This document shows positions 1 to 64,000 of a stretch of 64,000 nt of DNA, one piece after another (the first letter of the stretch is position 1; every line of letters starts with the position of its first letter). The DNA is from a virus. Its lineage: Duplodnaviria > Heunggongvirae > Uroviricota > Caudoviricetes. Both the position numbers and the translations under genes were made by a program. The stretch lies in the IMG/VR virus record IMGVR_UViG_3300042868_009434, one strand, 5' to 3'. Under the pieces are notes generated by a model. The model worked only from the letters and a program-made list of their open reading frames with translations, did not search any database and was not told the DNA's origin.

Positions 1-911
1 TCATCATATTGACCACCACCTGTTTTACTACCAGGGAATGTTAATGAAGTGTTATTGTTTCCGTATTCAACAATACCTTTACCATATCTTTGAGTAACAA
101 CTCTAAATAAGTAAGGGTTATTTGTATTTGCTGAAGTTGTTGTGTTTGTATTAATACCTTTAATTGTCAAATCAGCTAAGAAAGATTCATTGTCCATTGG
201 TTGACCATCAGGACCGATTAATTTACCTGCTCCCGCAGATGCAAAACCTGACATAACAATTAATACTTTTCTATAATCAGATAATCCATATCCTGAAACA
301 ACTAATTGGTCTCCCTCCCACGCAACAGTCTGAACTTTAGTACCATTAGTACTTAAATGAGTAACCGCTGAGAATTGTCCTTTTGAATAGTCATATAAAC
401 CTGGTGGGTCTAAAGCTGGTTCATTACCTTCATAGAATCTATCGTAAAGGTCTTTAGTGTTGTTGTAGTCGTAACCACTTCCTGGTCCATCAGGTCCATC
501 AACTGCGTCGTCATATCCAGGTGCCCCATAAGGTTTACGGTGAATACCATTAGTAGTTGTTGAATTTTCAGTGTACGCTTGAATGTTAGGTACGAAGTAG
601 AATAATTTACCAATTGGTAAGTTCATTGCTTGTACAGAAACGATGTCGTTAGATAATAATTTAGAGAATACTCTTCTAACAATTGGGAAAACCACTGTTT
701 CAAATGCACCTGTATCAGATGTAGATGATGCTTCGTTAATTAAATACGATGCTTGGTTTTCATATAATTGTGCAACGTTTTCTCTCATGTGACCTTTAAG
801 ACCCTCTAAGAATCCTAATTTGTCCCATTTGTTGATTGTGTCTTCTTTGATAACTTTAAGGTGTTTCAACCCGATGTTACCAACTAATCCTGATTCTAAT
901 AATGCTCCCAT
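1..911 (-). CDS. Major capsid protein, T4 gp23-like; N-terminal ~303 aa, partial, C-terminus lies beyond window start
   Basis: Reverse translation from ATG at 911 gives MGALLESGL...NKWDKLGFLEGLKG...AQLYENQ...VRRVFSKLLSNDIVSVQAMNLPIGKLFY. This matches the T4 gp23 N-terminal region (LNKW..LLEGEGL...IFENQ...VRRAIPNLIAFDICGVQPMNSPTGQVFAL). The gene sits downstream of the scaffold gene in T4 order. Confidence 0.85.
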   Translation of the reverse strand, partial: MGALLESGLVGNIGLKHLKVIKEDTINKWDKLGFLEGLKGHMRENVAQLYENQASYLINEASSTSDTGAFETVVFPIVRRVFSKLLSNDIVSVQAMNLPIGKLFYFVPNIQAYTENSTTTNGIHRKPYGAPGYDDAVDGPDGPGSGYDYNNTKDLYDRFYEGNEPALDPPGLYDYSKGQFSAVTHLSTNGTKVQTVAWEGDQLVVSGYGLSDYRKVLIVMSGFASAGAGKLIGPDGQPMDNESFLADLTIKGINTNTTTSANTNNPYLFRVVTQRYGKGIVEYGNNNTSLTFPGSKTGGGQYD

Positions 912-935
912 TTTAAAATATTTTGTTTTTAATTT

Positions 936-951
936 TTTATTTATTTATTTT
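936..951 (-). promoter_or_regulatory. Late-promoter-like motif AATAAATAAATA about 25 nt upstream of the capsid gene start
   Basis: The minus strand reads aaaataaataaataaa, which resembles the T4 late promoter TATAAATA. Confidence 0.4.
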
Positions 952-953
952 GA

Positions 954-2534
954 TTACCCTAATTTACTCATTAAATCTTTCATTCTCATGAATTGCGGAT
1001 TTTCGTAAGTTTTTGATTCAATTAAAGTAGTCGATGAACCTGTAGATACTGTTTTTTGAATTCTGTTTTCTACTGATTCACTAAGTGATTTTTTAATTTC
1101 CGGTTTAGATAATTCACCTTTGATTGACTGATAAAGATTTTTAGATTCTTTTAAAGTTTCAACATCGTCAAATCTTCTTAAGATATTAATTTTCTCTTTT
1201 TTAGTAGTCGAATGTTCAGTAAACAATCTAGTTGCATATGCCAAGTTTGAATTGAAGATTGCAACTTCGTTAAGTTTTTCTCTGAAAACATTTAACGCTT
1301 TTCTGTATTCTTCATTTTTTTCTCTTAACATAGTCACCTCTTGAGTAGATTCTACTTTTACTCCATTTTTACCGTAAACATAATTTCTGTTATTAGTAAT
1401 CGCTTTTCTAAGTCCTCTACCTTCTTTGGAACCCATTCCGTATGTTCTAGCAGCTTCTTTTGTTTCTTCTTTTTCAAAAGCTTTTCTTTTTAAAGTATCA
1501 CCTTTTTTAGTAGTGTAATCTTCTTTACCTTTCATGGTTCTAGATTTTTCACCCTTATTCATTCCGTAATCACCTTCTTTTGTTTCTGCCTTTACAACTT
1601 TGGATTTTCCTTCCATATTTCCACCCTCTTTGTATTCGAATTTAGCTTTACCTGTACCTACAGATTTTGGACCTTCTTTTTTATTTTCATCGAATCCACC
1701 ACCGGCTTTACCTTTGTAAGTAAATTTAGGTCCTGAGCCAACTATACCTTTAGGTTTAACTGTTGATTTTCCTTCTCTCACAGCTCTTCTTGGGTTGTAA
1801 GACTCTCCTAAGTCCTCTCCGTCCTCTAAGTCCACCATGTCTTCACCGTCTTCTTCGTCGATAAATTTTTCTTCTTCATCGTCTTCAAATACAATTTCGA
1901 ACATAATTCCTTCAGAATCTTCAGAATCTTCGATATCGTCAACATCACCGTCAGCAAAAATTGCATCAATAACGTCATCAGTTGTTTGGTCATCCATTTC
2001 ACCTAATTCTTCAAAATTAAATTCCGTGTCATCCATTTCTTCATCCATATTATACTCATAGATATCGTCTTCAGATTCACCAAGTTTAACTAAATACTCT
2101 TCATCAGTATCATTATCAGTTAAGTGGATATCATCACCGTCTTTTTTTACAATGATTCCATCTTCTTCACCCATAGCTTTAAATACTTTCAAAATTTCTT
2201 CATCTGATGCACCTGTTAAGTCGATTGGACTTTCGTCTGAATCCATGTCCATATCAAAATCCATTTCAATGTCCATTTCATCTTCGTCTTCATTATCAGT
2301 ATCCATATCAAAATCCATTTCCTCTTCATCAGAGTCCATTTCATCATCCATGTCAACATCTAATTCAACCTCATCATCTTCTAAATCTTGTTCAGAAAGA
2401 GATTCTTTTACTAGCTGATTGATTTCTTCCTTCATAGTTGAAGCAAGTATTCCTTTTGCATTCTCGGCAATAGCTTCTTCAACTTGTCTCATTTGAATAA
2501 GCGCCTCTTGTACTAATTTGTTATTTTCTTGCAT
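954..2534 (-). CDS. Highly acidic low-complexity protein; putative prohead scaffold (gp22-like position)
   Basis: 526 aa with long D/E/M-rich repeats and a coiled-coil N-terminus. It lies between the prohead protease and the major capsid gene, as gp22 does in T4. Confidence 0.45.
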   Translation of the reverse strand: MQENNKLVQEALIQMRQVEEAIAENAKGILASTMKEEINQLVKESLSEQDLEDDEVELDVDMDDEMDSDEEEMDFDMDTDNEDEDEMDIEMDFDMDMDSDESPIDLTGASDEEILKVFKAMGEEDGIIVKKDGDDIHLTDNDTDEEYLVKLGESEDDIYEYNMDEEMDDTEFNFEELGEMDDQTTDDVIDAIFADGDVDDIEDSEDSEGIMFEIVFEDDEEEKFIDEEDGEDMVDLEDGEDLGESYNPRRAVREGKSTVKPKGIVGSGPKFTYKGKAGGGFDENKKEGPKSVGTGKAKFEYKEGGNMEGKSKVVKAETKEGDYGMNKGEKSRTMKGKEDYTTKKGDTLKRKAFEKEETKEAARTYGMGSKEGRGLRKAITNNRNYVYGKNGVKVESTQEVTMLREKNEEYRKALNVFREKLNEVAIFNSNLAYATRLFTEHSTTKKEKINILRRFDDVETLKESKNLYQSIKGELSKPEIKKSLSESVENRIQKTVSTGSSTTLIESKTYENPQFMRMKDLMSKLG

Positions 2535-2549
2535 GAAAAATTATTGTTA

Positions 2550-2567
2550 TTTTCATTATAAATATTA
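2550..2567 (-). promoter_or_regulatory. TATTTATAATGAAAA motif upstream of the scaffold gene
   Basis: The minus strand reads atatttataatgaaaa. The same motif recurs at 4099-4114. Confidence 0.35.
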
Positions 2568-2679
2568 CCAAAAGCAAAAAAAGTTTATTTTATCTAACTA
2601 TTAGACAAAATAAACCTTAATTAAGAGTAAAAAAAAAGTGGTCAAATATGACCACTTTTGTTAAATTGGATTAAAACAA

Positions 2680-2889
2680 TTATTGAATTACTTCATCAAT
2701 TTTACTTTCAGAGACTGAAGTGATTCTCCACTCATGTGAAAACCCCTCATATTTTTTTGTAACTTTGGCTTCAACATCTGTTACTGAATACCCTTCTACA
2801 AGTTTTTCTTCTCTAATTTTTTTAATTTTACCTGTTTTATCATCAGGTAAGTCATACTGAATTTTTGCTACGAAATACTTTTCTTCCAT
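2680..2889 (-). CDS. Hypothetical protein, 69 aa
   Basis: ORF in the morphogenesis operon with compact spacing. Confidence 0.4.
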   Translation of the reverse strand: MEEKYFVAKIQYDLPDDKTGKIKKIREEKLVEGYSVTDVEAKVTKKYEGFSHEWRITSVSESKIDEVIQ

Positions 2890-2897
2890 GTGTTTTT

Positions 2898-3614
2898 TTA
2901 TTTTCCTAAAAAGTCGTTTAATTTTTTCATTAAGTCAACTGACTTCTCTACATAATCGTCTTTTTGTTTATATTTTTTTTCTTCTTCAAGATTTTCTTCA
3001 TACTTGTCTCTATCATCAGCATTTGTAAACAAATACGCTCCCGGTGTTGATGGTGATGATACTAAGTCAAAACAAATTAATTCAAAATCATCTTGAACTT
3101 CATTCCTTTCACCAACTTTTTTAAGTGAACCAACCCCACGAGAAGAAATACCTAAAGTAACCCCTTGTCTCATTAAGTTTGCCGCTTGGTCTCCTTTGGT
3201 TGAAACAATTCCTCTTTCATGAAATCCCGGGGAAGTTAGCAATTTAAGTTTTCCCATTAATATGTTTCTGTCCCACCATACGTCAGTAATGATATGAGAT
3301 ACTCGGTCTAAATCAATTAAAGATGATTCAGGGTGATTTAACTCTGATGTTGATAACCCTTTTTCGATTGCAATTTTATAATTGTCGGCCTCTCTTTTTA
3401 ATATCCTTTCAGGATATGTTCTACCGTTTCTATTAGGTGTGTCATATTTTTGTAAAACAGCATAAAATTCAAATGGGTTTCTATAATCCATTTCTTTCGC
3501 CTCTTTTAAAACTTTTTCATTATGTTTGTCTTTTGGTGAAACCCAACCTGCGTCTGCCTCAACTAATATACCGTGTCCGGTTTCGGTTGCCTCTAATATT
3601 CTTAATTGTTTCAT
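2898..3614 (-). CDS. Prohead core protease, T4 gp21-like (S77 family), putative
   Basis: 238 aa positioned between the portal/core genes and the scaffold. The sequence HPESSLIDLDRVSH...GISSRGVGS resembles phage prohead serine protease segments. Confidence 0.55.
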   Translation of the reverse strand: MKQLRILEATETGHGILVEADAGWVSPKDKHNEKVLKEAKEMDYRNPFEFYAVLQKYDTPNRNGRTYPERILKREADNYKIAIEKGLSTSELNHPESSLIDLDRVSHIITDVWWDRNILMGKLKLLTSPGFHERGIVSTKGDQAANLMRQGVTLGISSRGVGSLKKVGERNEVQDDFELICFDLVSSPSTPGAYLFTNADDRDKYEENLEEEKKYKQKDDYVEKSVDLMKKLNDFLGK

Positions 3615-3651
3615 TAATTCTTTTTAAGATAAATATATCAATTATGATACT

Positions 3652-4092
3652 TTACAAGATAACCTCTTTTTTTGTGGTTGAAAATTCAAAATATTTGTTT
3701 GTTGTGATGTTATTATCATAGATAGATTGGACTATATTTTTTACGGAGTCTTTAATTTCTATGGATTTAAAATCTAATTCATTTGTCGTGTATAGATTTA
3801 TTTCTAAATTAAAGAATGATTTTTTACCGTGAGATATTCCACTGGTCCTTAAATCTAAATCCACAATACTTTTATTTTGGAATAAATTGGTGTTAATGGA
3901 TTTATAAACAGAATGTTTAATTTCTCGACTTAAATTGGAAACAACTCGATTCCAATTATCGTATTCTTCTTTTGGGGTCACCCATGATTGAATGTTTATG
4001 TAAACTGATTTTAAGTTTTTTGAATCTACGGTACCATAGACCGATTTAATTGGATTGTATAAATTTAATTTTACACTTTTTCCTTTTTTCAT
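3652..4092 (-). CDS. Hypothetical protein; possible prohead core protein (gp67/68 position)
   Basis: 146 aa ORF between the portal and the prohead protease. Confidence 0.4.
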   Translation of the reverse strand: MKKGKSVKLNLYNPIKSVYGTVDSKNLKSVYINIQSWVTPKEEYDNWNRVVSNLSREIKHSVYKSINTNLFQNKSIVDLDLRTSGISHGKKSFFNLEINLYTTNELDFKSIEIKDSVKNIVQSIYDNNITTNKYFEFSTTKKEVIL

Positions 4093-4097
4093 TAATG

Positions 4098-4115
4098 TTT
4101 TTCATTATAAATGTT
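4098..4115 (-). promoter_or_regulatory. TATTTATAATGAAAA motif immediately upstream of the 3652-4092 gene
   Basis: The minus strand reads acatttataatgaaaaacattaATG. Confidence 0.35.
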
Positions 4116-4228
4116 TATTGGTTATAATAAAAATATAATTGAAATTATTGTGTATGTCAAAAAAAAAAAAGTGTTTTTACCGTTTAAATTGCAAAAACAC
4201 TTATTGAATTATAATGTAATATGTTAAA

Positions 4229-4927
4229 TTAAATAGATTCTTCTAAATTTTTAAGTTTTAAAAAATTCATTTGGTCAAACTTTTCATCTTTCAATCTATC
4301 GATAGTTTCAGAAATTTTTGTTTTTATTTCAGACTCTTGTTCAGTATCTAACATCCCTTTAAGTTTTGTGATTGTATTCTCACGTAAAGTCTCAAATTTA
4401 GTTTCAAGAGTTTTAGTGTCTTCAGATATTAATTGAAAAAATTCTTTTTTAGAGTTTTCATCTAAGTTTTCAATATATCCTCTTAATGTTTGGTTAGCAA
4501 TACTAACCATCGATTTAATTGGAATATTAATAGATTCTTTAACCGTTTCTTTTTTAGTTGTTAAAACTTTAATTATGTTCTTCTTAGCATTTACTCTTTC
4601 AAGTAAATTTAATTTGTTTGAATACGCCAATACATCTAAATCAGAATAATTATTTTTAATTGTTTCTGATAAACTTTTTGGTGATTTTATTGTTGGTAAA
4701 ATCTTATGTAATAAACTAATCCCTTCTTCTAAAAATTCTTTAGCATCCTGTTCAGATAAACCTTGAGGCGTACTTAATTGGTCATATAAAGCATAAGCCT
4801 TTGACATAGATTTATTGTTCAGAACATTATGTTTGAACTCTCTTAAAGATTTTTTGAAATCTTTCTCGTCACTATATGACTCAAGTAGATTTTTTTCGAT
4901 TATGGATTTTAGGTTTCCGAAGGTCAT
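4229..4927 (-). CDS. Hypothetical coiled-coil protein; possible prohead core or scaffold-associated protein
   Basis: 232 aa, K/E-rich and helical, located between the portal and the protease. Confidence 0.4.
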   Translation of the reverse strand: MTFGNLKSIIEKNLLESYSDEKDFKKSLREFKHNVLNNKSMSKAYALYDQLSTPQGLSEQDAKEFLEEGISLLHKILPTIKSPKSLSETIKNNYSDLDVLAYSNKLNLLERVNAKKNIIKVLTTKKETVKESINIPIKSMVSIANQTLRGYIENLDENSKKEFFQLISEDTKTLETKFETLRENTITKLKGMLDTEQESEIKTKISETIDRLKDEKFDQMNFLKLKNLEESI

Positions 4928-4952
4928 TACGCTTAATTTTATTAAATAAATA

Positions 4953-6815
4953 TTAGGAATTTAGTAACTTATCCAATTCTTTTGAAATTTCTCCTAAAGA
5001 ATCTTGACCATGACCTAAATTAATCATTTGAGCACCATCAATTAGGTTATTTTCAACTAACATATTTAAGTTATTCATTCGTGATTCCGGAGTTATTTCA
5101 GCCTCACCTCCCGCCGGTGGTGGTGCAACAGTTTCCTCACCCGCTGGCGGTAATTCTTCTCCTCCACCTAAATCAGCGGTTTCAAATCCACCTCCTCCAA
5201 ATGATGTCTCCGGTTCTGATGTTTCAGTCGCAGTTGCAGACGCGGTTCCTCCTGAAGTATTACCATAAAGTTTATCAATATTATCAAATAAACCTGTTTT
5301 AGTTATAACAGTCGCAGTTGCTTTAAGTTCTTCACCAACAGCTCTTTCAATTCTTTGTTGTTGTAAATCTAAACGAACCTCTTCGTCAGACCATCCAAAT
5401 ATGTGTTTCTTAGCCCATGTTGATGATGTTGCTTGAATACCATTTCCTGGGTCGGAAACTAAATCTTTGTATAATAAAACTTTTTCTTTCCAAACATCAA
5501 TTTTTAATAAATCTGCCTGTGTTGAAGGGTTTGATAAACCTAATGTAAAATTATCTAATTCATCTTCGAATCCAAGTAAAAATAAATGTACAATTGCAAT
5601 TTTATTTAATTCCGCAACCATACTTTTTTGAATTCTATTGATAGTTCTTGCAAAACGAATATCTTGTAATGATAAATTTTTACCATCTCCAACTACTTCT
5701 TCAAATCCTAAGAACGCCTTAGGAACACGAAGAGCGGTTAATAATTTCTTTTGGATGTATTCAATATCCGCAATCTCTGAAAGGTTTGTTGCTCCCGGTA
5801 ATGTTGTGATAGGGTCCGGTGCTGATGGGTCTCTAACAGGAATGAAATAATCTTGGTCAACCGCCATTTGATTAAACCTCATATCTACGTTACCTGTTTT
5901 ATTATCAACTACTTGTTCTCTTTTGAATTTGTTCGCAACACGTTGTACATACGCCTCAACATCATCATCGTTCATATTACCTACGAATACTTTAAACATT
6001 CTTCTCTCAGGTGCTCTTGATGTACGATAAATCAACATCGCATCCTCAGATAATAATAATTGTTTCCAAATACGTCTTGCTTTTTCTAACATAGACGTAC
6101 CATAAGGAAGTTTTCGGTCGTCCCCTAATAATCTAAAGTGACCAATCTCCCATGATTGAAATTCCATGTTTTTATTCTTCCAAGTAAAATGAAGTGATTT
6201 TTTATCTTTATCCATTTCCTTAGTAATATCTGTTGAGATTTTTGCACTAACACCTACTTCATGACGTTCAATTTCAATGGTAGGTAATTGTTGTACACCA
6301 ACAATACCCTTTTCAGGGTCTAATTTTAAATAAATAAAGTTATCACCATACTTACAAGTGTTTCTTGTCCACATTGGTAAGTTAGTGTTAATATCAAGTG
6401 AGTTATTAAATAAATCTGCTAATACTCCTTTTATTCTTTTTGATTCAGAATAAATTTGTAAAATAAAACCATCTTCATTTGTTGTTGTTGATTCTTCTGC
6501 GTAGATATCTAACGCAGCTGAAATCTCAGGAGTATACTCCATTGACTCGTAATCATATTGTGCGGATAATCTGGATGGTTCGTAATAGATTGCTTGTGAA
6601 TATAAATTATTCTCAACTTTCGCCCATTGGTTTGTTAAGTAAAAGGTTTGTTGTGCCTGTAACTTCTCTTTTTCGTATTCTTCCTTACTTTTGGTACGTA
6701 ATAATTCCTTCTTATCAAACTTAAATGTTGGATAATCTTGGTTTAATAGAGAATTTGGTCCAAATGTTTGGGACAATCTCTGCCATACCGTCATATTATT
6801 TTGTTGTTCACTCAT
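4953..6815 (-). CDS. Portal vertex protein, gp20-like
   Basis: 620 aa, immediately downstream of the large terminase in the same orientation. Size and position fit T4 gp20. Confidence 0.6.
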   Translation of the reverse strand: MSEQQNNMTVWQRLSQTFGPNSLLNQDYPTFKFDKKELLRTKSKEEYEKEKLQAQQTFYLTNQWAKVENNLYSQAIYYEPSRLSAQYDYESMEYTPEISAALDIYAEESTTTNEDGFILQIYSESKRIKGVLADLFNNSLDINTNLPMWTRNTCKYGDNFIYLKLDPEKGIVGVQQLPTIEIERHEVGVSAKISTDITKEMDKDKKSLHFTWKNKNMEFQSWEIGHFRLLGDDRKLPYGTSMLEKARRIWKQLLLSEDAMLIYRTSRAPERRMFKVFVGNMNDDDVEAYVQRVANKFKREQVVDNKTGNVDMRFNQMAVDQDYFIPVRDPSAPDPITTLPGATNLSEIADIEYIQKKLLTALRVPKAFLGFEEVVGDGKNLSLQDIRFARTINRIQKSMVAELNKIAIVHLFLLGFEDELDNFTLGLSNPSTQADLLKIDVWKEKVLLYKDLVSDPGNGIQATSSTWAKKHIFGWSDEEVRLDLQQQRIERAVGEELKATATVITKTGLFDNIDKLYGNTSGGTASATATETSEPETSFGGGGFETADLGGGEELPPAGEETVAPPPAGGEAEITPESRMNNLNMLVENNLIDGAQMINLGHGQDSLGEISKELDKLLNS

Positions 6816-6854
6816 GATATAAATTTACTTGTTTCCTCAGTAATATAAATAGTA

Positions 6855-8615
6855 TTACCCACCAAATAACCACCCATACTTTTGGTAATCTTCTCTAGTC
6901 GCCCCTTGGTTTATTGGATTTTGTCTACCCATTTGAGGTACCATTGGATTAAAAAACTCAGACGCGTTTTTATTTTCATTTACCGCAGTAGACCAAGAAT
7001 TTAACATTGCTCTGGTATGGTTGGTAACTTTTTCTAATGATTGGAATGATTTTTCTGCAACATATATTGCCATTGCAATACTCATAATACAGTCGTCATG
7101 ATGCATCTTTTGATGGTCAGGTCGTCCATTAATGTAAACAAACGTATTCATTTCGTTATAAAGACGACTTGAATAAATTCTAAACTTATGTCTCATCGCT
7201 TCTTCAAACGCAGCAATAATCTGAACTCTTTTTGAATTAAAGTTAATTCCCGGAATTTTTTCATTTATTTTTGGGTCATACTTCCACTTATTGGTTGTAT
7301 CAACACCATCAACATATAATCCACCCTGATAATTCATTTCTTGTAATTTTCTTGCGGTTGAAACTCCCATACCACCAGTAATATCCACAACACAATAAGC
7401 ATTATACATAGTACCCCACTTATATGCAATCTCCGCTAAAATGTCCGGAGGGACTTTTCCAACATATTCTAACACCTGTTCTCTAGTATCAAAATCAATA
7501 ATCTCAACACTTGAAAAATCTTCGGAATCCCCACGAGATACATCACAACCCATAACATATTTGTGTTCATTTACAGGTTCTTTCCATATCCATAAACCAC
7601 CACCCATCATTTTAGCCATTGGTTCTTTAACTTGATTTTTGGCAATGTCTTGCATCAAATCAGAATCAAATACGTTATCTCCGGAACCTAAGAAGTTACA
7701 TTCTAACTCTTGAGCAACCTTACGTCTATCATATTTCAATTTTTTTACCATTCCTTCAAACCAGGCAGAACATGGTTTGTATCCATCTTCAATATATTTG
7801 GTTACAATTGAATGGTCTCTCTCAAATGGATTGGACATTGATAAGTCAATAATAACATCATCAAGGTTATATTCTTCTCTATTTAATAAAAAGTGAACTA
7901 AATCGTGTGTTTTAACCATATACAAATCTTTTGTATATCGAGGGTCACGGTACCAAAACATTTCAGAAATTTTGAAGTCATTCATATTTCTAAGTGACTG
8001 GTCATAAATTTCATAATAAATTGCGTCATAACCATTTGGTGTGGAAACTACAATTACTTTACCCCCCGTAGATAGGGATGCCATACACGCTGACCAAAAA
8101 TCTCCGTCAGCCTCGATAAACGCCGCCTCATCAAAGATAAGAATGGTTGGGGTATAACCCCTCAATGCATCTCGAGAAGTTGCAACTGCCTTAACCTCAC
8201 ACCCATTTGTTAGTTTGAAATGTCGTTGTGCATTTTTTTCATTAGAAAAACCGACACCAACCCAACTAGGCCATTGTTCGGTAAAACTTCTAATCTTATT
8301 TGCCATCTCCATGGACGTATCCAATTTATTGGCAATGATTAGAATTTTTTCAGGCTTAGTTTTTTTTGCAAATACAAGTTTTTTGGACGCCCAAGCTGCT
8401 GTCACAGTAGATACACCTGCCTGTCTGTACTTAAGGGCAATATTCTCATTATATTTGTCGTAATCCTCAATCAAGGATACTTGGTCGGGGAATAAATCTA
8501 ACGGTACGTATTTTGATACCGTATTATCGTATGTCTGTAAATAAGTACGAAGTGCGTAGGGTGTATTCCTCATGCACTTCGTTATCTCAATTATTAATTG
8601 TTCTTTATTATTCAA
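6855..8615 (-). CDS. Terminase large subunit, gp17-like
   Basis: A Walker A-like segment YRQAGVSTVTAAW and a Walker B segment TILIFDEAAF are present. The C-terminal RNase-H-like nuclease motif MGCDVSRGDSEDFS is present. The ORF-track start is TTG; the first ATG is at codon 15. Confidence 0.85.
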   Translation of the reverse strand: MNNKEQLIIEITKCMRNTPYALRTYLQTYDNTVSKYVPLDLFPDQVSLIEDYDKYNENIALKYRQAGVSTVTAAWASKKLVFAKKTKPEKILIIANKLDTSMEMANKIRSFTEQWPSWVGVGFSNEKNAQRHFKLTNGCEVKAVATSRDALRGYTPTILIFDEAAFIEADGDFWSACMASLSTGGKVIVVSTPNGYDAIYYEIYDQSLRNMNDFKISEMFWYRDPRYTKDLYMVKTHDLVHFLLNREEYNLDDVIIDLSMSNPFERDHSIVTKYIEDGYKPCSAWFEGMVKKLKYDRRKVAQELECNFLGSGDNVFDSDLMQDIAKNQVKEPMAKMMGGGLWIWKEPVNEHKYVMGCDVSRGDSEDFSSVEIIDFDTREQVLEYVGKVPPDILAEIAYKWGTMYNAYCVVDITGGMGVSTARKLQEMNYQGGLYVDGVDTTNKWKYDPKINEKIPGINFNSKRVQIIAAFEEAMRHKFRIYSSRLYNEMNTFVYINGRPDHQKMHHDDCIMSIAMAIYVAEKSFQSLEKVTNHTRAMLNSWSTAVNENKNASEFFNPMVPQMGRQNPINQGATREDYQKYGWLFGG

Positions 8616-8628
8616 AAGTCATTTTTGG

Positions 8629-9927
8629 TTATTTAGGTCTCGATATACCCAAACTACCCAAGAAATCATCTAATCCGTCGTCTTCGTCTTCATCAGAATC
8701 AATCCCTTCTTCTTCTTTGTAATCTTCAAACTCCTCTTTCATTTTGATAGCCTCTCTCATAATTTCATCAAATTTTGAGGTTGCTTTCGCCACTTTTGAA
8801 GAATCTTCAGAGATTGCGTTTCCGATAATTTCTAAAAACTCTTGGGCTTCAATTTGGTATAACAAAGTATGAAACCAGTTTATCAAACCTTTGTTCTCAG
8901 GTTCGTACATTTTATCAGGTAATGCAAACCTTATTCTTTCCACGATTTCCGGACCTATTCTCAACTGCATTGGTTCATTACTTAATGTATCAGTTTGTCC
9001 CATAACTCGTTGAGCCATCTCAGGGTCTTTAGGTAATCCGTGTCTACCTTTCGCCTCTTCTAATCCTTTGATTATTTCATGACATAAAATTGGGAAGATT
9101 AAACCAAACGCTTTTATCACTGTGTCCGGAGTTTCTTCTCCTTCTTCTCCTTCTTCACCCTCTTCGTCATTATCATCTAATTCAACTTTTCCCGCAATTC
9201 CTTGACCTGTTTGACTCATCATTTCAATCATTTGTTCCATACTAAAGTATAAGAAATCATTAATTGCCATAATACCTAAGTAATCACCATAAAGAGATGG
9301 GTCAATTTCGTCAAGTCTTGCTTTAATATCCGGTTTTTGAAAAATATAATGACCTTTTTTCGCAGCACCCTGAATAATTGCATTAATTATGTTTCTTTTA
9401 TGTTTTTCTAATTCAAAAATTTCGTCCTCAGTTAAATCCTCAATATCAAAAGACGGAATTTCCATTTCTTCTTCCTCATCTTCTTCCTCTTCATCATCCT
9501 CTTCTTCAGGTTTCATTCTAAAGTTAGACGTATCAATCGGTTCTCTATTTAAATAAGCTTCAATTTTATACCAATCAACAGGTACTTCAGATTCCTCTAA
9601 CGCCGCCTCAATTGCTAATTCTTCAAGTTCATCCCTATGTGCCGCCTCAATTCTCATGATGTTAGGTAATTTTCTCATCATCTCTTGGTATATCATACCT
9701 TGAGTTTGTTGAGAACTTAAATTTTGAATACCTGTAACATCACTTAATTTTTCAGCAACTTTTTGAAATCGATTACTAACTAATCTTTGAACGTCACCCT
9801 CTTTCTTTTTCATTGCGGGATTCTGAGCATATAAACTTTCAGGACTTGCAAGTTTTCTTTCCAAATTTGGGTCCATTCTTTCAGGTCTATCCCCGTAATC
9901 TAATTGTTCTTTAATTTTCTTTGCCAT
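8629..9927 (-). CDS. Hypothetical acidic protein, 432 aa; small-terminase position but atypical size
   Basis: ORF directly upstream of the large terminase gene with poly-E/D tracts. Confidence 0.45.
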   Translation of the reverse strand: MAKKIKEQLDYGDRPERMDPNLERKLASPESLYAQNPAMKKKEGDVQRLVSNRFQKVAEKLSDVTGIQNLSSQQTQGMIYQEMMRKLPNIMRIEAAHRDELEELAIEAALEESEVPVDWYKIEAYLNREPIDTSNFRMKPEEEDDEEEEDEEEEMEIPSFDIEDLTEDEIFELEKHKRNIINAIIQGAAKKGHYIFQKPDIKARLDEIDPSLYGDYLGIMAINDFLYFSMEQMIEMMSQTGQGIAGKVELDDNDEEGEEGEEGEETPDTVIKAFGLIFPILCHEIIKGLEEAKGRHGLPKDPEMAQRVMGQTDTLSNEPMQLRIGPEIVERIRFALPDKMYEPENKGLINWFHTLLYQIEAQEFLEIIGNAISEDSSKVAKATSKFDEIMREAIKMKEEFEDYKEEEGIDSDEDEDDGLDDFLGSLGISRPK

Positions 9928-9929
9928 TA

Positions 9930-10784
9930 TTATTTTTCTAAGATTTGCATGATTACATCCATAATTTTGTCTTTAGCCTCTTCCGGTGAAGGTTTTTTAG
10001 CCTTTGGTGCCGGATTAGTTCCCGGATTTGGGTTCTTACCAGGATGACTTGGTCTTGTACCAGGTTTTGTTGTCGGTTTTGTTCTCGTCGGTGCGGTCTC
10101 AGTACCTGCCTCGTTTAAATAATTCATAAGCTCCTTTTTAGTTATTTTTGGTGGCAAATTTCTTTCCACAATTTTAATAATTTCATTCTCAAGGAACAAA
10201 GATACGGGATTTTTTTGTTCTTTCAAAGATTTTTTTACATCCTTAACGCATCTCTCATATTTATTATTTTCTTTAGCACTCCATAAGTGTCTTTCTCTAG
10301 TACCAAACTCTTTACCTAACTGAGATGTACAAATTGCCCATGGATTATTTTCATCTTTTTTTGATTTCTTTTTTTCTTCAGACATACCAATCATTTTACT
10401 ATCGTGATTTTCCGGTGATGTATCATCATCCATACCATCATCTGATGCTTGGTACTCATCGTGAGAACCTTGTTGACCAGTATATGCTTGGTCCGCGTCT
10501 AAATTAAAATCATCATCTTCAGACATTTCACCTTCCGTAGCAGTTACCATAACTTCTTTAGTGCTCGGGTCTTGTGTAATATTTAAATTACCAACCTTAC
10601 CACCTGCTGGTCCTACTTTATATGTTTTTTTACCGGGTACCTCAGTAACTTGTTCACTAGCAAGTTTACTATGTAATACATTGATTTGAGATTCTGTTAA
10701 TTTCCCAACAGTTTTAGAGGATAACCCCTTTTCGATAAGTTCTAATGCTTTAATATTAATTTTCATAAATAACTTTCTTTTCAA
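9930..10784 (-). CDS. Hypothetical protein with a Pro/Thr/Lys-rich N-terminal segment
   Basis: 284 aa ORF with 3-nt spacing to the next gene. Confidence 0.45.
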   Translation of the reverse strand: MKRKLFMKINIKALELIEKGLSSKTVGKLTESQINVLHSKLASEQVTEVPGKKTYKVGPAGGKVGNLNITQDPSTKEVMVTATEGEMSEDDDFNLDADQAYTGQQGSHDEYQASDDGMDDDTSPENHDSKMIGMSEEKKKSKKDENNPWAICTSQLGKEFGTRERHLWSAKENNKYERCVKDVKKSLKEQKNPVSLFLENEIIKIVERNLPPKITKKELMNYLNEAGTETAPTRTKPTTKPGTRPSHPGKNPNPGTNPAPKAKKPSPEEAKDKIMDVIMQILEK

Positions 10785-11151
10785 ATTCTAATACCAAATC
10801 TCTTTCGTAGAGTTTGTCTTTTATTTTTTGTTCCGGAACACCAAATCTGAAAACCATTCTTTTTTGATTAGTCTCATCTTCTGTTTCCCATGCTAATGCA
10901 ATTATGTCGTCCATTGCATCCATCACTGAAAAAAAATCGGAGTTTTGAATCAATTCTAATTTTACATCAGTATCTCTCAAAACTCCTACTTTTTTAATAT
11001 ATTTTAAATCGGGTGGTTGAGGATATCCATTAGATGGTCGATTATCCCACGATTCACCCCACACGTCTAAAGTGTCCGAGAATATGAATTCGTAAAGATT
11101 ATCCCCTTTATAGTTAGGACCTAAACCATTTACGTAAATCAAATAACTCAT
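10756..11151 (-). CDS. Hypothetical protein, 131 aa
   Basis: ORF with overlapping gene junctions. Confidence 0.4.
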   Translation of the reverse strand: MSYLIYVNGLGPNYKGDNLYEFIFSDTLDVWGESWDNRPSNGYPQPPDLKYIKKVGVLRDTDVKLELIQNSDFFSVMDAMDDIIALAWETEDETNQKRMVFRFGVPEQKIKDKLYERDLVLEFEKKVIYEN

Positions 11152-12461
11152 GACAATAATCCTTCAGGTGTGATTTTAATTTCTTTTCCTTTATTTTCAA
11201 AAACTAAATTATTTTTATTAGTTTTCCCTATAATTTTTGCTCCTAAGTTTTCTTCTAAAAATTTTTGAGAAGCTAATTCTTGTTCAATAGTTTCAGTTAA
11301 TTTAACAACTGATTTCATTTGTCTTCTAACCTCAGTAATTGTTTTGGTTTTTCTTTCCGCAGTTTTTTGTCTATTCTCAACAATTTCTTTTTTAGAAACT
11401 TCAAAATATTTTGATAATACTTTATCTACTTTAGACTCTCCAAAAATACTATCAAAGATAGCTCCGTTTCCGTAATCTGAATCTTTTTTCTTGAATTTAG
11501 AATATTTGTACGAATCCTCATCATTATAAAAATCATCAGGATTAACATCATTAACATCGTCGTACTCATAACCTTCTCCCATATCACCTTCAACAGCAAC
11601 ATCCATATCAGCTTGGATATCTTCAACTTCACTATCGTCAGTTAAGTCTTCACCATCCATATCGTCACCACCTAAATCTTCAGTATCATCTTCAAATTTA
11701 GATAAAATATCTTCTCTATCTTCTTCAGTTAATTCATTTAAATCAAATGAAGATAACACCATATTAATAACGTATTTCATATTCTCAGAAGTCATTCCTT
11801 CTTCAGAATCTAATGTTCTAATTTTTTGAGTTAATTTACCCGTTAACTTTTGAATTGTTTTGAAAGTCACTTGTTCGTTAGAACCTCCTTCATCTTCCAC
11901 GTCAACTTCAGTATCAACATCAACTTCAGTATCTTCTAACCCTAAGTCATCATCAGACATATCTTCCATACCTGCGTCTTCCATACCCATATCACCCATT
12001 GGTGATGGTGGTAATTCCGGTGATGGAACTGCTGGTGGTGCCGACGGAACCGCTGCCGGTGCCGGAGCATCTATCTGCGGTTTTGGTGTTTTTAATGTGA
12101 ATTTTTTTTGTTCACCATATAAAGACAAACCTTCTTCATTTTCGTTAAGTCTATTTAACTCACCAGCAACTAAGTTTAATCTTTTGAATGCTTGCGAATA
12201 TGAAGAATAGTATTTTCTATTTTTCATTGGCTCCATATAATCTGTTTCAGATTCTGAAATAGTTTTCTTAATGATATAACCTTGTCTCTCTTTAACAATT
12301 TCATATTTATTACCATCAGCAAGACTAATAGAATATTCTGATGTCGCATTTTCGTTTATACGATTAGGAATTACTTCATTGAAACGAGCAATTTCCATAA
12401 TTCTTTTTAATTTTTGGTCCCCTGTTAGTTTTTCACTACCAATTGGTTTTAAATTTCCCAT
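11148..12461 (-). CDS. Hypothetical acidic protein with a Pro/Ala-rich linker
   Basis: 437 aa containing a PAPAAVPSAPPAVPSPELPP segment and D/E-rich tracts. Confidence 0.45.
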   Translation of the reverse strand: MGNLKPIGSEKLTGDQKLKRIMEIARFNEVIPNRINENATSEYSISLADGNKYEIVKERQGYIIKKTISESETDYMEPMKNRKYYSSYSQAFKRLNLVAGELNRLNENEEGLSLYGEQKKFTLKTPKPQIDAPAPAAVPSAPPAVPSPELPPSPMGDMGMEDAGMEDMSDDDLGLEDTEVDVDTEVDVEDEGGSNEQVTFKTIQKLTGKLTQKIRTLDSEEGMTSENMKYVINMVLSSFDLNELTEEDREDILSKFEDDTEDLGGDDMDGEDLTDDSEVEDIQADMDVAVEGDMGEGYEYDDVNDVNPDDFYNDEDSYKYSKFKKKDSDYGNGAIFDSIFGESKVDKVLSKYFEVSKKEIVENRQKTAERKTKTITEVRRQMKSVVKLTETIEQELASQKFLEENLGAKIIGKTNKNNLVFENKGKEIKITPEGLLS

Positions 12462-12483
12462 TGTATATTAATTTGTTTTGTTT

Positions 12484-13329
12484 TTAATTATTTAATCCGT
12501 TAAATCCACCTAACGTAATTGCGTTTAACTGAGCGTATGGTACTCCATATGCGTCGGTATAGATAGGGTGTGGTGCAATTCCATTTGCCGGTCCTCCCTC
12601 AGTAATTGACCCACCACTAAAGTTACCTAATATTTCAACAGTATACGCATATTGATTATCAACACTAATTCCTGACAACGGCCATGGACTTGGTGATGGT
12701 GTTTGAGTTTGTGTTGGTGTTGGCGTGTTTGTCGGCGTATTTGTTGGTGTACCCGTATTTGTTGGTGTATTTGTAGGTGTAGGTGTTTGAGTACCTGTAT
12801 TAGTCGGTGTGTTTGTAGGTGTAGGTGTTTGAGTACTTGTGTTAGTCGGAGTATTGGTTGGCGTACTTGTATTAGTTGGTGTATTTGTTGGAGTAGGAGT
12901 TTGAGTATTTGTTGCCGTTACAGATGGAGTTGGTGTATTTGTTGGAGTATTTGTTGGTGTACCTGTCTGAGTCTGAGTTTGAGTTTGAGTTGGCGTTTGA
13001 GTTGGTGTTGGAGTTGAGGTATTTGTTGCAGTTACCGATGGAGTTGGGGTATTTGTTGGAGTTGAAGTTTGAGTCGGTGTCGGTGTTGGAGTTGGATTAG
13101 CATCTAAACACGGTATACATTCACTATAATTTGTTGACATGGTTGCAACATAATCTGAACCCGTTCCTGGTTCCGCAGTATCAACTACTTCATAACATCC
13201 CTGAGTTGTTACACCTGTGAATGTTAAATAATAATTTCCTCCCACTGCTGGAAGTGATGAACCGTTAAATTCTACGGTTAGTGATGAACCACCCGCGCAA
13301 GGTGCTATAAGATATGTAACGAATGCCAT
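12484..13329 (-). CDS. Putative virion structural protein with a long (T-P-T-N/Q) repeat linker
   Basis: 281 aa. A Cys-containing N-domain is followed by about 35 TPTN-type repeats and a Gly-rich C-domain. A TATAAATA motif lies 12 nt upstream. Confidence 0.5.
12690..13100. repeat. Tandem 12-nt coding repeats (ACNCCNACAAAT-like) encoding the TPTN linker
   Basis: Direct periodic repeats are visible in the sequence: ggtgt..gt.tt.gt.gg in many copies. Confidence 0.7.
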
Positions 13330-13337
13330 TTAATTTT

Positions 13338-13352
13338 TTATTTATAAATATA
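13338..13352 (-). promoter_or_regulatory. T4-late-promoter-like TATAAATA
   Basis: The minus strand reads atatttataaataaaaaattaaATG, which includes an exact TATAAATA. Confidence 0.45.
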
Positions 13353-13383
13353 CGATTATTAACAATTATTGAAATTTTACCAA

Positions 13384-14115
13384 CTAATCCTCCATTTTTC
13401 TTTCAACGGATAGTTCTTTGTCGGTACCTTTATTTATTGAATTAAATAATTTTTCAATATGTTCGGACCTTCTCAAATATTTAAACACCAAATTTTCATA
13501 GGATAATTCCCCATCACCATCCAATCCGGATTGTCGATATTTCTTTAATTTCTCTTTAAGTGATTCAAGAACTTTGACATTACCATTCTCTACGGCAGTA
13601 TCAATTTTTTCAACCCAATTTTGTATTTTATCCTCAAGAACTTTTTTATCTATTTCTAAATTCATTTTCTTTGGGACATTAATCCATTTGTTATTCATCA
13701 CAGAATAAACACCTGAACTAGTATGAGGTTCTTCGGCATCTTGGGCGTATAATTCAACATCATATCCAAATATTTTAATATTGTGTTTGTCGTTAAAAAG
13801 TTGTTTTTTTAAATTGAATAGTTCTTTGTATAATTCATCCTCATCTCCGTATTCGTCCATGTCAACAATAATGTGTAAATCAAAATCAGAAAATTCCGAC
13901 CAATTAAAATTTGAAAGAGAACCGGTTAGGACAACATCTTCAACAAATACATCATCACCCAAATAGTTGACAAATTCCTCAGCAATACGCTCAAGAGCTT
14001 TTCTAACTTTAGGAATCATAGTTGACTTTTTAGGGTCAGTAGGATTTTCCCATACTTTTGGGTTAAGTGTATCTTTAATAGTGAAACTATTAAGTATTTG
14101 TTGTAATTTACTCAT
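13384..14115 (-). CDS. Pol-beta superfamily nucleotidyltransferase (minimal NTase fold) protein
   Basis: The motif LTGSLSNFNWSEFSDFDLHIIVD fits the G[SG]-x10-DhDh pattern. It is followed by a helical C-terminal domain. Confidence 0.5.
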   Translation of the reverse strand: MSKLQQILNSFTIKDTLNPKVWENPTDPKKSTMIPKVRKALERIAEEFVNYLGDDVFVEDVVLTGSLSNFNWSEFSDFDLHIIVDMDEYGDEDELYKELFNLKKQLFNDKHNIKIFGYDVELYAQDAEEPHTSSGVYSVMNNKWINVPKKMNLEIDKKVLEDKIQNWVEKIDTAVENGNVKVLESLKEKLKKYRQSGLDGDGELSYENLVFKYLRRSEHIEKLFNSINKGTDKELSVERKMED

Positions 14116-14126
14116 TATTATAAATA

Positions 14127-14369
14127 CTACAGTTTCTTATACTTGTAGGCTTTTGATATATCAGTTACAAAATATTTTCCTTGAGACTCTGCTGCTCTGA
14201 ATTTTGTGTAGGTTTGGTGTGGAACTTCATCATACTCATACTTGAATCCATTGTTAAATTCAACAATCATTTTTTTTGTTTCAGTATCGTATTCTGTTCG
14301 TTTAATGTTTGACGATTTTATTTCATTAATAATCTTCGTCCCCTTGATTTCCTCTCTCGTAATCCCCAT
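14127..14369 (-). CDS. KTSC-domain-like small protein
   Basis: The segment IVEFNNGFKYEYDEVPHQTYTKFRAAESQGKYF fits the KTSC domain pattern (Y.Y..V....F..A.S.G.Y). Confidence 0.4.
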   Translation of the reverse strand: MGITREEIKGTKIINEIKSSNIKRTEYDTETKKMIVEFNNGFKYEYDEVPHQTYTKFRAAESQGKYFVTDISKAYKYKKL

Positions 14370-14658
14370 CGCTTAGTGGTGTTAGTTCGTTTATGTTTTT
14401 TAAAATAGGTTTCAAATATTCATTAAAATCCTCTTTTTCTACCTCAAAACCTAAGTCCTTCATCTGTTGAAGTAAATCTCTTATTTCACCACCAAATTTT
14501 TCATGAAGTGTCATTAATTGTGCCGAGTAATATGGTGGCCTTTCTAAATCCTTTTCACTCCACCCTTCTGATTGGAAATATTGTCTTATCTTAAGATATA
14601 TTTCAATTATGCGTTGTAACCCAACACTACTAACTAAAAAATTTTCAAATGGTCTCAT
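14326..14658 (-). CDS. Hypothetical protein, 110 aa
   Basis: ORF only. Confidence 0.35.
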   Translation of the reverse strand: MRPFENFLVSSVGLQRIIEIYLKIRQYFQSEGWSEKDLERPPYYSAQLMTLHEKFGGEIRDLLQQMKDLGFEVEKEDFNEYLKPILKNINELTPLSDGDYERGNQGDEDY

Positions 14659-14674
14659 ACTTATAAATATAACT

Positions 14675-15244
14675 ATGGACGTAACTGAAACATTTATTAA
14701 GCACGGAGATTACAATGTCGAGAATATTTTAAAAATAATTAAAGACAATAATTTGGATTGGGATGAATTCACCGATAGACAAAAAAGGTATAATTCTGAA
14801 CACGTCCACACAAAAACAATTCCAATAATTTTTGATAAGTCATTTAATTTTAACCATTTAAAAATAATCCCAACTACTCATTACCCTTTATTTAAAGAAG
14901 AGATTACCAAAATTGAGGATATTATTAAACTCAATACCGGAGAAAATGGCAGAATTATGAGGGCTTTATTAGTTAAGTTAACTGCCGGAGAATCCATCAG
15001 ACCTCATGTTGATATTGTAGGATTTAGTTTGGTTATTTGCCGAAGAATCCACATACCAATTCAAACAAATGAAGATTGTTTTTTTACGGTAGGTGATGAT
15101 AAAAGAAATCTAAAATTAGGTGAGCTATGGGAAATTAACAACGACAAACAAAAACACTCTGTTGATAATTTTGGGGAAACCGATAGAATACATTTAATTG
15201 TTGATTGGATTGAAGAATCTTTATTTGAATCATATGGTATCTAA
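14675..15244 (+). CDS. Aspartyl/asparaginyl beta-hydroxylase-like 2OG-Fe(II) oxygenase (cupin)
   Basis: Candidate iron-binding motifs are RPHVD and RIHIPIQ/RIHLIVD. The start is taken at the internal Met MDVTETF. Confidence 0.5.
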   Translation: MDVTETFIKHGDYNVENILKIIKDNNLDWDEFTDRQKRYNSEHVHTKTIPIIFDKSFNFNHLKIIPTTHYPLFKEEITKIEDIIKLNTGENGRIMRALLVKLTAGESIRPHVDIVGFSLVICRRIHIPIQTNEDCFFTVGDDKRNLKLGELWEINNDKQKHSVDNFGETDRIHLIVDWIEESLFESYGI

Positions 15245-15911
15245 AACACAAAAAATAATATTTTTATATCCTCCAAAAACAGCATCTAATTCTTTACGTG
15301 TTAGTTTAAATAATAATGGGTTTATTGAAGACACACAAAATGACACATATCTTACACCAAAACTTCACTTAAAATTAGATGAAATTATGGTTGCCTATGA
15401 TATCGAGTCTCTTGACGGATATAAAGTTATACAAGTAACTAGAAATCCTTATGATAGAATGATATCCGGATATTACCATCAAATTAGGATTTTTAATCGA
15501 CCTGACTTTGAATCAAGTGCTTCGATTAGTGGATACACATTTGACCAATTTTTACTTCATTTAAACTCAACAAAAAATTCTGAAAATTTTATTGATGATT
15601 TTTATTGTGATTCATCTCATCACATCAACTATGTTATTGAAAATAAAAAATCATGGGGAGGAATTCGATTTTACTACACTCAAAGTAGTTGGAAAAACGT
15701 AGATTGTGATTTTTATCATTTTAAGTTAGAGGATTTAAGTAAAGACATCAAACCGTTAAGTGATTTAATCAACTTACCTTTGTCCCCCTTATATCAAATT
15801 AACCCTAACCCTATAAAGGTTAATTATGAAACCCACAAAACACCTCAAAATAAATTAATCATTCAAAATTTATTTTCAGAAGATTTCGATACTTTTGGAT
15901 ATGAAAAATAA
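15234..15911 (+). CDS. PAPS-dependent sulfotransferase-like protein
   Basis: A 5-prime PSB motif YPPKTASNSL and a 3-prime PB motif VTRNPYDRMISGY (RxPxxRxxS) are present. The start overlaps the previous stop (ATGGTATCTAA). Confidence 0.55.
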   Translation: MVSKTQKIIFLYPPKTASNSLRVSLNNNGFIEDTQNDTYLTPKLHLKLDEIMVAYDIESLDGYKVIQVTRNPYDRMISGYYHQIRIFNRPDFESSASISGYTFDQFLLHLNSTKNSENFIDDFYCDSSHHINYVIENKKSWGGIRFYYTQSSWKNVDCDFYHFKLEDLSKDIKPLSDLINLPLSPLYQINPNPIKVNYETHKTPQNKLIIQNLFSEDFDTFGYEK

Positions 15912-15942
15912 AACCCCACCTAATGGGCGGGGTTTCTTTTTA
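15911..15942. terminator. Bidirectional rho-independent terminator hairpin
   Basis: The hairpin aaccccacctaatgggcggggtt is followed by a T-run. It lies between convergent genes. Confidence 0.55.
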
Positions 15943-16317
15943 CTTCTTTAATTTCTTTAATTCATCACGAATTTCAATTGACCTTTCAAAATTATGGTCC
16001 TTAATTGTTTGTTTCAACTCTTCTTCAAGTTTCGTAATGGTTTCTTGATTAAGTTCCATTTTTTTAATTTGGTCTCTAATTTCAACCGCTTTTTCAAAGT
16101 CTTCATTTTCGATTGCCAACTCAAGTTGTCGTTTTAAACCATTTGCACCTTTATGTGTCTTTGGTTCATTACTTCTATAATAAGTAGTAACTTTCATAGT
16201 ACCATCTTCAGATACTTTAGTTTGTGATTTCCATTCCCCTAAACGAGAATCGAACTGAGCGAACATATCATCAAACGCTCTTAAAATGTCATTAAAGTTT
16301 TTTTCGTTTCCAAACAT
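15940..16317 (-). CDS. UVR (UvrB/UvrC-motif) domain protein with two UVR motifs
   Basis: The motifs EDFEKAVEIRDQIKKME and ERSIEIRDELKKLKK are present. The gene is divergent from the ClpC-like gene. Confidence 0.55.
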   Translation of the reverse strand: MFGNEKNFNDILRAFDDMFAQFDSRLGEWKSQTKVSEDGTMKVTTYYRSNEPKTHKGANGLKRQLELAIENEDFEKAVEIRDQIKKMELNQETITKLEEELKQTIKDHNFERSIEIRDELKKLKK

Positions 16318-16489
16318 AATTTTATTTTTTTATTCAGATTTATTTTTATACCTTTGTACTATTCAAATAATATACCATTCGAATAAATATGTCAATATGT
16401 CAGGTTAAAAAAAATTTACTGACAATTTGTCGAAAAATTAGGATAAGAATAAAATTTGATGGACCTTTGTAAAATAAAATTAGAAAACT

Positions 16490-18505
16490 ATGAACGACTT
16501 AATGGACGAAAACGACAAATCAGGTAACAGAGCTCAAAAACAAGCTATGGACACAAATACTCCTGTATTAGACAATTTCAGTAGAGATTTAAACAAACTA
16601 GCGGAGGCAGGTAAATTAGACCCTGTAATTGGTAGAGATGCCGAGATTTTGAGAATCGCACAAATCCTTTCTCGTAGAAAAAAGAATAACCCTATTATCA
16701 TAGGTGAGCCCGGGTGTGGTAAAACTGCACTTGTTGAGGGTCTTGCCATGAAAATCGTAAGTGGAGAATGCCCAAGAAACTTAGTGGACAAAAGAATCGT
16801 GAACCTTGATTTAACTTCAGTTGTTGCAGGTACCAAGTATCGTGGACAATTCGAAGAAAGAATGAAAGTGATTATTGAAGAACTAAGTGCAAATCCAAAC
16901 ATCATCGTGTTTATTGATGAGATTCATACATTAGTTGGTTCAGGTAATTCATCAGGTTCAATGGATGGTTCAAACATCTTCAAACCAGCACTTGCTCGTG
17001 GTGAGGTTCAATGTATTGGAGCAACAACTCTTGATGAGTTCCGTAAGAACATTGAAAAAGACGGAGCATTGGAAAGAAGATTCCAAAAAGTAGTTGTGGA
17101 ACCATCAACAGTTGAGGAAACAATCGAAATCCTTAAAAATGTTCGTGATAAATACGAATCATACCACAAGGTATTGTACAGTGACGAAGTTGTTGAAACT
17201 TGTGTTAAATTGGCGGACCGTTATATTACCGACCGTGAGTTTCCGGATAAAGCGTTTGATATCTTAGATGAGGTTGGGGCTCGTATGCAAACCGAGATTA
17301 AAGTTCCTGAAGTTATTGAGGAATTGAAAAAGAAAGCTGCGGAGATTAAAATTGAGAAAATGGAAGTAGTTAAAAAACAAAACTACGAACAAGCGGCCCA
17401 ACTTAGAGATAAGGAGAAAAAATTGTTAATCAAACTTGAGGCGGAAAAAGAGAAGTTTTCAAAACAAATGGATTTGGAAAAACAAACTATTGTTCTTGAA
17501 ACTGTTTATCAAGTTGTATCAAGTATGACTAAGATTCCTGTGAATAAAATGGACGCAGATGACTCTAAAGCATTGATGAATTTAGATAAATCAATCATGG
17601 GTAAAGTAATTGGTCAAGACGCGGCTGTTGTTAAGATTGCTAAATCAATCAAGAGAAACCGTTTAGGTATCAAAGACCCTAACAGACCTATTGGTTCATT
17701 TATCTTCTTAGGTTCAACCGGAGTGGGTAAAACTCACTTGGCAAAACAATTGGCTAAAGAGATGTTTGGAACTGAAGATTCACTTATCCGTGTGGATATG
17801 TCAGAATACCAAGAGAAACACTCAATCTCTAAATTGGTTGGAGCACCTCCGGGATATGTTGGGTATGAAGAAGGTGGATTATTAACTGAGAAAGTTAAAA
17901 ACAAACCATATTCTGTTATCTTATTTGATGAGGTGGAGAAAGCTCACAAAGATGTCTTCACGGTTTTACTTCAAATCTTGGATGATGGATTTGTAACCGA
18001 TAGTTTAGGTAGAAAGATTAACTTCAAGAATACCTTGATTATCTTAACCTCTAACTTGGGTGTTAAGAAATTACAAGACTTCGGTACTGGTATTGGTTTC
18101 TCAAATAACTCATACGCAGATGAGGAGGCGAAAAAACAAATCTTGATGAAAGAAATGAAAAACTTCTTCTCTCCGGAGTTTATTAACCGTATTGACGACA
18201 CTATTGTCTTCAATTCATTATCTCCTGAAGATATTGAAAAAATTACAGAGATTGAGTTAAAGAAATTAATGACTCGTCTTGGTGATATGAAATACACAGT
18301 AACCTACAATGATGAAGTAGTAAAATACTTGGCTAAGATTGGGTTCGATGAAGTGTACGGAGCAAGACCATTGAAGAGAGCAATCCAAGATAAGATTGAG
18401 GATTTGTTATCTGAAGAAGTGTTAACCGGTAAAATGATTGAAGGTAAATCTTACCAAATTAAAATGGATGGAGAGGATATCAAAATCACTAAAAAAGGTA
18501 GATAA
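16490..18505 (+). CDS. clpC: ClpC/ClpA-type AAA+ unfoldase with two nucleotide-binding domains and no N-domain
   Basis: D1 Walker A is GEPGCGKTA and D2 Walker A is GSTGVGKTH. The UVR-like middle domain reads YEQAAQLRDKEKKL. Candidate ClpP-docking loops are GTGIGFS and the GARPLKR sensor. Confidence 0.85.
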   Translation: MNDLMDENDKSGNRAQKQAMDTNTPVLDNFSRDLNKLAEAGKLDPVIGRDAEILRIAQILSRRKKNNPIIIGEPGCGKTALVEGLAMKIVSGECPRNLVDKRIVNLDLTSVVAGTKYRGQFEERMKVIIEELSANPNIIVFIDEIHTLVGSGNSSGSMDGSNIFKPALARGEVQCIGATTLDEFRKNIEKDGALERRFQKVVVEPSTVEETIEILKNVRDKYESYHKVLYSDEVVETCVKLADRYITDREFPDKAFDILDEVGARMQTEIKVPEVIEELKKKAAEIKIEKMEVVKKQNYEQAAQLRDKEKKLLIKLEAEKEKFSKQMDLEKQTIVLETVYQVVSSMTKIPVNKMDADDSKALMNLDKSIMGKVIGQDAAVVKIAKSIKRNRLGIKDPNRPIGSFIFLGSTGVGKTHLAKQLAKEMFGTEDSLIRVDMSEYQEKHSISKLVGAPPGYVGYEEGGLLTEKVKNKPYSVILFDEVEKAHKDVFTVLLQILDDGFVTDSLGRKINFKNTLIILTSNLGVKKLQDFGTGIGFSNNSYADEEAKKQILMKEMKNFFSPEFINRIDDTIVFNSLSPEDIEKITEIELKKLMTRLGDMKYTVTYNDEVVKYLAKIGFDEVYGARPLKRAIQDKIEDLLSEEVLTGKMIEGKSYQIKMDGEDIKITKKGR

Positions 18506-18510
18506 TAAGG

Positions 18511-18538
18511 AAGGGGATGAAAATCCCCTTTTTTTTTG
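18511..18538 (+). terminator. Rho-independent terminator after the ClpC-like gene
   Basis: The hairpin aggggatgaaaatcccct is followed by T9. Confidence 0.6.
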
Positions 18539-18558
18539 TTTTATAAATAGAGCATAAA

Positions 18559-18584
18559 AAAAGAGACCAAATGGTCTCTTTTAT
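18559..18584 (-). terminator. Terminator hairpin for the minus-strand peptidase gene
   Basis: The hairpin aagagaccaaatggtctctt is flanked by an A-run and a T-run. Confidence 0.5.
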
Positions 18585-18587
18585 ATT

Positions 18588-19430
18588 TTAGAAGAATCTG
18601 TGATTATATCTTGGAATCTCAACCACTTCTTTGTAGTGTAATTTATTTCCAAGTTTTTCAATCATTTGTCTTCCCATCTCAATTCCTTTAAAAACATCCT
18701 CAATCACCACATATTCGTTTGGTGTGTGATAATCGTAGTACCCAATTGAAAAGTTAATACAAGAAAAACTGAATTTACTTCTCAACGCGTAAACGTCAGT
18801 GTATGGGTGAACCATATATTGCATATCTTCGTTATGCATCCCTTCGGTTAATACTTGGTCACAAACCTCAAAGAACTCAGACTCCCTATCAAACAAATCT
18901 TGACTGAAACATTTCTCAGTAATCATCCAGTTCTCAGGGGCATCAAATTGAATACCATAACCAACATTGGTGAAAAATTCAGGGTCAGCCTTTTTGGAAC
19001 CGTGACATCCTGTTTCTTCAGATACGAAAAATGCAGCTTTTAAGTTTGGAACTTCTTTAAGTAATTTTAAACAAGCAAAAACACCACACTTATCATCACC
19101 ACCGATTCCGGTTGGTAATCCGTTTAAGTTGTAAGCCTTTAATGCGTCTTTAATCTCACCTTGAGCGTTTGGTAATTGTTCTTCATGAACAATAATTGTA
19201 TCTAATCGGTGAACCGTATCGGTATGAGCAATAACACATGGGAAATAAAAATCTTCAGGAAGTGTTTCAAATTCTTTTTTTGTTGCATAAACATTTTTGT
19301 GTTCATCAACGTAATGTTCTATGTTGTTTTCGGTCAACCAATTCTGTAAAAACTCGACCATAAGGTCTTCTTGATAAGTTACGGTTGGAACACTAAGAAC
19401 TTCTTTTAATAATAATATATCGTTTGTCAT
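18588..19430 (-). CDS. M20/M28/M42-family metallopeptidase-like protein
   Basis: Motifs HTDTVH, GGDDKCG and SEETGCHG resemble the metal-ligand motifs of aminopeptidases. Confidence 0.5.
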   Translation of the reverse strand: MTNDILLLKEVLSVPTVTYQEDLMVEFLQNWLTENNIEHYVDEHKNVYATKKEFETLPEDFYFPCVIAHTDTVHRLDTIIVHEEQLPNAQGEIKDALKAYNLNGLPTGIGGDDKCGVFACLKLLKEVPNLKAAFFVSEETGCHGSKKADPEFFTNVGYGIQFDAPENWMITEKCFSQDLFDRESEFFEVCDQVLTEGMHNEDMQYMVHPYTDVYALRSKFSFSCINFSIGYYDYHTPNEYVVIEDVFKGIEMGRQMIEKLGNKLHYKEVVEIPRYNHRFF

Positions 19431-19447
19431 GGGACAAAGATAATAAA

Positions 19448-20584
19448 TTAATTCATATTTTCATAATCATCTAAAGAATATTGATATAAAAAATTGTTAA
19501 ATTGTTCTTCATCTAATCTAAGTTGTTTAAATAACCCATTATCTTTAGTTTTAACATTTAACCTAACAGACATACTACCAACATCAAATGAGTCAATTAG
19601 AAAAATAATATTATCATCTTTAGGATTAGTATACCAAGTTTTTAATTTATATTTTGATGTAACTCGGTCTCTAAATTCGACAAAATCTTGAACAGTATAT
19701 CCTTCATCACTTCTCTCATCCAATTTTTCTAATATTTTTTCAAATTGATGAGATACGTAATTATTAAATGACTTTGAATCAAATTTACTCTCATCTTGGA
19801 ACTCGTAACTATTTTCATACCAACCCCCAACATTACTACCTAACGCCTTTTGCATCATTGCCACAATAATTTCTTTGGCGTCTGAGTTAAACATATTCAA
19901 TTGTAATGCCCCAAGATATAAATCTGCCAAGGTAATCTCAACTTCATCCATATCATAGTTAAGGTTAATACCGTTTTCTTCCAATGGTTTTTCAAATTCG
20001 TCTTTTACCGCCTCTTTTGCAACCGCATTCATTTCACTGTCTTTTTCAGCCGCAAAATCCCCAAAAATGTAATCCATTTCATCATAGAATAAATTAAGTA
20101 ACATTTCAGATAACTCTGTTTTATATTCTTCATCCTCAATATTAAATTCCTTATTCGGCAAAATTGTGGTTGCAATACCTTTAAGTGTTTTTACATTTTC
20201 ATCATTTAAATCATAATATATTCCATACCCATCTTTAAAATCCTGTTCCACCTGATACGAATCCATAAATTCATAACCATTATACGAATTAAGGGCTCCC
20301 ATAAACCAAATGTCCTGCTCATCAATATCCAATTCTTTAAACAATTCTTTATCATCCTCAAATTGAATTGTAATAATTGATTGTCCCAAAGGTTCGTTTA
20401 CATCAATATCATATATGCTATCGTCAAGACGATATAACTCATCTTTACTGATTCTACCTTTAGAAAAGTTTCTAAGACCCACAACTAAATTTTTATCCGG
20501 TTCTTCCTCAGATTCTTGTTCGGTCTGTAATACCCTCTTAACAATACGATTAAGTTCAGATTCGGTTAATTTTATTACCTTCAT
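19448..20584 (-). CDS. Hypothetical acidic protein (ORF extends to 20671; preferred start MKVIKL at 20584)
   Basis: Long ORF. Choosing the internal Met avoids overlap with the tmRNA 5-prime end. Confidence 0.45.
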   Translation of the reverse strand: MKVIKLTESELNRIVKRVLQTEQESEEEPDKNLVVGLRNFSKGRISKDELYRLDDSIYDIDVNEPLGQSIITIQFEDDKELFKELDIDEQDIWFMGALNSYNGYEFMDSYQVEQDFKDGYGIYYDLNDENVKTLKGIATTILPNKEFNIEDEEYKTELSEMLLNLFYDEMDYIFGDFAAEKDSEMNAVAKEAVKDEFEKPLEENGINLNYDMDEVEITLADLYLGALQLNMFNSDAKEIIVAMMQKALGSNVGGWYENSYEFQDESKFDSKSFNNYVSHQFEKILEKLDERSDEGYTVQDFVEFRDRVTSKYKLKTWYTNPKDDNIIFLIDSFDVGSMSVRLNVKTKDNGLFKQLRLDEEQFNNFLYQYSLDDYENMN

Positions 20585-20660
20585 TAAAATGATTTTACAA
20601 TAAATACTTTTTTTGTTTGGAATTTCAATATTTATGTTTACCTTTGTGGTGTTAAAATAT

Positions 20661-21057
20661 GGGAGTGACATGGAATTGACTATTCGTAATAGTTATTCGG
20701 GGCACGTAGTGAGAAGTTTCCTATCACTTAAATCTATGGATGACAAACTTTTAGACGGAAACGTTTTAGACAAACTTTCAGCTGTTGGATTTATCCGCAC
20801 TGAAGAAGTTGCTGTAGCCTAATCGGAAACACAACACGGGGTCGGTGGTCAGATAACCTTGCAACAGAAGACTTTACAAAGGTGTGGTTTCTACCCGAAA
20901 AGAAACAAGTGGAGGATTAGTTCTCAGTAAACCGAACCACTTTAAAAATAAGGGAATTGTGAAATTTCGGATTGTTAGCTTAAACAATGACCTAAACGTG
21001 TAGTCCTTAATAGGTAATACAAGTAACACCGGAGTTCGAGTCTCCGCACTTCCACCA
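20661..21057 (+). ncRNA. ssrA: tmRNA (SsrA), phage-encoded
   Basis: The 5-prime end GGGAGUG-ACAUGGAAUUGAC parallels E. coli GGGGCUG-AUUCUGGAUUCGAC. The 3-prime T-arm cggagttcgagtctccg is followed by acceptor strand cacttcc, which pairs with gggagtg, and then ACCA. An internal tag frame ends ...TEEVAVA-TAA (gct gta gcc taa). Confidence 0.75.
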
Positions 21058-21061
21058 AAAT

Positions 21062-21090
21062 AAAACCCATCGTAATGATGGGTTTTTTTA
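21062..21090 (+). terminator. Terminator hairpin after the tmRNA (repeated element)
   Basis: aaacccatcgtaatgatgggttt followed by T7. A near-identical copy occurs at 28035. Confidence 0.6.
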
Positions 21091-21117
21091 TTTAATAATT
21101 TTTATTATAATTAAATC

Positions 21118-21534
21118 ATGGGAACAGATTGTAACGTATGTAGTAATAAATGTTGGGGTATTGAAGGGTATGACGGAAGTTGTTGTACCGTTGAGGACCG
21201 AGATTGGATTATGGGGGCAAACGATGACGCCAACGAATTTATTGAAAAATTATCAGAAAAATTAGGAGAAAAAGTTAATTATAATGATATTTTTATAGAG
21301 TACGAAGAAGGTAAAGACCTATTTCCCGACAAGCCTTCTTGGCAATTACAATCATCGTATCCCGCATTTAGAGTTAAATTAGACCATAAGAAATTACCTT
21401 GTATTTTTTATGATACCGACGAAAAACAATGTACTGTATATGATATTAGACCTGAAACTTGTAGTTCATATGAATGTAACTATTATTCAGTTATTAAATC
21501 AATTAATCAGATAAAAGAAACACTACTAAAATAA
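21118..21534 (+). CDS. Cys-rich UPF0153/YkgJ-like putative zinc/iron-chelating protein
   Basis: A CNVCSNKCW...CC motif is followed by CIFYD...CTVYDIRPETCSSYEC. Confidence 0.45.
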   Translation: MGTDCNVCSNKCWGIEGYDGSCCTVEDRDWIMGANDDANEFIEKLSEKLGEKVNYNDIFIEYEEGKDLFPDKPSWQLQSSYPAFRVKLDHKKLPCIFYDTDEKQCTVYDIRPETCSSYECNYYSVIKSINQIKETLLK

Positions 21535-21558
21535 GGGAAATTCAGAGTATTTATTAAT

Positions 21559-23037
21559 ATGAAATTAGTTAATATTTTACTTATCGAGGGTAGAAAAGAA
21601 GATTTAGAAAAGAAATATTCAAAAACATATAGTCAAGAACAGTTAGATTATATTTTGAACGACCCTTTTATTAAGAAAACCAATTACAAATACGGTGATT
21701 TTCTTTTAAAAAACTTGAGTTGGCCAGCCAAAAGTGAAATTGAGGATGTGATATCTCTATTAAAAAAGTTTGATAAATTCTCAAAGAATCTTGAGAAAAA
21801 AGATATTAATCAATATGAAGATTTATCTGATTTATCAATTGAACTTTCCGACTACAAATCCAAGAATCAATCAAAGAAAATTGATGAGACCGAAACTGAA
21901 AAAGTTTATGAGGACCCAAACATTTTAATTGTTCGTCCTTTAACTCATAAATCTTCTTGTAAGTATGGTGCGGGAACAAGATGGTGTACCACAGATTCCG
22001 ATAAAACTCATTACGATAGATACACCAGTGGAATTCAAGGTTTATATTATATAATTCTTAAAAAATTCGACCAATCAAATAAATTTTATAAGATTGCTAT
22101 TCATAAATCCCCATCAGGTGAGGATGAATGGTATGATGCAAAAGACGAACCTTTCTCAAAAAGAGAAAAAGAGGTTTTTAATTTAGGGACTCCTAAAATT
22201 ATTCAAACTATTAATAACCATTACGAAAACTTAAAAAATAAAAAGGGTAGTGATTTATTAAATAATGTTTTTGATGATAATAATACTTCGGCATCTTTCG
22301 ATGTATCAAAAGATTTAAAGGTAGATGTACCGGTTTTTGTCGTATTTCGTTGGCCAGGAACTCTTGATGAGAATCATTATAATGTGATAATGGACTTAGT
22401 CGTTAATGGTGAAATAGTTGATAGATATCTTTTATTTATTTTAGTATCATTTGATGATGATTTTATTACAATGAACATTGAATTAGATGGTGAGGAAGAT
22501 TTTGGGACAAAGATAGATACTGATATGTCAAGTGAATCAATTTCAGTAAAGTTTGGGTCAGAATTTTTTAAAAGTAAAACACAAGAGGATGGATTTAGAG
22601 CTATAATGAATTCCGTTTATTTTTACTATTTAAAAAGATTAAAAAATGATAACAAATTCCGTGCATTAACACTTAAAGACCCAAGAAAAGTTTGGACACC
22701 AAATAGACCTAGTTATGGTTATACATTTAAACAAAATAAAGGTTTAATCAAACAATTGGTTGATTCATTAAACTCGGGTAAAAAAATGACAAAATTAGAT
22801 TTTTTAGTCGATACAGGTAAATTGGAGAAAAAAGAAGAAAACGGAAAAATTCTATATTCAACTCCCGATACTAAGATGTTTAGACCATCTTCAGATTTTA
22901 GAGGTCATTTTTCCGCATTATTCAATTCGGCAGTTTTGGCAGGAATTATCGCTTATGATAAAGAAGGTTCAAAATATTACATCAAAAAAGGTCCAAACTT
23001 CGAGGACTTTGTTAGGGGAGAACTAACAGCACTTTAA
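21559..23037 (+). CDS. Hypothetical protein, paralog family A (core RPLT..S.KYGA.T.WCTT)
   Basis: 492 aa. It shares the RPLTHKSSCKYGAGTRWCTT...YY motif with the 62172-63359 ORF. Confidence 0.5.
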   Translation: MKLVNILLIEGRKEDLEKKYSKTYSQEQLDYILNDPFIKKTNYKYGDFLLKNLSWPAKSEIEDVISLLKKFDKFSKNLEKKDINQYEDLSDLSIELSDYKSKNQSKKIDETETEKVYEDPNILIVRPLTHKSSCKYGAGTRWCTTDSDKTHYDRYTSGIQGLYYIILKKFDQSNKFYKIAIHKSPSGEDEWYDAKDEPFSKREKEVFNLGTPKIIQTINNHYENLKNKKGSDLLNNVFDDNNTSASFDVSKDLKVDVPVFVVFRWPGTLDENHYNVIMDLVVNGEIVDRYLLFILVSFDDDFITMNIELDGEEDFGTKIDTDMSSESISVKFGSEFFKSKTQEDGFRAIMNSVYFYYLKRLKNDNKFRALTLKDPRKVWTPNRPSYGYTFKQNKGLIKQLVDSLNSGKKMTKLDFLVDTGKLEKKEENGKILYSTPDTKMFRPSSDFRGHFSALFNSAVLAGIIAYDKEGSKYYIKKGPNFEDFVRGELTAL

Positions 23038-23112
23038 CACACAAATATTTTATAATTTTGTAAATATATTCAAAATTTTTGTTTATATTTGCAAGATAAA
23101 ATACGCGTTAAA

Positions 23113-23871
23113 ATGAAAAACATATTTTTAATACCCACTCCAAATGAGAGTAGATTGTGGAGGGACTTGGATTCCAATAAATTGAGGTTTGATAATATAT
23201 CAACACCCAATAGTAACGAATGTACCAAGTGTTCCAATGAGTATATGTATATTACTACTGATAGTAAATTTGTTAGAGACGAATATATTACCGATGGAAT
23301 TGAGGTGATTAAAGCAACCCCAAAGTTGGTTAATGCTCAAGGTTTGGTTGATAGAAGAGATTGGAAGAAAATCCTTATGACGACTGACCCGGAATTGATT
23401 AAAGATGGTGTTCATCCGATTGGTGAGGATTTCCTTCAATGGTTTGTGGAGAATCCAACTTGTATTAAAGTTGAAGTTGTTTATGGACTCTTTAACCCTA
23501 TGGGAAGACAAGTTGACCCAAATGATTTAGGTCAGAATCATTCTAAATGTGTTTGGAAATACAAAATAATCACAACAAAAGAAGAACAAAAACAACATCT
23601 AATTGATATGATGAAATCTGATGAAGAATTGGGGTTATATGATGAATCCCGTGAAATCAAAGTTGAGGACATCTTCAACGATGAGAAAAGAGAAAAAGTT
23701 AAAAGAGTAATCCTTCAACATAAAGTTCTACAAGGTTTAAGTTTAATTAACCCCCTCCATTTACGAATGACGGATAATGGTCACGGAGAATTTCCTGATG
23801 GTTATAAATTAACTGAAAAAGGTATTCAATATATTATTGAACAATTAAATAAAGAACAAGATGGAAAATAG
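23113..23871 (+). CDS. Hypothetical protein
   Basis: ORF 23089-23871 with an internal Met start. Confidence 0.4.
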   Translation: MKNIFLIPTPNESRLWRDLDSNKLRFDNISTPNSNECTKCSNEYMYITTDSKFVRDEYITDGIEVIKATPKLVNAQGLVDRRDWKKILMTTDPELIKDGVHPIGEDFLQWFVENPTCIKVEVVYGLFNPMGRQVDPNDLGQNHSKCVWKYKIITTKEEQKQHLIDMMKSDEELGLYDESREIKVEDIFNDEKREKVKRVILQHKVLQGLSLINPLHLRMTDNGHGEFPDGYKLTEKGIQYIIEQLNKEQDGK

Positions 23872-24058
23872 ATTTTCAGTTCAAATAGAAAACAATGGTG
23901 ATAAGTTCAAAACCTTATATGGGTTTGAAATGAATAAAGATAAGGTTAATTTAGTTGAATTAACAAAGGAAGATTTTAACACCAAATATATTATTGATGA
24001 ACCTAACGATACTCACAAATGTATTGTTCCGGTTATAAAAAGAATATTAAATGGATAA
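23861..24058 (+). CDS. Hypothetical small protein
   Basis: ORF with overlapping junctions. Confidence 0.3.
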   Translation: MENRFSVQIENNGDKFKTLYGFEMNKDKVNLVELTKEDFNTKYIIDEPNDTHKCIVPVIKRILNG

Positions 24059-24189
24059 TGGGTGGAATCCGGGGTATTATGATAAATGGGAGAATTTTCA
24101 CCCCTACGAAAAGAAATGGTATTGTACTATCAACAAGATAATTCACCAATCAGAAAAAGAAAAAAATAATTGTAAACATTGTATAGAAT

Positions 24190-24372
24190 ATGAAAACAAA
24201 ATTAAGAGTAATAAGTCGTGAGGGTACTGAATATTTTGATATTCCAAACCCATATAATATGACCCCGAGAAAAGATGATAATTTCGTGTGGAAAGAAGTT
24301 AGTTATATTGTTTCTTGGGTTGAGTTTGACTTTGATAGTAATACTCTTTACATTATAACCGTAACAGATTAA
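24190..24372 (+). CDS. Hypothetical small protein
   Basis: ORF only. Confidence 0.3.
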   Translation: MKTKLRVISREGTEYFDIPNPYNMTPRKDDNFVWKEVSYIVSWVEFDFDSNTLYIITVTD

Positions 24373-24375
24373 GAG

Positions 24376-24567
24376 ATGAAAACAATAATTAAAAATTTAA
24401 AATTAAGAATTAAATTATTTTTCGTATTTTTGCGATGGTGTTGTCTATACCCAAACGATATAAAAGAGAATTGGGATGATATGAATGTTAGATATTATAA
24501 TGAGACAGACCCAGAAATGTTAAAAATATTTAAAGAATTAGAAGATGAAAGTGATATTTCTAGATAA
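24376..24567 (+). CDS. Hypothetical small protein
   Basis: ORF only. Confidence 0.3.
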   Translation: MKTIIKNLKLRIKLFFVFLRWCCLYPNDIKENWDDMNVRYYNETDPEMLKIFKELEDESDISR

Positions 24568-25114
24568 CGATGGTGTTATCTGTTTAGCAAATAATTGGGG
24601 GAGTCGTGTTAAAAAACGAAAGAAAGACAAAGTTTCTTTGATAATGAATGACCCTGATGTTGAGGCAAAATATCGTTTTGATTACTTTGATAAAAAGGCA
24701 ATCAAGGTATTGAATCAGGTATTGGAAGAAACCGGAGCGGAAATCGTTGTGTCTTCCGATTGGAGATTATATGCCAATTTAGAAGAACTTGGTGAATATT
24801 ACTTATCAGAAGGAATTATTAAAAAACCAATCGCAGTCACCAAACGATACATCGGTTGTGATAAACCAGATGAGTTTGAATGGGTACGAGCAACAATGTA
24901 CGAACAACAAAGATGTATTGAAGTTAGACAATATCTAACTGACCATCCTGAAATCACACATTGGGCATGTATTGACGATTTAGAGTTAGGTCAAACAAAC
25001 TCTTATGGAACTGCTAGAAAGTGGGGATTATCAAACTTTGTTCACACACCAAGAGAAAATGAGGGGATTAAACAATCAGGTATTAAAGAAAAATTGTTAG
25101 AATACCTTAAATAA
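24545..25114 (+). CDS. HAD-superfamily phosphatase-like protein
   Basis: Motif I is FLDNDGVI, motif II is VVSSDWR, and a C-terminal ACIDDLE segment serves as the Asp motif. Confidence 0.55.
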   Translation: MKVIFLDNDGVICLANNWGSRVKKRKKDKVSLIMNDPDVEAKYRFDYFDKKAIKVLNQVLEETGAEIVVSSDWRLYANLEELGEYYLSEGIIKKPIAVTKRYIGCDKPDEFEWVRATMYEQQRCIEVRQYLTDHPEITHWACIDDLELGQTNSYGTARKWGLSNFVHTPRENEGIKQSGIKEKLLEYLK

Positions 25115-25115
25115 T

Positions 25116-25577
25116 ATGGAAAAAATAGAACATAAAACATTTGTAGATAATAGGGGTTCCTATACCCCTATTTCAACAACAGAATTAGGACAAGTATGGA
25201 CTCAGTGTTCAATTAGTGTCAACGATAAAGAATTTACGTTTAGAGGTCTACATTATCAAACAAATCCACCACAGACAAAATATGTGAAAGTAATACAAGG
25301 TTCAATTGTTGATTTTTCAGTTGATTTGGAAACCGGTAAAACGGACTATGAAATATTATCTAATTCAGACGCGGTATTAATTCCAAATAATAAGGCACAC
25401 GGGTTTTTAACTTTAGAACCAAACACTATTGTCGTATATTTGGTTGAGGGTAATTATAATCCGGATTCCGAACATAGTATTGTTTGGACAAACAATGAGG
25501 AAGTAAAAAAACTTGTACATTATTTCGTAAATGAAAACCCAATTACAATATCAGAAAAAGATTCAATAGGAAAATGA
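25116..25577 (+). CDS. dTDP-sugar 3,5-epimerase (RmlC)-like cupin
   Basis: RmlC signature segments are present: FRGLHYQ, GSIVDFSVDL, AHGFLTLEP and YNPDSEHSIVW. Confidence 0.65.
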   Translation: MEKIEHKTFVDNRGSYTPISTTELGQVWTQCSISVNDKEFTFRGLHYQTNPPQTKYVKVIQGSIVDFSVDLETGKTDYEILSNSDAVLIPNNKAHGFLTLEPNTIVVYLVEGNYNPDSEHSIVWTNNEEVKKLVHYFVNENPITISEKDSIGK

Positions 25578-25765
25578 TAGATATCAAAAAAATTTTGGAA
25601 AAAGAAGGTCAAGTTAGGAAACTTGAAGGAAATGCTCCTGAGGGGTTTGTTTTGGTCCATGAGAAGACATTAGAAGATTTGTTAGATTTTGAAACTTGGA
25701 AAGAGTGGAAAAATAAAAACATAACAATCAAAGAACTAAATAAAAAGAATTTCGAAAATGAGTAA
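25574..25765 (+). CDS. Hypothetical small protein
   Basis: ORF with an overlapping start. Confidence 0.3.
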   Translation: MIDIKKILEKEGQVRKLEGNAPEGFVLVHEKTLEDLLDFETWKEWKNKNITIKELNKKNFENE

Positions 25766-25952
25766 CAAAAAAAGATTAGAAAGAAAAACCCCTTCCGATA
25801 TTGGAGGTGTTTGTAGTGGTTTAGGTGATTATTTTGATATTGACGAAACTTTTGTTAAAGTAATATTCTTCGCATTAATTTTTACACCATTCCCAATTAT
25901 TTGGACATATCTCCTTTTATGGATTTTTACCCCAAAAGAATCAAAATATTAA
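25758..25952 (+). CDS. PspC-domain membrane protein
   Basis: R..SDIGGVCSGLGDYFDID..FVKVIF is followed by a transmembrane helix. Confidence 0.6.
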   Translation: MSNKKRLERKTPSDIGGVCSGLGDYFDIDETFVKVIFFALIFTPFPIIWTYLLLWIFTPKESKY

Positions 25953-25953
25953 A

Positions 25954-26349
25954 ATGAAGAAAGTAATTAAAAACCCAACGTATTTTGTCGATATTGATGG
26001 AACTATAGTTAAATACCGAAAATTTAGCGAGCTTAGCCAAACCAAACCTGAACCAATTCAAGATGTAATTGATTATTTAAACGAACAATTTAACAAAGGT
26101 GCGGTAATTATTGTAACAACCGCTCGTCCGGATGATTATCGATTAATTACTGAACACGAATTAAACGCAATTGGATTGAAACATCACAAAATTATAATGA
26201 ATTGTGGCCGAGGCAGTCGAATAATTTTAAACGATTTGGACCCGGATAATTTGGAAATACCAAGAGCTGTTGGAATAAACCTGAAAAGGGATGAGGGATT
26301 AAAAAATGTTGTAATCCCTGAAAATATTAATTCATATGAGTCAAATTAA
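25954..26349 (+). CDS. Small HAD-like phosphatase
   Basis: An FVDIDGTI motif I is followed by a TTARP segment. Confidence 0.45.
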   Translation: MKKVIKNPTYFVDIDGTIVKYRKFSELSQTKPEPIQDVIDYLNEQFNKGAVIIVTTARPDDYRLITEHELNAIGLKHHKIIMNCGRGSRIILNDLDPDNLEIPRAVGINLKRDEGLKNVVIPENINSYESN

Positions 26350-26797
26350 AGTATCGGCTAAACGACATTTAGCAAAAACAATAAGTTATCGAATAATCAG
26401 TACTCTAATCGGATTTTTGATTATGTGGGGTGTAACAGGTAAAATTGAGTTTGGAGCCGCGTTTGGTGTAATTGAATTACTTTACAAACCAATACAATAC
26501 TACATTCACGAAAGAATATGGTATAAATGGATAAGTTATGGTTTAATTAAAGTTAATCCAGTTAGAAGGGTTAAAACGAAAACCACAAGATATGGGAAGA
26601 AAGTACCTTCTCCATCTGTGTCAAAACCAAGAATTATCCCAACTGTTCCCCCTGAATATAGAGTACAATTAAACGAAGGTGTTGAACCTAAAAAAGTTAT
26701 CAAAACTGAACCTGTAATGGTTAAAGAATCTATATTGGGTATTTCCGAACTACCTGAAATTAAAAGATTAACATATACAAAGAAGTCCGACAATTAG
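26336..26797 (+). CDS. DUF2061-like membrane protein with a basic C-terminal tail
   Basis: KTISYRIISTLIGFLIMWGVTG...YYIHERIWYKW. Confidence 0.4.
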   Translation: MSQIKVSAKRHLAKTISYRIISTLIGFLIMWGVTGKIEFGAAFGVIELLYKPIQYYIHERIWYKWISYGLIKVNPVRRVKTKTTRYGKKVPSPSVSKPRIIPTVPPEYRVQLNEGVEPKKVIKTEPVMVKESILGISELPEIKRLTYTKKSDN

Positions 26798-26834
26798 TCG
26801 GATTTTTTTATTCAATATTGCACTATTTATAGAT

Positions 26835-28025
26835 ATGGACAAAAAAATTGAAAATATATTATCATTATATGAAAATATCTTATCCACAAAATCTTTAGTA
26901 ATATCAGAGGCAGATATTCAAGGTGTTGATGAATTAGTTTATAACCCAGCGACAAAAGAAGGTGGAACAGTTGGTTATGGGTATAATGATGGAAAAAAAC
27001 AAAAAGGTATCACTTGGCCAAATCATGACAATCATTTACATATTGGGTTTACTAATAGAGCAACCGCAATAGCAATTATTGACAAGGCGGACTCTATGGG
27101 GTTAAAAACAACTGAAAACCCATACGCTAAAAAAGACCCTAATAAAAAAGTGGATAATGTTCACACTAATAGTAGTTTACATTATAAAAATTTTCCCGGA
27201 ACACCTGTAGTTGGTATGGCTGTCGATATTAGTGGTGACCCTAAAAAAGTAACCGAATTAATAAAATGGATTGAGAAAAACTATGCGGGACAATACTCTC
27301 AAGATGATACTTCGTCAAATAAGACTTCGTCAACTGAATTAACATTACCTACAGATTTCGACGCCCAATCAGAAGACCCTATTATGTTTGATATTGTTAA
27401 AAATTTTAGTCAAGCATTATTTGGTGGAAAAAAAGTTAATGAGTCAATTTCATTTGGAAGAGATGTACAAAATAATTTTGGAACTGTTTTGATTCCAAAA
27501 GATTCGAACACTAAAATCAAAAGTCCTGTTTCAGGAATAGTAGATAATTCAAGATACGCACCTTCTTGTAACAACCAAATAACAATTAAAACAAGTGGTA
27601 AATCTCCAAAATATTTACAATTTTGTGGTATTAGTAACCCAAGTGTGAAAGATGGTGAAACAATATCATCCGGACAACTTTTAGGGAAAACTAACTCCGA
27701 TGTTGAAGTAGTTTTATTTGATTCATCATTTCATCGAGAAAATTTAAATATTGGAAAAACTACAATAGATAATAGTAATAATAATGAGGAAGAACCAAAT
27801 TCAAACAAAGATGACTCAACTCAAAGATATGACGACCCAATTCTTGCTGCATTAGTTAAAGCCCCATTTAAACCATTTCAAGACAAATATGACAAATCGG
27901 GTAAAAGGATTGAAAAAAGAATTGGATATGGTACTGACAAAAAAGATGTTGACCCATGGATTTTAAATAAATTTAAAAAGAAAAAAATTGACGAAAATAT
28001 CCTGAGAATTAAAAAGTTATTATAA
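26835..28025 (+). CDS. Putative peptidoglycan peptidase (LAS/M15-like metallopeptidase motifs)
   Basis: HDNHLHIGF and SSLHYKNFPGTPVVGMAVDISGD resemble the S-x-H...G-x-A-x-D motif of D-Ala-D-Ala or L-Ala-D-Glu peptidases. Confidence 0.45.
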   Translation: MDKKIENILSLYENILSTKSLVISEADIQGVDELVYNPATKEGGTVGYGYNDGKKQKGITWPNHDNHLHIGFTNRATAIAIIDKADSMGLKTTENPYAKKDPNKKVDNVHTNSSLHYKNFPGTPVVGMAVDISGDPKKVTELIKWIEKNYAGQYSQDDTSSNKTSSTELTLPTDFDAQSEDPIMFDIVKNFSQALFGGKKVNESISFGRDVQNNFGTVLIPKDSNTKIKSPVSGIVDNSRYAPSCNNQITIKTSGKSPKYLQFCGISNPSVKDGETISSGQLLGKTNSDVEVVLFDSSFHRENLNIGKTTIDNSNNNEEEPNSNKDDSTQRYDDPILAALVKAPFKPFQDKYDKSGKRIEKRIGYGTDKKDVDPWILNKFKKKKIDENILRIKKLL

Positions 28026-28030
28026 TAAAC

Positions 28031-28066
28031 AAAAAACCCATCATAATGATGGGTTTTTTGTTTTTC
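28031..28066. terminator. Bidirectional terminator hairpin (repeat of the 21062 element)
   Basis: aaacccatcataatgatgggttt is flanked by an A-run and a T-run, between convergent genes. Confidence 0.6.
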
Positions 28067-28080
28067 AGTAACTGTTATTA

Positions 28081-28260
28081 TTATTTTTTTTCCTCAACAA
28101 CTTCTTCTGTTGTTTCAACTTCAACAGAATCAATAGCAACTGAATCAGTAGCTACGGCAGTTGAATCAACAACTTCACTAGTTGGTTCAGTTTTAGTTTC
28201 ATTTTTACAAGACATTATTGTTAATGTCAAGACAGTTAATAATACGAAAATTTTTTTCAT
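28081..28260 (-). CDS. Small lipoprotein (59 aa), o-spanin-like candidate
   Basis: The signal peptide with lipobox reads MKKIFVLLTVLTLTIMSC, followed by a T/E/V-rich tail. It is antisense to the listed 28046-28282 ORF. Confidence 0.5.
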   Translation of the reverse strand: MKKIFVLLTVLTLTIMSCKNETKTEPTSEVVDSTAVATDSVAIDSVEVETTEEVVEEKK

Positions 28261-28343
28261 GTTTTTGTTTTTTTTTAATTAGTTATTAATGTTTCAGATT
28301 ATAAATATACAACAATCATTCCAATATGTCAAATGTTTTTTTT

Positions 28344-28685
28344 TTATTGTATCATTTGTAGTATAAGGTAGGATATTTTATACCCGGTAAACGCTCCAAG
28401 AGCCGATGGTATTGGAAAAACAATCAATTTACCTAAGTCAGTTACATACTTTGGACGGTTCACAATTTTACCCATAAAGAAGTAATATGTAAGATATCCC
28501 AAGAAAACTGCAATATCCGCTCTTGTTGCAATAAATACGACCATCATAGCCCCAAGGAATCCAAAGATAAAATTATCTCTAACTCCTTCAAAGATTTCAA
28601 TACGACTTGCCGTCTTATATTCTTTAACTATTTTTTTAATTTTTGTTTTCCTCTGTTTGAAGAAATCAGGTTCTTTAATTTCCAT
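28344..28685 (-). CDS. Small membrane protein with two transmembrane helices (holin-like candidate)
   Basis: 113 aa with hydrophobic segments FIFGFLGAMMVVFIAT and LIVFPIPSALGAFTGY. Confidence 0.4.
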   Translation of the reverse strand: MEIKEPDFFKQRKTKIKKIVKEYKTASRIEIFEGVRDNFIFGFLGAMMVVFIATRADIAVFLGYLTYYFFMGKIVNRPKYVTDLGKLIVFPIPSALGAFTGYKISYLILQMIQ

Positions 28686-29283
28686 TATCTAATATGTTAG
28701 GGTAATACAATAAGGTTGGGTTCTTTTTTTGGATGTCAACATCCGGGTATTTGTCTTTAAATTCCATAACATTGAATTTACTTGTGATTAAATGATACCC
28801 ATTTTTAGTTGGAACTACTTTTTCAACTTTATCTCCTAAAGGTAAAATATACATCAAATCCATAGTAATATCTCTAAGGAATTTTTTGTCCTTAGTATCA
28901 ATATCCACAATCCATCTTTTTTCTTGAGTCTTAATTTGACCAACAACAGAATCAAATAATCCTTTTTGGTTTTGAGCTCCGTTTTTAATTCTTTCGGCCA
29001 AAGTTGACAACATATCCAACGACACATCACGATGATTTTGTTTTTGAACATGGATGTATGCACGAGCTTTAAACATCTCACAAAGTTGTTTAATCTCATC
29101 ATATCTTCTATCAAGATGTTCAAGACTATCAACGCAGTAAGTCTTAATGGTTCTTACTGATTGGTGATTATCTCTTTCACCTTCAGGTTGGTCCTTTTTT
29201 CTCTTGAACACGTACAACATATAGAAGTCACCCGGTTCGGTGAAGTTCAATAAAGATTTTACTACGTCAATATTATCTATCAT
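28675..29283 (-). CDS. Hypothetical protein, 202 aa
   Basis: ORF only. Confidence 0.45.
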   Translation of the reverse strand: MIDNIDVVKSLLNFTEPGDFYMLYVFKRKKDQPEGERDNHQSVRTIKTYCVDSLEHLDRRYDEIKQLCEMFKARAYIHVQKQNHRDVSLDMLSTLAERIKNGAQNQKGLFDSVVGQIKTQEKRWIVDIDTKDKKFLRDITMDLMYILPLGDKVEKVVPTKNGYHLITSKFNVMEFKDKYPDVDIQKKNPTLLYYPNILDNGN

Positions 29284-29329
29284 ATCTTCTAATTTTTGAC
29301 AAAGATAATCATTATTTCTAATCTAACCA

Positions 29330-29358
29330 ATAAAAAACCCCCAATTTTCATTGAGGGT
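29330..29358 (-). terminator. Strong rho-independent terminator closing the minus-strand tRNA island
   Basis: On the minus strand, ccctcaat-gaaa-attggggg is followed by T7. Confidence 0.6.
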
Positions 29359-29399
29359 TAACAAATTCAAAAAATATCAATTAAATACAAAAAAAATTG

Positions 29400-29474
29400 T
29401 GTCCTCGGCAGGCATCGAACCTGCATATCTCTCGGTTATGAGCCGAGCGCCTTCACCAATTTAGCTACAAGGAC
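29400..29474 (-). tRNA. tRNA-Met/Ile2 (anticodon CAT)
   Basis: Hand-folded: acceptor gtccttg/cgaggac, anticodon loop ctCATaa, T-arm gcaggttcgatgcctgc. Confidence 0.55.
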
Positions 29475-29564
29475 AAAAATTAGGTTTTGGTGTAAACACC
29501 CTACATGACTTTAACCTAAAAAGTACACTGAGTAATTTAAAACCCCCAGCGGTTTAATTGTGAC

Positions 29565-29792
29565 CTATTGGTGGTTCTTAATGTACCTACCAAATTTATC
29601 CACCCTCACAGAGAGTTTCTCCAATCTAAAGTTCCATTGTTTGAACTTTCCTAAGCCGGTTCTTAACCTTGCTTGTTTAATTGCAGATTCCTCTGCCTTT
29701 TCACGTCCTTCTTCTGTGGTTTCCACAAAAAAAGTGGGAGCCTGAACACCGTTTCTAACGGGAACTACTCTCCAAATTCTCAATTTCTGAGT
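29565..29792 (-). CDS. Hypothetical small basic protein
   Basis: ORF MTQKLRIWRVVPVRNG...; a weak S21-like pattern was not accepted. Confidence 0.25.
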   Translation of the reverse strand, partial: TQKLRIWRVVPVRNGVQAPTFFVETTEEGREKAEESAIKQARLRTGLGKFKQWNFRLEKLSVRVDKFGRYIKNHQ

Positions 29793-29985
29793 CATAATAC
29801 TTGAACTAATCAAGTACTACGAGGAGTTGGGTTTTTGGTTTTTCATATTGATAATTTACACATTTTCTAATTAAAAGAAATATCAAACATTTGGTGGTCT
29901 ATCACCTCACATTTTCAACGGGTCCAATTTTATGTGTGCCTCACGGGTTTACTTCTGCAATGTCGCTTTAATGTTTGGTATTTTG

Positions 29986-30065
29986 TATCCCCGGTGAGAG
30001 TCGAACTCACATGCCTGAGCAACAAGTCTTAAGCCTGTCGTGTATACCAGTTTCACCACGGGGAT
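29986..30065 (-). tRNA. tRNA-Leu (anticodon TAA), type II
   Basis: Acceptor atccccg/cggggat, anticodon arm acagg-cttaaga-cttgt, long variable arm, T-arm gtgagttcgactctcac. Confidence 0.6.
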
Positions 30066-30071
30066 ATTTTG

Positions 30072-30154
30072 AGCTTCCGATTGGATTCGAACCAACGTGA
30101 CCTTTCGGTTCCTGATTACAAATCAGGTGCAATCAACCTCTATGCGACGGAAGC
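30072..30154 (-). tRNA. Atypical type-II tRNA; anticodon loop uuUGUaa (nominal UGU/Thr) with a 14-nt variable arm
   Basis: Acceptor gcttccg/cggaagc, 3-bp D-stem, anticodon stem cctga/tcagg, T-arm gttggttcgaatccaat. Confidence 0.4.
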
Positions 30155-30421
30155 CTGTTTACATTATCACTTCGGCCACATTGGGAGAACCGCAGTTCCC
30201 ACGTTGTTTAAGGAGGTAGTTGGCGGTGTATCACACCGAGTTATGATAATGTATATTTTTACACATCCCTCAAGATGGGGATAACATTGCCCAGAGTACG
30301 ACCTCACAGACTATTATCATACTCAACAAACATAACACTTCTTGTAGTGTTGTAATGAATTTTTTTTCCCCTGTGTTCAATACACCGAATTACTTGTTTG
30401 CCTTTCTATGTGTAAATTTTG

Positions 30422-30496
30422 TACCCACGGTGAGAGTCGAACTCACAAAATCTTCTGAGCCTAAATCAGACGGCTTTCCCGTTTGCCCACGAGGGT
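30422..30496 (-). tRNA. Atypical tRNA-like gene, anticodon UAG with G37 and a short variable arm; shares its T-arm with tRNA-Leu(TAA)
   Basis: Acceptor accctcg/cgtgggt with one U-U mismatch, anticodon arm tctga-tttaggc-tcaga, T-arm gtgagttcgactctcac. Confidence 0.35.
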
Positions 30497-30498
30497 AA

Positions 30499-31167
30499 TT
30501 ATTTTTTTTCGTATGACTTAATCCATTTACGAATTGAATTGTCTGACACACCATATTTTCTACCTGTACCAACATAACCTAATTCACTAATCTCTTTGAT
30601 TAAAACATTATAATCAGGTCGACTAATTTTTTTAGATTTTTCAAATTTACAATCTAAACAAGTTATTGCCTTATCAGAAATTAAATTACCACAATCACAT
30701 TTTTTTGTTTTTTTTATTATAATTTCTTTAACATTTTTTCTACCTGAATAATTATCGGTAATTGAATGACAATTTGGACATAATATTTGTAAATTATTTA
30801 ATTGATTATTAAATCTATTTCCGTCTATATGATGTAATTCTAATGATATTTTATTTTCTAACCATTTATCTAACCCACAATTTTCACATCTATGTTCTTT
30901 AATCCCATCCTCAATTAATTTAACCCTTAATTTGTGTGAATTTATACTATCACAACTTTCAATGTAATCTAAAGCGGTTCTTCGTTTAGAATCTGTTTTT
31001 TTACCTCTTAATCCTTGATTTCCCGAATAATCTATTTCTAACTTTTTCAAATAACTCTCTAAAGTAGATGGTCGACAATTTAATACCTTACATATTGACG
31101 ATTTTGATTCGTTATTTTGAATCATAGTGATAATGTGTTCTTTTTTTTCTAATATGTCTATTCTCAT
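30499..31167 (-). CDS. HNH homing endonuclease
   Basis: The HNH segment CENCGLDKW...LHHIDGN...NLQILCPNCHS is present, along with additional Cys pairs, a zinc ribbon and an HTH-like C-terminus. It lies within the tRNA island. Confidence 0.8.
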   Translation of the reverse strand: MRIDILEKKEHIITMIQNNESKSSICKVLNCRPSTLESYLKKLEIDYSGNQGLRGKKTDSKRRTALDYIESCDSINSHKLRVKLIEDGIKEHRCENCGLDKWLENKISLELHHIDGNRFNNQLNNLQILCPNCHSITDNYSGRKNVKEIIIKKTKKCDCGNLISDKAITCLDCKFEKSKKISRPDYNVLIKEISELGYVGTGRKYGVSDNSIRKWIKSYEKK

Positions 31168-31239
31168 AATACTTTCTTTATATTATAAATATAACATACT
31201 TGTTAAAAAACTAAACAACAAGTATAACATTTTTATTTG

Positions 31240-31311
31240 TACCCTCAATAGGACTCGAACCTATATCAAAACATTAGAAGTGTCTTATTCTATCCCTTGA
31301 ACTATGAAGGC
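31240..31311 (-). tRNA. tRNA-Arg (anticodon TCT)
   Basis: Anticodon arm agaca-cttctaa-tgttt, T-arm ataggttcgagtcctat, acceptor gccttca/tgagggt with G-U pairs. Confidence 0.55.
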
Positions 31312-31318
31312 GGTTTGG

Positions 31319-31390
31319 AGCAGATAGAGAGAATCGAACTCTCGTTTCAAGATTGGAAGTCTGGAGTAATAACCATTATACGATATCTGC
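31319..31390 (-). tRNA. tRNA-Gly (anticodon TCC)
   Basis: Acceptor gcagata/tatctgc, anticodon loop cttccaa, T-arm gagagttcgattctctc. Confidence 0.55.
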
Positions 31391-31470
31391 AGATTTGGGT
31401 AGAATCAGACGCGTTCTGTCTACCGGGACCTCGTCGTTGACTTTCATCAGAGCGGACCAAGACACATTTG
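31391..31470. other. Unresolved 80-nt structured spacer between tRNA-Gly and tRNA-Met
   Basis: Contains the hairpin ggtaga..tctacc and CUGAUGA-like and gcggacc segments. No tRNA fold was found by eye. Confidence 0.2.
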
Positions 31471-31542
31471 TAGCGGGAGAAGGATTCGAACCTCCGACCT
31501 AGAGGTTATGAGCCTCCCGAGCTACCTCTGCTCTATCCCGCA
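31471..31542 (-). tRNA. tRNA-Met (anticodon CAT), second copy; U1-U72 mismatch suggests a possible initiator
   Basis: D-arm gagc-agaggta-gctc, anticodon arm ggagg-ctcataa-cctct, T-arm ggaggttcgaatccttc. Confidence 0.55.
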
Positions 31543-31548
31543 ATTTGT

Positions 31549-31618
31549 TGCAAATCTCAGGAATTGAACCTGATTAAGTCGGCTTATGAGACCGATGAGA
31601 TACCTTACCTCCCGACTG
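31549..31618 (-). pseudogene. tRNA-like element with a CAT anticodon arm and an intact T-arm but a non-pairing acceptor stem
   Basis: D-arm gag..ctc, anticodon arm tcggt-ctcataa-gccga and T-arm tcaggttcaattcctga are present. The acceptor 5-prime strand cagtcgg does not pair with the 3-prime strand gatttgc. Confidence 0.3.
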
Positions 31619-31632
31619 CTGTGTATTATTTA

Positions 31633-31707
31633 TGGCGGTCTATGAGAGAATCGAACTCTCATCTCTACCGTGACAGGGTAGCATCCTAGCCGTTGAACGA
31701 ATAGACC
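31633..31707 (-). tRNA. tRNA-Asp (anticodon GTC) with encoded CCA
   Basis: Acceptor ggtctat/atagacc-g-CCA, anticodon arm ctacc-ctgtcac-ggtag, T-arm gagagttcgattctctc. Confidence 0.7.
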
Positions 31708-31806
31708 AAAATTTCAATTCAAAGGTGACAATCCTATAACAATTGAAGGAGAAAGAACCGTGTTTCCCGGGTAGTGACTTCCCGTATTCTGTCTTTCTGT
31801 TTTTTG

Positions 31807-31878
31807 TGGAGCTATGGAGAATCGAACTCCAATTTATGATTTGCAAAACCATAGTAATTGCCGTTATACTATAACCCC
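31807..31878 (-). tRNA. tRNA-Ala (anticodon TGC) with G3-U70
   Basis: Acceptor ggggtta/tagctcc includes the G3·U70 identity pair. Anticodon arm atggt-tttgcaa-atcat. Confidence 0.7.
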
Positions 31879-31884
31879 TTCTTG

Positions 31885-31956
31885 TACTGCCACGGAGAAT
31901 CGAACTCCGATTTTATGGATGAAAACCATATGTCCTGACCGTTAGACGATGGCAGC
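31885..31956 (-). tRNA. tRNA-Glu (anticodon TTC)
   Basis: Acceptor gctgcca/tggcagt, anticodon arm tatgg-ttttcat-ccata, T-arm cggagttcgattctccg. Confidence 0.65.
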
Positions 31957-32012
31957 GTGTGTATTACCAATATTTCAAATAACTTGTTTCTGTTTGATGG
32001 TACAAAGATAAT
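31957..32012 (-). promoter_or_regulatory. Promoter-like repeat copy A immediately upstream of the tRNA-Glu 5-prime end
   Basis: The minus strand reads ..cTTTGTaCcaTCAAAcAgAAacaaGTTATTTGAAATATTGGTAAtacacac before the tRNA. A 20-nt segment is identical to copy B at 36207-36266. A Bacteroidota-like -33 TTTG and a -7 TAtTTG element are present. Confidence 0.45.
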
Positions 32013-32434
32013 ACTTTATTTTAATCTACCAAACTTTATCCTTTTTCTTCTTCAGTTTCTTCTACATCAACTAAAATGTATTCTGACCCTAAGATTGGTG
32101 AATAAACCAATTCTAATTTTTGATACGTTGTATCGTTTGTTTCTTGTCCTTCCATCTTTAAATTTGTTTCGACAAAGGTAATCATTTTTTTCAAACTACC
32201 AAACATAATGTAAAAAAAAAATCCACCTCTTTTGGAGATGGATTTTATTATATTATTAATTACTTAACTATACATCATACCATCTCCGTCCAAGTTGTAT
32301 CTCTACCCTCGGCTCCTATCGTAAGTAATAATGTATTTAAAGTTTGCATTTGTTGTGTTATTGTAATTTTCTAATAAATATAGTCCTTTTTATAAAAGTG
32401 TCAAGTATTGGTAAGATTTATTTTTAATTTTGGG

Positions 32435-32520
32435 ATAATGATAGGATTCGAACCTATAACCTATACCGACCACATTGTCGGCTGCACGTCCAATTGTGCT
32501 TCAAAATCCATATTTCTTCA
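32435..32520 (-). other. Unresolved tRNA-like element; a canonical T-arm is present but the body is not foldable by eye
   Basis: T-arm ataggttcgaatcctat, with a hairpin ccgac-aatgtg-gtcgg that resembles a variable arm. A possible 5-prime acceptor lies about 60 nt further upstream. Confidence 0.2.
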
Positions 32521-32581
32521 GGAGAGACCCTCAAGGGATAACCATAACGGAATTACCCTTGACTCACTCTCCGTCTTCTTG

Positions 32582-32652
32582 CACACCGCCAAGGACTCGA
32601 ACCCTGAACTTTGAGGTTGGAACTCAAAATGATACCATTTCACCAACGATGT
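32582..32652 (-). tRNA. tRNA-Trp (anticodon CCA)
   Basis: Anticodon arm ttgag-ttccaac-ctcaa, T-arm cagggttcgagtccttg, acceptor acatcgt/gcggtgt with G-U pairs. Confidence 0.55.
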
Positions 32653-32744
32653 ATGTATAAAAACACCCGACCTGACCTGCCAGATAGTACGTGTCGTAGC
32701 GCTTTCGTTACGTAGCGGATGTTTTAATTTTTAAGATTATTACT

Positions 32745-32838
32745 ACGGGACTCGAACCCGTATCCACTTAACTAATATAAGCCTGTTATCCCAAGGTGGT
32801 ATTCATTCCCACTTACACCAAGCAATAATCTTTAAATT
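32745..32838 (-). other. Unresolved elongated tRNA-like element next to an HNH gene
   Basis: T-arm acgggttcgagtcccgt. An acceptor pairing tattgct/agtaata is possible, but the anticodon arm is not evident. Confidence 0.2.
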
Positions 32839-32875
32839 CCGTACAAAAGTACAAAATGATTTTTAATCCACCAAA

Positions 32876-33382
32876 TTAAAAAAACAAATAATCATTCCAT
32901 TCTTCCGGAATATAATGAACTTGTTTAATCATCATCAAATAGTGTGGTCGTCTTGGTTGTGGAATTTCTTTACCATATTCTTCCAATGTCAAATTGGACT
33001 TCTCACTATTACATTTCTTACAAGCGGTTACCAAATTATCCCAAGCGTCTTTACCTCCTTTAGACTGCGGTATTACGTGGTCTAATGTCAATGTCTTACG
33101 ATTTTCACATCCACAATAAACACAGGAGTAATTATCTCTACGATAAACATTCTCTCTACTTAAAGGAACTTTATGAATCGGTTGATTCACATATTTGAAA
33201 ACCCTTATGATTGAAGGTTTCTTAATATCTAATTCAGGATTGATTAGATTAAATGATTCCGGATGTTCGGCAACGACACTCGCATTACCCTTATAAGTTA
33301 TTACAAAAGCCCTTTCAGTGTTTATGATAGACCTTGGCATATAACTTGAATCCAAAACCAACGTTTTTCCGTACTTACTCAC
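32876..33382 (-). CDS. HNH homing endonuclease
   Basis: CVYCGCENRKTLTLDHVIPQSKGGKDAWDNLVTACKKCNSEKSN. Confidence 0.8.
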   Translation of the reverse strand: MSKYGKTLVLDSSYMPRSIINTERAFVITYKGNASVVAEHPESFNLINPELDIKKPSIIRVFKYVNQPIHKVPLSRENVYRRDNYSCVYCGCENRKTLTLDHVIPQSKGGKDAWDNLVTACKKCNSEKSNLTLEEYGKEIPQPRRPHYLMMIKQVHYIPEEWNDYLFF

Positions 33383-33416
33383 GACTTTTGATTTATTAGT
33401 TAAACATTTTTTTTTG

Positions 33417-33491
33417 TGACTCCGGTGGGACTCGAACCCACGATTTTCTCATTAAAAGTGAGAAGCCTTAATCCATCTTGGCCACGAAGTC
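33417..33491 (-). tRNA. tRNA-Lys (anticodon TTT)
   Basis: Acceptor gacttcg/cggagtc, anticodon arm tctca-cttttaa-tgaga, T-arm gtgggttcgagtcccac. Confidence 0.6.
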
Positions 33492-33574
33492 AATTTGAGC
33501 TCATTCTACCTTAACATTGGGCTCAAAATCTCACATATTTGAGCTTAATAATTATGGTTTGTGAGCCACATTTG

Positions 33575-33648
33575 TCGGTACTATAGGAATCGAACCTATA
33601 ACCTCTCACGTATCAGGCGAGTGCTCTAACCAATTGAGCTAAGTACCG
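33575..33648 (-). tRNA. tRNA-Ile (anticodon GAT)
   Basis: D-arm gctc-aattggtta-gagc, anticodon arm ctcgc-ctgatac-gtgag, T-arm ataggttcgattcctat. Confidence 0.6.
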
Positions 33649-33653
33649 GGTCG

Positions 33654-33726
33654 TCGGGTAGACTGGACTCGAACCAGCGTTCTCTACATCCCAAATGTAG
33701 CGGATTACCAACTTTCCTACTACCCG
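33654..33726 (-). tRNA. tRNA-Pro (anticodon TGG)
   Basis: Acceptor cgggtag/ctacccg, anticodon arm ctaca-tttggga-tgtag with G37. Confidence 0.65.
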
Positions 33727-33730
33727 TATT

Positions 33731-33931
33731 TTATTTCACTTCTCGATAAACATTAATTTTATTACCATTTTTAGTGATAAAAGAACCTGTTTCATACCAA
33801 AGTTTTTCTTGTTCCTCTCTTTTTTCAATAATAACCTTAACTCGGTTTATTGTTTCTTGATTAGGACTTGTGTCTATTGTATAAGGAATATTGTTAATTT
33901 CCATATACTTAATGTATTCATTTGTTTCCAT
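33731..33931 (-). CDS. Hypothetical small protein inside the tRNA island
   Basis: 66-aa ORF. Confidence 0.3.
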   Translation of the reverse strand: METNEYIKYMEINNIPYTIDTSPNQETINRVKVIIEKREEQEKLWYETGSFITKNGNKINVYREVK

Positions 33932-33944
33932 ATTCCTTTTTTTG

Positions 33945-34031
33945 CGGAGAACAAGGGAATCGAACCCTCACCGGTTTTACCCGGAACATCTTAGCAGGAT
34001 GCCACTACAAACCAATATTAGACTATTCTCC
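33945..34031 (-). tRNA. tRNA-Ser (anticodon GCT), type II
   Basis: Anticodon arm gcatc-ctgctaa-gatgt, variable arm ccgg-gtaaaa-ccgg, acceptor ggagaat/gttctcc. Confidence 0.55.
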
Positions 34032-34107
34032 ATTTTGTAGGATATCGCTTAACCTACGATGTTGATATCATTACACACCTTTGATATTACTATCAGCGAT
34101 TTTTTTG

Positions 34108-34179
34108 TAGTCTCTGAGGGAATCAAACCCCCACTCTAATATCCGTAGTATTATGTGCTATTCGTTACACCAAGAGACC
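34108..34179 (-). tRNA. tRNA-Arg (anticodon ACG)
   Basis: Acceptor ggtctct/agagact, anticodon arm taata-ctacgga-tatta, T-arm gggggtttgattccctc. Confidence 0.6.
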
Positions 34180-34626
34180 AATTTGAGGTTGAGAACTCCT
34201 CGTGTTGTGCAAATATAGACATAAACCCTTTCAAAATTTATAATCTCACCCGACTATTCCATTCCCCTCTCACGGGAACAACACATTAATTACTAATAAT
34301 ATCTTTATGTAAATCGGGATATTGCATAACCGTATCTAACATTTTTATTTACAAAGATATTATAATTTTACTTCCATTGAGTCTTTCGGTTGTATTTCCA
34401 AGTTTTATAACTTCTATACTTTACTGAAGAATGACCTTTTTTGAAGTTTAAACCTTCATCCCAATATGGTGGAAATTCCTCACGTAACCAAATTCTTCTG
34501 TAATCTTTGGAACAAGTTGCCTTGTTCAATTTCATTCTGTTTGTGTTTACACTCATAATCTCTGAGTCTGTTGTTTAGCAGACCTCAAAGATTATCCAAT
34601 ACTTTTTTCATAATATTTTTTTAATC

Positions 34627-34845
34627 TTATTTATGTTTTTCAACAAGATAGTTAATGTAATCGTCATATCCATCATCGTCTTCTTTTGGTTGGAAATCTT
34701 TATTTAATCGTTCCTCAAGTAACTCATAGGCGATTTTCATAACTTCTTGTTCTTTACCTTTTAATTGGGGGTTAGGAAGTAAAACGAATAATCCGACCAA
34801 ACCTTCTACCAACATTTTTTCACTTTCACTATACTGTCTTTTCAT
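34627..34845 (-). CDS. Hypothetical small protein inside the tRNA island
   Basis: 72-aa ORF. Confidence 0.3.
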   Translation of the reverse strand: MKRQYSESEKMLVEGLVGLFVLLPNPQLKGKEQEVMKIAYELLEERLNKDFQPKEDDDGYDDYINYLVEKHK

Positions 34846-34860
34846 AATATTTTAAATTTG

Positions 34861-34933
34861 GGTGACTAAGGAGAATCGAACTCCCATTTACAGAACCACA
34901 ATCTATCGTGTTAACCGTTACACTATAGCCACC
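34861..34933 (-). tRNA. tRNA-His (anticodon GTG) with G-1:C73
   Basis: An extra 5-prime G pairs with discriminator C. Acceptor gtggcta/tagtcac, D-stem gtgt/acac, anticodon arm ataga-ttgtggt-tctgt. Confidence 0.65.
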
Positions 34934-35040
34934 ATGTATAAACCTAATAATGTGGGTTTGAGATGTACCCTTTTCAACCCGCTTTCACACCCATCACTCC
35001 TAAAGAGCTGTCAGTATCGGATACCACATTTAAGGTTTTG

Positions 35041-35112
35041 TACTCTTGGAAGGAATTGAACCTTCTTTTCATTCTTATCAGGAATGTGTGCTAACCATTC
35101 TACTACAAGAGC
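35041..35112 (-). tRNA. tRNA with anticodon GAT (second Ile-like copy)
   Basis: Acceptor gctcttg/caagagt, anticodon arm cattc-ctgataa-gaatg, T-arm gaaggttcaattccttc. Confidence 0.45.
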
Positions 35113-35189
35113 AATTTTACCCCACTTCACCGGGTTAATGGACCGGCTGCCATATGGGAGTGGGGGTTTCCCGTTATATCGGGACTCCG

Positions 35190-35262
35190 TGGTACCGGTT
35201 GGAATCGAACCAACGACACACAGATTTTCAGTCTGTTGCTCTACCAACTGAGCTACGATACC
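35190..35262 (-). tRNA. tRNA-Phe (anticodon GAA)
   Basis: D-arm gctcagttggtagagc, anticodon arm acaga-ctgaaaa-tctgt, and variable plus T-arm gtgtcgttggttcgattccaac as in bacterial tRNA-Phe. Confidence 0.7.
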
Positions 35263-35322
35263 GGCTCCTGTATACCTTTGCAAAGGTGGTGGTAGTACAG
35301 ACACTATGATTCCACTATTCTG

Positions 35323-35394
35323 CTCTCCCGGGTGGACTCGAACCACCATAAATTGATTAACAGTCAACCGTAATAACCTTTATACGACAGAAGA
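35323..35394 (-). tRNA. tRNA-Asn (anticodon GTT)
   Basis: Anticodon arm gttga-ctgttaa-tcaat, T-arm ggtggttcgagtccacc. Confidence 0.6.
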
Positions 35395-35401
35395 ATTTTT
35401 G

Positions 35402-35474
35402 TGGGTCCTGTAGGAATCGAACCTACTCCTCTAGTTCTTCAGACTAGCGTACGCACCAGCTATACAAAAGACCC
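35402..35474 (-). tRNA. tRNA with anticodon GAA and G37 (second Phe-like copy, atypical)
   Basis: Acceptor gggtctt/aggaccc, anticodon arm ctagt-ctgaaga-actag, T-arm gtaggttcgattcctac. Confidence 0.4.
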
Positions 35475-35618
35475 AATAATGATAATGTTGGAGTACCCAT
35501 CTCGCTCCAATCTTAACTGCTTAATCGTAGTTTTACGAGGCCTCGGCAGGGGGTGCAGAATTCTTGAACCTATCTTGGATTGTCGACATCCGAGAGATAG
35601 AGAAAACCATTATCATAG

Positions 35619-35699
35619 TGGGCAGTAGTGGACTCGAACCACTCCCAAAAGGACCAGATTTACAGTCTGGCTGCCGTATCCGAACGACTTTTACTACCC
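35619..35699 (-). tRNA. tRNA-Tyr (anticodon GTA), type II
   Basis: Anticodon arm ccaga-ctgtaaa-tctgg matches the bacterial Tyr loop. Extended variable region; acceptor gggtagt/actgccc. Confidence 0.6.
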
Positions 35700-35705
35700 A
35701 ATTTG

Positions 35706-35776
35706 TACCTCGTAGTGGAATCGAACCACTTCCCTTTGCATGTAAAACAAATACGCTTCCGTTACGCCAACAAGGT
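35706..35776 (-). tRNA. tRNA-Val (anticodon TAC)
   Basis: Acceptor accttgt/acgaggt, anticodon arm tttgt-tttacat-gcaaa, T-arm agtggttcgattccact. Confidence 0.6.
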
Positions 35777-35837
35777 AATTTTGATTTTTTTAACTTTATA
35801 CTCAAACTTAAAGTTTAAAAACCTAACAACATAAAAC

Positions 35838-35965
35838 ATCAGTACCGAGAAATGGTATCGAGCCATTCTATAGTCGGATATGAGCCGTCTATGGTCACCT
35901 GACCCCTCGGCATTTTGGTGGACATAGATTCATCATCTATTCTTGGGTTTCCACCGAACCCGTTG
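35838..35965. other. Structured non-coding region with nested hairpins inside the tRNA island
   Basis: Hairpins ggtgg...ccacc, aatgg-tatcgag-ccatt and cacc..ggtg are present with no clean tRNA fold. Confidence 0.2.
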
Positions 35966-36037
35966 AGGTGATAGTAGGAATCGAACCCACCTAGCTGAGT
36001 TTGCAATCCAGCGCCTAAACCACTCGACCATATCACC
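35966..36037 (-). tRNA. tRNA-Cys (anticodon GCA)
   Basis: Acceptor ggtgata/tatcacc, anticodon loop ttgcaaa as in the bacterial Cys loop, T-arm gtgggttcgattcctac. Confidence 0.55.
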
Positions 36038-36044
36038 ATTTTTG

Positions 36045-36116
36045 TTACCCCTGAGAGAATCGAACTCCCCCCGCATGGACCAAAACCATGTGTACTAACC
36101 GATATACGAAGGGGCA
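36045..36116 (-). tRNA. tRNA-Gln (anticodon TTG)
   Basis: Anticodon arm catgg-ttttggt-ccatg, acceptor tgcccct/aggggta. Confidence 0.6.
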
Positions 36117-36122
36117 AAATTG

Positions 36123-36206
36123 AGGAAGACATGGGAATCGAACCCACAACGGTGTTACCCGCTACTTGTTTTCAAGACAAGCTCCTCGTCCATTCGGCCG
36201 CCTTCC
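36123..36206 (-). tRNA. tRNA-Ser (anticodon TGA), type II
   Basis: Anticodon arm cttgt-cttgaaa-acaag, long variable arm, acceptor ggaaggc/gtcttcc. Confidence 0.55.
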
Positions 36207-36266
36207 ATTTTGTTTACCAATATTTCAAATAACATATCCTTTATTTTGACGGGACAAAGGTAATCC
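36207..36266 (-). promoter_or_regulatory. Promoter-like repeat copy B immediately upstream of the first tRNA (Ser-TGA) of the island
   Basis: The minus strand reads ..cTTTGTcCcgTCAAAatAAAggataTGTTATTTGAAATATTGGTAAacaaaatgg before the tRNA. It shares GTTATTTGAAATATTGGTAA with copy A. Confidence 0.45.
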
Positions 36267-36286
36267 TTTTTTTCTTACTTCCTAAT

Positions 36287-36328
36287 TTTTAACCAAAAAA
36301 AAATCCTGAACTTTTTGAGTTCAGGATT
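36287..36328 (-). terminator. Perfect inverted-repeat terminator upstream of the tRNA promoter
   Basis: aatcctgaactttttgagttcaggatt with A8 on the plus strand, giving a T-run on the minus strand. Confidence 0.55.
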
Positions 36329-36561
36329 CTTATTATATGTTATGATTATTTTTTATTCAAAAATAATATCACTTAATAAATCAACTGAACTTGTATGCGA
36401 GATACGCGGATACGAACAATTACTAAATTGTTGTTTCCAAATTGAGACGTTCATATGTTTATTAGTGTTTTTCATTTTTCTTTTTTTTGTGGTATTTTTA
36501 CCTGTGTTCTTAATAACTATTACAAACTTACGAAAAGTTTATCAAAAGTCAAATATTTTTT

Positions 36562-37272
36562 TTAAAAATCTATTTCAAATAAAGTATCCTTTTCATTTTC
36601 CTCTATATTCTCAGTGTGATATAAAGTGATAGTACCATCAGTAAAGTTAAATATAAAATATCCTTCACCACCTTCATTATTTTCCCAACCACTATAATTA
36701 CTTGATAGTTGATTATAACAGAAATCTTCCATAGAACCTGGTAATTGTTGATTAATCTCATCAAAACCTCCATCCAAAGAACCATCATCACCACCACCAC
36801 TATAACGAGCGGTTAAAATCCCATCACTTGGAATTTCAGCTCCGTTAGATTCTAATTGGTCCATCCATTCAACCATCAATTCTTTTTCATCTTCAAATTC
36901 AAGTTCACCTTCACCACCCGCAGCGTAATAACCATAAATGTTACTTACCGTTATTGATTTACCTGCAGCGTCAATATCAATTAAAAAATCATGATAATTT
37001 AAACCATCAATATCAGGAAATGAATAACGACCTGACTCATCGATATAGTTAAAAATCTTTTGTAAAATTTCTATAAAACCTGATGGTATTTCCAAACTAC
37101 TATTCCAATCAAAATGGGTCACATCTTCCCACTCAATATCAGATATTTCAGTTTTACCATCCCATTCATTAGCTTCGATTCTAATCTCTACTTGTTTTTC
37201 TCCCATGGATTGGATATATCGGGCAACCCTCTCCAAATATTTTTTCTCTTCCGGTGTTAATATTTCATTCAT
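36562..37272 (-). CDS. Hypothetical protein, 236 aa
   Basis: ORF only. Confidence 0.45.
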   Translation of the reverse strand: MNEILTPEEKKYLERVARYIQSMGEKQVEIRIEANEWDGKTEISDIEWEDVTHFDWNSSLEIPSGFIEILQKIFNYIDESGRYSFPDIDGLNYHDFLIDIDAAGKSITVSNIYGYYAAGGEGELEFEDEKELMVEWMDQLESNGAEIPSDGILTARYSGGGDDGSLDGGFDEINQQLPGSMEDFCYNQLSSNYSGWENNEGGEGYFIFNFTDGTITLYHTENIEENEKDTLFEIDF

Positions 37273-37283
37273 ACTAATAAATA

Positions 37284-37631
37284 TCAGTCTTCTATTTTAA
37301 GTGTCTTTAACATCCATAATGGACGATTTTTTTCCCTAATATTATCAACCCATTCTTTTGCGGTTGGAATGTAATTATTACAATCCTCCCTAACGTGTTG
37401 TTCTCCAATATATCGGGTATAAACTATTTTACCATCACTATTTACGAATTCCGTACCGAATCTTTTTTCCATTTCAAAGATTCCTTCTGAGTGATGTCTC
37501 CACATTCTATGTAATGAATCCCCATACCATGATTTGGTTTCATCTAACCATTCATGTAAGTGGATATAATCTTCTGGCTTACCTCCGTATTTTTTTACGG
37601 AGGATTTTGCATGTAAATTAGGGTGTGCCAT
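37284..37631 (-). CDS. Conserved hypothetical protein (MAHPNLH...HRMWRHH family-like)
   Basis: 115-aa ORF adjacent to the glucosaminidase gene. Confidence 0.45.
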   Translation of the reverse strand: MAHPNLHAKSSVKKYGGKPEDYIHLHEWLDETKSWYGDSLHRMWRHHSEGIFEMEKRFGTEFVNSDGKIVYTRYIGEQHVREDCNNYIPTAKEWVDNIREKNRPLWMLKTLKIED

Positions 37632-38092
37632 TAATTTAAAATTTCTTGATGTTCACTAATCACTCTCTTCAATGAGGTGATATATCTTTTGTCTGAGGCA
37701 TAAACTCTACCTAATAGAGCGAAGTACTGACTTCTTGTTAAATTACCTTTGTTTTTTAAGGTAAATTCTTGCCATAATAGGTAATCCTCAATACTACTGT
37801 CCCAATCGTTGTACAGTGCGTATTCCTTTTTCCCCTTATTGATAGCTGTTGTTTCCCGTTTCTTTGGAGCTCTCATACCAAACAAATTATTTTGATTGAT
37901 AAAAAGAGGGGATTTAAAGTGTCCTGACTCTAACACCGCTTGGGCGAAAACTATGTCAGGAAATTTGATGTTCTTTTGGTTTATCTGTTCGTATAATAAC
38001 ACATGGGTTAATGATACGGACTCTGTCTCTTTTCTTGTTGTAAATGACATTAGCACCAACAACAAAGCGAATAAAATTGTTTTTAATTTCAT
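37631..38092 (-). CDS. GH73-family N-acetylglucosaminidase (FlgJ-like peptidoglycan hydrolase) with an N-terminal signal peptide
   Basis: FAQAVLESGHFKSPLFINQNNLFGMR matches the GH73 motif (AQAALESGWG....NNLFGIK). A hydrophobic N-terminus is present. Confidence 0.65.
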   Translation of the reverse strand: MKLKTILFALLLVLMSFTTRKETESVSLTHVLLYEQINQKNIKFPDIVFAQAVLESGHFKSPLFINQNNLFGMRAPKKRETTAINKGKKEYALYNDWDSSIEDYLLWQEFTLKNKGNLTRSQYFALLGRVYASDKRYITSLKRVISEHQEILN

Positions 38093-38272
38093 ACTCTCTT
38101 TTTTACAGTTTATGAGTCCGGAATACTCCTCGCTCGTGACTTTAACAAGTGGATTTTGAAAAAGCCAATACGATAATTTAATACCATCGTATTGTTTGGT
38201 TACACTTAAATTTACGATAAAATTACCATAAATTCAAGACACCTCTATTCTATAAGTACCTCAAAAAACGTC

Positions 38273-38527
38273 TTAAAACCTATTTGCAATGTTTTTGATA
38301 ATCATTTCCTCCTCGTTAGATAAGAATAATCGGGACTTCATTAACTTACCAATTGTCTTCGCCCACTCCTCATCTAATAGGTTGTGGTGAATAGGAGATG
38401 TGACTGGTTCTCCGTCTAAATGTCCCTCCTCAAGAAGGATATCAACTAATTCTTTAATTTCTCGACTCGAGCAATTTTCAATAAATTCTCCCGGTCCGAT
38501 GTCAACATATGTACTAAAATCTGGCAT
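38273..38527 (-). CDS. Hypothetical small protein
   Basis: 84-aa ORF. Confidence 0.35.
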   Translation of the reverse strand: MPDFSTYVDIGPGEFIENCSSREIKELVDILLEEGHLDGEPVTSPIHHNLLDEEWAKTIGKLMKSRLFLSNEEEMIIKNIANRF

Positions 38528-38719
38528 AATAATTTAATTTAATTTTGACAAAAATATAAAATAAAATTGACACTCCAAACTTTTTTGAAGATATTTATTA
38601 GTATGATTATGACCAATTAATAATTGGGGCTTTTGGAAATCATACAGATGTGAGAATGATGGTGTTGTAAGGCTCGGAAAAACCTTAAACCATAAACAAT
38701 CAAATAACAAATTAATATT

Positions 38720-38745
38720 AAAGGGGTTCTTACCCCTTTTTTTAT
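38720..38745 (+). terminator. Hairpin followed by a T-run
   Basis: aaggggttcttacccctt followed by T7. Confidence 0.35.
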
Positions 38746-38781
38746 TGAAAAAATTTACTAAATTTATAAAAAACTTATTAT

Positions 38782-39117
38782 ATGGAAAATTATACAAACC
38801 CTGAACCAGGGGACATGAAACAAGACGTTCAAGATTTATTGAACGCATCTTTAATCTTTGCAAGAGCATTAGGTTTAATCTTTCAACAAGGAGAAGGAAT
38901 TGTTGTTGATATAAAAGGAGATGTTATTTTAAAAGAGGACACAAAAAAAGTTATTGTATTTCAACATAACAATCAAATTCATATCTATAAATGTGAAGAA
39001 GATTTGGAAGAAGGAACTGCGGTTAACATGAATAATGAAGAAAATCAAGAAAATGTTGACTCTTCAGATATTGAAGTAAGCGGAGCTGAAGTTGTAACAC
39101 CAACTGACGAACAATAA
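38782..39117 (+). CDS. Hypothetical acidic protein
   Basis: 111-aa ORF preceding the carbamoyltransferase genes. Confidence 0.4.
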   Translation: MENYTNPEPGDMKQDVQDLLNASLIFARALGLIFQQGEGIVVDIKGDVILKEDTKKVIVFQHNNQIHIYKCEEDLEEGTAVNMNNEENQENVDSSDIEVSGAEVVTPTDEQ

Positions 39118-39136
39118 AAAACAAACAAAAACTTAA

Positions 39137-40801
39137 ATGAGAGTATTAGGATTTTCGGTAGGACACGATAAAGGTGCGGTTATCATAGAAAATGGAAAAG
39201 TTGTGGTGGGTATCACCCAAGAAAGATTATCTAGGATAAAACACGATGGTGCATATCAAGGGGGATTAATTCCTTTTGAATCCATAAACTATTGTTTAAA
39301 TTATTTGAGTATTACTCATAGGGATATAGACTTATTTGTTTATAGTACCACTGAAATAACCGATGATGTTGATTTTCAGTTTTTTAACAAATATCATGAT
39401 TTAAAGAGGGAAAAACTTAAATTTTTACCTCACCATTTGGCACACGCATACTCAACATTTTTTAGTTCAGGTTTTGAAGAATCTGCAATAATCGTTGCGG
39501 ACGCATCCGGAAGTATTTTAAGTTATAAAAACAAATTACACGAATGGTATGATGTTGATAGAACTGATTTAGACCCCGAAGAAGATTGGACCGAAGGAAT
39601 TTCATTATTTCATTTTACAAAAAACGGATATAATGAAGTTTATAAAAAATGGATAAAATATCCTGTACCTATTGACACCAATGAAGGTGTTTCCGTTGGA
39701 ACTGTTTATTCAACAGGTTCTTTACAATTAATTTATGAACCAAATGAACACACTTGGCCCGCAGGTAAATTAATGGGATTGGCGTCATACGCTGATAAAT
39801 CAATTGTGGATGAGGCACCTGAATACGCTCAAGAATTAGAGAATGATATATTCATACCAAATAATACAATTTACCCAAAAGTAACTTGGCAATCCGATTT
39901 TTTCTCAAGAGCGTGTGTTGCCGGAATTTACCAAAAAGAACAAGAAAGGTCTTCTTTAATTTTAGCTAAAATTGCAAAAAACTTAACAAAATCTTCAAAT
40001 GTTTGTGTTGCCGGTGGGTCATTCTTAAATTGTAATTCAAATGAGGTTATATTAAAATCAGGATTATACGAAAATTCTTATTTCTTGGCGCCAAGTGATG
40101 ATAGTGGAATACCGTTAGGATGTGCTTGGTATGCGTATCAACAATTGATAGATATTACATCAGTTGAACCTATGTCACCTTATTTTGGTAAAACATATTC
40201 AAAACAAGAAATCATAACGGCAATTAATAACTACCCTGGATTAAATGTAGTTGAACACACTAAAGAAAGTGATTTAATTAAAGAAGTTACACATTGGTTA
40301 ACCCAAAATAGAGTTATTGGATGGTTCCAAGGTGGTTCAGAAATTGGACCGAGAGCATTAGGTAATCGTTCAATATTGGCATCCCCAATTCAAAAATGGA
40401 TGTCAGGTCATATTAATGGAGATATCAAACATAGAGAATGGTATCGTCCGTTTGCCCCGGCAGTTTTATTTGAACATCAATCTGAAGTCTTTGAATCAGA
40501 TGTTTATTCACCTCATATGTTGGTGACCACATCAGTTAAAGAAGAATGGAGAGAGAAAATACCTGCAGTTACTCACATTGATTATTCTGCTAGACATCAA
40601 TCCGTAACCAAAGAAAATAACCCAAAATTTTATTCACTAATCAATTCGTTTTATGATGAAACCGGTGTTCCTGTTTTACTTAACACAAGTTTTAATGGTC
40701 CACACGAACCAATTGTTGAAACTCCTGAAGAAGCAATTAAAACATTTATTTCAAACAAACTTGACATATTAGTAATCGATAATTTTATTATAAGTAGATA
40801 A
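39137..40801 (+). CDS. NodU/CmcH/TobZ-family O-carbamoyltransferase
   Basis: N-terminal Kae1-like domain MRVLGFSVGHDKGAVIIENGKVVVGITQERLSRIKHDG. An LPHHLAHAYS metal motif and a C-terminal YrdC-like region are present. Confidence 0.75.
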   Translation: MRVLGFSVGHDKGAVIIENGKVVVGITQERLSRIKHDGAYQGGLIPFESINYCLNYLSITHRDIDLFVYSTTEITDDVDFQFFNKYHDLKREKLKFLPHHLAHAYSTFFSSGFEESAIIVADASGSILSYKNKLHEWYDVDRTDLDPEEDWTEGISLFHFTKNGYNEVYKKWIKYPVPIDTNEGVSVGTVYSTGSLQLIYEPNEHTWPAGKLMGLASYADKSIVDEAPEYAQELENDIFIPNNTIYPKVTWQSDFFSRACVAGIYQKEQERSSLILAKIAKNLTKSSNVCVAGGSFLNCNSNEVILKSGLYENSYFLAPSDDSGIPLGCAWYAYQQLIDITSVEPMSPYFGKTYSKQEIITAINNYPGLNVVEHTKESDLIKEVTHWLTQNRVIGWFQGGSEIGPRALGNRSILASPIQKWMSGHINGDIKHREWYRPFAPAVLFEHQSEVFESDVYSPHMLVTTSVKEEWREKIPAVTHIDYSARHQSVTKENNPKFYSLINSFYDETGVPVLLNTSFNGPHEPIVETPEEAIKTFISNKLDILVIDNFIISR

Positions 40802-40804
40802 TTT

Positions 40805-42394
40805 ATGAGTTCAATTTATGGATTCTTTACCGGGTCGCATAGTCCATCTATTGCATTAATTAGAGACGGTAAAATAACATTTTGTATCGAGGAAGAGAGA
40901 TTAACCCGAATAAAATCCGGTGATAATTACGATATTAATTGTGAATTATCATGTATTGAGGCGGAAAAATATACAGGTCTAAAAATAACAGATGCCGATT
41001 ACCGAATCTTTGCAAATCCAACACCGGACGAATTTGCCCGTAAAATTACCAACAATAATTATGAAAAAGTTAGTCACCATACCGCACACGCATATGGGGC
41101 TTACTACACCAGTGGAATGAAAGGTAAATCAATTACCATCACATACGATGGTGGAGGTGAAAGTACCGTAATGAAAGTTTATCTATGTAATAATGGAAAA
41201 ATGACTTTAATCCAAAGTCATCCATTGGCTTCATTTGGTAGTCTTTCTCACGTTTGGGGATTCAGTACATCCTCGATGAGAGGATATGACGAACATGGTG
41301 AGGGAATATGGAAAATGTGTAAAGATGAAGGTAAATTAATGGGTATGGGTCCAAATGGTCATTACGATGAGACAATTTATAATATGTTGTCCACTGTAAT
41401 TAATTATAAGGATTTTAGATTTTACCCATCCGGGTCATCAAGTAAAACCATGTTTTTAGGTGACATGATGAAATCCAATGGATATTTCGATACTCAAGAA
41501 AAAATGGAAATCTATTCATTTAATTTACAAAAACGAACAGAAGACCTATTCCTAAAATTTATTGACGACTTACATAATTTATATCCTGAATATAAGCAAT
41601 TATGCTTATCCGGAGGACTATTTGCCAATGTAAAATTAAATCAAAAACTCAACGAATTAGAATGGATTGACGAAATTTATATTTACCCACCAATGGGTGA
41701 TGAAGGTTTGTCATTAGGAGCCTGTATCTATAAAGCTGTCGAATTGGGTGAGATTACTGAACCAATTGAACTAACTAATGTTTATTTTGGGAAGTCATAC
41801 AATAATGATGAAATACAGGAAATCTCAAAAGATTATAGTTTTAAGAGAGAACCATATAATCCGAAAGATATCGCAAATTATATCAATCAAGGAGGAATCG
41901 TTGGATGGTTTCAAAATGGTTCCGAATTCGGTCCAAGGTCTTTAGGAGCTCGAAGTATTTTAGTTAGACCAACCGAAATCTCAACACACAAATTATTAAA
42001 TAAAAGATTAAATCGATATGATACAATGCCATTTGCACCAATTATATTAGAAGAATCATTTGACAATATTTTTATACCATCAAAATCAAAATACACATCT
42101 GAGTTTATGACATTATGTTACAACACAAAAGATGAGTGGATTGATAAGATACCTGCAGTTATACAAAAGTCAGATAAAACTGCTCGACCCCAAATAGTTA
42201 AAAGGTCTAAAACACCTAAATTTTGGGAAATATTAAATGAATATTATATGTTATCAGGAATACCATTATTATTGAATACATCATTTAATTCACACAATCA
42301 ACCAATCATTGAAAACCCGGAACAAGCATTTGAGTCATTAAAACTTGGGGTCATTGATAAATTAATAATAGAAGATTATGTTTATTTCCCTTAA
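40805..42394 (+). CDS. NodU/CmcH-family carbamoyltransferase, tandem paralog
   Basis: IYGFFTGSHSPSIALIRDGKITFCIEEERLTRIKSGD, SHHTAHAYGAYY; same architecture as the preceding gene. Confidence 0.7.
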   Translation: MSSIYGFFTGSHSPSIALIRDGKITFCIEEERLTRIKSGDNYDINCELSCIEAEKYTGLKITDADYRIFANPTPDEFARKITNNNYEKVSHHTAHAYGAYYTSGMKGKSITITYDGGGESTVMKVYLCNNGKMTLIQSHPLASFGSLSHVWGFSTSSMRGYDEHGEGIWKMCKDEGKLMGMGPNGHYDETIYNMLSTVINYKDFRFYPSGSSSKTMFLGDMMKSNGYFDTQEKMEIYSFNLQKRTEDLFLKFIDDLHNLYPEYKQLCLSGGLFANVKLNQKLNELEWIDEIYIYPPMGDEGLSLGACIYKAVELGEITEPIELTNVYFGKSYNNDEIQEISKDYSFKREPYNPKDIANYINQGGIVGWFQNGSEFGPRSLGARSILVRPTEISTHKLLNKRLNRYDTMPFAPIILEESFDNIFIPSKSKYTSEFMTLCYNTKDEWIDKIPAVIQKSDKTARPQIVKRSKTPKFWEILNEYYMLSGIPLLLNTSFNSHNQPIIENPEQAFESLKLGVIDKLIIEDYVYFP

Positions 42395-42410
42395 TGAAGA
42401 AAAAATAGTG

Positions 42411-43007
42411 ATGAATTTTACACCATCACCTTATCTACGAATATCAGGTCCTGACGAACTCTATTATGTTGAATTGAGAGAGTATCCAAAAAATGATGAC
42501 CAATCTCTTTATGTTGAAGGTCGTAGGATATCCGGTAATGGTGGTGAGTTTCATGTCCCAATTGAATTTTATTTTGATTTTGAAATTTCAGTTTCAAAAT
42601 ACATTCCTGAATATGGATTAAAAAAAATATTCACACATCGTTTTAATGATTATGGTAAACAAGTATTATTTAATTTAGATACTAACGACCATAATGAATG
42701 TTTATTATGGGTATCTCGAATTGAGGAATATCAAAAAGTACACGGGTGTAAGATTTTTTTAAATACTAAATTTGACGACATTAATACAAAGTATGCTTCA
42801 TATTATCAGGTGGATGGGATTGATTATTATAAAACATATAATATCGGTAGATTCCCTAAAAATAGTCATGATTGGAGAACAATTGACCCAAGACAAGAAG
42901 GGGTTATTTGGTACGGGAATTGGAAAACATTTTGGTCATATCAACATCCAAGATTATACTCCAACTTATCAAGCAAAGAAATTATTGATGATATTTTGGC
43001 ACTTTAA
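42411..43007 (+). CDS. Hypothetical protein
   Basis: ORF 42378-43007 with an internal Met start. Confidence 0.4.
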   Translation: MNFTPSPYLRISGPDELYYVELREYPKNDDQSLYVEGRRISGNGGEFHVPIEFYFDFEISVSKYIPEYGLKKIFTHRFNDYGKQVLFNLDTNDHNECLLWVSRIEEYQKVHGCKIFLNTKFDDINTKYASYYQVDGIDYYKTYNIGRFPKNSHDWRTIDPRQEGVIWYGNWKTFWSYQHPRLYSNLSSKEIIDDILAL

Positions 43008-43042
43008 TTATTTTTGTATATCTTTGTTGAAAATTAAAACAT

Positions 43043-43789
43043 ATGATGAACGTAGGACAAGAATTTCAAAGTTATTACACAAAACATTTAGGTAAACCAT
43101 CTTTGGATTTACACAACTTCAACAACCACATTCAAAATTCAATGACTCCTTACATTTTGGAGGAAAGAGAAATGAGAGTAACCCAAATGGATATTTTCTC
43201 TCGTTTAATGATGGATAGAATATTATGGGCTTCAGGTCCGGTTGACGACAGAATGGGTGATATCATCCAATCACAACTTATTTTCTTAGACAACTTAGAT
43301 AAGAAAAAAGATATTAATTTATATCTACAAACTCCGGGTGGAAGTGTTTTAAGTGGATTAGGTATTAGAGACACGATGAACTTTATTAACGCGGATGTTG
43401 CGACCACTAATATTGGTATGTGTGCATCTATGGGTTCAGTATTATTATCTTCAGGGACAAAAGGTAAGAGGTCATCTTTAATTTTCTCAAAAGTAATGAC
43501 TCACATGGTTTCTCACGGAACACAAGGTAATGTTCAAGACACAAGAATTAATCAACTTGAGGCCGAAAAATACAATTATTTGTTATTTAAAATATTGGCG
43601 GAGAATTGTGGTAAGACATTTGAAGAAATGTTAGAATCATCAAGAAATGATAAATGGTTCAATTCTGATGAAGCGTTACAATTTGGTCTAATTGATAAAA
43701 TTGTTGGTGTGGAGAAAAATCAATCAATGTCAGATATGATGGTTGGATTTGACGATTATTATGAAAAAGAAATTCTTAAAAGAAAATAA
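43043..43789 (+). CDS. clpP: ClpP-family serine protease
   Basis: Aligns to E. coli ClpP: the Ser motif GMCASMGS, the His segment VMTHMVSHGTQGN and the Asp segment SSRNDKWF are conserved. Confidence 0.85.
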   Translation: MMNVGQEFQSYYTKHLGKPSLDLHNFNNHIQNSMTPYILEEREMRVTQMDIFSRLMMDRILWASGPVDDRMGDIIQSQLIFLDNLDKKKDINLYLQTPGGSVLSGLGIRDTMNFINADVATTNIGMCASMGSVLLSSGTKGKRSSLIFSKVMTHMVSHGTQGNVQDTRINQLEAEKYNYLLFKILAENCGKTFEEMLESSRNDKWFNSDEALQFGLIDKIVGVEKNQSMSDMMVGFDDYYEKEILKRK

Positions 43790-43804
43790 GAATTGTTATT
43801 AAAT

Positions 43805-43840
43805 GAAAAAAGAAGGTATTACTACCTTCTTTTTTTTTTA
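43805..43840 (+). terminator. Rho-independent terminator after clpP
   Basis: agaaggtattactaccttct followed by T10. Confidence 0.6.
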
Positions 43841-43902
43841 GATAAGATAAACACCCCCCTTGTTTTAAAAATCTAATTTATATAATAGAGTTTTTAATTC
43901 TA

Positions 43903-44556
43903 TTATGTTGCAACTTCAGGTTTTAATTTATCATAAACACTTGAAGCTTTTTTATTAAAATTGTTGTACACTCCACAGACAGTACTTTCTAATTTGTCTT
44001 GTAATTCAATCACAACTTTAGTATCTTGAATTGCACCTAATAATGTATTTCTTAATATTGTATATCCGGTACCTTGCATCCCTTGTTGTTCTTGTACCAT
44101 CATCACTAATGCCTCAACTAACGCCTCAGAAACTAACGCAGTTAGTTCGTTACAACTTTTTAAGGCTTTTGCAAGTCTCCTTGGGTCTTTAAGTATAAAA
44201 GACATTAAAGCATTTTTAAAAAATCCTGACAATCCAAGTCCTCCTAAAATTGAATTAACAATTGGTTCAACCGCAGTTTGAACAATACCACTTAAACTAT
44301 TCCCGAACATCTTACCCAAGAAATCCATTAATTGCTCATTCAAAATATTGTTTTCGTCTAAAAATCTAATTTCCTCAATTAAATTTTTAGCAATTTTCAT
44401 TTTCTTACCCTCAGGTAGAAATTCAAAATTATCTATAACTTCTTTAGATTCAACTATTGCAAAAATTCTACTTTTAACTAAATTTTCTTCAATTAAAATT
44501 TTTTCTTTTTGTTCTTTAGTCTCTTTAATTACCTTTTTTATTTTTTTCTCAATCAT
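43903..44556 (-). CDS. Hypothetical protein
   Basis: 217-aa ORF. Confidence 0.45.
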   Translation of the reverse strand: MIEKKIKKVIKETKEQKEKILIEENLVKSRIFAIVESKEVIDNFEFLPEGKKMKIAKNLIEEIRFLDENNILNEQLMDFLGKMFGNSLSGIVQTAVEPIVNSILGGLGLSGFFKNALMSFILKDPRRLAKALKSCNELTALVSEALVEALVMMVQEQQGMQGTGYTILRNTLLGAIQDTKVVIELQDKLESTVCGVYNNFNKKASSVYDKLKPEVAT

Positions 44557-44563
44557 TACTTAA

Positions 44564-45607
44564 TTAATTTAATAACCATTTAGAATTATCACCATATGGT
44601 AATGGACCACCTGAACCTCCACGTAGAGTTTCAACATAATTATCAATTTTACTTAGTGCACCACCCCATTTACCATCAAATTCATTCACACATGCTTGAA
44701 CTTTTTCTTTCATTGGTGCAAATGTGTTTGGTTCAACTCGTTTTTTAGTTCTCCAAGCCTCATAGTAAGCTCTAATTGTATCTCTACAGTCACTTTTACT
44801 TGTTGGAGTTTGACTCGTAACCGCTTTACTAAATTGGTCGGCGATTTTATCTCCTGATGACCCTACGACTAAATTAGGTGAAAAATACATGATTAAATCT
44901 TGAGAGAATATACCTTCACTAGCAGGACTGACAACTTTTGAAGTCCAAGTTTTAACTTGTTCAGAATCTAATTGATTTCTTAATTTATACCCTAAATCAG
45001 TATATTTTTTAATAAGTTTTGTTTGTTCATCGTTTAGTCCACCAGCGATTCCACTACTTGCAACACTTCTATATAGTGTAACTCCGTTAACAACTTTTTT
45101 CTCAAACATTTTTGGGTTTTCTAAGTTTTCACGAGTTGTTTGAATTTCACTCGCCTCTTTCCATCCACCTTCTGTTTTAACTAAATTAGTATCTTTAGTG
45201 TTTGCATCTTGTTGAGCCTTTAATGCCGCTTGTTGTGTTTTTATTTGTTCGGCTTTTGAACATTTCCATTTTCCTTTTTCACCTGTTGCAGGTAATAGAT
45301 AAGTCATATCTGGATAAAAAATAAGAACTTGGTTAGATTTTAGAGTAGTTGTTTGATAAGCGGGTTTTTTAGTCCCTTTTATGTATTTAATTACCCCATT
45401 TTTAAAACATCCTGCCGCCTCAGAATCCTTAAGAAATTTTCTATCAATTTCATCTTGATTCACAACAACTTCCTCTTTTTTAGGTTCCTCTTTTTTAGGT
45501 TCCTCTATTTTAGGTTCTTCTGTTTGTTCTAATAACCCTTTTTTTCTCAACTTAGAATGCATTTCTAAGATTTGTTTTACTTCGTTTGAGTCTACATTAA
45601 ATTTCAT
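44564..45607 (-). CDS. Hypothetical protein (ORF extends to 45733; start uncertain)
   Basis: Long ORF. The internal Met was chosen to avoid overlap with the downstream gene. Confidence 0.4.
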   Translation of the reverse strand: MKFNVDSNEVKQILEMHSKLRKKGLLEQTEEPKIEEPKKEEPKKEEVVVNQDEIDRKFLKDSEAAGCFKNGVIKYIKGTKKPAYQTTTLKSNQVLIFYPDMTYLLPATGEKGKWKCSKAEQIKTQQAALKAQQDANTKDTNLVKTEGGWKEASEIQTTRENLENPKMFEKKVVNGVTLYRSVASSGIAGGLNDEQTKLIKKYTDLGYKLRNQLDSEQVKTWTSKVVSPASEGIFSQDLIMYFSPNLVVGSSGDKIADQFSKAVTSQTPTSKSDCRDTIRAYYEAWRTKKRVEPNTFAPMKEKVQACVNEFDGKWGGALSKIDNYVETLRGGSGGPLPYGDNSKWLLN

Positions 45608-45614
45608 CTTGTAA

Positions 45615-46784
45615 TTATTTATCTTGAATATTATTTGATTCTTCTGAGTCACTCTCACCATCTTCAAGTCCATAATCATCCGTCTTAGCTGGTGGTAATT
45701 TTTCTTCAGTCGGTTTATTTGCCGTTCTAACACCAGGGTGTCTTGTATCTAAAATACCGGTTGCGGTTGGATTATTCTCTAATGAAACCCAATCTTTAAT
45801 TATTTTACCTTTATTTTTCCAACTTTTAGTAAACCATTGTCCATTAACTACTTTATACTGATATGGGTCTCCAGGAAACGTATAAGCTCCATCTTCTTTT
45901 GGTTGATATTCTCCACCTCCAGTATTTCCACCTCCGGTATTTCCACCTCCGGTATTTCCATCTTCTATAGGGGCTTCTTTAGGGGTACCTTCAGGGTTTT
46001 CGGTAAGTGTACCTTCCGCTTTCATAGTTTGAACGATAGCATATACACCAGCACCACCAATCAACAATCCTACCCCCCATTTTAACCAACGAGTAAATGG
46101 CCATTTTGATGCCCCTTGAGTTAAAACTTGTTTGTTCGCATCTGCCAAGATTGCTTTAATTTGAGTTGATGTTGCCGGTTTACCTCCAACAGTTACTTGT
46201 TGAATCAATTTTTCTCTAGTAAATTGACCTAAATTTTTAGTACCTAATCTAGCTTTTTCAGCTTGAGCTAATTTTTGATATTGGGCCTTTTCAGCGGCTG
46301 TGAGTCCTTGAGTACTACCAGCAGAACGATTTGCAATTTTATTAGCAATTTCATCAGCGACATCATCAGGGTATCCTCCTTTTTTAAACGCTTTTGCAAT
46401 ATCTGATTGACTTTTACCTCGATATAAATTGATAACATCATCACTATTTGTAATTGATTTAATCAATGACGATTTATCTGAGAAACTAATTGAAGGGTTT
46501 TTCAAAAATGTGTTTGTTAATAAAGTACCACTAGCATCATCCAAAGCTGTTGTTGAACCTTTCTTTAAGATGTTTTTTAAGTCATCCGCACTTGTTACTG
46601 CAATACCTGTTTTTGTTTTTAAAGTACCTTTCTTAAAAATATCATCTAAAGCCTTACCCCCTTTACTTATCAAATTCTTCCAAACTTGTGGTTGTTCTAA
46701 TAGTGGTTCTAAGTTTTCGGTTAATGTTTTCTTAACATCATAACCCATTAGTAGTTTAATTCTACTTGTTTCGTTTATATTCAT
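45615..46784 (-). CDS. Putative virion/internal protein with conserved N-terminal motif RIKLLMGYDVKKTLTEN and a Gly-rich repeat
   Basis: The N-terminal 17 aa are near-identical to the N-terminus of the 48042-48557 ORF. GGGNTGGGNTGGG and transmembrane-like segments are present. Confidence 0.5.
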   Translation of the reverse strand: MNINETSRIKLLMGYDVKKTLTENLEPLLEQPQVWKNLISKGGKALDDIFKKGTLKTKTGIAVTSADDLKNILKKGSTTALDDASGTLLTNTFLKNPSISFSDKSSLIKSITNSDDVINLYRGKSQSDIAKAFKKGGYPDDVADEIANKIANRSAGSTQGLTAAEKAQYQKLAQAEKARLGTKNLGQFTREKLIQQVTVGGKPATSTQIKAILADANKQVLTQGASKWPFTRWLKWGVGLLIGGAGVYAIVQTMKAEGTLTENPEGTPKEAPIEDGNTGGGNTGGGNTGGGEYQPKEDGAYTFPGDPYQYKVVNGQWFTKSWKNKGKIIKDWVSLENNPTATGILDTRHPGVRTANKPTEEKLPPAKTDDYGLEDGESDSEESNNIQDK

Positions 46785-46804
46785 GATTTTTATTTATAAT
46801 GTTT

Positions 46805-48052
46805 TTATTGAGGAAATTGACTTGTATCATATTTTATATTCATTGAAGCCAACTGACTTCCCATATCTAAATCGTCATTTCCGAATGAACCCGCAAATGC
46901 CCTATTATCCGCACCAAATGCGGTATTTAACCCGGCAGTTAATCCGGCAGCAGTTGCAACTTTCCCCGTTCTACTCGACAATACCTTTCCAACCGGAGCT
47001 AATTTAGTTTTTAAAGATGTACCAGTATTGGTCACCTTTTGTTTTAGATTTTTCGCAGATTTACCTACAGTTTGTTTTAAATTTCCAGACGCTTTTGCAA
47101 CATCATCAATAACACCGGTTAATTTAGTTTTTAATTGACTTGAAACTTTTTCTAAAGATTTAATTCCAAGTTTTTTCCCTAACCAACTAACCCCTTGGAG
47201 CATATACGCCCCAATTTGTGAAAGACCTGATACTATTTTTGATAGTATAGATGAAAACCATTTTACTGTTGAAGACCCTGATGTTGCCATTTTTTTAATA
47301 ATCCCACTTAACGGTAATTTAGTCCCTAAAATACCTAATTGTTTAAATATTCCAGCAACAATCTTAGCGCCTGGACCTGTCGTTACAACCCCTATTAAAT
47401 CGATAATAATATTAACCCAATCCCAACTTCCATTAATCCCCTGTAATATATCCCAAGCTAACATCGCACCCCATACAACTACTAAAATAACATTTCCAAC
47501 ACCTGAGGTTGAAGTTGCTAAAAAAGCTTGTACCGCGGCACCGCCCCAACTAAATAAAGCCTTTCTTAGATTTTCAAAAAACCAACCAAGACCTTTATTC
47601 ACTAACCAATCAGTTCCGGCATTGACCTTATCTTTTAATTTACTAAAAAATCCTTTATCTTCTGATTGTTCGTTTATTGTTAAAAAATTAGACAATGATT
47701 CTATAATATAATCCCAAGATGATGAAATAATGTCATTATCTTTACCTTCAGTTATTAAATTATTAGAATATTTTTGTTCAAATTCTAATATAAATAAATC
47801 TTTAGTTTTTCCATCAAATATTTCAGAAATACCATACACAGTTTCTCTGATAATTTTTTGAATACTTAAAAAATCAGTTATTTTATTATTATATGATTTT
47901 TGTGAATTTTCTTTTAAAAAGTTTAACCAAAAATTAATGTCGGTATTTTTAATATTAAACGATTTGTCACTAGCAATATCATATAATGTATTTTCATACA
48001 TAATGTATTGTCCGTTATGGGATAACGATAATAAATTTAAATTAAATACCAT
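46805..48052 (-). CDS. Hypothetical protein with Gly/Ala-rich hydrophobic segments
   Basis: 415 aa containing WGGAAVQAFLATSTSGVGNVILVVVWGAMLAWDIL. Confidence 0.45.
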   Translation of the reverse strand: MVFNLNLLSLSHNGQYIMYENTLYDIASDKSFNIKNTDINFWLNFLKENSQKSYNNKITDFLSIQKIIRETVYGISEIFDGKTKDLFILEFEQKYSNNLITEGKDNDIISSSWDYIIESLSNFLTINEQSEDKGFFSKLKDKVNAGTDWLVNKGLGWFFENLRKALFSWGGAAVQAFLATSTSGVGNVILVVVWGAMLAWDILQGINGSWDWVNIIIDLIGVVTTGPGAKIVAGIFKQLGILGTKLPLSGIIKKMATSGSSTVKWFSSILSKIVSGLSQIGAYMLQGVSWLGKKLGIKSLEKVSSQLKTKLTGVIDDVAKASGNLKQTVGKSAKNLKQKVTNTGTSLKTKLAPVGKVLSSRTGKVATAAGLTAGLNTAFGADNRAFAGSFGNDDLDMGSQLASMNIKYDTSQFPQ

Positions 48053-48557
48053 ATTTCATTTCTTCTTTTGATTTAACTTTACAAATTTCTTGTTTTGAAT
48101 TAACCGGTACTGTACACCAAGATTTAAGTTGTGATGATATTTTACCGACAATTGTTTTCATTAAATTCCCTGAAAACCACTCACCATCAATCGCATCATA
48201 TAAATTCTCACCATTAACTTCAGGATAAGTCTTAATTATTGCCATACTATTAGATATGTTATTAAATACTTTATTAATAACATAATCTATATCTCCTTGT
48301 CGTCCAATCCCCTCAATAGCCTTTAAGAATGCTGCTGCATTTTTTTTAGGGTCTCCCGTTGGATTTCCGTAATTTATTGTCATTTTCTCAGGATATTTCA
48401 TATATCCTTTTACAATACTCTTAAAATATTCGTCAGGACTTGCTGTCTGCTCAAAAATAACACTTTTATTTTCATTTAATGTTTTTGATGAATCATAACC
48501 CATCATTAACTTAACTCTATTTAACGCCTCTTCAGGACTATATTGTGGTTGTACCAT
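48042..48557 (-). CDS. Putative virion/internal protein with conserved N-terminal motif RVKLMMGYDSSKTLNEN
   Basis: Shares its N-terminal motif with the 45615-46784 ORF. The upstream motif is TATTTATAAAAT. Confidence 0.5.
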   Translation of the reverse strand: MVQPQYSPEEALNRVKLMMGYDSSKTLNENKSVIFEQTASPDEYFKSIVKGYMKYPEKMTINYGNPTGDPKKNAAAFLKAIEGIGRQGDIDYVINKVFNNISNSMAIIKTYPEVNGENLYDAIDGEWFSGNLMKTIVGKISSQLKSWCTVPVNSKQEICKVKSKEEMKYGI

Positions 48558-48569
48558 ATCTCAAGTATT

Positions 48570-48587
48570 TTATTTTATAAATATATC
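48570..48587 (-). promoter_or_regulatory. TATTTATAAAAT late-promoter-like motif
   Basis: The minus strand reads atatatttataaaataaaatacttgagatATG. Confidence 0.35.
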
Positions 48588-48591
48588 ATTA

Positions 48592-48843
48592 TTACCAAAT
48601 TTGATTAGCCGCTCCTCTATTTAATCCTGTTTGCCATTTTTCCCCCGCTTTTCCCAACATATTCGCTTTACCTCGTGTTAATGTATAAAAATCTGACCAT
48701 TTAGGGACTGACCCTCCACCACCTCCTGAAGATGGTGCAGATGAGGCAGGTGCAGCGTCTTGCTCACCAATTTCATCTTTCGATTCAGTTGATGGAGTGT
48801 ATTTTTTGAAGAAATCAATAAGTGCGTTAATATCTGTAACCAT
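48592..48843 (-). CDS. Hypothetical protein with a Gly/Ser/Pro-rich segment
   Basis: 83-aa ORF. Confidence 0.35.
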   Translation of the reverse strand: MVTDINALIDFFKKYTPSTESKDEIGEQDAAPASSAPSSGGGGGSVPKWSDFYTLTRGKANMLGKAGEKWQTGLNRGAANQIW

Positions 48844-48877
48844 TTTTAATATTTTTTTTTGTTATTTAAATAAATAG

Positions 48878-49429
48878 TTGTACTTTAGCCGTATGAAAAA
48901 AATAATCTTAATATTATCGGTATGTTTCTTACTTTTTTCCTGTGAAGCGTATGTAACAGAAAAAAGTGATGTAACACTTAGTGGGAAATATGTGGTTTCC
49001 AAATTAGACATTACTAACGTTGACCAAAATCAAACAAGAGATTCTTTATATCTTCTTGGGACAACGTATAACAACTCATCACTACCAAAACCATTTGATG
49101 TAATACCAATTAATCATTTTTACATTCATATGGATTATGCATCAATTAGAATGAAATTAGTAGGAGTTACTCAAGGTGGTCAAGACATTTGGGGTTATGG
49201 TAATGCACCCAATGAAATTTTTTACAGAATCTTAAATAATAACTCTTATGACCTTGGATACCTACAATTTGATTACATCACGGACAATGGTTCTTCTCGA
49301 AGAATTACATTTCACATTGAACATGACGGATATGAAAGTCTTCAGTTAAAGAGTGTTGGTGGTTGGTTTAATGGTAAGTACGGTGAAAAACAAGTTATGA
49401 CAATGTTTTTAACAAGAGTGGGTCCTTAA
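48878..49429 (+). CDS. Putative lipoprotein
   Basis: Signal peptide and lipobox MKKIILILSVCFLLFSC. Confidence 0.5.
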   Translation: MYFSRMKKIILILSVCFLLFSCEAYVTEKSDVTLSGKYVVSKLDITNVDQNQTRDSLYLLGTTYNNSSLPKPFDVIPINHFYIHMDYASIRMKLVGVTQGGQDIWGYGNAPNEIFYRILNNNSYDLGYLQFDYITDNGSSRRITFHIEHDGYESLQLKSVGGWFNGKYGEKQVMTMFLTRVGP

Positions 49430-49749
49430 TAAAACTCACTCTTTGGTAATTGAGATGGGTTAATCAAATAATATTCATTTAAGAATACGATTAACTCATC
49501 TTCATCCAATTCAATTGTTTCTTCTTCAAAAATACCTCCTTCATAATCCTCATCGTCCCCAAAAAAGTCAAATGACTCAGTAACAAGGTCAAATCCGTAT
49601 TCCTCAACAATAGTATAATCAATTGTGTCGTTTCTTAACACATCTTCTTCATCTTCAATAGTTCTAAATGAAACCTCAATAATATTTGTGTCGCCATTTA
49701 GATAATATGATATAATTTCTTTAATTTCCATAATTAGTTTTATAAACAA
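49426..49749 (-). CDS. Hypothetical acidic protein
   Basis: 107-aa ORF. Confidence 0.4.
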   Translation of the reverse strand: MFIKLIMEIKEIISYYLNGDTNIIEVSFRTIEDEEDVLRNDTIDYTIVEEYGFDLVTESFDFFGDDEDYEGGIFEEETIELDEDELIVFLNEYYLINPSQLPKSEFY

Positions 49750-49845
49750 ATATTCTAAAACATATCAAAAGACAAAATTTTATCAAGAAATACAATGTTT
49801 TTATCAATATTTATTCTTATATTTTTATCATAAAAACATAATAAA

Positions 49846-50427
49846 ATGAGATTCAATTCATTAACTATCGACGACTTTTATGCCGACCCAATGCAGGTTA
49901 GAGAATTTGCACTTAAACAAGAATTTAAAGTTAGAGGTAATTATCCGGGACAAAGAACCGTATCGTTTTTAAACGACCCAATTAAAAAGAAATTAAGAGA
50001 TATATTATACCCATTTGCTGGTGAAATCACAGATTGGGGAGGAGAATACACAGGTTCTTTCCAATATACCACAGCTGCGGACAGGTCATGGATTCATGCT
50101 GACTCAACAACTGATTGGGCAGCGGTTTGTTATTTAACACCTGACGCACCCGTAACTGCAGGGACAGGTATTTTTAGACATAAAGAAACCGGATGGATGA
50201 ATTTTGATTATAAAAGACAAAATGACCCTGAGTATATGAAACAATCTCCTCCGGGACATGATATGCAGGATTATACAAAATGGGAAATGGTGGACCGAGT
50301 TGGTAATGTGTTTAATCGACTAATAATGTATAGAGCCGACAACTATCACGTATCTTTAGATTATTTTGGGAAAGACCTTAACGACGGAAGATTATTTCAA
50401 GTATTCTTTTTCAATACAGAACGTTAA
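49846..50427 (+). CDS. Putative 2OG-Fe(II) oxygenase-superfamily protein
   Basis: A facial-triad-like arrangement: HxD in SWIHADSTTDW and a second His in YRADNYHVS. Confidence 0.35.
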   Translation: MRFNSLTIDDFYADPMQVREFALKQEFKVRGNYPGQRTVSFLNDPIKKKLRDILYPFAGEITDWGGEYTGSFQYTTAADRSWIHADSTTDWAAVCYLTPDAPVTAGTGIFRHKETGWMNFDYKRQNDPEYMKQSPPGHDMQDYTKWEMVDRVGNVFNRLIMYRADNYHVSLDYFGKDLNDGRLFQVFFFNTER

Positions 50428-50858
50428 CATTTATGGTTTAAGATTAAATCCGGATTAAGTTCTCCAATAATTTTTAAAACTCCATCAATACAATAACAAA
50501 GCTCCAAAGTTGTTATTGTTTTTTCAAACTTTTTAAATCCAATAACAACAGGGTGAAAACAAGTATTTTTACTTTTAGGGGTAAAGTTAAAATTTGGGTT
50601 CCATAAATTACTATATGGAATCCCTAATTCATGTAAAAAATCTATTGAGTCTTCGGTATACGACTCAAAATATGGTACACCTATTTCTTTTAACAGTATA
50701 TTCAGATGTAATTTACTGACTTTATTATTACCCTCTTCAATTGAACGAAGAGTTAAATCTCCATTGTTTTGATTTTTTTGTAAAAAATGCCAAAGAAAGA
50801 TATCGTTTTCTTTGGCAATCCTATAAAAATCTTTATAAGAAACTTTCACACTATCCAT
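50424..50858 (-). CDS. Hypothetical protein
   Basis: 144-aa ORF. Confidence 0.4.
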   Translation of the reverse strand: MDSVKVSYKDFYRIAKENDIFLWHFLQKNQNNGDLTLRSIEEGNNKVSKLHLNILLKEIGVPYFESYTEDSIDFLHELGIPYSNLWNPNFNFTPKSKNTCFHPVVIGFKKFEKTITTLELCYCIDGVLKIIGELNPDLILNHKC

Positions 50859-51457
50859 TATCTAAAATTTGCACCACATAACCAAGTCACTAATGACTTT
50901 CTTGTACCCGAAGTTAATGGGGTCACCCTATGTAATAAAAATGACGGGAAAAAACAAATTGTCCCTAACCCTTTAGGGACTTCAATAATATTACCACCAG
51001 GATTCATTTGTAGAATACCTCCTTCATATTCTTCAGGTGATGATAATTGTAAAACACAAGATAATTTTCTATTTGAAATGCCTGGTCCTAAATCAACATG
51101 CCAATCATAGTGACCACCATCACCGTAGTACTTAGTAAATTGTAACAGGTCTTGATAATCCCAAATATCAAAATTCCACATTTCTTTATTTGCAATTTTT
51201 GCATAATTAGCAATTTTCTCATATATCCATGAAGTTTCTTCTGTTTCATTAATCCAAGAAATATCACTTACTCGATATTCTGAAACACCTACTTCATTAT
51301 CATGACCAACAGTGGTTCCGGGTGTTATTGGTAAATTTTCACCAATTTCAATTATTTTAAGAATTTCTTCTTGTGTGAACGCGTTAGTAAAATAATAATA
51401 ATTCATGTGATTAATATTAGTCCTATGTTCCGGTAAAAAATGATTTGTTAATGACAT
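50858..51457 (-). CDS. Prolyl-4-hydroxylase-like 2OG-Fe(II) oxygenase (PKHD type)
   Basis: HVDLG (HxD), RKLSCVLQL, EGGILQ and FFPSFLLHRVTPLTSGTRKSLVTW. The start is taken at the internal Met. Confidence 0.7.
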   Translation of the reverse strand: MSLTNHFLPEHRTNINHMNYYYFTNAFTQEEILKIIEIGENLPITPGTTVGHDNEVGVSEYRVSDISWINETEETSWIYEKIANYAKIANKEMWNFDIWDYQDLLQFTKYYGDGGHYDWHVDLGPGISNRKLSCVLQLSSPEEYEGGILQMNPGGNIIEVPKGLGTICFFPSFLLHRVTPLTSGTRKSLVTWLCGANFR

Positions 51458-51514
51458 TTGTGTTTTTTTTATTAAATTAATTATAATTAATATTATTAAT
51501 AATTTCAACACAAT

Positions 51515-52768
51515 ATGAGAAAACATAAAATAATTGATACCATTTTTTTTTACGATGAAATAGAAATGTTGTATTTTAGGTTATCAGAGTTAGATGAGTA
51601 TGTCGATGAATTCGTTATTATGGAATGTGAAATGGATTTTAAAGGTAATCCTAAACCATTAAATTATCTTGAAAATATTGATTTATTTAAAAAATGGAAG
51701 GATAAAATCACCTATTTACCAACTCCAAGTATAACGTTTAATGAAATCAACACAATTTACGAATCAATATCATTCACAAAAAAATTCAATAAAACAAATG
51801 ATAAGATTGTTGGTAAAGACGACATTAGATTTTTTCAAATAATTACACTTATTGGAATTTTATTAGAAAAACCGATAGGTCTTGATGATTTAATTTTAAT
51901 TTCAGATGTTGATGAAATCCCGGACTTATCAAAAGTATCATCATTTAAATCCCAACTTAAATTTGGTGTGATTGTTTTAAGACAAACTAATTTTACGTGG
52001 ACAACAAAATATTTTGATATAATACCTAATATGGGAACAATTGGATTTCAATTTAACCGATTAGTAACTAACCCTGAAATTGTTTATAAAGCATATTTTA
52101 ACAAATCATTACCTTCCAATTTGGACTTTGAGATTATTGATAATGGTTATCATTTATCTCATTTTTATGATTTAGAAAAAACAATATCCAAATTAAAATT
52201 ACTTCACGATGAAAATTGTGAATATGATTTAAGTGAGTTAGATAGTAAGGTAAGATATTCATATGAGAATTTAACATCAATCAAAACCAATTCTAATGAA
52301 AAAATTTATAATTTAATTGATTATAATGGTGAATTACCTAAAAATATTGAACTATTAAAGAATCAAACTATTGGAAGGTTGTGGGACAAAAAAAGTTTAA
52401 TTGTACTTAATCATATTGGAGAATACAATGATTTTGAGATGGAGGAAATGTTTGACAATATTTGTGTAATTAATTTTACTGATAACACACAACTACCATA
52501 CGAAACCGAATTGTCCGAAAAAACAACTTATTATAACATATTAAAACCCTTTGAGGTTTATTATAAAACAGATGATGTTTTGGATTTAAAGACTTTTCAA
52601 AAAATATTTTGTATTAATGACGTAAAAAAAATTGTTCGAGAATTATTACCAATAGACCAAGATTTAATTGTTTTTTCTAATAGTGAAAATCCAACAAATA
52701 ACGTCGTACACCCGTGGAAAGAAGTTAAAAATAATTTTATTTACGATTTAGTTAAAGATATTCTATAA
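51515..52768 (+). CDS. GT17-like glycosyltransferase (putative)
   Basis: N-terminal IDTIFFYDEIEMLYFRLSELDEYVDEFVIMECEMDFKGNPKPL resembles the Glyco_transf_17 core. Confidence 0.5.
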   Translation: MRKHKIIDTIFFYDEIEMLYFRLSELDEYVDEFVIMECEMDFKGNPKPLNYLENIDLFKKWKDKITYLPTPSITFNEINTIYESISFTKKFNKTNDKIVGKDDIRFFQIITLIGILLEKPIGLDDLILISDVDEIPDLSKVSSFKSQLKFGVIVLRQTNFTWTTKYFDIIPNMGTIGFQFNRLVTNPEIVYKAYFNKSLPSNLDFEIIDNGYHLSHFYDLEKTISKLKLLHDENCEYDLSELDSKVRYSYENLTSIKTNSNEKIYNLIDYNGELPKNIELLKNQTIGRLWDKKSLIVLNHIGEYNDFEMEEMFDNICVINFTDNTQLPYETELSEKTTYYNILKPFEVYYKTDDVLDLKTFQKIFCINDVKKIVRELLPIDQDLIVFSNSENPTNNVVHPWKEVKNNFIYDLVKDIL

Positions 52769-52800
52769 AAAAACCCCTCATTATTGAGGGGTTAGTTTTA
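52766..52800. terminator. Bidirectional terminator hairpin
   Basis: aacccctcattattgaggggtt between convergent genes. Confidence 0.55.
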
Positions 52801-53832
52801 ATTATATCTGCTCATTCTGTTAAACATCTCTGAGATTTTATTTTTTTGAGTTTTGAAATCTTCTTGAAGGTCGGTGTCAATTTCTTCCCACTCATCCTCA
52901 GAATCATCTCCGTCAAAATCTCCATTGTGAGTTGCAAATCCAAAATCATTTTCTTCTTCATCCTCATCCTCATTATAACTGAATCTTTGGTATGGTCCGG
53001 CACTACCAGGTCCATCACTATCAAAATCGTAAGCTGGGTCCATATCTCCGTAAATTCCTTGAGAACCTGAAACATCAACTTCCCCTATTTCTCCTTCATT
53101 ACTCAATTTGTCAATTGCATAATCAATTACGATTGGAGCTGCGATTCTTGCAACAGTTCCCCATCCTTGTTCTTTTATTTCATCATCCGCCCACGCAGAT
53201 TCCATTCTCTCATATTCAACTTCTTCGTCATCATATTCATTAACCGGATAAACACCACCAGGCCCTTCTGATTCAAAATCATACGCTGGTTCAACAGAAT
53301 CAGTATCCATATCATCGACATTTCCACCTTGTTCGCCAAGTTCGTCAGTCGATAATTCAATATCTTCAAAACCATCATCATCAATTATATCATCTTCTTT
53401 ATAAAGATTTTTATGCATTCCTTCAAATGTTCCGTAATCGTTTCCTCCACCTTCAACATAATCAAAATCTCCATGTGATAGGTTTAAATCTCTTTCTTTA
53501 TAGATATCGTCTAGATGTCCTGTTTCTTCTTCCATTTGTCCGTAACCACATTCCATGCATTCACCTTCGGTCATTTGACCTCCACATTGTTCACACATAG
53601 ATTTTTCTTCAACTTGTTCGTTGATTCCAAAGTTTGTATATTTCTTAACTTCACCTTTATTATTAACAACAAGTCCTTCTTTATCACCTGCCGGGTCATA
53701 TACGTATAATGGTTGGGTATTTGATACTTGAGGTTGCATTGTTTGGTAACCGTTGTATAAACTTCTGTGTTGGTCTAATATATCCGACTTTTCCGCCGCT
53801 GACAATTGACCTATTCCATAATTTGTTCTCAT
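52798..53832 (-). CDS. Acidic protein with a zinc-ribbon motif (CEQCGG..CMECG)
   Basis: 344 aa and D/E-rich. Preceded by a TATTTATAAT motif. Confidence 0.45.
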   Translation of the reverse strand: MRTNYGIGQLSAAEKSDILDQHRSLYNGYQTMQPQVSNTQPLYVYDPAGDKEGLVVNNKGEVKKYTNFGINEQVEEKSMCEQCGGQMTEGECMECGYGQMEEETGHLDDIYKERDLNLSHGDFDYVEGGGNDYGTFEGMHKNLYKEDDIIDDDGFEDIELSTDELGEQGGNVDDMDTDSVEPAYDFESEGPGGVYPVNEYDDEEVEYERMESAWADDEIKEQGWGTVARIAAPIVIDYAIDKLSNEGEIGEVDVSGSQGIYGDMDPAYDFDSDGPGSAGPYQRFSYNEDEDEEENDFGFATHNGDFDGDDSEDEWEEIDTDLQEDFKTQKNKISEMFNRMSRYN

Positions 53833-53841
53833 AAATAAGTT

Positions 53842-53858
53842 TTATTATAAATACACAC
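53842..53858 (-). promoter_or_regulatory. TATTTATAATAAAAC late-promoter-like motif
   Basis: The minus strand reads gtgtatttataataaaacttatttATG. Confidence 0.35.
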
Positions 53859-54040
53859 GATTTACCCTTTTTATGTTTGACATATCGAAAATACCTGATT
53901 ATATTTAATTAAGACAAGTGAAAGGTTGATAATTCATTTGATAGTATCTTGGTAATTTACTCTTCGCCTAATATCAACCCCACTTGTTTTTTTTTTCTTC
54001 ACTATTTTTTTATTCCAATTTAATTTAATATCTTTGTCCT

Positions 54041-54703
54041 ATGATTAAGATAGAAAAAGACAGAAAAGTTTTTGTAACGTCTGATACACACTACGGACAT
54101 AAAAACATTTGCCGTGGGGTGACAAATTGGAGATTACCGGATGGTAGTATTCCAATAGACCAAACAAGAGATTTCAAAACAATAGAACAAATGAACGAAT
54201 CTATTGTTAGTGGAATCAATAGTGTTGTTGGTGAAGATGATGTATTAATTCACTTGGGTGACTGGTCTTTTGGTGGGTTTGAAAACATCCAAAAGTTTAG
54301 AGATAGAATTGTGTGTAAAGAGATTCACCTTATATTAGGTAATCACGACCACCACATTCAAAATAACCGAGGTGAGTGTCAGGAACTATTTGCAAGCGTT
54401 ACTCGTTCAACAACAATGACATACAAATTCAAAACATTTGAATTATTTCACTACCCTATTGCGTCTTGGGAAAACCTAAACAGAGGAGTTATTCACCTTC
54501 ACGGGCACGTTCACTTACCAACAAACTTAAGATTTGGTAAAGGTAAAAAAATGGATGTTGGTATAGATGGTCACCCAACTTTTGGAGTATATGATATGGA
54601 CGATATCATAAGAATTATGGATAAACGTGATATTGTGTCAGATATGTTATTTGACCACCACACGGATGAGGTTGAAACCGAAGATGGAAAAAAAAGAAAA
54701 TAA
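54041..54703 (+). CDS. Calcineurin-like metallophosphoesterase
   Basis: Metal-binding motifs TSDTHYGH, HLGDWS, GNHDHH and HGHVH. Confidence 0.7.
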   Translation: MIKIEKDRKVFVTSDTHYGHKNICRGVTNWRLPDGSIPIDQTRDFKTIEQMNESIVSGINSVVGEDDVLIHLGDWSFGGFENIQKFRDRIVCKEIHLILGNHDHHIQNNRGECQELFASVTRSTTMTYKFKTFELFHYPIASWENLNRGVIHLHGHVHLPTNLRFGKGKKMDVGIDGHPTFGVYDMDDIIRIMDKRDIVSDMLFDHHTDEVETEDGKKRK

Positions 54704-54757
54704 AATTAGGATAGTAAATTTTAATTACTTACCTTTGTCAAACAAAAATATAAAAAT

Positions 54758-54979
54758 ATGCAAACATTGATTTTTAACACAACAACAAAAAAAGTTCAGT
54801 TGTTGTCGGGTTCAAAAGGGGACTCAAAAGTATTAGAGGCATTTGATAATGTGTCTACCGTAAAATGTTCAGAACTTGGATATTACGAAATTATGCAGAA
54901 ATCAGATGCTAGAGAGGCAACTGCAATTCCTGTGATGAGATTACCAATTTCAAATACCAATATGTTAATTGAAAAATAG
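54758..54979 (+). CDS. Hypothetical small protein
   Basis: 73-aa ORF. Confidence 0.35.
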   Translation: MQTLIFNTTTKKVQLLSGSKGDSKVLEAFDNVSTVKCSELGYYEIMQKSDAREATAIPVMRLPISNTNMLIEK

Positions 54980-55262
54980 TATGAAGAAAATTGCGATTGT
55001 TATTGGGATTTTATTAGTAACGATTGGTTTAGTCGAAACAATTGATTTATCATTTTATCTGATGAATCGTCCGGACACATATCTATTCAATTTAGGTCTT
55101 GTATTGTTTGGATTACAATTATTAGGGTTTGCTGCTATAGGTGGTTTTATGTATGATTTAGTATCGAGATGGTCTAAAGATAAGGAACCGGAAATAACAA
55201 CCAAAGAACCTCAAAAACCAAAGAAGAAAAATAAAAATAACTTAAAACAAGAAAAAAAATGA
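54969..55262 (+). CDS. Small membrane protein with two transmembrane helices and a basic tail
   Basis: Hydrophobic segments IAIVIGILLVTIGLV and LGLVLFGLQLLGFAAIGGF. Its start overlaps the next gene. Confidence 0.45.
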   Translation: MKNSMKKIAIVIGILLVTIGLVETIDLSFYLMNRPDTYLFNLGLVLFGLQLLGFAAIGGFMYDLVSRWSKDKEPEITTKEPQKPKKKNKNNLKQEKK

Positions 55263-56086
55263 GAAGAATTTTAGTAGCAGTAGGAATTGTTGTATTACTT
55301 TTTACAATGGTAATGTCGTGTGAGAGAATCGATGCGGGTCACGTAGGTGTAAAAGTCGATATGTATGGAAGTGGTAAAGGGGTAAACGATGTCACAGAAT
55401 GTACGGGAGTAGTGTTTTATAACCCTATCACAACAAAAATTTATGAGTTCCCAACATTTATTCAACACAAAGAGTACAAAGATGAAAATTCATTTGTCGT
55501 GAATAGTAAGGATGGTTCAGAATTTAGTGTTTCTCCAATTATGAACTATTCAGTTCAAAGAGAAAAAGTCCCTACAATATTCGCTAAATACAGAAGAAGT
55601 TTGGAAGAAATTGAAGAAGGATTCTTAAAAACTGCTGTGTATGACGCATTCCGTTTAGCAACTAATAAGTATACCGCAGATGGATTAATCGGAAATAGAG
55701 AAATTTTTGAGATTGAAGTTAGACGTTTGTTAGAAGCTCAATTACTTAAAGAAGGATTCGTAATCAATCAGTTCACATCTAATTTAGTTTATCCGGATTC
55801 ATTCAAGAAAGCAATTAATGCTAAGAACAACGCGGTACAGTCGGCATTGATGGCGGAGAACAAAGTAAAACAGGCCGAGGCTGAGGCTAAAATTAAAGTG
55901 GCAACTGCTAATGGTAACGCAGAAGCATTATTGGCGAACGCAAGAGCCGAGGCGGAATCTAACAGATTAAGACAACAAACATTAACACCAATGTTATTAC
56001 AACAACAATGGATTGAGAAATGGAAAGGTAATGTTCCAACCACTCAGTTGGGAGCAAACACTCAAGTGTTGTACGGTCTAAAATAA
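55259..56086 (+). CDS. SPFH/band-7 (prohibitin/stomatin-like) protein
   Basis: An N-terminal transmembrane segment is followed by an SPFH-like body and an Ala/Glu-rich coiled-coil tail (KVKQAEAEAKIKVATANGNAEALLANARAEAES). Confidence 0.65.
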   Translation: MRRILVAVGIVVLLFTMVMSCERIDAGHVGVKVDMYGSGKGVNDVTECTGVVFYNPITTKIYEFPTFIQHKEYKDENSFVVNSKDGSEFSVSPIMNYSVQREKVPTIFAKYRRSLEEIEEGFLKTAVYDAFRLATNKYTADGLIGNREIFEIEVRRLLEAQLLKEGFVINQFTSNLVYPDSFKKAINAKNNAVQSALMAENKVKQAEAEAKIKVATANGNAEALLANARAEAESNRLRQQTLTPMLLQQQWIEKWKGNVPTTQLGANTQVLYGLK

Positions 56087-56104
56087 TAAAAAAATAAAAT
56101 ATTT

Positions 56105-56138
56105 AAAAAATCCTCATTTATTGAGGATTTTTTTTTAT
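56105..56138 (+). terminator. Rho-independent terminator
   Basis: aatcctcatttattgaggatt followed by T9. Confidence 0.6.
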
Positions 56139-56147
56139 CTTTGCATT

Positions 56148-57227
56148 ATGAAAATTGATATAGAAATAATAAACAGATACGTTAGTGAAGGATTGATTGA
56201 GAAAAACTCTCACCCAACTCTTCCGATTGCAATTTACAATTACTCAAGAAAAGTTCAATATGAAGGTCTTTGGGATACTATGACCAGAAATTGTCGAGGT
56301 CTTGTGTTAGACAATGATGGTAATGTTCTTGCAAAACCATTTGGTAAATTTTTCAACATGGAAGAACACGACCCAAGTGAAATCCCAAATGAAACTTTTG
56401 AAGTGTTTGAAAAAATGGATGGTTCTTTAGGTATATTGTTTTGGTATCAGGGTAAATGGATTTTTGCAAGTAAAGGTTCATTCACTTCAGACCAAGCGAT
56501 TAAAGGTCAAGAAATGTTATCAAAATATGATATACAACCAATCCCAAAAGGTTACACTACTTTGATGGAGATTATCTATCCTGAGAATCGTATTGTTTGT
56601 GATTATGGCGACGAAGAAAGTTTGGTTGTACTTACAATGATTAGTAATGTTTCAGGAAAAGAATTCGACTACCCTTCTTTACTTCAAGTTTGTGAAGTTG
56701 TGGGAATGCCGGTGGTTAAACGATATGATGGGGTGGAAGATTATAAGACCCTTAAATCAATTATTAAGAACAATCAAGAAGGATTTGTCATTAGATTTAG
56801 AAATGGGTTTAGAATGAAGATAAAAGGGGAAGAATACGTTCGTCTCCACAGAATCTTAACCGGATTTTCTAATATAAACATTTGGGAAGTATTAAAAAAT
56901 GGGGAAGACATAAACACATATTTGGATAAAGTCCCGGATGAATTTGACAAATGGGTTAAAAATGTGGTTAAAGATTTGAGATATGGGTATTTTCAAATTA
57001 GTGAAAGAGCTGGAAAAACGTTTGATTACTATATGTATGGTAAGTACAACGATAAAGAACCGGTTACAGACAGAAAAGTTTTTGCTGAATGGGTTATGAC
57101 TCAAGAACAATATCTTCAACCAATATTATTTAAAATGTTTGATAAAAGGGATTATTCTTCATACATTTGGGAGAAAATAAGACCAACATACAGTAAACCA
57201 TTTTGGCAAAAAGAAAGTGAGTCATGA
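56148..57227 (+). CDS. ATP-dependent RNA/DNA ligase-like nucleotidyltransferase
   Basis: Motif I FEKMDGSLG (KxDG), motif IV EGFVIRF, motif V KIKGEEY. Confidence 0.55.
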   Translation: MKIDIEIINRYVSEGLIEKNSHPTLPIAIYNYSRKVQYEGLWDTMTRNCRGLVLDNDGNVLAKPFGKFFNMEEHDPSEIPNETFEVFEKMDGSLGILFWYQGKWIFASKGSFTSDQAIKGQEMLSKYDIQPIPKGYTTLMEIIYPENRIVCDYGDEESLVVLTMISNVSGKEFDYPSLLQVCEVVGMPVVKRYDGVEDYKTLKSIIKNNQEGFVIRFRNGFRMKIKGEEYVRLHRILTGFSNINIWEVLKNGEDINTYLDKVPDEFDKWVKNVVKDLRYGYFQISERAGKTFDYYMYGKYNDKEPVTDRKVFAEWVMTQEQYLQPILFKMFDKRDYSSYIWEKIRPTYSKPFWQKESES

Positions 57228-57433
57228 AACAAAAATTAGAAACGATTTACGAGACAAATATTGTCCATAATTCATTTTTGGATAAAGATTCCATCATTCA
57301 AGCAATGGTGGAATCTTATAATTTAGGTAAACAGGAATTAATTAACTGGTTATCCGAAAAAGATTACTTATCGGATGATAAACAAACTTTATTAAAAGAG
57401 TACAATAACCTCATTAACAACATAAAAAAATGA
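57224..57433 (+). CDS. Hypothetical small protein
   Basis: 69-aa ORF with an ATGA overlap. Confidence 0.35.
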   Translation: MKQKLETIYETNIVHNSFLDKDSIIQAMVESYNLGKQELINWLSEKDYLSDDKQTLLKEYNNLINNIKK

Positions 57434-57612
57434 CAAACGAAGAATTCACTTTAGAAATACTAATGGAAGCCGAATCTTTAGGTATTCGTAAAGAAGTATT
57501 AGAATTATCTAATAAAATCAAACAGGAAAATGAATTTATGGATATTAACTCATCCATTGAAAAAGCATTTCAACACATGAAAGCCAAATTACAAGAATAT
57601 AATAATGTTTAA
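57430..57612 (+). CDS. Hypothetical small protein
   Basis: 60-aa ORF with an overlapping start. Confidence 0.35.
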   Translation: MTNEEFTLEILMEAESLGIRKEVLELSNKIKQENEFMDINSSIEKAFQHMKAKLQEYNNV

Positions 57613-57615
57613 ATT

Positions 57616-57831
57616 ATGACAGAAGATGAATTAGAATATTGGCAATCAGTTCAATACAGAATGGATGCAGAAGGTTTTGACTACTGCTTTGTAAGTTATA
57701 GTGATTGGGATGAAATCAAAGATGAAGAATTCCATCGATTAAGATTGGGATTCTTACAACATATGAAAGAACTTCGTCAATACATTGATAGTAAAGTTGA
57801 AGAAGGCGAAAACCTTGAATTAGAAAATTAA
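57616..57831 (+). CDS. Hypothetical small protein
   Basis: 71-aa ORF. Confidence 0.35.
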   Translation: MTEDELEYWQSVQYRMDAEGFDYCFVSYSDWDEIKDEEFHRLRLGFLQHMKELRQYIDSKVEEGENLELEN

Positions 57832-57833
57832 TT

Positions 57834-58028
57834 ATGGGCGGATTATACGATTTAATGGACCAAGTAGTTGCGGTAAGTTTAGGAGTTCCAATGGAAACTT
57901 ACATTAACATAATTGAAACCAAATGTACTGAAGAAGAGGCCACTTTCATCATCATGACCATTATAGATGAGGATGAAGATAATTTAGATAAGGCGAAAGA
58001 AACATTTAACAAATATTTGAATGAGTAA
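57834..58028 (+). CDS. Hypothetical small protein
   Basis: 64-aa ORF. Confidence 0.35.
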   Translation: MGGLYDLMDQVVAVSLGVPMETYINIIETKCTEEEATFIIMTIIDEDEDNLDKAKETFNKYLNE

Positions 58029-58164
58029 TACACAATCAACCGACGATGAATTGTGGGACTATTACAGCGGATTACCAAATCCAATGTGGTATCAACATAT
58101 TGAAGAAATAGGTGAAGAAGAAAATACAAGTGATGGTAATGATACTGAAGTTACTACTGAATAA
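58021..58164 (+). CDS. Hypothetical small acidic protein (47 aa, not in the ORF track)
   Basis: ATG overlaps the upstream stop (ATGAGTAA). Reads MSNTQSTDDELWDYYSGLPNPMWYQHIEEIG... Confidence 0.3.
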   Translation: MSNTQSTDDELWDYYSGLPNPMWYQHIEEIGEEENTSDGNDTEVTTE

Positions 58165-58197
58165 AATAAAACGAAAAAGAAAAAGTATTTGGGATTT

Positions 58198-59391
58198 ATG
58201 AATAACATAGACAAACAATATCAGGACTTACTACAAGACATTCTTGATAATGGTGTGGAGAAAAAAGACAGAACCGGGACGGGAACAATCTCAGTATTCG
58301 GAAGACAAATCAGACATAAAATGTCAGAAGGATTCCCATTACTTACGACCAAAAAGATGCCGTGGAAATCAATCGTCACAGAACTTCTTTGGTTCCTTCA
58401 AGGGGATACAAACATCAAATGGTTGGTCGATAATGGATGTAACATTTGGAATGGTGATGCTTATAAAAATTATCTACTATTAATGATTGGTAATGAACCT
58501 GAAAAGATTTTATCAATGGATGATTTTATTGATAAGATAAAGAACGATGATAAGTTTGCCAAGAAGTGGGGTGATTTAGGTCCAATTTACGGTAAGCAAT
58601 GGAGGAAATGGGCACCTGAATCGGGTGAGATTAATAAAGGTGGTGTAGACCAAATCGCAAACCTAATCAACGACCTTAAATCAAATCCAGACTCAAGACG
58701 ATTAATGGTTAATGCTTGGAATGTTGGAGAATTAGACCAAATGGTTCTTCCACCTTGTCATTATGGATTTCAAGTTTATACAAGAGAGTTGAGTTTGGAA
58801 AGAAGATATAACATATGGTTTAATAACAATTATGAAACTGGTATGGAAAGGTTTTTTGACCCTAATAATTTACCTGATTTTGATAATGATTATTATACAC
58901 CAACACCGACAAGAGCAATATCTCTAATGTGGAATCAACGAAGTGTAGATACATTCTTAGGATTACCATTTAATATCGCATCTTATGGATTGTTATTAGA
59001 AATCATTGCAAAAGAAGTTAATATGGTTCCGGATGAATTGATTGGAAATCTTGGTGATGTTCACCTTTATTTAAATCATATTGAACAAGCAAAAGAACAA
59101 CTTGGTAGAAAATTAACATTTGACGAAAGAACGGAAATGTTGAAAGACAAGATGGGTATTGATAAGTATAATAAAGAACTTTCAGAACTTGTTCCGTTTG
59201 GTGGGGGTATGAGTGAATTTTACAAATATTATAAAATTCCATATGAAACAAGAGAACCTTATGATTTACCTACATTGAAATTCTCACCTTGTCCAATAAC
59301 CGGAATTGATATGGAATATCAATCAATTGCCCAATTTCAAATTGAGAACTATGAATCACATCCGGTAATTAAAGCTCCTTTGAGTAATTAA
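58198..59391 (+). CDS. thyA: Thymidylate synthase family enzyme (ThyA-like) with two insertions and a C-terminal extension
   Basis: DRTGTGTISVFG, ELLWFLQGDTNI, GPIYGKQWR, PDSRRLMVNAWNVGELDQMVLPPCHYGFQVY, GLPFNIASY and GDVHLYLNH. The ORF-track start is TTG at 58189; an ATG at 58198 gives MNNIDKQYQ. Confidence 0.85.
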   Translation: MNNIDKQYQDLLQDILDNGVEKKDRTGTGTISVFGRQIRHKMSEGFPLLTTKKMPWKSIVTELLWFLQGDTNIKWLVDNGCNIWNGDAYKNYLLLMIGNEPEKILSMDDFIDKIKNDDKFAKKWGDLGPIYGKQWRKWAPESGEINKGGVDQIANLINDLKSNPDSRRLMVNAWNVGELDQMVLPPCHYGFQVYTRELSLERRYNIWFNNNYETGMERFFDPNNLPDFDNDYYTPTPTRAISLMWNQRSVDTFLGLPFNIASYGLLLEIIAKEVNMVPDELIGNLGDVHLYLNHIEQAKEQLGRKLTFDERTEMLKDKMGIDKYNKELSELVPFGGGMSEFYKYYKIPYETREPYDLPTLKFSPCPITGIDMEYQSIAQFQIENYESHPVIKAPLSN

Positions 59392-59993
59392 TAAAATTTC
59401 ATGTATAATTCAACAATTTTTTGGGATAGTCTTTTAATAGTTCGATTGACATCATCTAAATCAATTTCTTTACCTTGTGATTCCATCCATTTTAAAGTAC
59501 CTTGAATCATTATGTCTTTAGCCTCTTCAGAGCTGTCCAACATTTCTTGGAAATCTTCATTGTCTTCATTATTTTCACCATAATATCGGTCAATCCATTT
59601 TTTACCTGAGTACAATAACGGTCCTGCTTGAAACATATTCACAGGACCTGCTTTTTGAACTTTCTTAAGATATTCTTTTAGGAATCTATAATTAAAGTTT
59701 TCAAAAATGTCAGGATTTTTTTTGAAGAAGTCATACTCTTTACTACCGGTTTGTTCCTCGATTCTTTTTTCAGAAATTTTCTTCCAAGCGTCAGTGGCAC
59801 TAACTAAAGATAATTTACTACCATTTTCCCAATTAACACTAATAATGACATCATCCTCGTTTGGTTCAAATGGGTCTCTTTGAACTTTGGTTACAACACC
59901 TTTTGTCCCCGGTGGAACGGTTGTTTCGTGTTCCATATGGAAACACATTATATTATCACCAACTTTTAATGGCGGATTTAATTGTCCTTTCAT
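59388..59993 (-). CDS. Hypothetical protein (ORF extends to 60122; start taken at MKGQLNPP)
   Basis: The internal Met start gives a 31-nt divergent spacer with the next gene. Confidence 0.4.
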   Translation of the reverse strand: MKGQLNPPLKVGDNIMCFHMEHETTVPPGTKGVVTKVQRDPFEPNEDDVIISVNWENGSKLSLVSATDAWKKISEKRIEEQTGSKEYDFFKKNPDIFENFNYRFLKEYLKKVQKAGPVNMFQAGPLLYSGKKWIDRYYGENNEDNEDFQEMLDSSEEAKDIMIQGTLKWMESQGKEIDLDDVNRTIKRLSQKIVELYMKFY

Positions 59994-60024
59994 ACTTATA
60001 AATATAATCAATATATTTATTATT
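59994..60024. promoter_or_regulatory. Compact divergent promoter region carrying TATAAATA on plus and TATTTATAAG on minus
   Basis: acttataaatataatcaatatatttattatt lies between divergent start codons. Confidence 0.35.
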
Positions 60025-60645
60025 ATGGAATTTTTAATCACAGAGACACAACTAAAGTCAATTTTAACGGAACAGGACAAATCTAAGATGACCGAATACA
60101 TGAAAGAATTATATTCGTTCACTGAAAATATTGTTAATCGGGTTAAATCAATATATGGTTTAAACCTTAAAATGTTATTAACATGGGGTACTTCAGTTGG
60201 TGGATTAATGATGCCATTAGATAATTTTATTAAATCCGGAAACTTCGATTTAAACGAACAACAAGAATCTTTAATTCTTGTTGCCGTTGCCGCAACACTA
60301 TTTTTTGAGAATAAAAGAGGGATGACTAAATTAATGGAAAAAATTAAAGAGGAAGGAATTCTACCTCAATTTGAACAAATTTTATCTAAAGGGCAAGAAT
60401 TGAAATCAGCATTTATTGGATTTCTATCATCTGTCAACATTACAGTTGGGTCTTTAATTGAGATTGCCGCCTATAGTTTTTTAGTACCAATTATTTTTGA
60501 TATTTACTCACTTGGCGAATCATCAACAAATTTACGTCAAACAGCATTACAAATTACCGAAAGATTATTAGCGTCAGGTGTTATTGCGTTAAGTGGTCAA
60601 GCACTAACAGTAACAATTAGAAAAATACTTAAAAAATTTAGGTAA
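60025..60645 (+). CDS. Hypothetical membrane protein
   Basis: ORF from MEFLITETQLK with hydrophobic segments. Confidence 0.4.
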   Translation: MEFLITETQLKSILTEQDKSKMTEYMKELYSFTENIVNRVKSIYGLNLKMLLTWGTSVGGLMMPLDNFIKSGNFDLNEQQESLILVAVAATLFFENKRGMTKLMEKIKEEGILPQFEQILSKGQELKSAFIGFLSSVNITVGSLIEIAAYSFLVPIIFDIYSLGESSTNLRQTALQITERLLASGVIALSGQALTVTIRKILKKFR

Positions 60646-60646
60646 T

Positions 60647-61621
60647 TTATTTTTCAGAAAGAATTTTTTGGATAACTCTCTCTTGTTGTTCAGGATTTAA
60701 AGTGTGTTTGTGAGGATATTTTTTAAACCAATTTCTCACCAAAGTTTCCATATTATTTTTTTCCCTTCTTGCTCTTCTTTTGAATCCGGCTTTTTGCGCC
60801 CCCAATTCATATTTGTGGGTATAATATTTATATTTGTCTGATACTTCCTTTCTAGCTCTTCTACCTCCTTGATATTGTAATATATGTTCAATTTCATGTC
60901 TAACAACTTCATTCAATTCATTAACTAAATCATTTAATATTTCATTACCTGAATTAGGGTTCACTAAAATTTCAATATCAATTACATCATCTTTATAATA
61001 TAAATCACCCTCTACTTCAAAAGTTTCAACATCTTCATTTTCTTTAATTGACAAGTTTAAACTATATCCTTTACCTAATTCAGAATAATCATAATAAGAT
61101 TCCGTCTCTCTCAAATCATCAGGTAGCTGGTAATTTCCAACTTTTTTAGTTTTAAACACACTTAAGATATCATTAACAATTTGTCTAACAATTCTATCAT
61201 ATTTTCCTTCCATAATTAAACTTTCGTTTATGTTATTATTAGTTTCATTAATTACTTTTGTACAAATCACCGGGTTTTCAATACCCCAATATAATAAAAA
61301 CCTTTGTAATTGGTCACTTATTCGATTATTTAAAACATAAAAAGTTAAATCTTGATTATCAAGTTCAAGTTCTTTGTGACCTCTCATTAATAAATCTGTA
61401 AGAGTATTCATCATCGGGCTAGAAGGTTGTATAAATGTTGTGTAAGTGATAAATGTCATTTTATCACCAGCACGATACATCTCTTTAATACCTGTAAGTT
61501 CAACTTTAACAACCGCGTACATTTCTCGAGGGGCAACATCACCCAAAGGGTCGTCCACCTTAAACTCATGTTGAGATAAAAAGTTATTAAGTCTCTCTAT
61601 TGGTAAATTTAAATCTTCCAT
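60647..61621 (-). CDS. Hypothetical protein with an HExxH motif (VRHEIEHIL)
   Basis: 324-aa ORF. The metallopeptidase assignment is speculative. Confidence 0.35.
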   Translation of the reverse strand: MEDLNLPIERLNNFLSQHEFKVDDPLGDVAPREMYAVVKVELTGIKEMYRAGDKMTFITYTTFIQPSSPMMNTLTDLLMRGHKELELDNQDLTFYVLNNRISDQLQRFLLYWGIENPVICTKVINETNNNINESLIMEGKYDRIVRQIVNDILSVFKTKKVGNYQLPDDLRETESYYDYSELGKGYSLNLSIKENEDVETFEVEGDLYYKDDVIDIEILVNPNSGNEILNDLVNELNEVVRHEIEHILQYQGGRRARKEVSDKYKYYTHKYELGAQKAGFKRRARREKNNMETLVRNWFKKYPHKHTLNPEQQERVIQKILSEK

Positions 61622-61633
61622 TATCGATAAATA

Positions 61634-62059
61634 CTATCGAAATGGAATTACAACACCGACTCCGTATCTAAAACCTTCCATGTAATTTACACCAACAGTG
61701 AAATCAAACCCTTTTTCAGTATTTGTAATAATTCTCAATGGGTAAATTTTAACCCATACATCCGGTTTAGTTTTAATTTCATCAATATAAGTTTCAATAA
61801 ATACACCCCCCATAACACTAACTTTGTGATTGGTTAAACTAATCCCAACACGATTCAAAATCGACATCGGTGTTGTGTAGATGTAAGGTTGTGGACGGGT
61901 CGTTGTGACATACCCACCAACATAATACCCAATTGGAGAGTAATTGCTGTTATAAGTTGCTACAATCGTGTTTTGGTCCGGTACATACATTAAGTCCGCA
62001 TCCTGAGAGAATCCCATAAATGGAATCAATAAAAATAAAAGTGAGGTTATTGTTTTCAT
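61634..62059 (-). CDS. Secreted beta-rich protein with a signal peptide ending FSQ
   Basis: The N-terminus reads MKTITSLLFLLIPFMGFSQ. The body is Tyr/Val/Gly-rich. Confidence 0.45.
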   Translation of the reverse strand: MKTITSLLFLLIPFMGFSQDADLMYVPDQNTIVATYNSNYSPIGYYVGGYVTTTRPQPYIYTTPMSILNRVGISLTNHKVSVMGGVFIETYIDEIKTKPDVWVKIYPLRIITNTEKGFDFTVGVNYMEGFRYGVGVVIPFR

Positions 62060-62171
62060 AATGCAAATATACTACATTTAATCATACTATAAAAATTAAA
62101 ATGTTAAAATTTACATTTGTATTTGACCCATTTAATTAAAAAAATTATAATTTAATCAAACTAAATAACTT

Positions 62172-63359
62172 ATGTCAAAAATCTCAGAAATTAAAAACCA
62201 GTATCCTGAGTTAAACATATCGATAATCGATTTGTTTTCAAAAATGGATAGTACCAAAACAAACAAATACTTACCTTTAATGTGTAAATTACTTTCATCA
62301 AGATTCCAAGTGAATAAATTATGGCACAAACGTGACGAAGAAAGTGAAATGAATCATATTAAAGAAAGATTGGACCTTATGGGTTTAAATTATAATGGTA
62401 TGTCAAATAATGAAATTTACGCTCATTATTGTTTATCAGACCATTTTAGTAATGAAGATATGCAGCTTTTAGCCTCATTTCGAAAATATAATGAAAGAGG
62501 TTTAATACCAAATAATGATGTCACTTCTTACCAAAATTTTGAACAAATCATGTCGTCTGTTGGATTAGCCTCTCTAAAAGAAGATGAGAAAGAATTAAGG
62601 TCTCAAATCATTAGAGAACACGATGACGAAACTTGGTTAGCGTTAAGACCATTAACATTTGGAGCATCATCCAAATACGGAGCGGCAACTAAATGGTGTA
62701 CAACTTACCAAAATGATAAACAGTATTTTGAAAGATATTGGAAAAGAGGTATTTTAGTTTATTTTATTAATAAAATCACCGGATTAAAATTTGCCGTATT
62801 CAAAGCTCTTGATGGAGATAAAGAATTAAGTTTTTGGAATGCTGCGGACCAAAGAGTCGATTTCTTGGAATTAGATATAGATGATTATATGTTCCCAATT
62901 ATTAAACAAATTTTGAAATCGGAAGAAACCAATAGAGATTTGTCTTCAACTAAAATTAGAGCACAAGTTCGTAAAGAATGTGGTCGTCCAGTTGAGAAAC
63001 AATTAGTTAGGCAAGACACGTACTACGAAGAAGAGGTAGAAAGACCAATGTATGAGGTGGAAACACCAATGATGGAAGAGGCAATTCCACAAATTAATTT
63101 TAACATGGAAGAAAGACGTGTTGAACCTCGAGTTGTTCAATTAAGACCTTTAGGTAGAGAAATTAGAGAAGAAATGAACAATATCATGGAAGAAATTGGT
63201 GAAGATATTACTGAAGAAACTATATCACCTCTTAGAAGAAGAATTTCGAATCTTAGAGAATCAATGGGAATTAGATTACAAAACATTGAAATCGGAGGAG
63301 CTCATCAAGTTGGTGAAGAAATCGGTTATGAAGAAGATTGTACACAAAGTCCAGAATAA
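62172..63359 (+). CDS. Hypothetical protein, paralog family A (shares a core with the 21559-23037 ORF)
   Basis: RPLTFGASSKYGAATKWCTTYQNDKQYFERYWKRGILVYFI; a basic, acidic-repeat C-terminus. Confidence 0.5.
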   Translation: MSKISEIKNQYPELNISIIDLFSKMDSTKTNKYLPLMCKLLSSRFQVNKLWHKRDEESEMNHIKERLDLMGLNYNGMSNNEIYAHYCLSDHFSNEDMQLLASFRKYNERGLIPNNDVTSYQNFEQIMSSVGLASLKEDEKELRSQIIREHDDETWLALRPLTFGASSKYGAATKWCTTYQNDKQYFERYWKRGILVYFINKITGLKFAVFKALDGDKELSFWNAADQRVDFLELDIDDYMFPIIKQILKSEETNRDLSSTKIRAQVRKECGRPVEKQLVRQDTYYEEEVERPMYEVETPMMEEAIPQINFNMEERRVEPRVVQLRPLGREIREEMNNIMEEIGEDITEETISPLRRRISNLRESMGIRLQNIEIGGAHQVGEEIGYEEDCTQSPE

Positions 63360-63392
63360 AAAAAAATACCCCAATTACGGGGTATTTTTTTA
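63358..63392. terminator. Bidirectional terminator hairpin
   Basis: taccccaattacggggta flanked by an A-run and a T-run. Confidence 0.55.
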
Positions 63393-63393
63393 T

Positions 63394-63666
63394 TTAAAAT
63401 TCTTCTATTTCAACAACTAATTTACCATCACCTTTAATTACTCGGTGCCAAGAAAGTTTTGGAATAATAAGTTTATCGGCAATTGACAACTTATTCGGCA
63501 ATTCATCTTCCATTTGAAATTGCCACCCACCATCTTCAATTATGGTTACTCGTCTATCTTTCAAGTCCTGATGCCACTTTAATTCTTCATCTTCAACATC
63601 CGGATAAAAAGTTCTTACTAGTTTACCATTTTCAATTATTTGTTCAAATGGGAAATCCATTACCAA
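63394..63666 (-). CDS. Hypothetical protein
   Basis: 90-aa ORF. Confidence 0.35.
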   Translation of the reverse strand: MVMDFPFEQIIENGKLVRTFYPDVEDEELKWHQDLKDRRVTIIEDGGWQFQMEDELPNKLSIADKLIIPKLSWHRVIKGDGKLVVEIEEF

Positions 63667-63998
63667 GAGTTTGAAGAAGAAAGCCCTAATTGTTTTGCGT
63701 ATCGTCCAACATTACAAGACCAATATCCTGCAGTTGTTCTATCTTTCTTTTGGTCACATTTATGACGTGCTCTGAATGATTTGGCAGCCCCTTTATTTTT
63801 ATTTTTGATTTTTAAGTTAGGGTCTCCGAAAGTCACCTTTTTAACCCCACCTCCTGGTGTTTTAACATAAACGGCGAATTTCTTAGGACCTCCGGGAGTT
63901 CTTTTAGGTTTATTTAATTGAACCTTTTTTCCTCTGTGCATTGCCTCTTGTAAAATATCTTCTTCAGTTTCAGTTTCATAGATGTAAGGAGCGTCCAA
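63660..63998 (-). CDS. Hypothetical basic protein
   Basis: 112-aa ORF near the window edge. Confidence 0.35.
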   Translation of the reverse strand: MDAPYIYETETEEDILQEAMHRGKKVQLNKPKRTPGGPKKFAVYVKTPGGGVKKVTFGDPNLKIKNKNKGAAKSFRARHKCDQKKDRTTAGYWSCNVGRYAKQLGLSSSNSW

Positions 63999-64000
63999 AT

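Follow-up and report, generated by a model that had tools for sequence, protein, structure and literature searches.

Two adjacent genes of a phage, located within a stretch of 64,000 nt (hereafter, the window), encode CT1 and CT2, which from their domains and motifs are predicted to be TobZ/NodU/CmcH-type O-carbamoyltransferases that depend on ATP and carbamoyl phosphate. We consider it reasonably likely that both enzymes O-carbamoylate a sugar of a glycan and that the product of the next gene, ORF3, is a partner of CT2, with ClpP as a mere neighbor and ThyA as a source of dTMP (Table 1). The phage is T4-like and probably has a Flavobacterium-type (Bacteroidota) host, and about 74 kb of its larger genome, the window and 10 kb beyond, were examined.

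Table 1. Features of the carbamoyltransferase locus and related genes in the window.
Feature	Position	Strand	Remarks
Clp ATPase gene	16490-18505
Terminator-like hairpin site	38720-38745		Upstream of the 111-aa ORF
Small acidic ORF, 111 aa	38782..39117	+	Opens the same-strand block
CT1, 554 aa	39137..40801	+	Predicted TobZ/NodU-type O-carbamoyltransferase (Pfam)
CT2, 529 aa	40805..42394	+	Second predicted O-carbamoyltransferase (Pfam)
ORF3, 209 aa	42378..43007	+	TibC-like half glycosyltransferase
ClpP, 248 aa	43043..43789	+	Pfam CLP_protease; closes the block
ThyA, 397 aa	58198..59391	+	Predicted canonical thymidylate synthase (NCBIfam)

CT1 and CT2 each combine a Kae1-like N domain (PF02543) and a YrdC-like C domain (PF16861) in a single chain. 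The Pfam scores for Carbam_trans_C (CT1, 5.6e-67, 225 bits; CT2, 5.6e-48, 163 bits) and Carbam_trans_N (CT1, 1e-24, 87.7 bits; CT2, 3e-26, 93.3 bits) all exceed the gathering cut-offs. In alignments, the metal-site HxxxH motif and two Asp residues of the N domain and the GPRALGxRS, PFAP and NTSFN motifs of the C domain were recovered in both proteins, as HHLAH, ADASG, SDDSG, GPRALGNRS, KHREWYRPFAP and NTSFN in CT1 and as HHTAH, YDGGG, MGDEG, GPRSLGARS, MPFAP and NTSFN in CT2. In the PDB, CT1 matched 7xb6 (2e-60), TobZ (3e-56), NovN and GdmN. The initial annotation had described tandem NodU/CmcH-type paralogs in a block with clpP and quoted the motifs VGHDKGAVII...ITQERLSRIKHDG and HHLAH; both the ORFs and the motifs were found as described, and the family assignment was borne out by the Pfam domains, the motifs and the PDB matches. 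CT1 and CT2 share the two-domain architecture of TobZ, NodU, NolO, CmcH, NovN and GdmN, with intact metal-site and carbamoyl-AMP-domain motifs, and match the PDB members of this group with E values of 1e-52 to 1e-60 at no more than about 30% identity. Unlike these enzymes, however, they are carried by a lytic T4-like phage, and the coupling of CT2 to a TibC-like half glycosyltransferase is a feature absent from every characterized TobZ/NodU-type enzyme. CT1 and CT2 share 28% identity with each other and are old paralogs rather than the result of a recent duplication.

Such enzymes had been regarded as unusual in phages, which turned out to be wrong: both proteins align with PHROG 1601 over the entire length (CT1, 2e-104; CT2, 6e-88), and homologs were detected by tblastn in 142 phage records. 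CT1 is of the type found in cyanophages and pelagiphages and is about 30% identical to the enzymes of S-SSM7 and HTVC008M, while the 'Nol-like carbamoyltransferases' of PHROG 1601 in cyanomyophages and pelagiphage HTVC008M share 27-33% identity with CT1/CT2. Multi-copy sets like the one described here also occur in S-SSM7, which has carbamoyltransferase homologs in four places (tblastn), S-CAM1 and P-SSM5. These phages are likewise T4-like and have aquatic hosts. The host of the phage in the window is, in distinction from theirs, probably a member of the Bacteroidota. No homolog of ORF3 was found by tblastn in GenBank phages.

The intergenic gaps along the five-gene block are, in order, 19, 3, -17 and 35 nt, and a search for terminator-like sites on the + strand within the block found none. 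Given the single strand, the tight gaps and the lack of such an internal site, co-transcription of clpP with the carbamoyltransferase genes, as claimed earlier, is plausible, but a functional tie between ClpP and these enzymes probably does not exist. ClpP matches Pfam CLP_protease (1e-50, 172 bits), scores under the NCBIfam equivalog cut-offs, carries an N-terminal extension of about 30 aa, and has a Ser-His-Asp triad that aligns with that of Streptococcus pneumoniae ClpP (1y7o). No clpP gene lies beside the CT2/ORF3-like pair in the loci L015, L017, L069 and L072. The order of the five genes is kept in 48 of 48 related IMG/VR loci (the 111-aa ORF is missing from the truncated L048). A homolog of this ORF, which had no match in Pfam, NCBIfam or PHROG, is located directly 5' of CT1 in 47 of 50 related loci, the exceptions being L048 and the distant L068/L069.

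The 209-aa ORF3, located between CT2 and clpP, was overlooked in the initial annotation. ORF3 contains the beta-barrel and the GT-B N-lobe characteristic of the TibC/Aah heptosyltransferases (BAHT, PDB 4rap), but has neither the donor-binding GT-B C-lobe (GT9) nor the beta-hairpin thumb or the four-Cys iron finger of these enzymes, and a PDB profile search with ORF3 did not retrieve 4rap. Because the protein ends after the N-lobe and has no GT9 match in Pfam, it is not a member of BAHT/TibC but only a derived half; its longer relatives do carry GT9. Unlike TibC/Aah, ORF3 alone cannot act as a glycosyltransferase, and it possesses a conserved Trp-rich C-terminal motif of its own, GNWKTFWSYQHPR.

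The start of ORF3 overlaps the stop of CT2, as is also the case in L010, L011 and L072, and each of the 48 IMG/VR loci in which ORF3 is a standalone gene (41-92% ORF3 identity) preserves the succession CT1-CT2-ORF3. Synteny inside this close phage group could, however, reflect general collinearity alone, and the weight of the association is therefore carried by the distant loci only, which are few (six loci or locus pairs). Of the more distant ORF3-like modules with a profile E value of at most 5e-13, the context was read by lookup for L014, L015/L016, L017 and L072 and from the IMG/VR scan for L068/L069. A CT2-type carbamoyltransferase was adjacent to, or within about 2 kb of, every one of the modules so read. 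CT2 is 41-58% identical to the carbamoyltransferases beside the ORF3-like modules in L014, L015, L017, L069 and L072, whereas CT1 shares only 24-28% identity with those of them that are full-length. CT2 belongs to a clade whose members neighbor a TibC-like module in all related loci examined.

Moreover, distant modules are either fused to GT9, with or without an FkbM methyltransferase, or lie within sugar-biosynthesis clusters. The carbamoyltransferase is adjoined by Methyltransf_24 in L015/L016 and by Methyltransf_24 and GT4/GT1 in L017; genes for a sugar epimerase, a PfkB kinase, an ADH and a TPP enzyme are found in L069, and GT2, GT29, DHDPS, DAHP_synth_1, a methyltransferase and CTP_transf_3 in L072. 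Similarly, the neighbors of the HTVC008M enzyme include a glycosyltransferase, a methyltransferase, a UDP-glucose dehydrogenase and a 2OG oxygenase. In the window itself no complete glycosyltransferase lies beside the cassette; a GT17 is located 8.5 kb away, and the window also encodes 2OG oxygenases, dTDP_sugar_isom and HAD, with a weak match to a sulfotransferase. Of the previously suggested carbamoylated sugar on DNA or the virion, the sugar is favored by this glycan-gene context.

A quite different fate of the carbamoyl group would be the hypermodification of DNA or nucleotides, in which 5hmU, 5hmC or a DNA-attached sugar is O-carbamoylated by CT1 and/or CT2. The hydroxymethyl-pyrimidine version had been put forward as a new pathway, but its chemistry is already known, as a phage-derived carbamoyltransferase was shown to produce 5-carbamoyloxymethylcytosine on DNA, RNA and 5hmdCTP, although it was inactive on 5hmdUTP (MetaGPA, eLife 2021, PMC8670742). 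This validated 5hmC enzyme belongs to the same superfamily as CT1 and CT2, is also of phage origin and uses carbamoyl phosphate and ATP, the cofactors predicted for CT1/CT2. Its similarity to the CT2 clade, with which it shares R-x-x-x-MPFAP and T-x-RPQ features, slightly exceeds that to CT1 and reaches 109 bits with L015. However, CT1 and CT2 are only 22-23% identical to it (55-67 bits) and carry Trp/Gly/Arg at TobZ positions 408/421/423, where the 5hmC enzyme has its differential residues Ile/Cys/Thr (TobZ W408/G421/R423; PMC8670742). A true relative, by contrast, is the carbamoyltransferase of the archetype locus L071 (39% identity, 338 bits, Cys/Thr at 421/423), which stands in a row with genes for PRA-PH, a kinase, a ThyA homolog of the Asp type and a dCMP deaminase. 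None of these partners was found in the window or the 10 kb beyond, and no ThyA-type hydroxymethylase with Asp at position 177 (E. coli numbering) lies within a few kb of CT1 and CT2. Membership of CT1 and CT2 in the 5hmC branch was rejected on the basis of identity, these residues and the different neighbors.

The presence of a ThyA homolog, suggested earlier to be either a thymidylate synthase (TS) or a dUMP hydroxymethylase with large insertions and an extension, might seem to favor DNA modification, and the window covers only the smaller part of the genome. The protein nevertheless clears the NCBIfam cut-offs for NF002496 (331.1 bits; cut-off 325) and TIGR03284 (324 bits; cut-off 108), and the PDB entries that it matches best are genuine TS. 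In an alignment with an E. coli TS sequence checked for its length and key positions, R21, E58, W80, Y94, C146, H147, R166, D169, N177, H207, Y209 and the C-terminal tail are kept, including the Asn of FNIAS noted earlier; W83 is not conserved or ambiguous. The match to the dUMP hydroxymethylase gp29 of SPO1 is weak (BLASTP 25.8 bits, E 0.002). In contrast to gp29, ThyA retains W80, H147 and the tail, shows none of the departures of gp29 from TS, and lacks the Asp-type motif of the L071 homolog; the hydroxymethylase alternative was rejected on these grounds. The two insertions (~200-241 and 307-350) are real and also occur in the Flavobacterium phage immuto enzyme, which shares 58% full-length identity with ThyA, but the protein ends where canonical TS do in the alignment, so that a C-terminal extension does not exist. 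ThyA is therefore predicted to be a canonical thymidylate synthase (EC 2.1.1.45) unlinked to the cassette, from which it is 14.4 kb away, and in 50 related loci it is never found closer than 6 kb. Taken together, these data make carbamoylation of a ThyA-made hydroxymethyl-pyrimidine, or of phage DNA in general, quite improbable.

A somewhat more plausible, though still unlikely, alternative is that the enzymes tailor a free small molecule (aminoglycoside-, cephem- or Nod-factor-like, or from the nucleotide-sugar pool) and that ORF3 is unrelated, since all close relatives with known biochemistry (TobZ, NovN, GdmN, NodU and CmcH) act on small molecules and sugar-precursor biosynthesis enzymes are encoded in L069 and L072. 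Yet the conserved partner derives from a protein-glycosylating GT-B enzyme and has relatives fused to glycosyltransferases, secondary-metabolite scaffold genes were not found in the window, and a secreted metabolite would be of no obvious use to a lytic T4-like phage. Modification of RNA, such as the phage's tRNA set, could be envisaged because the t6A machinery has the same fold, and also from the weak or faint matches of related family members to TsaD, the activity of the 5hmC enzyme on RNA in vitro (PMC8670742), and the 26-27 tRNA genes and tmRNA adjoining the cassette region. It is very unlikely given that the Carbam_trans scores are far above TsaD, the conserved neighbors are glycan rather than RNA-modification genes, and cyanophage carbamoyltransferases exist without such tRNA arrays. 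Pyrimidine synthesis begins with the reaction of aspartate carbamoyltransferase, an enzyme of another fold and family, whereas CT1 and CT2 match NodU/CmcH/TobZ-type domains only. An auxiliary metabolic role in this pathway, to which a cyanophage homolog was assigned (PMC9146016) and for which the shared word 'carbamoyltransferase' in that paper speaks, is refuted by this domain assignment and has a negligible probability.

Under the preferred reading, in which a glycan is modified, the YrdC-like C domain would form carbamoyl-AMP and the Kae1-like N domain would hand the carbamoyl group to an acceptor hydroxyl, most likely on a sugar that forms part of a glycan or glycoconjugate and not on a nucleobase. 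By analogy, we propose that ORF3 may recognize or present the acceptor for CT2, and CT1 probably acts on a different position or sugar, as do NodU and NolO on Nod factors. ClpP would be only a co-transcribed neighbor, and ThyA would serve only dTMP supply. In summary, the pairing of CT2 with a TibC-like half glycosyltransferase indicates that this phage may decorate a sugar chain rather than its own DNA.

The carbamoyltransferase cassette consists of five plus-strand genes flanked by minus-strand blocks, and no plus-strand terminator-like site was found within it (see table). The initial annotation had described paired NodU/CmcH-type carbamoyltransferases beside clpP, and this was borne out, as CT1 and CT2 each score very strongly for both NodU/CmcH-family Pfam domains and retain intact metal-site and carbamoyl-AMP-site motifs, while the catalytic triad of ClpP is likewise intact. 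It had missed, however, ORF3 between CT2 and clpP. Both carbamoyltransferases match PHROG 1601 end to end and have TobZ, NovN and GdmN among their relatives of solved structure; sharing 28% identity, they are therefore old paralogs. An identical CT1 protein was present on several metagenome contigs with unchanged gene order, and the CT2 homolog list added only close metagenomic relatives. Such enzymes had also been considered unusual in phages, a view contradicted by homologs in 142 phage records, mainly from cyanomyophages, pelagiphage HTVC008M and some Bacteroides phages, with two to four copies in some genomes; carbamoyltransferases of this kind were listed as cyanophage genes already in 2010. 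Their interpretation as a 'pyrimidine biosynthesis AMG' (PMC9146016) was rejected, because it confuses aspartate carbamoyltransferase with this family.

Coordinates of the features discussed (window positions, unless a comparison locus is named)
Feature	Position	Strand	Remarks
Scattered glycan/protein-hydroxylation type genes	14609-15911, 24545-25577, 49846-52768		
UVR-domain ORF	15940-16317	-	adjoins Clp ATPase
Clp ATPase	16490-18505	+	671 aa; two AAA domains; AAA, AAA_2, ClpB_D2-small
tmRNA gene	20661-21057	+	Rfam RF00023, 69 bits (gathering score 47)
tRNA array	29399-36206	-	26-27 genes, most amino acids
HNH endonuclease ORF	~32876-33382		inside tRNA array
Region with promoter-like site and hairpin, gap 5' of cassette	38567-38745	+	promoter-like site: TTGACA, 17 nt, GATATT
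Hairpin with T run	38720-38745		
Cassette	38782-43789	+	five genes; first, acidic ORF of 111 aa
CT1	39137-40801	+	carbamoyltransferase
CT2	40805-42394	+	carbamoyltransferase
ORF3	42378-43007	+	209 aa; start overlaps CT2 stop by 17 nt
ClpP	43043-43789	+	
RNA_lig_T4_1	56121-57227	+	T4 RNA ligase 1 homolog
ThyA	58198-59391		
L069, viral contig	1144-11531		radical SAM/SPASM, CT2-type carbamoyltransferase, Kae1-like-only protein, ORF3-like gene, DUF6445, sugar epimerase, PfkB kinase, Zn-dehydrogenase, TPP enzyme
L071, IMG/VR UViG_3300050496_000100	6001-9835		carbamoyltransferase, PRA-PH, AAA_18 kinase, Asp-type ThyA homolog ('FTNDAF'), dCMP deaminase
L020, Flavobacterium phage immuto	7116-8551		QueD, QueE-like

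The ~250-nt gap 5' of the cassette contains a promoter-like site and, ~130 nt after it, a strong hairpin, which could represent a small RNA or merely a terminator for the upstream minus-strand gene. The promoter scan, whose coverage does not extend to Bacteroidota promoters, gave no enrichment relative to shuffled sequences. Among ten neighbouring ORFs scanned against PHROG, the five large minus-strand genes downstream gave nothing useful.

ORF3 had no match in Pfam, in PHROG or, by tblastn, among GenBank phages, and it gave a weak NCBIfam match (4e-9, profile positions 53-174) to the TibC/Aah autotransporter heptosyltransferases. Enzymes of the TibC type have beta-helical proteins as their glycosylation substrates. 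The TibC structure paper assigns residues 1-97 to a beta-barrel required for substrate glycosylation, residues 98-195 to the N-lobe of the catalytic GT-B domain, and residues 218-406 to the C-lobe, which binds ADP-heptose and bears the iron finger; set against these domain limits, ORF3 corresponds to the barrel plus N-lobe without the donor-binding half. Since a search of the ORF3 profile against PDB sequences retrieved only a chance EscC match (E 0.18) and not TibC, the link of ORF3 to TibC depends on the fold search together with the NCBIfam match. Among 1.84 billion representative proteins, a profile search identified 121 ORF3 relatives, and in the long ones the ORF3-like module is followed by a GT9 domain, often together with an FkbM methyltransferase or GT4 domain.

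The order small ORF, CT1, CT2, ORF3, ClpP was kept in all 48 IMG/VR loci whose ORF3 (41-92% identity) stands alone. In more distant comparison loci (L014, L015/L016, L017, L072 and L068/L069) CT1 and ClpP are absent, and the carbamoyltransferases are all of the CT2 type, being 41-58% identical to CT2, whereas their full-length members share only 24-28% identity with CT1. Three of these loci (L014, L015/L016 and L017) encode ORF3-like-GT9 fusions with the carbamoyltransferase adjoining or one small methyltransferase gene away; Methyltransf_24 genes occur in L015/L016 and L017, and L017 also contains GT4 and Gp23, its pair lying downstream of the major capsid gene at a distance of ~5 kb and preceded by a protein with a faint collagen match. 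In L072 the carbamoyltransferase overlaps a standalone ORF3-like gene, and the pair is followed by GT2, GT29, DHDPS, DAHP_synth_1, a methyltransferase and a CMP-sugar-type cytidylyltransferase. The L068/L069 pair is located among genes for radical SAM, sugar epimerase, PfkB kinase, dehydrogenase and TPP enzymes, and the L069 set, which includes a protein with Carbam_trans_N and no C domain, has the appearance of a full pathway for an unusual sugar, carbamoylation included. The HTVC008M homolog is similarly situated among glycosyltransferase, methyltransferase and UDP-glucose dehydrogenase genes. No carbamoyltransferase was found near P0170 (L073), a full GT9 protein that is more distant still.

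In gene sets for sugar biosynthesis and tailoring, CT2-type genes recur next to, and often overlap, a module that originates from the acceptor side of a protein-glycosylating GT-B enzyme; this points to the hydroxyl of a sugar as acceptor, and we consider it reasonably probable that CT1 and CT2 are glycan O-carbamoyltransferases. By analogy with TibC, ORF3 would probably be the acceptor-recognition partner of CT2, while CT1, by analogy with NodU/NolO, would probably serve a second position or sugar. Thus, of the two readings offered by the initial annotation, the carbamoylated sugar is favoured by gene context, but the DNA-base pathway that formed its headline is unsupported. Like the HTVC008M neighbourhood, the window itself supports the sugar reading, as it carries scattered genes of glycan or protein-hydroxylation type (Asp_Arg_Hydrox, a weak Sulfotransfer_2, HAD_SAK_2, dTDP_sugar_isom, DUF6445, 2OG-FeII_Oxy_3 and Glyco_transf_17). 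The position of DUF6445, the 2OG oxygenase and GT17 downstream of the cassette is kept in relatives, and DUF6445 adjoins the ORF3-like gene in L069 too.

The alternative, that CT1 and CT2 carbamoylate a hydroxymethyl-pyrimidine in DNA, had been put forward as a new modification pathway; such O-carbamoylation is already published, and its gene set is clearly different (PMC8670742). The validated metavirome enzyme converts 5hmC in DNA and RNA, and 5hmdCTP, to 5-carbamoyloxymethylcytosine, does not accept 5hmdUTP, and is reported to co-occur with Asp177-type ThyA homologs, PRA-PH and dCMP deaminases; TobZ W408, G421 and R423 were named as discriminating positions (PMC8670742). At these positions CT1 and CT2 have Trp, Gly and Arg, whereas the validated enzyme, 22-23% identical to them, has Ile, Cys and Thr. 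L071 cleanly exemplifies the 5-carbamoyloxymethylcytosine gene set, with the five genes in a row (order as in the table); its carbamoyltransferase is 39% identical to the validated enzyme and likewise has Cys/Thr, and nearby genes encode an SNF2 helicase and a DNA ligase. PRA-PH, the AAA_18 kinase, an Asp-type ThyA and dCMP deaminase were found neither in the window nor in the 10 kb beyond. Although the CT2 clade is slightly closer than CT1 to the validated enzyme, residues, identity and neighbours all differ, and CT1 and CT2 therefore lack the defining features of the 5hmC carbamoylation system; together with a canonical ThyA, this makes action on DNA very improbable.

That ThyA had been proposed as a possible source of the hydroxymethyl-pyrimidine, a role not borne out by our analysis. 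It scores 331.1 bits against the NCBIfam thymidylate synthase equivalog (cut-off 325), also passes the TIGR03284 cut-off, and has genuine bacterial synthases as its best solved relatives (3e-71). Aligned to E. coli ThyA (a reference sequence checked for length and key positions), it keeps R21, E58, W80, Y94, R126, R127, C146, H147, Q165, R166, S167, D169, N177, H207 and Y209, and it possesses the active-site-closing C-terminal HPxIKAPL tail. In contrast, SPO1 gp29, a characterised dUMP hydroxymethylase that matches it at only 25.8 bits, lacks the R21 loop, W80, R127, H147 and the tail. Of the reported insertions and extension, the insertions (~200-241 and 307-350) are real, account for the added length and are common to phage immuto, but alignments contain no C-terminal extension. 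Judged from its sequence, the window ThyA is an ordinary thymidylate synthase, so that a new base in this phage's DNA cannot be predicted on sequence grounds. It lies 14.4 kb from the carbamoyltransferases, with genes on both strands between, and in none of 50 related loci was a ThyA found within 6 kb of the cassette. The RNA ligase gene lies ~1 kb upstream of ThyA, near genes for a Band_7 protein and a metallophosphoesterase.

ClpP was rejected as a member of the carbamoylation pathway, because the CT2/ORF3-like pair occurs without it in all distant loci and the phage Clp ATPase is encoded elsewhere. More plausibly, it belongs with that ATPase and the tmRNA gene, for which ARAGORN made no call, and the phage may have its own Clp proteolysis and trans-translation set.

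Portal_T4, Gp23, Peptidase_S77 (the T4 prohead protease family) and large terminase genes are those of a T4-like myovirus, a group in which relatives have genomes of up to 150-320 kb. The window has a GC content of ~32%, and it has no close DNA relative among GenBank phages, megablast with the cassette giving no match there. The ThyAs of this phage and of Flavobacterium phage immuto share 58% identity over their full length, and a type-IX secretion sorting domain protein is encoded just beyond the window end; a Bacteroidota host is therefore likely. Immuto, the nearest cultured relative by ThyA, has 7-deazaguanine genes near its ThyA and, in its annotation, a McsA-like gene beside it; the window showed no Que genes, and the homolog search of phage records gave no carbamoyltransferase match in immuto.

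With the ordinary ThyA removed as a false lead, the remaining interest lies in a widespread, uncharacterised enzyme variant, whose family is known but whose partner is unusual. The DNA-modifying type can be told from the rest in a simple way, by its Cys/Thr signature and adjoining PRA-PH, kinase, Asp-type ThyA and deaminase genes. Carbamoyltransferases recur as 'auxiliary' genes in T4-like phages of marine and fresh waters, with a known substrate for the 5hmC enzyme only, and one large clade, always paired with a TibC-derived acceptor-type module in glycan gene sets, offers a testable entry point to function. As a tentative and rather doubtful extension, the CT2-type enzyme and the C-lobe-less TibC-like module might together make up a two-component system for glycan tailoring that is widespread among aquatic T4-like phages and in which a degenerate protein-glycosyltransferase would act as non-catalytic acceptor adaptor towards a virion-protein glycan; if true, this would represent a new kind of phage particle decoration.

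What the first reader, a model, noticed from the sequence alone, without database searches (positions are those of the whole stretch)
45615..48557. Shared 17-aa N-terminal motif R(I/V)KL(L/M)MGYD..KTL(T/N)EN on two otherwise different proteins: candidate capsid-targeting or protease-processing signal
Proteins at 45615-46784 and 48042-48557 begin with near-identical segments ending in TLTE/TLNE. This fits the L/I-x-E cleavage rule of T4 gp21-type prohead proteases. T4 internal proteins are packaged through short N-terminal targeting sequences removed by gp21. Here the gp21-like protease is encoded at 2898-3614. These may be internal or ejected proteins, possibly anti-defence cargo.
Basis: inference. 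Interest (0 to 1): 0.6.

Follow-up and report, generated by a model that had tools for sequence, protein, structure and literature searches.

The report
Shared N-terminal leader on phage proteins
Two otherwise unrelated proteins of an uncultured T4-like phage start with the same ~30-residue leader, which turns out to head hundreds of different envelope-binding proteins in this phage lineage and most likely is a propeptide that loads them into the capsid and is then cut off by the head protease.

Summary
P1 (45615-46784) and P2 (48042-48557) share only their N-termini: 14/25 identical, BLASTP E=1e-6; family profiles align over 39 columns, E=1e-9.

A leader profile finds 748 protein clusters (50% identity level), almost always at residues 1-37. 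These occupy one syntenic slot in a lineage of uncultured, probably freshwater, T4-like phages.

Across 126 diverse members the leader ends in two tandem sites: T-L-x-E-N, then [I/V/L]-x-E-Q seven residues later. In both, P3 is hydrophobic, P2 is free and P1 Glu is invariant, which is the gp21 L/I-X-E pattern. Synonymous codons vary freely, so selection acts on the peptide.

Three neighbouring gene families carry different N-termini that also end in h-x-E-Q/E. The capsid protein aligns to T4's E65|A66 cut at "LINE|A". The same contigs encode an S77 protease.

Cargo is annexin-like repeats, Cys-rich peptidoglycan-binding modules and some membrane helices, mostly without any export signal. No anti-defence enzyme was found.

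Best reading (about 0.5): a bipartite capsid-targeting and processing propeptide. No proteomics exists, and the phage also encodes its own ClpC-ClpP protease, so rivals remain.

The parts
48042..48557 (-). P2: 171-aa leader protein. Leader aa 1-37, then a single annexin-like repeat domain with two invariant Cys.
   Evidence: ORF. 53 homologues aligned. AF2 pLDDT 84. All top Foldseek PDB hits are annexins, though none is significant (best E=0.097). PDB profile search finds annexin XII/III at E=5e-5.
48447..48557 (-). P2 leader, aa 1-37: MVQPQYSPEEALNRVKLMMGYDSSKTLNENKSVIFEQ. It is a predicted amphipathic helix (aa 8-18) followed by two h-x-E sites.
   Evidence: The leader profile finds 748 clusters at residues 1-37.
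48471..48479 (-). P2 candidate protease site 1: L27-N28-E29 (|N30).
   Evidence: Over 126 proteins: L27 in 116, x28 variable, E29 in 126, N30 in 125.
48450..48458 (-). P2 candidate protease site 2: I34-F35-E36 (|Q37).
   Evidence: Over 126 proteins: I/V/L34 in 122, x35 variable, E36 in 120, Q37 in 90.
45615..46784 (-). P1: 389-aa leader protein. Leader aa 1-31, helical domain (~aa 30-220), one TM helix (~aa 228-250), Gly-rich linker, small beta domain 'GDPYQYKVVNGQW..', acidic C-terminal tail.
   Evidence: ORF. Alignment of 25 homologues. AF2 pLDDT 65 with a disordered leader. No PDB fold match.
46692..46784 (-). P1 leader, aa 1-31: MNINETSRIKLLMGYDVKKTLTENLEPLLEQ. Site 1 is L21-T22-E23 (46716-46724); site 2 is L28-L29-E30 (46695-46703).
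48592..48843 (-). W83: 83-aa protein directly upstream of the leader gene in 75 of 87 loci. Its N-terminal helix ends in a near-invariant E-[MIL]-G-E-Q (I25-G26-E27-Q28 at 48760-48771). The predicted mature part is 56 aa and basic (pI 9.8).
   Evidence: (95% of the family has h-x-E-Q in the first 50 aa).
46805..48001 (-). W398: hydrophobic, Gly-rich, probably multi-pass membrane protein lying between P2 and P1. It is present only in the closest relatives (7 loci). The start is 48001 as called in public records, or 48052 for the longest ORF.
   Evidence: No family match.
44564..45607 (-). W347: 347-aa protein. Its N-terminus 'NEVKQILEMHSKLRKKGLLEQ' ends in L25-L26-E27-Q28 (45524-45535). In some phages its C-terminal body is fused behind the canonical leader (L045).
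   Evidence: (96% of the family has h-x-E-Q).
43903..44556 (-). W217: 217-aa protein. Its N-terminus 'KKIKKVIKETKEQKEKILIEE' ends in L21-I22-E23-E24 (44485-44496), which is LLIEQ in most relatives. In some phages its body is fused behind the canonical leader (L087).
   Evidence: (61% have h-x-E-Q; most of the rest have L-I-E-E).
48576..48583 (-). Promoter-like element TATTTATA, 18 nt upstream of the P2 ATG. It is conserved as ATATTTATAA in 39 of 61 distinct upstream regions of leader genes. A second copy lies upstream of W83 at 48870-48876.
2898..3614 (-). gp21-type prohead protease (Peptidase_S77), the proposed processing enzyme.
   Evidence: Found on the same contigs as leader loci in five IMG/VR contigs.
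729..740 (-). Predicted maturation site of the major capsid protein, I58-N59-E60|A61. The gene starts at 911 and runs off the window start.
   Evidence: Alignment with T4 gp23 puts T4 E65|A66 on this E|A. 'LINEAS' is invariant in the 7 distinct N-termini printed for 44 related loci. Coordinates checked.
954..2534 (-). Very acidic 526-aa protein in the gp22 (scaffold) position. It has an invariant 'ESLSEQ' (L46-S47-E48-Q49 at 2388-2399) just before the acidic region.
   Evidence: (gene order as in T4).
4229..4927 (-). 232-aa protein in the gp67/gp68 (prohead core) position. It has conserved 'NLLES' and 'GL[STN]E' motifs.
43043..43789 (+). Cellular-type ClpP, tail-to-tail with the leader cluster. 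Listed because it is the rival protease.
   Evidence: nearby in 51 of 87 loci; NCBIfam ClpP E=1.4e-67.
16490..18505 (+). ClpC/ClpA-type double-AAA+ unfoldase with a 'GIGF' ClpP-docking loop. It appears to lack the usual N-terminal domain, inferred only from the PHROG match beginning at profile position 155. It is the partner of the rival protease.

Best explanation
The shared segment is a bipartite N-terminal propeptide.

**Anatomy**
- An amphipathic helix (..PEEALxR[IV]KLMMxYD..) serves as the handle. It would dock the precursor onto the assembling prohead core.
- Two tandem gp21-type sites follow: K-T-L-x-E|N, then [I/V/L]-x-E|Q seven residues later.

**Proposed course of events**
1. The handle docks the precursor to the prohead core.
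2. The phage's S77 prohead protease (2898-3614) cuts at the two sites.
3. A basic mature protein is left inside the head: about 135 aa for P2 and about 359 aa for P1.
4. That protein leaves the virion at infection.

**Where the cargo would act.** The bodies are annexin-like membrane-binding repeats, Cys-rich peptidoglycan-binding modules and sometimes a membrane helix, and most have no export signal. They would therefore act in or on the host envelope after ejection.

**The wider cluster.** All of 43903-48843 (W83, P2, W398, P1, W347, W217) is read as a cassette of such prohead-core or ejected proteins. The gene right after W83 is a hypervariable cargo slot.

**Shown here**
- The leader and its conservation pattern.
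- Its restriction to protein N-termini.
- Cargo diversity and synteny.
- Co-occurrence with the S77 protease.
- The homology-based capsid-protein cut site.

**Inferred, not shown**
- Binding to the prohead core.
- Cleavage.
- Presence in virions.
- Ejection.
For: 1. **Site-like conservation.** Over 126 diverse leader proteins: T26 in 124, L27 in 116, position 28 free (N/T/K/D/S/R), E29 in 126, N30 in 125. Then I/V/L34 in 122, position 35 free, E36 in 120, Q37 in 90. In 124 of 126 a second h-x-E follows within 4-12 residues, and in 86 it is at exactly +7. This is the L/I-X-E rule of gp21 (PMC9026906). Multiple sites within propeptides are known (PMC5694885).
2. **Selection on the peptide.** Invariant residues use up to 4-5 synonymous codons. 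After codon 37 the sequences are unalignable.
3. **Always N-terminal.** The profile matches residues 1-37 in nearly all of the 150 best of 748 clusters. It sits at ORF starts in 101 ORFs of 87 loci.
4. **Cluster-wide signature.** [LIMVF]-x-E-Q occurs in the first 50 aa in 95% of the W83 family, 96% of W347, 61% of W217 and 78% of leader proteins. It occurs in 0% of the W107, lipoprotein, ClpP and W209 families. Chance expectation is about 8%.
5. **Interchangeable N-termini.** W347-type and W217-type bodies occur behind the canonical leader in other phages.
6. **Known substrates carry the motif.** The capsid protein has 'YLINE|ASS', aligned to T4 E65|A66. The scaffold-position protein has an invariant 'SLSEQ' and the core-position protein has 'GLSE'. 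Gene order portal-232-146-S77-69-526-MCP mirrors T4 20-67-68-21-22-23.
7. **Active-looking protease, co-occurring.** The S77 protease keeps gp21's conserved motifs. It lies about 43 kb from the leader locus on five shared IMG/VR contigs, as in this window.
8. **No export route.** 60 of 78 members with peptidoglycan-binding-type modules have no TM-like segment, and the N-terminus is the charged leader. Delivery by the virion would explain how such domains reach the periplasm.
9. **Phage-only.** There are just 5 hits in 185,579 species genomes, four on MAG contigs under 3 kb plus one weak 17-residue match on a 54-kb MAG contig.
10. **Charge pattern.** Predicted mature P2, P1, W83 and W347 are basic (pI 8.8-9.8), with acidic propeptides on P2, P1 and W83. 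T4's internal proteins are also basic.
11. **Shared upstream element.** W83 and P2 carry the TATTTAT element that is also conserved upstream of the scaffold-position, core-position, portal and protease genes.
12. **Precedents.** T4 CTS. SPN3US gp53/gp54 with identical N-termini. SPN3US gp47, an ejection protein with a membrane helix right after its propeptide and hypervariable genes at the same position in relatives.
Against: - **No direct data.** No virion or N-terminal proteomics exists, and there is no cultured relative. tblastn of P1, P2 and W107 against 50,697 phage records found nothing.
- **The motif is short.** h-x-E-Q is expected by chance in about 8% of N-termini.
- **Size and conservation.** The leader is 30-37 aa and far more conserved than T4's 10-19-aa CTS.
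- **No similarity to the scaffold.** It shows no significant similarity to the N-terminus of the scaffold-position protein: hhalign probability 1.6%.
- **Site 1 is not universal.** A subfamily has S instead of L at P3 ('KTSTEN', 9 of 126).
- **Location.** The cluster lies 40 kb from the head module, among non-structural genes.
- **The upstream element is not specific.** TATTTAT also precedes an HNH endonuclease and a DUF6445 (PF20043) gene, so it does not prove late, structural expression.
- **Cargo type is unprecedented.** T4's internal proteins go to the cytoplasm. Disulfide-type peptidoglycan-binding cargo has no precedent for a T4-type head.
- **A second protease system.** The phage has its own ClpC-like unfoldase and ClpP, and ClpP abuts the cluster.
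Confidence: 0.5

Rival explanations
1. The leader is an uncleaved docking or oligomerisation peptide. It would assemble these proteins into an envelope-associated complex in the infected cell, for example for lysis control, superinfection exclusion or envelope remodelling. The conserved N-terminus would bind a conserved phage partner such as W83 or W107, and the variable body would face the variable host envelope. This is the same logic as a tail fibre's conserved N-terminal anchor.
For: - The slot is fixed and syntenic, with conserved small neighbours: W83 in 75 and W107 in 85 of 87 loci.
- A lipoprotein is divergently encoded next door.
- P1-type members look like type II membrane proteins, with the leader at the cytoplasmic end.
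- The cluster lies among non-structural genes.
- A signal-bearing glucosaminidase is encoded about 6 kb away.
Against: - It does not explain the P3-fixed, P2-free, P1-Glu pattern repeated twice.
- It does not explain why three unrelated neighbouring families also end their N-termini in h-x-E-Q.
- Most peptidoglycan-binding members have neither a membrane helix nor a signal peptide, so they could not reach the periplasm from inside the cell.
Confidence: 0.17
2. The leader is a virion-incorporation signal for the tail lumen or baseplate rather than the head. The proteins would be expelled into the periplasm on sheath contraction, and the head protease would never see them.
For: - Cargo suited to the periplasm (peptidoglycan-binding, disulfide-type Cys, membrane helices) and no export signal.
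- In contractile-tail phages, tube-lumen proteins are the ones released into the periplasm (general knowledge of T4 gp29/gp5; not tested here).
Against: - The tandem Glu sites and the cluster-wide h-x-E-Q would be left unexplained.
- No tail genes lie near the cluster.
Confidence: 0.1
3. The leader is a recognition tag (degron) for the phage's own Clp protease, made of the ClpC-like unfoldase at 16490-18505 and ClpP at 43043-43789. It would time the removal of these proteins during infection.
For: - ClpP abuts the cluster and is nearby in 51 of 87 loci. It is a cellular-type ClpP.
- The phage encodes a double-AAA+ unfoldase with a GIGF ClpP-docking loop.
- Clp unfoldases are known to read N-terminal tags (general knowledge).
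Against: - ClpP is convergently transcribed, and the whole region is syntenic anyway, so adjacency is weak evidence.
- Degrons are usually short and loosely conserved. They are not 30-aa peptides with two endoprotease-like sites.
- The unfoldase appears to lack the N-domain that binds adaptors or substrates; the PHROG match starts at profile position 155.
Confidence: 0.08
4. The leader is a new, non-Sec export signal. It would carry folded envelope-binding proteins across the inner membrane through a phage-encoded conduit, for example the multi-pass W398 or a holin, and would be removed afterwards.
For: - Extracytoplasmic-type cargo without a classical signal.
- Hydrophobic membrane proteins are encoded in the same cluster.
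Against: - W398 is present in only 7 of 87 loci.
- The leader has no hydrophobic core or twin-arginine motif.
- No precedent is known.
Confidence: 0.05
5. The shared motif is just a remnant of gene duplication or recombination between paralogues, with no function of its own.
For: P1 and P2 are neighbours in one cluster. Modules, including the C-terminal tails, are visibly shuffled among family members.
Against: - 748 clusters keep the leader while everything after residue 37 is unalignable.
- Invariant residues are encoded by many synonymous codons.
- Both observations mean strong purifying selection on the peptide.
Confidence: 0.02

Closest known systems
T4 capsid-targeting sequences (CTS) of internal proteins IPI/IPII/IPIII and Alt, removed by gp21 (Mullaney & Black 1996; reviewed in PMC9026906 and PMC9958956)
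   Same: - An N-terminal propeptide on non-essential proteins encoded away from the head module.
- It ends in L/I-x-E.
- The phage has a gp21-family protease.
- The leader is conserved and the cargo is variable.
- The mature proteins are basic.
   Different: - 30-37 aa with two tandem sites, against 10-19 aa in T4.
- No sequence similarity to the T4 CTS.
- Far stronger conservation.
- Cargo is envelope-binding (annexin-like, peptidoglycan-binding, membrane helix), whereas T4's cargo is DNA-associated or acts in the cytoplasm.
- One hypervariable slot holding hundreds of cargo variants.
- Function is untested here.
Propeptides of ejection and inner-body proteins of giant phages SPN3US, phiKZ and 201phi2-1, cut by an S80 protease (PMC5694885)
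   Same: - Diverged paralogues with identical N-termini that carry protease motifs (gp53/gp54).
- Several cleavage motifs per propeptide.
- An ejection protein whose mature part starts with a membrane helix (gp47).
- Highly diverged genes at the equivalent position in relatives.
   Different: - Those motifs are A/S/G-x-E, whereas here P3 is L/I/V.
- Those propeptides are often longer than 100 aa.
- The protease family is S80 rather than S77.
- Those phages are jumbo phages with an inner body.
MuF-type and other polymorphic toxins delivered by phage particles, with a conserved N-terminal trafficking part and a swappable C-terminal module
   Same: The architecture: a constant N-terminal 'address', interchangeable downstream modules, and module shuffling between relatives.
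   Different: - No toxin or enzyme domain was found in 126 members.
- The address is a short peptide, not a folded domain.
Annexins (cargo of P2) and PG_binding_1 domains (cargo of many family members)
   Same: - P2 residues ~69-142 match a single annexin repeat in sequence profile and predicted fold.
- Six members pass Pfam PG_binding_1.
   Different: - A single repeat instead of the four-repeat annexin core.
- The peptidoglycan-binding modules carry four extra conserved Cys.

Membership tests
T4-type capsid-targeting / prohead-protease propeptide | Located at the extreme N-terminus of the precursor | tested here: met
   The profile matches residues 1-37 in nearly all listed clusters. It sits at ORF starts in 87 loci.
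T4-type capsid-targeting / prohead-protease propeptide | Ends in the protease's motif (L/I-X-E, cut after Glu) | tested here: met
   Two tandem sites with P3 hydrophobic, P2 free and P1 Glu: 126/126 and 120/126. The motif definition is from PMC9026906. This is sequence-level evidence only.
T4-type capsid-targeting / prohead-protease propeptide | The same genome encodes a gp21-family (S77) prohead protease | tested here: met
   Pfam PF03420 at 1.7e-21 and PHROG 207 at 2.3e-41. Conserved gp21 motifs. Found on the same contigs as the leader locus in five IMG/VR contigs.
T4-type capsid-targeting / prohead-protease propeptide | Shared by otherwise unrelated or hypervariable cargo proteins | tested here: met
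T4-type capsid-targeting / prohead-protease propeptide | Propeptide is actually removed in proheads; mature protein is present in virions | not testable with these tools
   Needs virion N-terminal proteomics. No cultured relative is in the phage collection.
T4-type capsid-targeting / prohead-protease propeptide | Sufficient to carry a foreign protein into the capsid | not testable with these tools
   Needs a fusion-packaging experiment.
T4-type capsid-targeting / prohead-protease propeptide | Sequence relatedness to the T4 CTS, or length of 10-19 aa | tested here: not met
   The leader is 30-37 aa, against 10-19 aa in T4. tblastn of P1 and P2 against 50,697 phage records, T4 included, found nothing. 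It is therefore an analogue, not a homologue, of the T4 CTS.
Giant-phage (phiKZ/SPN3US) ejection-protein propeptides | Cleavage motif A/S/G-X-E and an S80 protease | tested here: not met
   P3 is L/I/V here and the protease is S77.
Giant-phage (phiKZ/SPN3US) ejection-protein propeptides | Several protease motifs within one propeptide; paralogues sharing the N-terminus | tested here: met
   Compare PMC5694885.
Sec / Tat / lipoprotein signal peptide | Hydrophobic h-region (or twin-arginine, or lipobox) at the N-terminus | tested here: not met
   The column profile of residues 1-37 is charged and amphipathic, with no hydrophobic run, no RR and no lipobox.
Annexin (cargo of P2 only) | Annexin-repeat fold and sequence profile | tested here: met
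   PDB profile search finds annexin XII/III at E=5e-5 over aa 69-142. Foldseek top hits are all annexins, with ~75-82 aligned residues at rmsd 2.7-4 A, though every E-value is above 0.09. Three family members pass the Pfam Annexin search at E<=3.4e-6.
Annexin (cargo of P2 only) | Four-repeat core | tested here: not met
   There is room for a single repeat in the 135-aa body.
Clp N-terminal degron | Recognition and degradation by a Clp unfoldase-ClpP pair | not testable with these tools
   The phage encodes both parts, but no sequence rule defines such tags.
Polymorphic toxin (phage-delivered) | C-terminal toxin or enzyme module | tested here: not met
   The Pfam scan of 126 members found only PG_binding_1, Annexin and two DUFs.

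The most novel reading that the evidence does not exclude
An abundant, uncultured, probably freshwater T4-like phage lineage carries a 'cargo slot'. A strongly conserved 30-37-aa bipartite propeptide (a docking helix plus two protease sites) would load interchangeable envelope-binding modules into the capsid. Those modules are annexin-like, Cys-rich peptidoglycan-binding, membrane-helix and swappable acidic-tail units. They would be ejected into the host periplasm rather than the cytoplasm. That would make them virion-delivered envelope effectors, a cargo class not described for T4-type heads, carrying a portable address tag usable for engineering.
Probability: 0.3. Interest if true: 0.75.

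Novelty: new variant of a known kind. Interest (0 to 1): 0.6.

Why it matters
If the reading is right, four things follow.
1. It gives a sequence rule for recognising packaged or ejected proteins in a very common but uncultured phage lineage. The rule is an N-terminal helix plus h-x-E|Q/N. More than 599 protease loci and 154 confirmed leader loci are present in IMG/VR alone.
2. It shows that the T4 'address tag plus protease' logic has been reinvented with a different, longer tag. Here the tag is coupled to a hypervariable cargo slot, the kind of locus expected where phage and host are in an arms race.
3. It points to envelope-directed cargo, which is unexpected for a T4-type head.
4. It offers a short portable tag for packaging foreign proteins.

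The prediction is directly testable. One N-terminal proteomics run, or one protease-plus-substrate co-expression, would settle it.

If the reading is wrong, a 30-residue peptide kept nearly invariant on hundreds of unrelated proteins still needs an explanation.

Tried and rejected
**Searches and comparisons that led nowhere**
- **Cultured relatives.** Megablast of the region and tblastn of P1, P2 and W107 against 50,697 phage records found no match. No cultured relative or virion proteome is therefore available. The portal's best hits are Microcystis phage Mel-JY01 (40%) and Flavobacterium phage immuto (37%).
- **Family libraries.** Pfam, PHROGs and NCBIfam gave nothing significant for any of the six cluster proteins.
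- **Leader versus scaffold N-terminus.** I tested whether the leader resembles the N-terminus of the scaffold-position protein. From memory, T4's CTS resembles the gp22 N-terminus; that comparison was not checked here. 'EEALNRVK' lines up with 'QEALIQMR' at the same residue numbers, but hhalign gives probability 1.6%. I rejected it as evidence.
- **'AIAEN' in the scaffold-position protein.** It is not a conserved site; the Glu is Q or A in relatives.
- **Fold searches.** The P1 model has no PDB match. The P2 model has no significant match among viral predicted structures.
- **C-terminal acidic tails.** I checked them for L/I-x-E sites by eye and found none.
- **Promoter motifs.** A T4 late-promoter-like NATAAATA lies upstream of the capsid gene, P1 and W347, but is too frequent in this AT-rich DNA to weigh. 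TATTTAT is a real upstream element: 17 of 92 genes carry it. It is not confined to structural genes.
- **A third canonical leader copy.** I considered 44564-45607 as one. The leader HMM does not detect it, so I treat it as a different N-terminal type that shares only the h-x-E-Q end.
- **Literature.** A search for the motif strings found no paper.

**Tool errors.** Searches were malformed and returned nothing.

Full report
**1. The observation**

Both ORFs exist at the stated coordinates, but on the minus strand. The plus-strand translations are full of stops.
- P1 (45615-46784, 389 aa) begins MNINETSRIKLLMGYDVKKTLTENLEPLLEQ.
- P2 (48042-48557, 171 aa) begins MVQPQYSPEEALNRVKLMMGYDSSKTLNENKSVIFEQ.

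BLASTP between them aligns only aa 7-31 with aa 13-37: 14/25 identical, E=1e-6. Profile-profile comparison of their families aligns only the leader: 39 columns, probability 96%, E=1.2e-9. In the 64-kb window the motif occurs only in these two ORFs.

The window has 32.5% G+C. It comes from a distant T4-like phage:
- an S77 prohead protease at 2898-3614, with cyanophage gp21 as the best cultured hits at about 41%;
- a gp20-type portal and a terminase;
- the gene order portal-232-146-protease-69-526-capsid, which mirrors T4's 20-67-68-21-22-23.

No cultured phage carries P1, P2 or their neighbours.

**2. The motif is a family-wide leader**

A word-indexed search with P2 returned its own family. 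It also returned about 60 proteins of 250-300 aa that share only the first ~37 residues at 70-89% identity.

A 37-column leader profile was searched against 1.84 billion cluster representatives. It found 748 clusters at E<=1e-3 and 188 at E<=1e-10. Among the 150 best, the match almost always covers residues 1-37.

In IMG/VR, 154 loci were confirmed and 80 were fetched. Together with the seven loci fetched earlier, that makes 87. Each holds 1-3 leader ORFs, always at the ORF start.

Only five hits turned up among 185,579 species genomes. Four are on MAG contigs under 3 kb and one is a weak 17-residue match on a 54-kb MAG contig. The MAG names, such as Aquiluna and lake Bacteroidetes, suggest fresh water. 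The leader is therefore phage-specific.

No paper in the library contains the motif strings.

**3. Anatomy of the leader**

The table gives residue counts over 126 diverse members.

| Position | Site 1 | Count (of 126) | Position | Site 2 | Count (of 126) |
|---|---|---|---|---|---|
| P4 | T26 | 124 | – | – | – |
| P3 | L27 | 116 | P3 | I/V/L34 | 122 |
| P2 | position 28: N/T/K/D/S/R | variable | P2 | position 35: F/S/N/K/L/E/T | variable |
| P1 | E29 | 126 | P1 | E36 | 120 |
| P1' | N30 | 125 | P1' | Q37 | 90 |

- Residues 6-22 (Y..PEEALxR[IV]KLMMxYD) are at least 90% conserved at most positions.
- In 124 of 126 proteins a second h-x-E follows the first within 4-12 residues. In 86 it is at exactly +7.
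- Both sites thus have a fixed hydrophobic P3, a free P2 and an invariant Glu at P1. This is the L/I-X-E rule described for T4 gp21 (PMC9026906).
- A more distant variant reads KTL[TN]EQ (L078).
- Invariant residues are encoded by up to five synonymous codons. Synonymous differences are as common as non-synonymous ones inside the leader, and after codon 37 the sequences cannot be aligned. Selection therefore acts on the peptide, not on DNA or RNA.
- AF2 predicts a helix at aa 8-18 of P2 and a disordered leader in P1.

**4. The cargo**

Everything after the leader is modular.
- **P2 body.** It is a single annexin-like repeat. The PDB profile search gives E=5e-5, and all top Foldseek hits are annexins, although none is individually significant. 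The AF2 model has pLDDT 84.
- **Other members.** They combine annexin-like 'GxGTDE' segments, Gly-rich or membrane helices, PT/GGNT linkers, and one of two C-terminal module types. One is a Cys-rich PG_binding_1-like module. The other is the 'GDPYQYKVVNGQW' module seen in P1. All end in a short acidic tail of a few interchangeable types.
- **Pfam scan of 126 members.** It found only PG_binding_1 (6), Annexin (3) and two DUFs. There were no enzymes or toxins.
- **Export.** Of 78 members with peptidoglycan-binding-type modules, 60 have no TM-like segment, and none has a signal peptide, because the N-terminus is the charged leader.

The cargo therefore looks built for the cell envelope but lacks a known way to get there from the cytoplasm.

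**5. Context**

The leader gene occupies a fixed slot:

W107 (acidic, 85 of 87 loci) – lipoprotein W178 (opposite strand) – W83 (75 of 87) – LEADER gene(s) – W347 – W217 – then a convergent ClpP.

In different phages the slot holds bodies of 170 to about 1000 aa behind the same leader.

Five IMG/VR contigs appear both in the leader list and in the list of S77 protease loci, with about 43 kb between the two genes, as in this window.

**6. A cluster-wide signature**

The neighbouring families have different N-termini that end in the same way:
- W83: 'DVDFLIDFFKK...E[MIL]GEQ'
- W347: 'EESEKxxILxMHKSLxKEQ'
- W217: 'KKIKKxILETKExKEKLLIEQ/E'

The table gives the share of distinct family members with [LIMVF]-x-E-Q in the first 50 residues.

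| Family | With the motif |
|---|---|
| W83 | 95% |
| W347 | 96% |
| W217 | 61% |
| Leader proteins | 78% |
| W107 | 0% |
| Lipoprotein W178 | 0% |
| ClpP | 0% |
| W209 | 0% |
| Chance expectation | about 8% |

In other phages, W347-type and W217-type bodies sit behind the canonical leader (L045, L087). The N-terminal segments are therefore functionally interchangeable.

Known or expected protease substrates carry the motif too:
- The capsid protein's 'YLINE|ASS' aligns with T4 gp23 E65|A66. The 65-residue gp23 propeptide is documented in PMC5694885.
- The scaffold-position 526-aa protein has an invariant 'ESLSEQ'.
- The core-position 232-aa protein has 'GLSE'.

The protease itself keeps gp21's conserved His, Ser and Asp motifs.

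Predicted mature P2, P1, W83 and W347 are basic (pI 8.8-9.8), and the propeptides of P2, P1 and W83 are acidic. T4's internal proteins are also basic.

**7. Regulation**

A conserved ATATTTATAA element lies between the W83 stop codon and the leader ATG in 39 of 61 distinct upstream regions. The TATTTAT core is also conserved upstream of the scaffold-position and core-position genes.

In the window it precedes 17 of 92 genes within 50 nt. These include the scaffold-position gene, protease, portal, W83 and P2. They also include an HNH endonuclease, a DUF6445 (PF20043) gene and an M23-like gene.

It is a genuine promoter-like element shared with head genes, but it is not proof of late, structural expression.

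**8. Interpretation**

The best-supported reading is a bipartite propeptide:
- a docking helix that brings the precursor into the prohead core;
- tandem sites at which the S77 protease releases the mature protein.

This is the logic of the T4 CTS. It is closer still to giant-phage ejection proteins:
- SPN3US gp53/gp54 are diverged paralogues with identical N-termini that contain protease motifs.
- Several motifs per propeptide are usual there.
- gp47 is an ejection protein with a membrane helix right after its propeptide, and the genes at that position are hypervariable among relatives.

Virion delivery would also solve the cargo's missing export route.

I put this reading at about 0.5, for these reasons:
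- Nothing shows cleavage or packaging directly.
- The tag is not homologous to the T4 CTS.
- It shows no significant similarity to the scaffold N-terminus.
- A subfamily lacks Leu at site 1.
- The cluster lies among non-structural genes.
- Periplasm-type cargo has no precedent for a T4-type head.

**9. Rivals**

- **Uncleaved docking peptide for an envelope complex in the infected cell (0.17).** The fixed slot, the conserved small neighbours and the type II topology of P1 fit. The twice-repeated site pattern and the export problem do not.
- **Tail-lumen or baseplate incorporation signal (0.10).**
- **Tag for the phage's own Clp protease (0.08).** The phage encodes a cellular-type ClpP next to the cluster and a ClpC/ClpA-type unfoldase with a GIGF loop. 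This deserves a direct test.
- **New export signal (0.05).**
- **Functionless duplication remnant (0.02).** Contradicted.

**10. Verdict**

Relative to known systems this is a new variant of the CTS/propeptide kind. It is not a homologue of the T4 CTS.

Interest is 0.6. A nearly invariant address tag on hundreds of unrelated envelope-binding proteins, in an abundant uncultured phage lineage, is unexpected. It can be tested with a single proteomics or co-expression experiment.

Noticed in passing
window 16490-18505 (+) and 43043-43789 (+): The phage encodes its own Clp protease. One part is a 671-aa ClpC/ClpA-type double-AAA+ unfoldase with two Walker A motifs and a 'GIGF' ClpP-docking loop near aa 535; it appears to lack the N-domain, inferred only from where the PHROG match begins. 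The other part is a cellular-type ClpP (NCBIfam E=1.4e-67). This is unusual for a T4-like phage, and its substrates are unknown.
   Followed up: partly
window 29399-36206 (-): A block of 26 tRNA genes on the minus strand covers 19 of the 20 standard amino acids (no tRNA-Lys is missing, but no tRNA for one residue type appears). An HNH endonuclease gene (30499-31167) sits inside the block.
   Followed up: no
window, e.g. 2557-2564, 6844-6851, 13343-13350, 14119-14126, 48576-48583, 53846-53853 (minus-strand genes): A promoter-like element (A)TATTTAT(A/T) lies 3-39 nt upstream of 17 of 92 genes in the correct orientation. It is conserved at the same place in related contigs upstream of the leader gene, the scaffold-position gene and the 232-aa core-position gene. 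In four genes it ends only 3 nt before the annotated ATG, so those starts or the element's role need checking.
   Followed up: partly
related proteins P0057-P0159, P0165-P0296; window 45615-45680 (C-terminus of P1): Leader proteins end in short acidic C-terminal tails of a few types. Examples are '..DDYGLEDGESDSEESNNIQDK', '..LPQDDELLDVDSM', '..PEISGEVQSISGNSDF' and '..EDTDxEDVDGxDPNQI'. The tails are swapped between otherwise different families. They look like a second, C-terminal tag of unknown function.
   Followed up: partly
window 48893-49429 (+): A 178-aa lipoprotein (lipobox LLFSC) is divergently encoded next to W83. It is conserved at this position in 47 of 87 loci and also in the distant locus L078. 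It could be a superinfection-exclusion or spanin-like protein.
   Followed up: no
window 52798-53832 (-), 60025-60645 (+), 19448-20671 (-): Three further ORFs have N-termini in the style of W347. They are 'SAAEKSDILDQHRSL' (W347 N-terminal HMM E=0.007), 'ETQLKSILTEQ' and 'LTESELNRIVKRVLQTEQ'. Two are preceded by TATTTAT. They may be additional members of the same processed class outside the cluster.
   Followed up: partly
window 46013-46030 (P1 aa 252-257, just after the membrane helix): P1 contains a second 'GTLTEN' right after its membrane helix ('KAEGTLTENPEGTP'). Relatives have TLTDN or ITDN there, so the Glu is not conserved. It is probably not a protease site.
   Followed up: partly
window 12484-13329 (-): A 281-aa head-module protein is made largely of Pro/Thr repeats (TPTNTPTNT...). 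Its N-terminal part is Cys-containing and its C-terminus is conserved. It is preceded by both TATTTATA and TATAAATA.
   Followed up: no
window 39137-43007 (+), 51515-52768 (+): There is a cluster of sugar or modification enzymes: two carbamoyltransferases, a heptosyltransferase-like protein and a GT17 glycosyltransferase. Two further genes lie nearby, a 2OG-Fe(II) oxygenase (PF13640) and a DUF6445 (PF20043) protein. These could act in DNA, protein or envelope modification.
   Followed up: no
IMG/VR loci L040, L049, L053, L060, L071 (contigs of 282-322 kb): Leader loci also occur on contigs of about 280-320 kb. One of these, at 309 kb, carries the same leader and protease genes as a 152-kb contig. 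It may be an assembly concatemer rather than a jumbo genome.
   Followed up: no
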